A stretch of 64,000 nucleotides of DNA, taken from contig NW_026920486.1 of NCBI RefSeq assembly GCF_032062105.1, positions 1-64,000 of the forward strand, read 5' to 3'. The DNA is from Saccostrea cucullata (lineage: Eukaryota). The translations under genes and the position numbers were made by a program. The notes beneath the pieces are model-generated. The model was not told the DNA's origin. It made no database searches and saw only the letters and a program-made list of their open reading frames with translations. Positions 1 through 64,000 of the stretch are shown here, piece after piece (the first letter of the stretch is position 1; every line of letters begins with the position of its first letter).

Positions 1-327
1 AAAGCTGAATCTTATGTGGAAGCATCCTGGGGTTGTGTGAATTCTGAATCATTCAAATCATGACCCCCAGGGGTAGGGTGGGGCCTCAATAGGAAATCCA
101 AGTTTTACATTGAAATATAAAGGGAAAATCTTCTCAAGAACCACAGGACCAGGAAATCTGAAACTTAAGTGAAAGTATCCTGGGGTAGTGTAGATTTTAA
201 ATTGTTTAATTCATAACCCCTGGGGGTAGGCTGGGGCCACAATTAGAAGGGGGAGAATCTGGTGAAGAACAGCATGGCCAATGTGACCAATTCAGGTGAG
301 GGTTGTGGCCCATGGGCTTTTTGTTTT
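1..327 (+). mobile_element. 3' part of a HINE/Helentron-type non-autonomous element with ~170-bp satellite-like units
   Basis: Ends in TCAGGTGAG..GTGGCCCATGGGC plus a T-tract, like the complete copy at 23655-24402, and has similar internal units. Confidence 0.7.
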
Positions 328-807
328 TATTATAACAAAAAAGTACCATGTTGACCCCAGGGGACAACTATTCGATTCTGAGGAAGGGGGCTGGCAGATT
401 TTAGACTTGTGGTGCAAAGTCACTAAACACGTTGAACTTGCATGCAACCATCTGAAGAAATATCGAATTTCCATGTTGTTTTCTGCTGAAATTATAATCG
501 AAGTTACAGGTGAAAAGGAGGATGCTTGATGGATAAAATAATCATCACCCTACCCCTCTCTCCAGATATTAAGTCTCAAAGTGGAAATAACAAAGAAATA
601 CAAACTTAATTTTAAAATTAAATGTTTAACGAGATAATTTTACCAGAAATGAAGTTGATTGCAACAAGATAATAATCATAAACGATGTCCCTTTTAACAG
701 TAACATGAGTGAACATATGTGCAGTTTTACATTAATCTGAACATGATCATACACTTTTCAAGAAACTATTTTGATGTCCTTTATGTTGTATAGAAACTTT
801 ACTTTTT

Positions 808-3591
808 TTAATAAACGTGTCTTCTAGATTTGTTTAACTCCTTTACAATCTCTTTGGTTGTCTTGTTGGATGGGTGGGACTTAATCATATGACTCAAACC
901 CTCTTCCCGAGTTTTGAGTTGTTTTCCACAATGGCGACAGATCCATGCTTCCGGATTTTTCTTGGACTTGGAAGTAGGCAATAACCATTCATCCAGGTGT
1001 GATTTAATTACCCAGTTGACTGTTATTACTGGAGTATATTCTACATGTGCTAAAGATGGAACTTTAAAATCTTTTAAAAGTTCTACTTGATCTTCTTCAA
1101 GGTCTGATGAATTGGCAATGTTTTCTTCTTCACTAGAACATGTTATTGTAGAAGTAGATGAATTTTGTATATCTTCGTGTATTTTGGTATTCTCTTCCTC
1201 TTTTTTCTCTGACTCTTTTGAAGATAATTTAACCTCTACTGGAATATTATTTGGGGAGGGATCTTTCTGAATTGTCTTTCTCTCACTTTGTTCCACTCCA
1301 GTGGCTGATATTTGATGTTGACTGCCTGTTGCCATTGAAACATTATATCCATCAATTTCATCACATTTCCTTTCCATTACAGCCAGAGCTAAGGAAATAA
1401 TATCCTTTTGCCTGTGTCCTTCTCCTGTAACATGTACCTTCCTGGTCCTTTGTTTCTTTCTTATCCCCAGGTTCCCTTTTTTGTACCTCCTTTTTCTTCT
1501 ACCCATCTTATTTGTGGTTTGCTTATTCACATTGTCCTTGATGGGTTCCATTTCAAAGGAAATATGGCTGCCATCTTTTTCAGGATTCCTTTCTGATTGG
1601 CTACAACTTAAAGCTGCTGTAATGACTGCTTTATTTTCTTCTTTCTCTTTAGTTGGAGGAATCAAATCAAAAGTATCAGTTTTTTCCTCTGCATCATTCT
1701 TGCATTGTACTGGATTGTTCACACTTTTTTCAACAACTGGTGTTGCTTTTTCATTTTCCCTTACAACATGATTTTCTCCCATTTCACTACCGGTTGCTTC
1801 ACTTGTCACGTTTTGAGATTCTACAACATTTTTGTCCATTGATAGCAACTCTTCCTGTTTTGCTGTTAATTTTCTTTTCAAGTTTCTTGCTAAAATTGCA
1901 CGCCTTTTAAGTTTTTCTAATTTCGAGAGTTTATTCCTTACTGAAATACACTTCTCCGTGGCAGTTTTCCTTTCTTTGCTGGCAGCTTCTTTCATTTTTT
2001 GTTTTGCCAGACAATGATGGCGCAGTAGATGCCTTTCTCCCATACAAATTCTGCCACATAGTTCACAAGCCATTCTGTGAGAATAGACATGCTCTCTATG
2101 TTCATCCATGGGAACCAGCTTTTCACAAATATCACAAAGCGTCATTTTTACCGCCGTGGCAGAACATCTCTTCTGATGGCTCCCTAAATGGTAAGATGAC
2201 AAAAAGATTTTACCGCATTTTTCACATTTTATTTCCTTAGGATCATTCTTTTTCTGTTCAGATTTTTCTTCAACTTTTGGTTCCTCAATAATTTCCTCTT
2301 TAGGCTCACTTTCTGTCTTTTTATCAGCTCTGTGTTTTCTATGTGTTTTCCTATGTTCCTGATACTCTTCGTGCGACCCACACACCTTGCCACAGATGCA
2401 TGTCTTATAATACGCTTGTTCCACAATAAGGATAACTTTCTTCTCTTCAGGTAAATTTTTAGCCTTTTCATCATGTTTATAATCCAAAATCTTGTGTGCA
2501 ATCTTCATGTGTGTTCTTAGTCTAGATTCTGTCATCAGATTATTGCCACAGATTTGACAGACTACATTATGATATTTCAAAGAATGTTCATATTCTTCGT
2601 GTGCTGGAATCAGTTTGTTACATTGAAAACAAGTTGCCATTTTGGTTGTCTTTCCACTGCACAGTGAAATATGTGTTTTATACTGATAGTCTTTCATGAA
2701 AATTTTGCCGCATTTTTCACACTTGTTCTCTTCAACAGCCTGCCCTTGGATTTTCCTTTTCGCTCTTTTTATTGGTTTTTGTTCAGAAGTGGCTTGCTCA
2801 TCACTCTTTCTCTTTTTCAGAATAGATTTATCCTCAGGACTTGGTTGAACTGGTCTCTCCTTCTTTTTCTTCACCTGTTCTTTTACAACAGGTACTTGCT
2901 GGTGAAAGTGCCTGTTTACGGAATGTTCGGCTTCAAAACTTCTGTGATTCTTGGCATGGTAATACAAAGCCTCATGAGTGGGAAACAACTGATGACAAAA
3001 CTTACATACAAGCATCACTGAAAGGGTACTCTGTGATCGATGCTCCTGGACAATGATCATGTTTGGTGGGCTGGGTAACACTGAATCCTGAGGGGCATCT
3101 TCCTCTGGAGCTATGGCCTGTTTTGAGTTTGGGTCCAACATCCCCATATTTTCTGTGGCATCTTTCATATCATCTTCAAAATCTTGGGCAAGGGTGCAGA
3201 CATTAACAATCTGAATATTTTCCAGCCCTGAAGGTTCCTCCTTCTCAACCTCAGCATATGACGACCCGCCATCTCCAGGCTCTAAACCAATGAAATTCAC
3301 CTTACCCGCCATGTCTCTCCCTATCTTTAATGGACTGGACACTTTTGCTGTGTTTGCGACTTGTGGACAGGCATTGTCTTCATTTTTGATGGAGGGATTT
3401 GGTTGTGCAGTGCATGGTTGCATAGAATCTGTCTCATCACTGTGGTCTGCTCCCCAAACACGGCTGTTTTCCTCCCCTTCCCCCTCTCCCTCCTCATCGC
3501 TGTAGTCAGAGTTGATTTCAATAACAAATTCTTCACCCATTGAGTGGATTGTCTTTGGTATATCATGTTTTGGAATACTTTCTTCATCCAT
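808..3591 (-). CDS. C2H2/C2HC zinc finger protein, 927 aa, single coding exon
   Basis: Long ORF with about 9 fingers (e.g. CKFCHQLFPTHEALYYHAKNH, CQICGNNLMTESRLRTHMKIAH, CRHCGKQLKTREEGLSHMIKSH), acidic N-terminus and basic NLS-like tracts. A splice acceptor (TTTTGTAG, AG at 3615-3614) just upstream of the ATG implies a non-coding first exon. Confidence 0.9.
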   Translation of the reverse strand: MDEESIPKHDIPKTIHSMGEEFVIEINSDYSDEEGEGEGEENSRVWGADHSDETDSMQPCTAQPNPSIKNEDNACPQVANTAKVSSPLKIGRDMAGKVNFIGLEPGDGGSSYAEVEKEEPSGLENIQIVNVCTLAQDFEDDMKDATENMGMLDPNSKQAIAPEEDAPQDSVLPSPPNMIIVQEHRSQSTLSVMLVCKFCHQLFPTHEALYYHAKNHRSFEAEHSVNRHFHQQVPVVKEQVKKKKERPVQPSPEDKSILKKRKSDEQATSEQKPIKRAKRKIQGQAVEENKCEKCGKIFMKDYQYKTHISLCSGKTTKMATCFQCNKLIPAHEEYEHSLKYHNVVCQICGNNLMTESRLRTHMKIAHKILDYKHDEKAKNLPEEKKVILIVEQAYYKTCICGKVCGSHEEYQEHRKTHRKHRADKKTESEPKEEIIEEPKVEEKSEQKKNDPKEIKCEKCGKIFLSSYHLGSHQKRCSATAVKMTLCDICEKLVPMDEHREHVYSHRMACELCGRICMGERHLLRHHCLAKQKMKEAASKERKTATEKCISVRNKLSKLEKLKRRAILARNLKRKLTAKQEELLSMDKNVVESQNVTSEATGSEMGENHVVRENEKATPVVEKSVNNPVQCKNDAEEKTDTFDLIPPTKEKEENKAVITAALSCSQSERNPEKDGSHISFEMEPIKDNVNKQTTNKMGRRKRRYKKGNLGIRKKQRTRKVHVTGEGHRQKDIISLALAVMERKCDEIDGYNVSMATGSQHQISATGVEQSERKTIQKDPSPNNIPVEVKLSSKESEKKEEENTKIHEDIQNSSTSTITCSSEEENIANSSDLEEDQVELLKDFKVPSLAHVEYTPVITVNWVIKSHLDEWLLPTSKSKKNPEAWICRHCGKQLKTREEGLSHMIKSHPSNKTTKEIVKELNKSRRHVY

Positions 3592-4431
3592 TTTTATGAA
3601 TCTTCATGCAGCTCTACAAAATAAGAACAAAATATATAGTATTAACAGCATAATTTAAGTTATGACTAATGTATGCACTACCTCGAGATGCATTCATAAT
3701 GATATTCCAACTCATTGTTCTGCTAATCTCAAGAACTTGTAAAAAAAATTCTAATATATTTAACTCTTTGTAACATTTTTTATCATGATTACAGACTTTT
3801 TGATATCATTTATCACAAATTCAAAATTTTAATTTGTTGCAATTAAATTTGTTTAATGAACTTTCAGCTGTAAAATTTGTTAAAAAAAACAAAAACAAAA
3901 TTAGAGTTGTTTAAATGCTAAATTTTGTAATAAAGAATTAAATTCCTTTTAATTTATCAAATTCATCAATTAGGGTCTATAAAAAAATCTAAATATACAT
4001 ATATATAAATAAATTTTACCAATTCAAAGAAATTCTTATAACAAATTTAAAATCATAACTTTGTGATGAAATAAGATTTTAATATAATATTTTGTGTGAA
4101 ATGCTGTTTTAAAAAAAAATATACTGAAAGGACAAAGAAACACAGGGTAGCATAATATTTGAAAAAAAAAATTTGACCCCTTTACCAAAAATTACAAAAA
4201 TTGGTCAGATGAGAAATTTAGGCCATGTCATATTTGAAAGTTTTGGAAAGTTTATTTTATCATTAATGATTGATTAATACCAAAGAGCAGATTTCAAATT
4301 CTTAATTTATTTTCAGACTATGTAACCCAACCCCCTGTACCCCGGGGGCCCTGAAATTAATCATTTTGGAAGAGACACCTTTCTTCATCATAAATGTTTA
4401 CTTAGATCATTGGCATAATACCCAGGAGCAA

Positions 4432-5202
4432 AGGAACCAGAAGTCTCTGTCGAGACTGTAGCTCTACTGGTTTATACTTAAAACAAAGGAAGAGAAAAGT
4501 AGCAGTTGGGACTTGAGACTTTAAATCAGCAATAAATAGAAAAATGGCCATCCTTGCCACTCATCAAAATAAAAACAGATGCACAGAATTATGTATCTTA
4601 GTATAGTCTACTTGTGTGTCAAGTTATACTGAAAAGCAAAACTGTAGGAGGAGTAGCATTTTGAAAGAATTTCACAAAAATTTCTATTTTTAGTAACCAT
4701 GGCAACACCGTTCATCGAAATAAAAAACCAATGCACAGAATTATGTATCTTAGTGTAGTCTAATGTGTGTCAAATTATATTGAAATCAGATCAAAACTGT
4801 AGGAGGAGTAGCATTTTGAAAGAATTTCACAAAAATGTCTATTTTTAGTAACCTTGGCAACACCGTTCATCGAAATCAAAAACCGATGCACAGAATTTTT
4901 CTTAATGTAGTCTATATGTGCCAAGTTATATTGCCACATCCTAACACCAAATCTATAGGAGGAGTAGCATTTTGAAAGAATTTCACAGAAATTTCTATTT
5001 TTAGTAACCATGGCAACACCGTTCATCGAAATCAAAAACCGATGCACAGAATTATGTATCTTAGTGTAGTCTACTTGTGTGCCAAGTTATATTGAAAACC
5101 AACACAGGAGTAGCATTTTGAAAAATTGTTTACAGAAAGAATCAACAGACAGACGGACACCCTTGCATAAGCTCTTCTGGTCTCTGACCAGTAGAGCTAA
5201 AA
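4432..5202 (-). mobile_element. HINE-type element with ~155-bp tandem array (~3.7 copies)
   Basis: Subterminal IRs AGCTCTACTGGT (~4460) and ACCAGTAGAGCT (~5187); GACA/GACG microsatellite; unit GGCAACACCGTTCATCGAAAT recurs at 4701, 4856 and 5012. Confidence 0.75.
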
Positions 5203-5833
5203 AGGAACTATTCAATGTATAATCATTAGATCCTGCCCTAACATCAGAACCCCTTGCCCTGGACCCTAAAATTAAAAAATCTGGAAGGGGCATCCTTCCA
5301 CATCATAATTATGTACATAGTTCATTTGTTTGATATCCAGGAGCAGAAGAGAAGATTTTTGAAGAATTTATGCATTTTCACTACATAATCAATAGAGTCC
5401 CTCCCTAACACCAGTGCCCCTGACCCTGAGGCAATGAAATTTTGGAAGAGTCAGTCTTATTCAACCTAACTATTTACATCGTTAGTTTATTTAATTCCCA
5501 GGAGCAGAGAAGAAGATATTTAAAGAATTGATATTTTTTCACTTATTCTTTATAATCAACAGAGCCACACCCTAACACCAAAACCCCAAACTGCCATGGG
5601 CCATGAAATTCACAATTTTGGAAATGACATTCTTGTTCATCATAACTATATGCACTTGGTCAGTCTGTTTAATATAAAGAAACATATAGAGAAGATTTTC
5701 AAAGAATTTATTAAATCAATAGAGTCTCACTCTTGCACTAGAACCCTTGACCGAGGGGCCATAAAATTCAAAATTTTGGGAGAGGCAGCCTTATATTCAA
5801 CATAACTATATACACTAGCTTGGTCAGTTATAC

Positions 5834-6297
5834 CAGTCAGGGGTGTGATTGAAATCCATCATTTTTAAAAATGATGATTTTCAGTCATTAAATTGATTTT
5901 TAATAATAATGGAAATTCATCTTTTTTTAGTAAAATGATGAAAAACAGTCATTTCTATTTTGAAATTTATTTTAGAAATAGAACTGATATTAAAAATGAC
6001 TGTTTTTCACATTTTTTATCAAATTGTTAGTACAGTGTACTTTACTGCATTGTTTTACGAAGTACAGTAAATTATTTTGGTTTCAATTACTTGTCAAGAT
6101 GTTTCTCTACACAAGGGTCTATGGCAGGATAATTTTACTATATCTAATTACATGGGAAAATTGACTTGAGAATGGAAATATGATGAAAAGACGTCATATT
6201 TACAAAAATCAGAAAATTGTGTACATTATATACTTAGAAGAAATGACCATTATCCATCATTTTTAAAAATGATGGATTTCAGTCACACCCCTGACTG
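5834..6297. mobile_element. MITE with ~43-bp TIRs and 5-bp TSD
   Basis: TIR CAGTCAGGGGTGTGA(T/C)TGAAATCCATCATTTTTAAAAATGATG at both ends; TATAC duplicated at 5829-5833 and 6298-6302. Confidence 0.85.
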
Positions 6298-7399
6298 TAT
6301 ACCCAGGAGCAGAAATTAAAGAAGATTTTCAAAGAAAGGAATATTAATGATGCATTTTCACTATATAATCTATATGTACCCCTGACCCTGGGACCATAAA
6401 ATTCACAGTTTTAAAAGAGGCAGTCTTATTCAACATAAATTTGTACTTGGATAGTTTATTTAATGCCCAGGAGTAGAAAAAATATTTTCAAAAAAATGAA
6501 GCATTTTCACTAAATAATCTATATAGCCCCAGCCCTCCTGACCCTGGGGCCATGAATTTCAGAAATTTGGTAGAGGACTCATTGCTGATGATATTTATGC
6601 CAATAGTTTGACTGCTTGATGTCCAGGAGTAAAGAAGAATTTTAAAGATTGCATTAAATTTAGTGGTTTTTGCCCCACCCCTCAGGCCCCCGGGAAGGGG
6701 GGCAGGGACCATGAAATTCACAATTATTTTTTCCCTTCACCCATAAATGTTCTATGCCAAAATTGGTTGAAATTGGTTGAGTGGTTACAGAGAAGAAGCT
6801 GAAAATGTTTAAATCTTAACAGACGACACAAGAAGATTGTGGAGGAAAACTGACAGTAAATAAATAGGACACCTTAGTTTACTCCGGTGAAGTACAGTGT
6901 ACTTCACTGCATGTTTGAAGTACAGTGTACTTGACTTCACTGTTGGTAATTCTACCTGTGCATCATTAATTTTACTGAATTAATTCATATAGCAGCAGGA
7001 AGAGGACCATTTCAAAAAGAAAAGTTCACAGACAGACAGACAAAGTGGTAATAGGCAGTTTAGGCACCTTTGTAATGACCCAATCAAAAATTTGTTATAA
7101 AAGTTTAAGAATGAATTCCATGAAAATATCTTTATTCTTCTAAGACTGTAAAAGTATTTCTATTTTCAGTTATGAAATAAACAACTTGTCCTTTTTTAAA
7201 ATTAAATTTATGATAAATTATATTCAACTCACACCTGACATATTTTCTATTGGATAACATGTATTCCTTTTATTATTAAATATCAAAAAGTATATCAATA
7301 GCCTCATAAAGCATATCAAAGTGTTAATAAAATGTCAAATTTAAATGTTGGACAATATTTTGATCTAAAACTGGTTGCAAGTTTATTTCACTTTTCCAA

Positions 7400-7890
7400 A
7401 GCTTGAATCAAAGATGGCGGATGCATTAGCTGGACATTTTAAAAATACTGCATGATAATAATCGATTATCGCCTTTATGTAGATTAAATTATAATTAACT
7501 AAATGATATTTTCATATAAAATAATTTTTTGATTAAAATTATACCTAATTTAAATATGGAGCAGCTTTAACAAGCACGAGGCAAGTGGTTTCTCCAACTT
7601 CAAGGCGCACAGGAAAATGGCGGACGATACAGAAAATCCGGCAAGGGATGTAGATAGTCAATAGGGGTGATAAACTAATAAATATGAAAAATATGGCACA
7701 AAACATTTTATACATTGTCTTTTTTGCTCTTTTATACCCAAGCAATTTATTTTTATCTAAAATAATTCGAGATGCATACTACATTATGTAAAGTTCGTTT
7801 CCCTCGGTTCTAGATTTAGTTTGCGTTAAGCATTTCCGGTATATTTTAGCGCATGATATAAACAAGTAAATTTATTATCTAGTGAGTAAA
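7400..7890. promoter_or_regulatory. Putative bidirectional promoter (zinc finger gene / PIGA)
   Basis: CpG-enriched block between divergent genes; YY1-type motifs AAGATGGCGG (7411-7420) and AAAATGGCGG (7614-7623); ETS-like TTCCGG (~7834); candidate minus-strand donor at 7544. Confidence 0.55.
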
Positions 7891-8176
7891 CTGTGTGCAT
7901 ATATATCATGTATTTAAAACACAAACTTCTTGAGAAATTGATATAAATCAAATTATTTCATATTCTAGAACATTTTTTTCGCAGTCATTTGATGCTTTAT
8001 TTAATTTTTAAAGTACAACTGTAGCTCTGGTATGCAGGTATGTGAAAAAGAACTGAAGAACACAAGTATGCCAGTACCACTGAGTACGACCACATGTTCA
8101 AATTGTAATGTGTATTCGAGTTCAAAGAGAAATTCAAAGAGAAGATGAATGCATAGTTATATGCTATAAAAGGAGC

Positions 8177-11100
8177 ATGAAGCACTCAATATGGTAAGTA
8201 AAAATATTGCAAGCCGAAGAATGGGAATGGGGTATGTACAGATTCTAACTCATATTGTCCTTTGGCTTGCAATAAGTTCCTGAAAGATTTTGTTACTGAA
8301 AGTGTAGCTGCAGAACTGTAGCTCTCCGATAAAATAATTATTGACCATGTTGACAGACTGGAGAGCTACAATGCCACCCACTGAAAAAGCTGTATATTGA
8401 TAAAGCACATTAAAAAAAGGTTCAGGATTAATTCTATCAAATTTTTACCTCAATTGCAAAAAATCTAGATTCAAAAAATTCCTTACTCCTCTATCAAGGT
8501 AACTCTCGTGGTTTACATCTTTACGAGCTGGTTTGACCAAATTATCTTGTAAACCAAAATGGCAGTATAAATGGGCGAAATTTTTGATGATCTCAATTTC
8601 AGGGCTAGGAGGGCTATAAAAACAATTATAAAATTATAATTATGTGGAAACAGTGAAAGAATATGTTAGGAACATACGGTTAGTAATATTTTGAGATGAA
8701 AGTTTTAAACACATGGAAAAATACATTGAGAAACAGCGCACTTTTTTGTGCGCAATAAATATACAGTTTATAAATGGGTGGCACTGTAGCTCTCCGGTCT
8801 GTCAGTATAATTTTTTCGGAGAGCTACAGTTCTGCAGCTGCTGAAAGTGGAAAGTATTTTCTGCTAATATATAAATTCATTTATGGTGTTTAATAGTAAA
8901 TATTTACAAATACAGAAGCTTCTTCAAGTGTTCATTGGTGCTGTGGTGCATTTATTTTTACCCTTTCAACACTAAAAATATCTAATCACTGTATGGCATC
9001 TTATACGTGTTATACCTGAATCTCTTTAAAATTTCCCCTGAAAATTTTTATGCAAATTAAACATGGGACAAAAATTCAGTCTCATTCCAACTTGAATAGT
9101 TACATTAAAACTGCAAATGAGAAAACTATCAGATTACTTAATTATTTGCATGTCTTTTCCACACCATAACATCATTCTACTGGTATTTTTTTTTAAAAAT
9201 CAACAAGCGACAAAATTTAAGTCATTAATTTTATGGATCATTGGATCAATATGGAATTAAGCAAAATGGCCAAATGTATTCAGAAAACAAAAATTGAGCT
9301 TGGTGGGTTTTTGATATAATGTTAAAACAAGTATTACATTTTTCAAAAGATGAAATATTGGGGTTAGTTCTTCACATTATATTTGCTTTGATGGAACTGA
9401 TTCATAACAGTTAACTTTTATATTAAATTCAGGACAAGCTGATTCAGGACAAGCCAAAATTATTTCAGGAATCACTGTCTAGTTAGTATGGTATGCCAGG
9501 GCATCAACGATAGTGGGAAACATGGGGTTATTTGCATAATGGACAAAGCCCGTTATGCATAAATTATCCCATGTTTGCCACTATCGTTGATGTCCCTGGC
9601 ATACTATATACCTTATGATTCCTTATATTTCCATTTCATTGTGAAATAAAATTGTAAATTTAGACTTTTCAAATGTTGACTACCGTATATACTCGCCTAT
9701 AAGTCGGTATTTTGGGAGTTAAATTTTAATTCAAAAGTCTATGTCCGACTTATAGGCGAGTCATAAAAAGACAGGAATTTTTCTGGATGGCAAATCATAG
9801 TATTCTATAAACATTTTCAACAGCTATCATTGAACAAAGTATGGATACATCATATCATTTATGTATTATAAGATTATACATAAGATACATTTTTAATCTT
9901 AAAAGGGCAGTATTTATTTTCTATGATTTAAATTTAAATAACGACTTCATTTCTTAAAAAAATAATTAAAAATTAGGGTAAAACATCATAGCATTTATTA
10001 GAAATTGTCATCTGATTCTGGCGAAAAATTGTACCGACTTATAAGCGGGTCAATGGCAAATCCCTGCCAAATAACCTTAAAAAATACAATCGACTTATAG
10101 GCGGACCGACTTATAGGCGAGTGTATACGGTAATAGATTAAAATTAAAAGGACTCCCATGCCAATTTTAATAGTCCTTGCCCAGTGATGTCAAACACAAA
10201 GGCAGCCGCACGTGATTTACATGCATATTTGGCCTCCTTAGAGTCAGACACGGAGACAGATGCGCACTAGAATTGCATATTAGGCCTCCTTAGCTCTTGA
10301 CCTATCGGCCTGCTTAATTAACATTCCGGTAGAATTGTCAAGAAATCAACTCCGCTAACTTTTTAAAGAGTTATATCTATTAAAAATATTAGAAATGGAA
10401 ATATTATATTTTACTGCACAAATAATTGTTTAATACTTACTAGATAGTAGAAATTTTATCAAAAATCTTTCAACTAAAAATATATTTTTTGTTTTACTGC
10501 AGCAGCTTTTTAATTAGTATAGAATTCATTGATTGTATTTAATTTGAAAAAACAAAATTCAAAGGCATTAAATCAAAATTTATTGTAAGAACTAAATCAT
10601 GATGAAGATTTATTGAAATAGAATCACGTGCTTGCAGACAAACATGTACTAAAAGCTAAGGATTGAACCTCTGTTATTTATAATTCTGTAATATTGTAGT
10701 ATGGTGTCCGATTTCTTTTATCCCAACATGGGAGGTGTGGAGAGCCACATCTATCAGCTGTCCCAGTGTTTGCTTGAGAGAGGCCACAAAGTGGTGGTAG
10801 TTACTCATGCTTATGGAGAAAAGAAAGGAGTAAGATACCTTAGCAATGGTCTAAAGGTAAATATAAAGTCATACAAATATGTTCACCCACACATTAGTTA
10901 TAGGAATGTTGATGTTCTTGATCAGTATCTTACTATAATACAAGTATTCATGCACAGTTCTTTTGAATACTTTATACCTAGTCACTGTCAGACAGATTAA
11001 AACATCTACTGTTTCTTTTAAGCTCAAGTGAGGTTTTCTGAAATTTGTTCAAAATTTGTTCATGTTCTGTTGTAAACTTTTACAGTTTTATTTTCTTCTA

Positions 11101-24369: not shown

Positions 24370-24402
<33 letters not shown>
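23655..24402 (+). mobile_element. Complete HINE/Helentron-type non-autonomous element with two ~170-bp satellite-like units
   Basis: 5' TAGCTCACCTGAG..CTCAAGTGAGC; (GTCC/GTCT)n microsatellite; tandem units ~23935-24280; 3' subTIR CTCAGGTGAGC, palindrome GGCCCATGGGCC and T-rich flank. Confidence 0.9.
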
Positions 24403-24407
<5 letters not shown>

Positions 24408-24818
24408 GTCCTGATTGGAGCAGCCAGACAATTTTTAAAAATAAACAAACAATGGATAATCATAATAATACATGTATTAAAACATCCCAAGATAGACGAT
24501 AATTTCTGTAAATCATGACACCCCCCCCCCCCCTCTTTCGCAGAATAGATGGACCATAACAGGGAATCATAGTTATACAAAGAATTGAACGGAATGTATC
24601 GAAAAAAAATCTTACGAACAATAAAGCCATTATGCGTCATATTAATTCATATGAATCCTTAGGAAGTTAGTCCAAATCATACCCTCCCTCCAAAAAAGCT
24701 GATGTGAACCATGCAAAATAGTCAGTTTACATATGCATGTATTTTCGAATTCATGAGTGACTGTTCGGTAACTGTAACATTAATCAAGCACCATTTTCAA
24801 GTAAAATATTACTGAATG

Positions 24819-25983
24819 AAAGAACTTTATTCGGTAATAACCAATATTTGTCCCCCCCCCCCCCCCAATCAAACTTTGACGGAGAAATATTAACTATGCT
24901 TTAAAACGGGGGGATGTGTGCTGACTTCAAAGCACTGAATATTTTCATAAGCAATGACGTCATATGTTTGAAATGACGTCACGAAAATGATGTATATTTA
25001 AAATATCAGTGATTTCTACAGAAAAATGTATATATTACGTCGATATTTTGAGTAAAATTCACCGAGCGCAGGTCTGATCAGGCTCAATATTTTGATATAA
25101 TGTGTAGAATGATAATATCAATTAAATATGTAAATATTGTTCCTGAGCAAACTTGCGCTCTATAAGTTTTAAAGGCTAAAATTGTTGAAAGAACTATATG
25201 CGGTATATTGCATATATTTGCCCCCACAAAAGTCAAATTTTGAAAACTTCCTGAAATGTGATGAACTCAATAAATTGTATGAGAAATATAAATTAACAGA
25301 AAATATAATAGTTTCTAAGAAGTGTATTCACAATTTTTTGTCTTTATGACGTCACAAACTAGTCCGATTTTATATCTTTTTTCAGAAAGAGGACAAATTG
25401 GACAAAATTTCAACAATTTTAGCTTTAAAATTTATAGAGCGCAAGTTTGTTCAGGAACAATATTGACATATTTCATTGATATTATCATTCTACACAATTC
25501 ATTATATCAAAATATTGATCCTGAACACACATGCGCTCGGTGATTTTTACTCAAAATATCGACGAAATATGTACATTTTTCTGTAAAATTCATAGAAAAC
25601 TGAAATTACGTCATGTTTGTGACGTCATTACGTACATATGACGTCATTACTTATGAAAATATTCAGTTCGTTGAAGTCAGCATATACTCCCCTGTTTAAG
25701 AACTTAATTAAATATATCTCCATCAAAGTTTGATTTGGGGGGCAAATATTGGTTATTACCGAATAAAGTTCTTTTGTCCATTTTGTCCTCTTTCTAAAAA
25801 ATGATATAAAATCGGACTAGTTTGTGACGTCATAAAAACAAAAATTGTCAAAAAACTACTTTGAAACTATAATATGTTTTGGTAATTCATATTTCTTATA
25901 CAATTTATAGCACATTCCAAGAATTTTTCAAAATTCGATTTTTGTAGGGGCAAAGATATGCAGTATACCGCATATAGTTCTTT
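24819..25983. mobile_element. Two copies of one ~580-bp MITE, one nested inverted inside the other (A-B-A'-B')
   Basis: 24819-25188 is the reverse complement of ~25408-25772, and 25189-25407 of ~25773-25983; termini AAGAACT..AGTTCTT(TAA). Confidence 0.85.
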
Positions 25984-26769
25984 AAAATACATGTTTATAA
26001 TTGACATCAATTGAAATAAATTAAAATATATCTCAAATTACTTTTTTTCACCTTTATTAAAATAAAAATTCACTGCATTGTGTTTTCTGTGTAGGGATTA
26101 CAATGTAATTACACTAAGAATATATGGACAGTGTACCATATATATCAGCCATCAGTGCATTTTCACCAATTTGTGAATGCAGCATATGCACCGTTTTTCA
26201 CGGCCTATACCGATGAGAATTTGTCAAATGCATACCATCGGAAAATTTGTGTTACAGTGTAGTATCAGCGAAAACCGAACGGTACTGTATTGAAAATAAA
26301 TTATATTTTAGATTAATTGATAAATTCAATTATTCATTAATTTTTGTGAATATGAATAAAAATATTTTTTCGCTTTGTATGCAAGAGGAAAAAAAATTAC
26401 CATTTTTTATGAATATCATTTTAATTCCCGATTTTCGAATTCTCCTAAATAGAAAGTGTGGTATATGAAGTTGAAAACGATTAGATAAAGGATAGATAGC
26501 AAAGGACAACCTCTCCGTTTTCGCGTCGCATTTGATATTGGGTGTATTCTGGTATTTGCGATGAAAAGATTTCTGTTTGAGATAATTAAATTAATTTACG
26601 ACAATTTATTTATTTATTTATTTTAACACACATTCCCCAAACTACAATAATTCGATTACCATGACACCTGTATGCCACTTCCAGTGCAGCCTTGGCGCTC
26701 CGCAACTGAAGCGTTTGTGTCATTTGAGACGCATATATGCTCTTATCCAAACGAGAAATTGACAACTCG

Positions 26770-26860
26770 AACCCCGCCCAATCAGCGCCCTCCTTTTATC
26801 ACGTGATCAAAGATGGACAGAGAGATGTGGAAATTTGCATTATATTATCTTATAACAAAC
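26770..26860 (+). promoter_or_regulatory. FoxL2 proximal promoter
   Basis: GC box CCCCGCCC (26772-26779) overlapping CCAAT (26778-26782); E-box TCACGTGA (26799-26806); TATA-like sequence at ~26841-26855. Confidence 0.55.
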
Positions 26861-26898
26861 ATATGCTTCATTAGTCAAAGATATTTATGATTCCCAAA

Positions 26899-29800
26899 AT
26901 GTCGGAGACGAGAAATGAAAATTTTACGAATTCTGCTTCAGATGATAATTTGTATGACTTTAAAATGAGGTTGATGCGACCACCACCAAAATTTCTGGAT
27001 ACGGGATTTAGTGAAAGTTCTTTTGAAAACAAAATATTAAAACATTCCTTTTTGCCAAGCGAATTTTCATCAAATTGTAAATTTGGATCAAAAGTTTCAT
27101 TTGGAATTGCAGCAAGGCTTGAGAACACTTCGAACAACAAAGAAAGTAAAAATGAAGAAACCGAAGAAAAATCTTTCGTGGAAACTAAGAAAATCAAATC
27201 GGAGAAACTTGAGGAAATCTCGAAGCCTTCAAACGGAAAAATAAAAACTGAAGATGAAAACAAATTCACCGACCCTGATCAGAAGCCACCTTTTTCGTAT
27301 GTGGCTTTGATAGCCATGGCCATAAAAGAATCGACTGAGAAACGCCTTACTCTTAGTGGAATTTACCAATTTATCATCAGCAAATTTCCGTATTACGAGA
27401 AAAACAAAAAAGGATGGCAGAACAGTATTCGTCACAACTTAAGCTTAAATGAATGTTTTGTGAAAGTTCCCCGAGAGGGTGGCGGGGAGAGGAAGGGAAA
27501 TTTTTGGACTCTGGATCCAGCATTTGAAGACATGTTTGAGAAAGGAAATTATCGCCGACGTCGGAGAATGAGGCGTCCGTACCGTGCTGCATTATCCCTC
27601 CCAAAGCCATTTTTTGCCCCAGAAACTCACTGTGGACCGTACAATCAATTTTCCCTGACCAAACCTTATTTCTCACCCCCTCCTTACTCTCAGTATTCCC
27701 AGTACCCAGGCTGGGCTCAAGCTCTGGCTCACAATTCTTCACAGGGAATGGCAAGTGCCATGAATCAAATCAACAATTACAGTTCTTGTACCCAGGGACG
27801 GGTACCTCCTCCGGGCGCCTCCATTGCACCGTGTAGCTACAACGCCATGCAACAGGCCATGCAGATATCCCCACCACACGCTCCCACGTACACACAGCTG
27901 AATGACTACCCAGCAGTCCCCACCCCCGGGACGGGGTTCCCCTTTACCTACAGACAACAGAGCGACACATTGAATCATATGCATTACACGTATTGGAGCG
28001 ACAGGTATTTTATGTTAATGTTTTAAATTTTAAAATTGGACGCACTGTCTAAAAGAAGTCATTTTTCATAATATGGGCATAACTTTAATGTATTGAAATC
28101 TCAGGCACTTGTTTCGGAGATAAATTTTTAACCCATAGTAGTGTTATTATTATACCATGGGTTAAAAATGTATATCCGAAACATGTGCCTATGATTGAAG
28201 AAAGAGCATCGATATGCTACATCTATTACTTTGTTTATAAGCATCCCCATATTATACAAACTTAAATACATGTTTTGTATAAATATTTATGTAGTTATGT
28301 TGATATTTAAATTATTGGTGTCCTTCATTTTGTTTTTTGAAAACAAAAAATAATAGTTAGTTGCTTTAAACAAAATAAAATCAGAAAGCGGGAAAAAATA
28401 TTTGCATATACAACGGTTATTATTTGGATAATAAAAATGACGTTTCACAAGAATGATAATACAATTTTAAAGGAATTAAATCTTAGAGCTTATCAGTAAA
28501 ATAAGAAACAGTTTCAGATGTTTTCAAAACCCTGTTGCAATTTTTTTTTAAGCATGAAACATCTTTATCGAGATCTTTAGATCAAAATTTTCTTTTATAT
28601 TTTTGAAGATTTCGATTTTTTTTTTCTATTTTGGTTTGATAGCATCATTTATTTTTTCATCTATAAGCATGAAAATAATTTTTTGCAAGATATTTTAATT
28701 ATTCTTAAAACTAGAAAATGATATCGAAATAACGTAAAATATGTTTATTGCGATTTAACTATAGTATTAGATAAACAAAGGTTGATATAAAATATAATTC
28801 GATCCGCATTTTTGCGACAAAAATATTCCTTAAAAAATGCGCAGTGTATGAAAAAATACTTCCGATGGAGCCTTACTATCATGTCAATTTCAAGAAAACA
28901 ATTTTTCTGTAAATATTATTCCGATAGTTTTATCATCCTAGTAAGTGGACAGTGGTATAATTTATTACAAAAAAAAATCAGATATTTTTTTTAAAAATTA
29001 CCATAAAGTCTTCTATTTCATGTAGAGGAGATAATTTGCCGCGTGTTTAGTAATTAGTGCGCTATCTGATCGTACATGATCGTACGTGCTCCCCTCCCAC
29101 TGATATAACAATAAGCTACAAGATTCCTCTCCGGTCCCGGGGGATTCCCCCTCGTCAATCAAGAGAGGCGCGGGTAAGCGCGTGCAGGTTTTTGTTTATC
29201 CATATTGGCCAACTGTTTATTTTGCATCTGTTTTTGTGGATAATCTCCACGAATATGAAACCTACACGGTTGTAAGTTACATTCAGTAGATGTTTGTCGT
29301 ATGTTTCTGTTGCTTGAGACAGGACAAGGAAAATAAACCTGTTCAGTGTTATACACTACACACTATTTGGAAGTGTTGTATCCAATATTGCTTTGGCTTG
29401 CTATAAAATGTTTGGATATACAAGGTATAATTGATAATACTAAATAATAATGAAAAACGAAAAAAAAATAATGAAGAAAATCTGCCGAACTATATGAAAA
29501 TGAAAGAAAAATTAGGTATCGACTACGTTCCGGATTTCCTTTAAAACATTTCTTTCTGGATGCAAAGTTCAATCTTTACCTCAAAAGATCTTTGGAATCT
29601 GGCCCCGGGATCATGAAGCATTTAGGTCAAATTTTTTTCTGTTGTACTAAAATATTGTGGAAGGCAAACAGGCCAAAATTAAACTGTTTCTCAATATTGT
29701 TTTTCAAAAGTGTTGTTATTTGCAAATCTAGAGATTTATTGAATAAATAATAAATATTTTACAGAAGATTGAAATTTTGACTTAATTCGAAGTTTGTTTC

Positions 29801-30675
29801 ATGATCCCAGGGCCTGATGAAAATGTTAAGTGGTTTTTTTTTTCAGACAGACAGACACACTGAATACGTAAATAGAGATAAATTCAGATTCTCTGACGTA
29901 ACATTAAATAAACAAATAAAAGAATAAATGAATAAAATTTATAAATGATAAAATATAAAATAAATTTTAAAAAGTGAATACTAGTAACTGAAAATTCGTA
30001 ATAGAACAAATATAAAAACATTACACTTAATTACATTTATTATGCATATTGACAGTTGAATTTAATGTATAAATGATACCGGTATTTATAATCGTTTCAG
30101 AAAAAAGAATAATCACTTTATTACATGTGCATATATATTGACTTTTTTCTCTTTTTTAAAAAAATTCAATTTTGTTTTTATATTTTTATTTTAATATATA
30201 TATGAATTCTCAAAATGTATTTCTTTTGTTAATTTTTTCGTTCGCTTTTTTTTCGATATGAATAGAAAATGTCCAGATGGGACCTCCTATTCAATATTCA
30301 ATTCAATTCATTTATTATTACTATTACACGTTTACTCAAGTTAATATATTTATATATTAAGGAAGATTTTTTTTTATAAGATTGTCTCGAATACATAGTT
30401 TAAAATATTTGTCCTTTATCAATCTATAACAGAATTATTTTCTCCTGAAAGCTGTCATGTACATGTATGTACATAGACATTTATATTTACCTCGTAGTTT
30501 CAACAAATAAAAAATAAAAAAAAAAAGACAGAAAAAAAGAAGAAAAAGATCAAATCAGTTTCTAGTTAAAAAAAAAAGTTCAAGTGACTGATTAAACAGT
30601 CTAATAACAAACAAACTTGCAAATCAAATTAGTTGTTAAATATCTGTCAAAATTTATTTTTTATTTTTCAGATAA
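26899..30675 (+). CDS. FOXL2: Forkhead box protein L2
   Basis: Forkhead domain [17 protein letters not shown]...[58 protein letters not shown] is diagnostic of FoxL2. Exon 1 runs from 26899 (or ATG 26887) to 28004 with donor AG|GTATTT; acceptor TTTTTCAG|ATAA at 30672 completes ...YWSDR*. The unspliced ORF would end at 28026. Confidence 0.95.
28103..28190. mobile_element. ~90-110-bp fold-back mini-MITE (second copy at 36850-36958)
   Basis: AGGCACTTGTTTCGGA..TTAACCCAT / ATGGGTTAA..TCCGAAACATGTGCCT. Confidence 0.75.
29035..29280. promoter_or_regulatory. CpG-rich intronic block with clustered TF motifs (candidate enhancer or antisense promoter)
   Basis: GGGGGATTCCCCC (29139-29151), TGTTTAT twice (29193, 29214), AACAAT (29107), reverse CCAAT (29204). 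Confidence 0.4.
29601..29814. mobile_element. MITE (PIF/Harbinger-like ends)
   Basis: GGCCCCGGGATCATGAA ... TTCATGATCCCAGGGCC. Confidence 0.7.
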
Positions 30676-32309
30676 ATGAAGGATATATCTCAGGAGAAGC
30701 AGTGTGCAGATCTCTGTATAAAATCTGGATCGTGAGGGTGTCATTCTGAACTGTTATTACAGAAAAACCATTTACATGTATCATTGTGCCATTCATAATT
30801 TATTCTGTTCATCTTTATCAATAATTTATTTGCAAAGAAATACCCCTATTGTGATAAATATGTATCTACAAATACAGTGTTGCAATTCTCTTTCACTTGG
30901 ACAAAAATTCCACTTGAACCCAAGACCATTGAAATCAGAATTTTGTTTTCATAATTTAACAGCCTCCGGAGAAACAAACAAACGTGAAGTCCCATGCATG
31001 CTGGGAAGGAAATGCATGATTACAGAGACATATGCTTAATTCTCTCCAGCTGATACAAACCCACACTTAGAAATTTCTTTTTATCTCAAATTTCATTTGA
31101 ACAAAAAACAATTTTTATATCCTGTCTTAAATCTAGATTTTTAAAATTATTTTTTATATGATTTTTTAAAAGAAACAGATTAAATATTTCATTTATGAGA
31201 TGGAAACTCCAAAAATTTGGGGGGGGGGGTATAATCAACTTAAAATTCTTCTTATTGTTTAAAGGGTTCTTCGCTTTCATTGTTTGTACACAGTGTATAT
31301 TTAAAATTAAATAAAAATAAATTTCCAATGATTCAGAATTTCTGTGTTGTGGATAAGGTTAAGTGAACTTGTATTCCGGAACCTTACCTTGCGAAGAAAA
31401 TAATTAAGTTGATATTTACAATTTATAGAAAAAAATACTTTCAATTAATCAGGAAGCTTCATTAATCGGACAATTAACGTCCGGATGGAGAGGTTCGACT
31501 GTATTTTCCATATTGGAACATTTTAAATATTTTGTCGAGACTATCAAGCAAATATTTTGGAAGCAAATATATTTTAAACCCGACGATCGTATCACTGCAA
31601 TTACGCAAGCATTTAAATGAGCGAAAGAAGCTGAAAGCTGAAAAATCTTCACTGTATAGTAACAAAAAGGTTTTAGACAATTTTGTGACAATGCAAAATG
31701 GGGATTACAACAACGACCTTTCTTACGGAAAATCGCTTAAATATTACACAGTCTGTGTGACCACTATTTATTTACACATAGACTTTTTCTTTTATTGGCT
31801 CTTTCTTCATATACTCGTACAATGTTATAAATAAAATGCATGCAACAAATTTAACTATAGACAATAACATTTATCTGCATCTTACAAGACAAGGTTTCTG
31901 ATTCATAGATCATTAAAAATTGTTTGTGAAGCTTACTATCTGCATAAATTTACACACAGACTTATATTTATGTATTTAGGAAAAACTGACATGATGTCTG
32001 CGTAATTTTTAAAAAACAAAATGAATAAAATTATTTTTTTTATTTTTTTTTTTAACAAAAAAGAGAATATTTCGGTATAGCCTTTCACATACATGTATTC
32101 AGAATAAGAGATGAGAGGTTAAATTCCCCATAAGTAAAATAATTAATTTCTGGCACCATCCTCTTAAATACAAGTGCACATTAATTTTAAAAAAAAGTGT
32201 TTTAAAGAAGCCAAAGAATCCGAGGAATGTTGTTTGGAAGAATTAGGAATGGAGCTAATGTTAGTAATTTATGCAAACTAATATAATTATTTTGGGTGAA
32301 AGTGTTTTC

Positions 32310-32950
32310 AGATATGTTAAAGGTACCCTAGATCTTCAAGGTCAAGAAATAAAAAAATAACATTAATGGTACCCAAAGAAAGGTTTTGTCCCAGTAAATA
32401 CAATTGTGACATATAAAGCCCAATTGCAACCACTCAGAAAATATTGATACGATATACCCCAAAAATCAAGATCTTAATATCAAAGACGTTGGTAAGCTTT
32501 TCTCGAAAAAAAATACACATATGACATTGGAAATTCCTAGCACCCCGGAATAACTCTTCAAAAGTTATAATTATAGCAAAGGTTTTAGTTTTTATGCCCA
32601 TGATATCAAGGATTCGGGGTATATAGTTTTTGTCCTGTCTGTCTGTTTATCTGTTTGTCCGCAAAAACTTTAACATTGGCGAAAACTTTTGACTGCATGG
32701 TTCAAACTATGGCTTTAACTAATTTTAACCTTGGCCTTAATGTTTGAACAGTTTGTGCTAAGGTTTTCAAACTTCGTTTGTGAAACACTGATGCCACGTA
32801 TGGCAGATTGCGAGGATTGAAGTTTTTCAAATGCAAGTCAAATCCAAGGTCAAGGTCAAAATTGTTGGCATCCAGAGAAATGTCTTATCACAAGAATTAC
32901 ACTTGTGAAAAATGAAAGCCCTTGTACAAACTGATCAAAAGTTTTGGCCT

Positions 32951-32981
<31 letters not shown>

Positions 32982-33650
32982 ATAAGGGCAAGGTCAAAAT
33001 GTCCAGAACTTTTAAACCCATTGAAAGGTATTGTCAAAATAAATATACACGTGAATAGCACCAACTGTTCAAAAGTTATGGCAAAGGTTAAAGTTTGATA
33101 TTTTTTGTATAGGTCGGTCAAACTCCAAGGTCAAAGATAAGAGGTCAAAGTTTGTGGTACCCGCAGAAAGGCTTTGTCAAAAGGAATACACCAATGAAAT
33201 ATGAAAGTCATAGCCACACCCATTCAAAATTTATAGCAAGGTTAAAGATTTTGTGGACAAATAGACAGACAGACAGACAGAAAACTAGATAGACAGACGG
33301 ACAGACAGGACAAAAACTATATACTCCTGAATCTTCTATTACGGGTGCATAAAGAACTTTAACTTTGGGCATTTCACATTGTATTTCATGTGATAAGACC
33401 TTCCTTTGGATATCAACAATTTTGACCTTGGAGACTGACCTACTTTAACCTTGGCCATACATTCTGAGATGTTTTGCTTGGGCTTTCACATTTCACATGT
33501 GTAGACCCACATTTAAAAACTTTTACCTTGACCTTGATGGTTAGTGCATTGGCTTTCACATTTCACAGATTTCCTCATGGCCTTGAACTTTGAGTTGATC
33601 TTTATTTAAAAAAAAAAAAAGATTTGTTTGTGAAACATCAGCAGCATCAT
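32310..33650. repeat. Cluster of nested, degenerate HINE-type elements with ~160-bp units in both orientations
   Basis: Recurrent CAAGGTCAAGGTCAAA and AAAAGTTAT..CAAAGGTTAAAGTTT units, GACA/GTCT microsatellites, heads at ~32592 (+) and ~33352 (-). Confidence 0.65.
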
Positions 33651-34401
33651 TTTCATCAAAGACATATTAATTGAGAGGACAAATTATTTCTTAAAGTTAC
33701 ATTTTTTATCACTTTGGAGTTTGACCTGCATTTGAGAAATTCAACCAAAAGCTATCATACTGAAATTTAGAGCATACATGAAATGTTCCTTGTTTCTGCT
33801 AGGAATAACTTATGCATGCAATGGCCCCCTCCCTCGCAAGAAGCTAAACACCTGTTATTTGTCAAAAATGGAACCCCAACCCCCGATGATATTATCAATC
33901 TTGACTTAAACACAAGTGTTGCAATGCATTTTATTTCCATTGCCTTATTTTAAACTTTTTACATTGTATAGTAATACTTTGTGCCCTTGATTGCTAGATG
34001 ATTGTATCTTGTTTAACGTCTCTCTCGGTTGAGAATTATTCTCTCGTATGGTGACATTGCCATTACTGGTAAAGTTCCTGTCGCGAGGGGATGCTCCGCC
34101 TAGCGGTGCTCTTGTTTTTGAATCGTTATACAATCAGTACGTGTGTGGCATGACTTAATTGTTAAATGAAATATCTGTCATAAATATTCAAAATTAAATC
34201 ATACCTATACCCACTTTCCTTCTATAAAATGTTTATGATATATACATTTTTTTCCTGTTATTTTAAAATTCCTATATATTGGATCAACCCTTTATTGATT
34301 TCCTTCTTCCCATGCTGTTTTTAAAGTCTATGTTTACAATTTATCAATTATCATCTCAAAATGTACTTAATTATTTCGTTCGGAAATCAACATCTATGGA
34401 T

Positions 34402-34676
34402 CCATGTTCAGAACCGAAAAACCATCTAAAATATCAATAAGTGACACAGACAAGACGATATACCAGACAAACATCAGTTCCTATTTAATCACAGAAAGAG
34501 ATAATTTTCGAAAGCCATTATTACATTTCTATCTATTCATGTTCATGATGTTCAAAACCGCAAAACCATCGAAAATATGAATAAGTGACACACACAAGAA
34601 GATATATCATGCAGACAGACATCAGTTTCGATTCAGTCAGGAAAGAGCTAATCTTCGAAATCCATTATTATATTTT
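34402..34676 (+). repeat. Diverged ~145-bp tandem duplication
   Basis: ATGTTCA.AACCG.AAAACCATC.AAAATAT.AATAAGTGACACA ... TTCGAAA.CCATTATTA twice. Confidence 0.8.
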
Positions 34677-35463
34677 GAAACCCTAGCTGGTTCCCGTACC
34701 AATATTTAAGTGATCACCAACGATAAGAGTAAACAACCCCCCTCTCGTCTAGCGCCATCACCAGATCCCTTAATTACTCGGGAACAACGTTAATCTACTT
34801 TTATCCTCATGCCCTCTTGCAGATGAACAGTCAGGGGAAAAGTTTTGACACACGCATCCATGCAGAGTAAACATTTTGACAAATATTGGCTCACCTCAAA
34901 GAATTTTTTCCAAACTTTTTTGTGGCCAAAATGCAACTGGCGCGCGGGCTTTCACTCAACGTTGTATCGGAATGCTTATTTTTCCAGCGAATGTCATATA
35001 AAAAGTTAATTTTGTAACAACAACAAATAATCCTAATGGTGTTTTTAGTGTTTAACTGAATCTAAATGCCATGATGCCTCAAGTAATGGAACGGAAATTA
35101 TCCATTTGAAAAAAAATCTTATGGAAAACGCATAGAACTACGTGTACTAGTATATTAATATCAAGAATTGTTATTAATAAAATTGATTAAAAATTGGATT
35201 TTTAAAAAAGATTATATTAAGCATATTTCCTCTTTCACTCTCCTTTTTAACTCACAATAATTAATTTAATTATTTTAATATTTTACATATGTACATTGAT
35301 GTTGATAGTTTTGCTTTTATTTTTTTTTTATTTATCAATTCATAATTATATACCGGTATTTATTTATAAATTTATTTATTTCAAAGATAAATATTTTAAT
35401 TCTTATTCATATTTGCATAGATTTATACTTCCTTTTTTCTACCATTCATATTGTTCATCATCA

Positions 35464-35900
35464 TAAGGAATCAATTTGGGAAACATGGGATAATTTGCAT
35501 AACGGGCGAAGCCCGTTATTTATTTCAAAGATAAATATTTTAATTCTTATTTCTAACTAGACAGTGATTCCTTATATTCTCATTTCATTGTGAAATAAAA
35601 TGGTAGCTTTAGACTTTAAAAATGTAGACATAGAATTAAATTACACGAGGACTTCCATGTCAATTTCAATAGTCCTCGCCCAAACAACTAGGCAGCCGCA
35701 CGAGATTTACATGCCCATTTTGCCTCCTTAGCATCAGACACAGAGACAGATGCGCACGAGATTTACATGCATTTTAGGCCTCCTTAGCTCCTGACCTAAC
35801 GACCTGCCTAATTTACATTCCGGCAGAATTATCAAGAAATAAACTCCGACAACTTTCAAAGAGTTATCGCAGAGAAAAAAAATTAGAAATGGAAATATTT
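35464..35900 (+). mobile_element. Second copy of the hairpin-bearing element at 9467-10404
   Basis: ATAACGGGCGAAGCCCGTTAT stem-loop; body colinear with 9616-9680 plus 10133-10404. Confidence 0.75.
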
Positions 35901-36732
35901 TGGAATTAATCTTCTTTAGCATATTTGTCAAAAATAAAATGCATAGAATATATAAAACTCTATAATCAGGGTATTGAAAAATATTTCTTTACACATGAAA
36001 ATACTTTGTTACCAGAAATATGATACGGCTTTGATAGGTCTAATAAATCTGAAAAATAATAACAAATAAATGTACTAGTCTAGTATTTTTTGGAATGCAG
36101 AATGGAAAAGCGATATTTAGGGTATATGACTTCAAATGAGCAATCCTCTACAAGGTTCTAGAGGGTCCTGACTCTAAGTAACAGTCCTATGCACGACTAC
36201 GTCTCCTTATGTTGTAAGGATGATTTTAGACTTTATGTGGAGGCGGGGGGGGGGATAAGTTAGCAATATGAAAATTATAATACATTTACATAAGTTTCAG
36301 AGATCATCAAATTCAAATGTACATGTATTTCATAACAATGAAGGGTTAATAAATTATGTGGAAGTACTCGCTGACATATTTCTAATAAAAATTGAGACTG
36401 ATTTCTTCTTAGAGTGCAGTTAACATAATTATTACCTTTTTAAATAAAATACACAAATTCAGGTCACTGTGAAAAGACTTTCAGGGGGCGAGACTATCTC
36501 AGCTAACATATCGGTGTCGTGTGTATTTATTTAGCTTGAAAAGTCCTACCCTTATATCAATATTGAACTCATTACCAATATTTGATTTTTTTAAAAGGAC
36601 TTCGGGTACAAAAAGCATACTTTATTTTTTACCGTTTAAAAACTGTAACACCATTTTATACAGCTCTCCATAACACAGCTCAAACTCTCACTAGATAAAT
36701 AAATGCAGTGTAGCATTTTAATTTCAGATATT

Positions 36733-36812
36733 TTTTTTGTTTGTTTGTTGTTTGTGAGGGTGTGTGTGTGTGTTTGTTTGTTCGTTTGTTGTTATTTTTT
36801 TTTTTTAGTATG

Positions 36813-36843
<31 letters not shown>
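36733..36843 (+). repeat. Compound GTTT/GT/TTTTG microsatellite
   Basis: Directly visible simple repeats. Confidence 0.85.
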
Positions 36844-36849
36844 GGCTAC

Positions 36850-36958
36850 TGTAGTCACAGGTACTTGTTTCGGAAATAAATTTAACCCATAATATAATAG
36901 TCTTATTATTAGTACTACGGGTAAAATTTATTTTCGAAACAAGTGCCTGTGACTGTAG
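36850..36958. mobile_element. Fold-back mini-MITE (same family as 28103-28190)
   Basis: AGTCACAGGTACTTGTTTCGGAAATAAATTT / AAATTTATTTTCGAAACAAGTGCCTGTGACT. Confidence 0.8.
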
Positions 36959-37982
36959 TTCACACTTAGTTCGTTGATTGTTTCTACCTCCGTTACATAT
37001 AGTGACGACAAATTTCCATTATTATACAAACTTCTTCAAAGAAATGTTTTCATCTAAGAAAAATATTTACAGTATCTGCTCATAACCTGCGAATCTTATG
37101 TTGAATCTCACAGAACCCTATATTTGTTTTCTTTCCGGGATTGTATTCACTTCTGACTATTTATTTGTAATTTTTCTTGGTCCATCAAAATTCATCCGAC
37201 CTCCCAAGCACCCAGTCATGTTGTGAAGAAAAAAACACCAAAGCATAGCTCTTTTTCTTCGTAATCGTATATTTAGTTTTCCGCATAGATTATTTTTTCA
37301 TCTTGACGTTGGAATTAAATGAACGAAATGCCCTTCCGTGCTGTTTTCTTGCGCACAAGTCAAAATTGCATCTGCATTCATCCGAAATAATCCGTAAAAC
37401 CCACCGCGTAAGCCCCGATAAAAGAGAAAGTAATATAGCATTTCGCCAATGTCCTGTTCGGTTTCCTGCTTTCAATTCGTCCGGTGTGATTTTTAAGTTT
37501 TCTCTCCAAATCTATCAGCAATAATTAGCCTTTTTCTTTATTTTATCTTCTAAACAAATGCACGGATTTCTTGTTCAACAGATGTTTTTGTGTAGCTCTT
37601 AACTCTGGCATATGTTTTACAAACAAGATACTGAAACGGAAAACGGTTGCTGAAAGCTCGACTAATCATCGGCGAGGCGGGCGATTCGATGTCCCATTTG
37701 AACCATGGGATTTGTTGAGTCCTCTTAAACTGCAGAATCATTGATGTTTCTGGTGATAGAACAGAAGACAAGCATGAAACAACTGCCCAGTAGCTACAGA
37801 TTCCTGCATTGGTACAGAACTATCGATGGTATACACTATATACTTATATACTTGCTTTCATTTCTTCAACGAACTTACTGGGTAAGATCCCGTTTGAAGA
37901 CTATTATCAAAACATCATCAGCTAATTCAGCTGAATTCTCCATTCATTTTTTATTCAGACCAGTTGGCTGGTAGTCTATTCC

Positions 37983-38721
37983 TTTTTATGGCTCTGTGAT
38001 CAAAGACTCGATTGGAGTCAAAGTTTTTGGTCTATCCGTCTGTTTGTCTGTCAATGAGTGTCTCTTATCTGTTTGCATGACGGTCTGCAAAAACTTTGGC
38101 CCTGCCCATAAACGTTGATTGGTTGATGCTAGGTTTTCATAGGTATTCCTTTCAAAATCTCTCTTTGGACACCAACACACATGAATTTAACCTTTTGAAC
38201 TGGACCTCAGAGTTAAAGCTACCCTTTGTAAAAATTTGAAAAACTATTATTAGCTTTGGTCATAAGTCTTGAATGGTTGGTGCTATAGCATATATACACT
38301 GTATATATTTCATTCTACACTACCTCAGGTTGCTTCTACATTAGTTTCAGCTTTTCTGGCCAAATGGATCTTGAGAATACTTTTTAATGTCCCCACCCCA
38401 TTTTTGTCTTTTCTTGATTATCTACCCTTAAATTGGAAGCGGGCTTGGTCCTTGCTTTTTTTACAATTCAAAACCCCCTTTACTCAAGGATGCTTTTACC
38501 TATACTTACATTGTAAGTTAAAATTTACCCAGTGGGTTAATGATAAGAAGGTGAAAATGTGAAAATGTTACAGACGGACAGACAGCTAAACAGACGGACG
38601 GACGCTGGACAAAAGGTGCTCAGCAAAGCTCACTAATTGAGCCTTCGGTTCATGTGAGCTAAAAAGCCTAACTTTGGCCTTGAACTCCCATACATGTATG
38701 GCATCGATCAGTGTTTCACAA
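37983..38721. mobile_element. HINE-type element with an oppositely oriented HINE nested inside (~38310-38665)
   Basis: GTCT-rich head on +; GACG/GACA microsatellite and GAGCCTTCGGTTCATGTGAGCTAAAA head on -; tail CAGTGTTTCACAAA. Confidence 0.6.
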
Positions 38722-39770
38722 AGTCATCGTCATATATTTAAGACCCTGAACTTAATTAATTTAAATCTGTAGTTGATTGTGAATAAAAAGGCATCATTAT
38801 GTGATAAAAAGAATTTACTTAACTTACTTAACATTTTTAAAGAAATACTAGTATTTATATAAGATACTTGTGTAATACACTGTATTATAAATGTCAAAGC
38901 CAATTAAGTTTCATCAATTCTGGTGTACTTTAACCGGGTTATGAGCGGAGATTTCCTGTAACTTTTTCTATATGGAAAATTATAGTTTGAGTTTATAAAT
39001 AATTTTCACTATATACTCATCTTAATTGTTCAAGGGCGGATGATATCAAGCGTGTATAACTAGCGATAGACATTCCAAAAAAAAAAACGACAATTATTTT
39101 TGCAATGAATGAAGTTACTTCTTTATCCATAAAACTTTATTTTAACGATGGAGTTTTGCATCATCACCTGTCCACCTCAACTCAATATAATAAACTCTGT
39201 TGATGTGAATCAATTGGCTCAGAACCTTGGGCTGACTTTCAATTGAATGATAATTTGAAAAATATGGAAAGCGACCAAAAGCACGTTCACAGCGATTTAA
39301 CATTGTATGTCATTCGTGTACCTGAAAACATGCAGCTGTTTAATCAATTCAAACTTAATCGATCAAAAAAATATATATTTCATACAGTGTATAAAAATAA
39401 TAAATATTTTAAACTTTAGGAAATTTTTTTATGGCACTATAATGTGTTTTAATACTGGATGGACATGCATGTGTATTCATAAAATAATGACCACATATTA
39501 TGTTCACAAGTGCAAAAATTTAAATGCTTAATTGAATCTTTGTCTTTGGAATATTTTCAGTTATCACATACTGGCGCTTTGAGTTGGATTTTTTTCACGG
39601 TTTTCAATCGTCAAAGTTAACTAAATATGTATTTGGAGTAGCATCTTTCACATTCCCTAACATAATTAATGTTTCAACAAATCTTAGGAGTATATGTCAG
39701 ATTTTAAGTCGGTGCGGTTAACAGTCAAAAACAGTGATATTTACAAAACAAAGACCTAGGTCGGGTGAGG

Positions 39771-39971
39771 TCAATGCGATCCTTTGGAAGACCCTGATCC
39801 TCTGCGCTTATGGTGTCCTTTCTTTCGGCCTTTTCCGGAGCCTTTTCGGCTATGTCCGGAGCCCTTTCGGCTGTGTCCGGAATGTGGGCGGGGTCCTCCA
39901 CACTTACAGAATTTGTTGACTTCTTTCATGACTCCCCCATTTCCTTTACCACTGCAGCATACATTCCCCAT
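39771..39971 (-). CDS. Small 66-aa basic Gly/Ser/Lys/Arg/His-rich protein with predicted N-myristoylation/palmitoylation head
   Basis: Acceptor TTTTATGTCTGTCTCAG directly precedes the ATG; MGNVCCS...; GC-rich island in AT-rich DNA; in-frame 21-bp repeat; upstream donor GAC|GTAAGC at 40965/40964; AATAAA at 39141-39136. Confidence 0.7.
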   Translation of the reverse strand: MGNVCCSGKGNGGVMKEVNKFCKCGGPRPHSGHSRKGSGHSRKGSGKGRKKGHHKRRGSGSSKGSH

Positions 39972-40086
39972 CTGAGACAGACATAAAATATTGATAAAAA
40001 TCTTAATATACCGGTAAAAATATCTAAAGTTATAAATAGTTTCATAGTTTGAGGTGTTTTTTACTTGTTTATACAAACACTTTACT

Positions 40087-40629
40087 AATTGTGTTTGTGG
40101 AAAAATCGAAACAACAACACACTTTTTATCAGAATGTCTTCTATACACTGACTCAAGGAAAAAATTCATCGACCCATTAGGACCAGTCACTTTACACATT
40201 CTCTTATTTGGAGATTCTACTAAGAATTATTCCTTCAATACCAACATTTTTAAACATGTGCATCAATTTATTTCTGCCTCTAAAAGATTTGTAACTTGAA
40301 TATTACTTGTGGCCGTATTGCTATTATGTTTGATTTTGTACTGCAATGTATGACTGTGTTTATTCCTCATTTACTATCAATGTTAATTTATGTTATGATA
40401 TCTCTCTCTACATTTTTTTTTCTTCTCAGTTTTGTTTCATCTTTATTTTTTATCTGTTATTTTTCCCATTATACCTGTCATTCAACAAGGGCAAATGTTT
40501 ATTTATAGTTGAAATTTAACTTAAGGAAACGGATTAATATAAGTTGTTACAACTTGTTTCGGAATCCTGTTTGTATTATGTATTGTGTATATATATGATG
40601 TCTAATTTAAATGAAATAAAGTTTAAACT
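40087..40629 (+). mobile_element. 5'-truncated non-LTR retrotransposon (CR1/L2-group-like 3' end) with 12-bp TSD
   Basis: Encodes CVCGKIETTTHFLSECLLY...LLFGD...VHQFISASKRF, a typical ORF2 C-terminal CCHC region; tail AATAAAGTTTAAACT; AAACACTTTACT duplicated at 40075-40086 and 40630-40641. Confidence 0.85.
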
Positions 40630-42299
40630 AAACACTTTACTTGTATTTTTCATGCAACTTCGATATAACCAGATTTTGTTTTAGAATTGGAGTTAAACAA
40701 GAATACATAAACACTTAATATGGTGTTACATTTGTAAATTTAATTAAAAAAAAAAAATCAATAAAACATAATGAAAATAAACATAAAAAAAAGAAACAAA
40801 ATTCGAAAAATAGAAAATATATAAGAGAAGACAACACCCCCTACCCCCTTCTCCCCAAATAACATGTACGTCCCTTAGAAACAGTCTCACAATTATTGAA
40901 TTATATTTATTAGAGATCTTTTCATTACATTTTAAATAGATCGAGTAATATAATGCACGCTTACGTCAACAGTTGGATTTATTTGTTTAGCTCTCAATCA
41001 CACGTAAACGCACTCAATACTCCCTGCCTAGTTTCGCTATACTGTCCCTTTTGTGTCTTTTACAATACTCTGCATTCAGTGCATATCACTAAGAATACTT
41101 CGCTTTCAGTTGGCCTTTATGCATATATTTAATTGCTTTGTCAACGATTAGAATTTTAAAAAAAAAATTATAATAAAGAGAATTCGTTTTAAGCGATTTA
41201 AACAATTGTATTAGTTCAATACGCTGTAAGAATACCTGCCCCATTAAGATTTTGTGTCATTTTGATGCAAATTGTTTGATTTCTCCTGATATACATACTG
41301 TAACTAACAACAAATCTTTGCATGGGGAGCCCCAACAAAGACCGTTGTGACATGACCCGGCGAGTTTTCCTTTGAAGTCAACCGTACTGTAACTGCGATA
41401 CAGAACACTTTTTGTGGGCGTTTCTTATGCAAATGAGCAGAAACTGTACTGTATCTGCAAAATATCAAAGATACAGTACGGTTTATTTTTAGCGATGACG
41501 GAAAGCTGTATTCATATTCAGACACAACAATCGTTCAATTCGCATGATAGCACTGTTAGTAATTACTCAAAATTTGAGGTGATTTTATTAAGAATAAAAT
41601 TTTACAAAATAAACTTATATGAGTGTCAGATTCAAAAAATTTAGAAAGGAGGGAGTGGGGCAGATCAAAAAGGACTATCTTGACCCCCCTAAAAAATCCC
41701 TGAAAATCGTATTGGGGGGGGGGGGTAGGTTTATAATCAACCAAGACACTATGTGCGTGAAATCGTTACTTGTTGATAAATTAAAAAGAGTATGTATATA
41801 CGATTGGCAAAAATAATTTACAAAAGCGAAAAAAGAAAAAAAAAAACTTTAAGTTGGGTGGGATTGGGGGGGGGGGGGGCAAGTGTGAGTACTGGACCCC
41901 CCTTTGGTTACTCTACATTTTATTAAAAACATGAAAGTAAAATACCCCCCCCCCCTTTCTTTCATCTGTTTATTTCAATTTTGTATATGATTACAGGTTA
42001 GAGGATATTGTCGGAGATTTCTCTCAGTATACGATATCCCCGAAGCATTTTTGTTTCAAAATATGATTCTTATATATAAAAATGTTTTGCATTAATTCAT
42101 AGCTTAAATAAAAAAAAATGTCAGCAAGAGCTGAATTGAGAAAAAAAAAGAAACATACCCAATCAAATCTAAATAAATTTTTTGGAAAACAAATTATATA
42201 ATGCATCCCTCAAATAATTATTTTTAAAATAATAGTAAATAATTACCTGCACGTCCACCTCACTCGGCATTTCAGTTGCGAATGCTTAAAATGGGATAC

Positions 42300-42515
42300 T
42301 AAATCAACTTTCTGCTAAAATCATCTGATTGGTTGAGAGACATGTACCCAAATATGAATGTAAATTGGTGAGGTCATTAGAAAGATCATGTCACAAGTCA
42401 TTTAGAATACTCGTTTCCTTGTATCAGAGATACATGGCGGGGCCCGGCTCGAGCTATCGCTCTCGCCTCAAGCCCCGCCCTGTATCTCTGATACAGTAGG
42501 GAACTCGTACTCTAA
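42300..42515. mobile_element. Hairpin-bearing non-autonomous element (Crypton-like; class inferred)
   Basis: Fold-back at 42402-42514: TGTATCAGAGATACA.GGCGGGGC ... GCCCCGCC.TGTATCTCTGATACA; upstream TCTGATTGGTTGAGA motif. Confidence 0.6.
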
Positions 42516-45500
42516 ATAATACTTAATATTAATAGAAAAAAAATCGATTTTAATGTTTTGTGATATTTATTTTTCGTTTGCACAAAACAAGTTGAATTTT
42601 AAAATGCAAATATTTTTGAGTAGTAATTTGAAAAAGAAATACCATCTAAAATCTTTATTGTGAATATTGCTTTATGGTTGTTGTCAAATCAACATGCAAC
42701 TACATGCATAATTCCTGTCAGATGAAGCATATGAGGATTTTTTTTAAATATTAAATTATTTTTTTTTTATTTCATTCAACCTGATCGATATTTAATTATG
42801 TTTTATATTCCAGAAGACATGGTCCCCAACACTGCCTGACTAAGTACACAAAATAAATTATAAAATCTGGGTAATTTTATTTATAAGGGGTTGTAAATCC
42901 CTTCCTGCGAACTAGATTGTTTAGTTTGTTAAAGGGAGAAAAAAAAAACTTTATTGTAGGGTGTGAACGAATTTACTGTTTATCTTTATCAAGCATCCTT
43001 ATACGACTTTAAATATATAAAGATCATTTAACAGTTTCGCGAAATTCATTTCGAGGAATTCTAAATGATTTTTATAGCATATTAATTGATTGGGAGAGAC
43101 TCTCTCAGACACAATCACGTACACACACAATAAATAAAGCATACAATTTATATGTTTCAAAGTAATACACATGCAGTGCAGTCTCATTTTTTTTTTTTTA
43201 TTTCGACGGTTATATTTTTCTTCAACGCTTTTGGTACTGGAGCATTTTTTTTATAATTTATAACTAATAACTTGATTGTACTCTATTCCTATAAAAAAAA
43301 ATCCATTTTTCATTTTGTACAATTGTATAAGAATGATCTTATATCAGTCCTAAGGTAGTTTTTATTAAGCAGTGCGCTCTACTTATATGTTATTATTATT
43401 ATTTATATCAAATTTCTGAAACCGCTATACTGAATGTCACAAATGATAATATACTAGTAAGTGTCTTTATACTTTCTGATTATTATTTAAGGCTCGAGCT
43501 CAATGAACCTTTAAGAAGAGAGACAACTCTCGCTTTGATTGCAGTTTCATTTCATGCAAATTGTCAAAAAAAAAAGCGATTTCTTAAAGTTTGTACCTAG
43601 ATTTGTTTCCATGTCAATGGCAGATTTCTTTTACAAAATTTGTGAGACTGAACAAATCGAAGATGAACCGAACTAATTCCAGAATTCTTTTTCTATATAT
43701 GGAAAATATCTTACGAGAGTAAGAATAGCTGAAGCAGTTAACTGTAGGGCATCCGTTTAAATTTTCAGTTTTTACATCATTGTGATATATTCATCCATAT
43801 TTTTTCTTGATTTTTACACATACATATGCTTTTTCAAGAAAATTGATAAAATGTATATTTTCTTGCAATTTTTGGCAACAGTGTCCATAGCGTTAATTTA
43901 TATTTTTAAAATTATTAAAGATTTACAGCAAAAGTGACAAACTAGACAAACATTTTCTACAGTACAACTTACCTTTAAATGTAATTTATAAAGTGCAGTG
44001 AAGCCTCTCGGTTAGAGATTCTATTTGCAGTGAAGTTACGCTGGTCGGCTGCTAATATGGCGGTTACTAAGGCGCTACCCATCAGAATCGATAACAAACA
44101 AAACACAAGGACCCCTACACAAGAGCTGATTTGAAAAATATAACTAGACTTTGAATAAAAGTGTTGACTTGTATATTAATGTGAACTTTTAAATTCATGT
44201 TTGTTCGTAGGTGGGGTATTTGCTTGGACAATTCCATAGGACGCGTTCGTTGCATGGTCTCAATTTATACCCGGTATAAAATGCATGATCTACGATCATT
44301 TTGCACTGATTGTAATATTTGTATTTCAGTTATATATACGTACGTAGTAGGCCAAAAAATTTACAACATACAGTTACAATTTTTACTCCCCACCCCCAAT
44401 CCAAAATCTTATTCCGGAAGGGGTTGGATGGGTCTAAATTCCTTTTTCGACTAAATTTTATCAGTATCTTACCAAGTAACCATGTTTTAACTGTGCTACA
44501 AAAGTGGGGAGGGGTATTGAACAATGGTATGATTAATAGTAGCAAATAACTCATATAATTATATTCTTGCTCTAAAGTAAAGGATTATATTTATGGGAAG
44601 AAGAAAAGAGTGTGAGCATCTGTGTAGATCCCATTCCCGCTGGTTCCCTGGTTCTACAGAACCTGCCTGTATATTTTTTTTTTAAAATCATAGATACATG
44701 TACCATATACCTAAATAAACATGCATTATGTGAAAACATTTTAAACGTTAGTGATGATATATTTTGCCAATCGAACACTTGAAAATCCGTAATCATTTAA
44801 GTTTTGCGCGTTCATCAAACAAAGTTATAAAATACGATTCATTTTGTACACAGCTGATTGTACAGATATCCTTCCTCATAAAATTTACATATACAAAGTG
44901 CTTTATTATCATATACATATCAAAGGCATACACTTTCAGTATAAATCGTGTTTTACAGGCGCGCGGATCAAGGATTTTTTTCCAGGGGAGGGGCTCCACC
45001 CAGGTCAACATAAAAAAAAAAACGTAAATTCATACTACATATTTCGGGAAGGGGGAAATTAATCGTTGATTTTTAAAGGTTCATACCTTTGACTTAATAT
45101 TTTCATATCATTTTCACATAGATCCTCGTTTTCGGGAAGGGGTCCGCGTTTTCTAGGGGGTCCACTTACATGTACTTACATAAAAGGATTCGGAAAGTAA
45201 TAAATGAAGTGTTATTAGTCTTTTTTCTCAAGATAATTTATGATCAGCATGAATTAATGCATTTTCCACTATGATAAACCTACCTATAAATTATTTTGAA
45301 GGAAGAAATTCTTGAATGATGTAGGCGAATCCATGCATATATGTCCACTTCTTCAAGTTCAAGAGGATATATGGGGAGGGGGGTTACAGTATGTCGTGCA
45401 CCAAATACTTGTGCAAAATTATAGTATACATGTACTTACTTTATGCCCCCCCCCATATACATGTGTAATCCCCGAAAAATGTTTCCTACGAGCCTCGATA

Positions 45501-45950
45501 TACGTCCATGTCTCTTTATGTATTATGTGCAGAGCCCTACTAATTATTCCGGATATATTTTATGGACCAGTTCCAGTTTTTCAATTTAGCGTGTTTGTAA
45601 AGGGAGGTAACATGTAAACTTCCTGTAATGTTCTCGATGCTGACCATGTAGATATTTCATTGAATAGGATTTCCAATTTAAAACGTAATTTAAGGGTAAC
45701 AAGATCAATTATATAAATATTTAATACATAAAGATATTGATGAAAATTAATGTATCGATTTCAAATCTTCTTTTCACGAAATATCACATGAAAGAAGTCA
45801 TATGTGGACGAATTGCAATTCGAAATTCAGTTTTATAACAAATAAATTGTTATCGCTATTGTAAATGAAATCCACAAATGTTGTATGAATTATTTTTATA
45901 TGTAATATATTATTGACGATATTGCGTGCTGATACTTACAGATATCTAAA

Positions 45951-46710
45951 ATGACAGACAAGGCTACCCCTAATCCTCTTGAACAGTTTGTTCTGTTGGC
46001 CAAAACTGCAAAGGGGGCAGGAGCTGTAGAATTAATCAAGCAAGCTCTTGATGCTCAAGGCGTATATGTATTTGGAGAACTTCTGGATATGCCACATATT
46101 CAAGAGGTAAATACTGTGAATCACAAGATGTTGACATCTGACAACACGATTCTAGTCTACATGCAGCTGATAACATTCTCTATGAAATTGTATTTCTTTA
46201 AAAAATTGATTAAGATCAGAGTTCTTGAAATCTTTTTTTCACTGTCAGTCATTTGGACTGACTGCCATGTGAAGTCCGTCAGTCCAGACAGATTTCTATC
46301 AGTCCAATGTAAATTCAATAAAAAGATGAAAACTTTATTCAAATTTTATTATCAATATATTGTGCACCCTTTGTCAATAAACACTGCACACTTCATTCTG
46401 ATTTGATCGTCAACTTTCTTTGAATTATCTCGGTGGTTGTTTCTTCATAGGTTTTTAATCTAGTTCGATTTTCTCAGAAATTTTTCAATGCACATTTTAA
46501 AAGCAGCTCAATATTTTAAGTAAACCGTCAGTCAAACGTTTTGATTGCAAAAGAAACTATCCTCTGCCACCTTTGAAAGATTACGATCAAACGGTTATTG
46601 GGAATTTGTACGAAATTTAGTTGGATTTTCGCAAGTTCGTCTGTAAACACTTACCGGTCATTTGGACTGACACAGAACGCAAAGTAATCAGTCCTTGGTT
46701 GTTTTTATCC

Positions 46711-46741
<31 letters not shown>

Positions 46742-49700
46742 ACTCTGTAAGATGAAAACCTATAACTGTTTAACAAGTTCTTGTTTCTATATTCTTATAC
46801 AATATTTTTGCAGGATTTTATAATATACCTTCATTTGTTTACGTATTTTTCAGCTTGCCTCTGGTCCTCATTCACAGTATCACAATCTCCTCAATATATT
46901 TGCGTATGGAAGTTACAAAGATTACAAAGGTACTACAAATGTTTTATTTAAAACATAAGATTATTGATTTATCAAATTCTTATTTTTGTTCAGTGAACTT
47001 TCTTATAAAAATATGATACATACTAAATTAGTTATCTTTATGACTTACAGCAGGTGCTGCGAACTTGCCAGCACTTAGTCCAGCACAGCTTACAAAACTG
47101 AGGCATCTGACTATTGTGTCATTAGCAACAAAGAATAAGGTATTATTTTACTTTCTGTAAAAAATGAAAAAAGCAGTTGCTTGTTCACTCATTTAACAGA
47201 CAAACAGTGATGACTACTGAAGAACTGGAAACTTTGACAAAGTGGAAATGTTGACGGAATAAACAATTGACTCAAAATTGTTGACGGAATATACAAATCA
47301 CTAAAATTGTCAGAATTTACACTGGTCAGCTTTTACATTCATAAAGATCACTGTTAAATAACAAGTAACTGTATATCAAAGTCTTTCAGATATACAAAAG
47401 TTATCAAACTTTCAGCACTTCAATGTAACCATGTTTATGGCATGTATTGAGAGGGTGAAATTTTGGAAATACAGGTGCTATATGTTTTGTCTTTGCAGTG
47501 CATTCCCTATTCAGTTCTTCTGGAGGAACTAGACATACAGAATCTAAGAACTCTTGAAGTAAGTCTCCATAAAAAAAGGTCCATCTATTCTGTTAGTTTT
47601 GAAAGTACATATAAATACATGTATATAGAAGTAAGCCATATGGCAGCCAAATGACAAACTATCAAGATTTGAACTTTGTGTTTCTGATATGCTATAGATG
47701 TTTGAATAAAAGATGGGTAAAAATCTTCAGATTTTGTATGTTACTTTATTTTTATATTTATACTAGTATTCTTTTTTGTAGGATTTAATTATTGAAGTGA
47801 TCTATGCTGATATAGTACATGGAAAATTAGATCAGAAAAACCAGCAGTTAGAGGTTGATTATGCCCTGGGGCGAGACATTCGACCAGAGGCCGTCCCCGA
47901 AATCGTGTCTGTTCTGCAAGACTGGTAAAGTACCATGATGTATAAACATGTACATGTATTAAGCAAATTATACACTTAACACAGGTGATCAAAAAGTTTG
48001 AGGACTGGTTTGATAGAAAACTTGACATGTTTATCTCACATGATGTTGATGTAATTGCACCACTTAACAAACTTTTTGATCACCTCTTTTACATTGCAGC
48101 TATATACAGTGAAAAAGTATAAGGTGGAAAGACAAGTATATGTATCAGTAATACACTTACAAAACACAATACAGCAATGGGATGAAAAAACTATGAAACA
48201 TACATTTTTATAAGGCTGAGCTCACTTATTAATAAAATGCATGTGAAAATTGACTTTGTTAGGTTAAGTTTATTGTGTAAAAAGCATTGTGAAGAAAATT
48301 GTTGGACAAACTTTCAGGTGTACAGGCTGTGAGGCGATGCTTCAGAGTATAGAATCCCAAATCTCCAAGGCGAACCAAAATAAGGAAAATAATATACGAA
48401 TCAAACATCAAATAGAACAGGAGGTAGGACTTTTCATAAATTTTATGCTTTACAAGTCTCTCATTTGTTTTACTGGAATTACGAAAAAACAAGAACTTTC
48501 ATGTTTGGAACACGATTTTACTGAATTAAGAAAAACAGCTTTAAAAACTACATTCAAACCTCAGTATGGAAAATACTGTGGCTTCCAGAAAAAAAATGTT
48601 AATTAGTGTATTCTAAATGTGTAAAAAATTATTATTATTTTATAATCAGGTGATAAATATAAAGAAAACTCTGAAGAATACACAGCAACAGGAATCAGAA
48701 GAACAGATGGTGACAGATAGCCAAGTGTCCATGTCCTGTGATAAACCCAGCAAGAAATCCTCCAAAACAAAAGGGTAACTATATATGCCACTGGAACAAA
48801 TGTGTCCTTGTTACTTTACATACTGTACATTTTTTAGGGTTGTCTGGTAAAAATAGTAAGCATAGCATTTTAATTGCGCACCACCAAGGAATAAGATTTT
48901 TATAAGGGAATATGCTAGAAGTATTAAATAGATAAGGTTGGGGTAAAAATTATCAGATTTTTAAGTTCGCTCTCTATTATGTTGTCATTTTGAAAATACC
49001 AAGGAATTTGCCTAATTTTTGGCAGGAACAGTCTTTGAAATAAGAAATCAGTAAACATACTGCAAAATAAAATATGACGTTTGAAAACAAAACAGCTCTC
49101 TGAAGAGCAGTTCAGTTTGACCCTCTTAATATTTACAAAATGTAAGATATTCAATATCACCAATACATTAAAATACAAGTGGAATCGGTATTTTTCAGCT
49201 GAAGCTTTTTGATTAAGTCCTCGGGTACGTCAAAACAAACAGACAACCATCTTCATGAATTTGCAATATTAATGAAATACACTGCCAATGCATACTGCCA
49301 AAAACGACAGCAGTTTTAGTTAAGAGAAAGCAAGAGTATTTTCCATTTCTTAATAAAATGAGTTTTCATAAGGTGCCATATATATGCAAGATTGGTTCTC
49401 AAATGAAGTTCCAAGAATTGCAAATGTGATGTTGCTTTAGGCATTTTGATGTTATCAATAGTGCCCTGTATCACCAAACAGCACATAACATAAAATCTCA
49501 TATATTTTTTTATTTGAGCATGAATTTTGCTATGTTTATTGACCAAAAAAATGTGCCAAAGATGTAGAGGAGGAAAAATTAGAGCTGATTATTTTTCACT
49601 CTAGATTACATGTTCATGATTTCACCAGATAGCCCCTTTTACGTATTGTACACAATATATTTTTAGCTCACCTCAACGAAGTTGGGGGAGCTTATGTAAT

Positions 49701-63076: not shown

Positions 63077-63480
63077 CTAACAATAAATTAAGCTATATTA
63101 AGCTATTTAAGGCTTGATAAAGCTATTTCTAGCTTTTATTTATACAATAGCAGGGTTAAATAAAATTGTCCCTTAGACTTGGGGTTGAGGAATTTCCCTG
63201 CTTATAACGACATAATTCCTTATTTACTTTGGTATTCCTCCTCGCTCCCTTGTTAGAAGAACCCCAGATCCTCTAATACTCTATTTATTCCCCCTCTCAT
63301 TCAAAATACATATTGATTCATTTAGCAATTATTTCCCTTTATTTTGCATATTTACTTCACAAACATATCAATTTTTTTTTTTTATTTCTTTTACTGATTT
63401 GACTTGAAATTTTGTCTGATTTTCCTGTAATTTGACATTTTTGTTCACATGACCCTCTTTTGGGAGTCTTTTTCTTATTT

Positions 63481-64000
63481 CAAGGTTCTTGAAGTCTTTC
63501 GGTCCTGTTGGCAAAACCGGCAAAACCGATAAAAACAACCAAGGACCGATTACTTTGCGTTCCATGTCAGTCCAAATGACCGGTAATTGTTGACAGAAGA
63601 ACTTGCGAGAATCCGACCAAATTTTGTATGAATTGTCTAAAACCAACCGATCGTAATCTTTTAAACGCTTTTCTGAATCTTGTTATGGCTTCTTCGATGA
63701 ACGCAGGTGCCAAACTATGATTGGTAAGCTAGTTTGTTGACAGCGCTGGGGTAAGCCAGGGGAGAAAATCGGACTAGATTAAAAACTTATGAAGAAAATA
63801 GACCCCCACGAGAATTCAAAGAAAGTTGTTATACGACGATCAAATCCGCATGAAGTGTGCAGTGTTGATTGACGCTGGGTGCACAATATACTGATAATAA
63901 AATTCAAATACAGTTTTTCATCTTTTATATTGAATTTTTTTTGGACTGACAGAAATCTGTCTGGACTGACAAACTTCACATGGCAGTCAGTCCAAATGAC
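63481..64000 (-). mobile_element. Second copy (inverted, cut by the window end) of the MITE at 46217-46747
   Basis: CAAGGTTCTTGAAGTCTTTCGGTCCTGT start; 63780-64000 is the reverse complement of ~46248-46465. Confidence 0.85.

Follow-up and report, generated by a model that had tools for sequence, protein, structure and literature searches.

A spliced oyster gene encodes a 66-residue member of a probably bivalve-wide microprotein family with a predicted lipid anchor and a predicted phosphorylatable basic tail

Does a 66-codon open reading frame on the minus strand of an oyster contig belong to a working gene and, if so, what might so short and so basic a protein do? The frame lies in a 64,000-nucleotide stretch of Saccostrea cucullata DNA (contig NW_026920486.1, positions 1 to 64,000, hereafter the window), and had been described in an earlier note as a gene for a lipid-anchored polybasic peptide. 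The coding sequence (39771..39971, minus strand; 66 amino acids plus TGA) and its translation, taken from the list of open reading frames, are exactly as that note gave them, and a recount confirms its 17 K/R, 6 H and single acidic residue, alongside 17 G, 10 S and 4 C. With a GC content of 52%, the coding sequence stands above the intron and 3' UTR, which lie at 30-31%. The pairing of an MG myristoylation-type start with at least two R[RK]xS motifs is unique to this frame among the window's 243 ATG-started open reading frames of 40-100 amino acids.

RNA from 4 of the 24 listed runs was mapped on positions 28000-47000: three are poly(A) raw-read runs that share a study, and the fourth is a contig set from a different one. 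A joint between 39971 and 43973 was present in all four runs and in both studies, skipping 4001 nt bounded by CT..AC on the plus strand and hence by GT-AG on the minus strand. It is crossed by 5, 7 and 7 reads in runs X22-X24, and by the X3 contig (916 nt, depth 92), which spans 39129-39971 and continues for 46 letters at 43973; in the reads, the upstream side of the joint extends up to 70 letters. Since all four runs share this joint, exon 1 is non-coding and ends at 43973. As a stretch of 5' UTR it covers 43973..44042 (minus strand), 44042 being the furthest reach of joint-spanning reads and not a fixed 5' end, and it ends in the donor AAG/GTAAGT, which agrees with the consensus at 9 of 9 positions. 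Exon 2 begins with the ATG itself. The CAG acceptor reported earlier lies immediately before it, its pyrimidine tract being modest (15 of 22), and splicing creates the start context AAG-ATG-G, with A at -3 and G at +4. On the far side of the stop codon, the 3' UTR (39129..39770, minus strand) carries AATAAA at 39141-39136, 626 nt past the stop where about 630 nt had been claimed, and the RNA contig match stops at 39129. Small repeats and MITE-like elements are found inside the intron (39972..43972, minus strand).

The upstream exon is the one element of the earlier gene structure that had to be moved. A strong donor (GAC/GTAAGC) had been placed at 40965, but this site matches only 6 of 9 consensus positions, like three other chance sites in the intron, and the RNA joint uses 43973 instead. 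The 40965/39971 junction is absent from the 15 of 113 joints that were listed, and read depth over 40680-41313 is 0-0.9. A main exon 1 ending at 40965 is rejected on the observed joint and the donor score, and any use of the site would be minor.

The 66-aa gene is real, spliced and transcribed. In each of these libraries, which carry no tissue or sex labels, its coding sequence is covered by 14-32 reads, a depth of the order seen at the joints of COPS7. The mapped reads are about 95% identical to the window, which points to a divergent population or a sister species as their source. The 30 gap letters between the X3 contig and the window are the sum of seven indels, all located in the 3' UTR (39190-39663), so that none falls in the coding sequence. 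Substitutions number 41, and seven of the 15 that were listed lie in the coding sequence; among the listed coding changes, those at codons 53, 60 and 66 are synonymous and those at codons 49 and 50 exchange Arg and Lys.

COPS7 is also the nearer neighbour of the gene, arranged head-to-head with it and starting at about 45.7 kb, with its first donor at 45684, approximately 1.7 kb from exon 1. FoxL2 (26887-28026; best PDB match human FOXL2, E 3e-59) had been given as the tail-to-tail neighbour, and this geometry is correct, but about 11 kb and a number of repeats separate the two genes. A functional link to FoxL2 was considered and dropped, as no evidence supported it.

Relatives of the protein were sought among proteins of 30-175 amino acids. 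A phmmer search returned nine relatives among 13 candidates, and a profile search 14 among 8000 scored candidates, a wider profile returning the same 14. Furthermore, a metagenome scan contributed a 52-aa open reading frame, L001 (one of 80 pattern matches), whose 4 kb of surrounding sequence shows no DNA similarity to the window, and an index-free HMM search of 1.84 billion representatives yielded five clusters that were all already in the set. This last search, which covered proteins of all lengths, detected no longer or fused form of the family at E<=0.001. The resulting family set comprises 15 sequences, the window protein and 14 relatives, of 52-73 amino acids. For P0007 and P0008, all counts disregard the N-terminal extensions, which resemble read-through into the intron, like the 142-aa frame that the window itself offers from 40199. 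One hit, P0004, proved to be a bisulfite-converted copy, C>T changes explaining 23 of its 24 differences from P0002, and was left out of all alignments and counts.

Frame, start and motifs are conserved throughout the 15 sequences at 38-94% identity, which argues strongly against a non-coding transcript or a repeat-derived chance ORF. That explanation, to which the low complexity and shortness of the peptide and the repeat-richness of oysters might point, also sits poorly with the confinement of the RNA contig indels to the UTR, with the lack of a second copy of exon 2 in a comparison within the window, and with the lack of any Rfam match over 28000-46000. In favour of a chance ORF, four peptide terms drew a blank in the supplements of two phosphoproteomics papers on oysters, PMC13280272 (seven files, one an image-only PDF) and PMC11552224 (four files); a search of this kind has little power when peptides are short and hydrophilic and come from an unannotated frame. 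Taken together, we regard a chance ORF as highly improbable. Spliced transcripts, a frame kept in relatives and freedom from high copy number were the points on which the earlier note had let the gene stand or fall, and all three came out in its favour: the splice was found in every run that was mapped, the frame in 14 relatives, and exon 2 in single copy within the window.

A tree of the 15 sequences separates two branches (support 100/100), with eight window-like members beginning MGNxC and seven Dreissena-like members beginning MG[SG]C. The latter include DPMN_017524 of Dreissena polymorpha, annotated as a hypothetical protein and recovered with profile A2 at E 8e-12. It shares with the window protein the same head, the K-C-x-G motif and RRGSxDS repeats, and differs in its length of 59 amino acids, in having one Cys at each end of the head, and in the Asp within its repeats. 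Dreissena belongs to Heteroconchia and oysters to Pteriomorphia, a distribution that would place the origin of the family at least at the root of Autobranchia. The gene is consequently not narrowly lineage-specific as had been supposed. No member outside bivalves was identified, with 13 of the 14 relatives lacking a taxon label. Of the 14 database relatives, just one is represented in NCBI/UniRef; all of them lack a name and a Pfam family.

Other resources agree in offering no name, as the earlier note, which recognised no family, would have it. Pfam assigned no family to the window protein and returned only two chance matches (E 0.11 and 0.62) among the 14 members; PDB sequences gave no match (best E 5.5 and 0.27); and the ESM Atlas gave none for the window protein or P0014. 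The family likewise found no counterpart in phage records and viral contigs. Literature searches found no paper for the DPMN_017524 locus tag or for four family motifs, nor, by topic and at the level of titles and abstract openings, any on the 66-aa gene. On these comparisons, the sequences form a genuine, unnamed and probably bivalve-wide microprotein family, a conserved gene family missed by annotation.

What the family conserves offers the best guide to its possible role. Eleven columns are invariant in all 15 members (M1, G2, K23, C24, G26, P29, G32, G37, G58, S59 and S62), and they fall into a head, a neck and a tail. The head of the window protein, MGNVCCS (residues 1-7; 39951..39971, minus strand), is a predicted signal for N-myristoylation at G2 and S-acylation at C5/C6. 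A Cys is present at position 4 or 5 in all 15 members, position 3 is N, S or G, and position 6 is S in ten, C in four and G in one. The family head thereby fits the myristoylation rule MGxxxS (PMC7216078, in its accessible portion) and, at position 3, agrees with the small uncharged residues described as favoured there in the available part of bioRxiv 10.1101/2021.06.22.449375. The N-terminus of the window protein itself has Cys in place of Ser at position 6, which runs against the rule.

The neck (residues 15-24; 39900..39929, minus strand) is predicted to form a short amphipathic helix that ends in FCKC, with C22 and the invariant K23-C24. The AlphaFold model shows a helix at residues 15-24 and coil elsewhere, at low confidence (pLDDT 54). 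The hydrophobic moment of the segment is 0.68 (p=0.003 against segment shuffles); across the family, 11 of 15 members outscore their shuffles at p<0.05, and the signal is marginal (p>0.05) in the other four. The segment ends in FCKC or VLKC, and K-C-x-G is kept in 15 of 15. Residues 15-24 are therefore, on these predictions, likely to represent a second S-acylation or membrane-insertion site. Small dual-acylated AKAPs such as AKAP18-alpha and smAKAP use a long amphipathic helix to bind the PKA R subunit; by comparison, the helix in the window protein spans just 10 residues (pLDDT about 55), has two Cys at its end and a Gly-rich segment before it, and is probably too short for such a role.

The remainder of the protein is a basic tail. 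Across the family, tails comprise 35-47 residues rich in Gly, Lys, Arg, His and Ser, with 0-2 hydrophobic residues and a net charge of +6 to +15; the window tail has no hydrophobic residue and a net charge of +13. Three 21-bp units encode the SGHSRKG-type repeat with S38 and S45 (39823..39885, minus strand), and the C-terminal RRGSGSS (residues 56-62; 39786..39806, minus strand), with invariant G58, S59 and S62, forms a basophilic-kinase-type site with Ser at +3. The in-frame 21-bp duplication seen earlier is real, with 2.9 copies in one repeat analysis and three copies at 71-100% identity in another, and the number of units varies among relatives (three in P0001). The three R[RK]xS sites already recognised (S38, S45 and S59) compare with 0.22 expected from shuffles (p=0.001), and every one of the 15 members has two to four R[RK]GS where 0.04-0.10 would be expected (p<=0.0006 for each), p-values that overstate the evidence since tandem duplication and shared ancestry make the counts non-independent. 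The placement of serines follows a regular grammar: Gly occupies -1 in 44 of 44 R[RK]xS sites, Ser occupies +3 in 30 of the 41 sites that could be scored, all but one of the 45 dibasic ends lead into xS, and 74 of 105 tail serines fall in R[RK]xS-type motifs.

The motif R[RK]xS suits PKA, PKG and other basophilic kinases, so that the PKA-type sites of the earlier note stand as motifs while the kinase cannot be fixed as PKA. PKA prefers a hydrophobic residue after the phospho-Ser; in the family this residue is G, K, N or H, or P in 2 of 44 sites, which is atypical of the best PKA sites. The Ser at +3 recalls the CK1-type consensus, in which a priming phosphate precedes a Ser at this spacing.

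Could the charge alone account for the protein? A sperm nuclear basic or other nucleic-acid-binding protein would employ R[RK]GS as phospho-regulated DNA-binding units and its Cys for cross-links or Zn. The pI of 10.5-11.9 and net charge of +8 to +19 of the whole proteins, the SP[KR]-type motifs that two of the 15 members carry and the presence of FoxL2 as a neighbour are in keeping with this, as is the diversity of fast-evolving basic proteins in bivalve sperm (PMC5550673, accessible portion). The invariant MG start with S, C or G at position 6 would nevertheless have no role in such a protein. Moreover, unlike bivalve protamine-like sperm nuclear basic proteins, the family has no H1-type or other Pfam match and only 0-3 RS/SR dipeptides per member, its distant branch lowers the charge by an Asp inside the motif (RRGSNDS), and the transcript is found at the COPS7 order of abundance in all four unlabelled libraries. 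We judge this explanation improbable.

The peptide might instead be antimicrobial, leaderless and cationic in the manner of molluscidin, or might bind metal through its His and Cys; taken together, these options appear improbable to a similar degree. Molluscidins are gill antimicrobial peptides defined by repeated dibasics and a non-amphipathic character (PMC11767717, as far as the accessible text goes), and the tail has this composition; the window peptide has a strong positive charge, dibasic repeats, six His and four Cys. However, it has no signal peptide, starting MGNVCC with no hydrophobic stretch, the xS that follows its dibasics would be needless for antimicrobial activity, and the family is small and conserved among the sequences found, not multigenic or hypervariable. 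No antimicrobial peptide, molluscidin or protamine-like protein is named among the homologue matches, most of which are unnamed. While molluscidin and the bivalve protamine-like proteins PL-III and PL-IV are likewise short, very basic and rich in repeated dibasics (PMC11767717 and PMC5550673, accessible portions), the 66-aa family is set apart by its invariant MG..C head, its K-C-x-G and its R[RK]GS(xxS) grammar. Both alternatives raised in the earlier note are weaker than a lipid-anchored protein because they explain the charge but neither the invariant head nor the serine grammar.

From transcription, splicing, conservation and motif enrichment, which are directly supported, we infer lipidation, membrane binding and phosphorylation. 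The reading we favour, with moderate confidence, is that of an N-myristoylated and S-acylated microprotein, likely at the inner face of the plasma membrane, which would stay membrane-held while PKA/PKG-type phosphorylation loosens its tail from acidic lipids. Removal of Met would be followed by myristoylation of Gly2, and palmitoylation of C5/C6 and C22/C24, with helix 15-24 lying on the bilayer, would provide a stable anchor. The hydrophobe-free tail (net +13) would then sit on PS/PIP2 and cluster these lipids until a PKA/PKG-type kinase phosphorylates R[RK]GS at S38, S45 and S59, the first phosphates priming a second, CK1-type phosphorylation at +3 (S41 and S62). The tail would lift off, freeing acidic lipids or exposing a phospho-docking surface, while the acyl chains hold the protein in place; the result would be a minimal buffer for acidic lipids, or an adaptor, gated by cAMP/cGMP. 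At -2 per phosphate, the computed charge of the window tail falls from +13 to +7 and then +3, and that of Dreissena-like tails from +6..+11 to -3..0. In oyster-type tails a positive net charge (+1 to +5) survives full phosphorylation, an observation that speaks against a charge switch. The blank drawn in the phosphoproteomics supplements also counts, if lightly, against the favoured reading. Phosphorylation might also gate palmitoylation, as in BK channels, where phosphorylation of a polybasic domain controls palmitoylation (PMC3256903, in the part available).

Known systems share elements of this design. MARCKS is a much longer, acidic chain whose basic effector domain has interspersed Phe. 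The 66-aa protein would share with it a myristoylation signal at the N-terminus, a disordered chain and a polybasic tract whose serines, once phosphorylated, would cancel charge, and possibly PIP2 sequestration, which together with an electrostatic switch is described for MARCKS (PMC10771482, accessible portion). It differs in being only 66 residues long, basic throughout with one acidic residue and no Phe in its basic tail, and in having PKA/PKG-type instead of PKC-type sites; no sequence or Pfam match connects the two, and MGxxxS is shared as a motif only, the window protein having C6. Several Cys (2-4 per member), moreover, predict palmitoylation and a stable anchor, so that the tail is expected to lift while the protein stays on the membrane. 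The lipid anchor and phospho-tail of the earlier note are thus strengthened, because exactly those features are invariant across the family, whereas full MARCKS-type release is less likely than a switch of the tail alone.

GAP-43 is a small acylated membrane protein with a basic phosphorylatable segment. BASP1 (CAP23/NAP22) is of the same type, a small and disordered acylated protein of the membrane whose basic segments can be phosphorylated (PMC7216078, accessible part). Like these two, the 66-aa protein would carry its charge on an acylated chain, but its basic cluster is a repeated C-terminal tail and not lipid-adjacent, and the IQ calmodulin-binding motif of GAP-43 and neurogranin is absent in 15 of 15 members, with no homology. 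C16orf74 (MICT1, calcimembrin) is a 76-aa microprotein anchored to the plasma membrane via Gly2 and wired into PKA signalling, acting through a PxIxIT calcineurin-docking motif (PMC12170882, as far as accessible); this motif is also absent in 15 of 15 members, and C16orf74 has no polybasic R[RK]GS repeats and no homology to the family. In terms of its predicted features, the 66-aa protein would work like MARCKS, GAP-43/BASP1 or C16orf74/MICT1, but it belongs to none of them.

The example of C16orf74/MICT1, a myristoylated microprotein that works through a docking motif (PMC12170882, same portion), leads to the nearest rival. Here the protein would keep the anchor as an acylated membrane adaptor, and its phospho-motifs would serve 14-3-3, calmodulin, a kinase or a phosphatase as points of docking or as decoy kinase substrates, with lipid sequestration playing a minor part. 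A pure charge effect would not need sequence constraints as tight as the strict Gly at -1 and the Ser at +3, and lipidated polybasic termini can bind Ca2+-calmodulin in a manner reversed by phosphorylation (PMC7216078, accessible portion). Against this stand the missing IQ and PxIxIT motifs, a tail almost without hydrophobic residues for a docking interface, and the palmitoylated RAS isoforms, for which the accessible portion of PMC7216078 reports no calmodulin binding. We consider the adaptor rather unlikely, and continue to favour a tail that loosens from acidic lipids.

A bolder version of this favoured mechanism is doubtful but would have wider reach. The family might represent the smallest known stand-alone cAMP-gated acidic-lipid capacitor, unnamed and bivalve-wide, in which myristate and two palmitoylation sites form a permanent anchor and hierarchical PKA-then-CK1 phosphorylation of tandem RRGSxxS units discharges PIP2/PS stepwise, with copy number tuning the switch between species. 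If so, it would be a candidate for a missing PKA effector in serotonin/cAMP-controlled bivalve physiology, such as gill cilia, catch relaxation and sperm activation. The design principle is already known, which makes the surprise a moderate one; yet if the favoured mechanism holds, a MARCKS-like lipid switch would have arisen independently in molluscs, trimmed to 52-73 residues and coupled to cyclic-nucleotide kinases.

The FoxL2 ORF (26887-28026) contains a splice-donor-like AG|GTAT at about 28004/28005, close to its end (28004-28026), and probably ends at this donor, so that YFMLMF, its final residues, may belong to an intron. The stretch 29268-29901 also has RNA depth and could be either a repeat or a further FoxL2 exon downstream; among the 15 RNA joints listed of the 113 over 28000-47000, none links it to FoxL2. 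Between FoxL2 and the microprotein gene lie high-copy repeats (32438-33705, 34974-36241 and 38144-38777) with a word depth in the X3 RNA contig set of 700-8300, the last of which has three further partial copies in the window (125-194, 19577-19785 and 23651-24003). Within the microprotein gene's intron, segments with internal inverted repeats or short RNA contigs (41345-41520, 42420-42495 and 40146-40553), among which the inverted-repeat arms measure 26 nt and 24 nt, look like MITEs or other repeats whose transcripts come from elsewhere.

The microprotein gene and COPS7, whose first exon is non-coding (RNA joint 45684->45942), are transcribed divergently, their first donors at 43973 and 45684 being about 1.7 kb apart, and possibly share a promoter region. 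An ATG at 44082 on the minus strand opens a 35-codon upstream ORF with its stop just before the exon 1 donor; this ORF would be in the transcript only if the transcription start reaches 44082. The microprotein CDS has a second in-frame ATG (M15) at 39929, also on the minus strand, and initiation there would yield a 52-aa form without the predicted myristoylation signal. The remaining genes of the window include a 927-aa C2H2 zinc-finger ORF (808-3591, minus strand), PIGA exons (10701-18337, plus strand) and RCC1-repeat exons (58755-61324, minus strand), which we take to be RCC2-like.

A 52-aa member of the microprotein family is encoded on a 4-kb metagenome contig (L001:1102-1260), which is probably host DNA. 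A possible acceptor, CCAG, is located 13 nt upstream of its ATG and, if real, would match the 5'-UTR intron of the window's microprotein gene.

Comparison of two database protein matches, P0004 and P0002, attributed 23 of the 24 differences to C>T changes, with TGA read as W. By this pattern, P0004 derives from a P0002-like gene whose DNA had been bisulfite-converted, and it was entered in the protein database like a paralog. The CGN arginine codons of P0004 are converted too, which suggests that the underlying CDS was unmethylated in the sample of origin. In oysters, regulated genes typically have an unmethylated CDS, unlike housekeeping genes.
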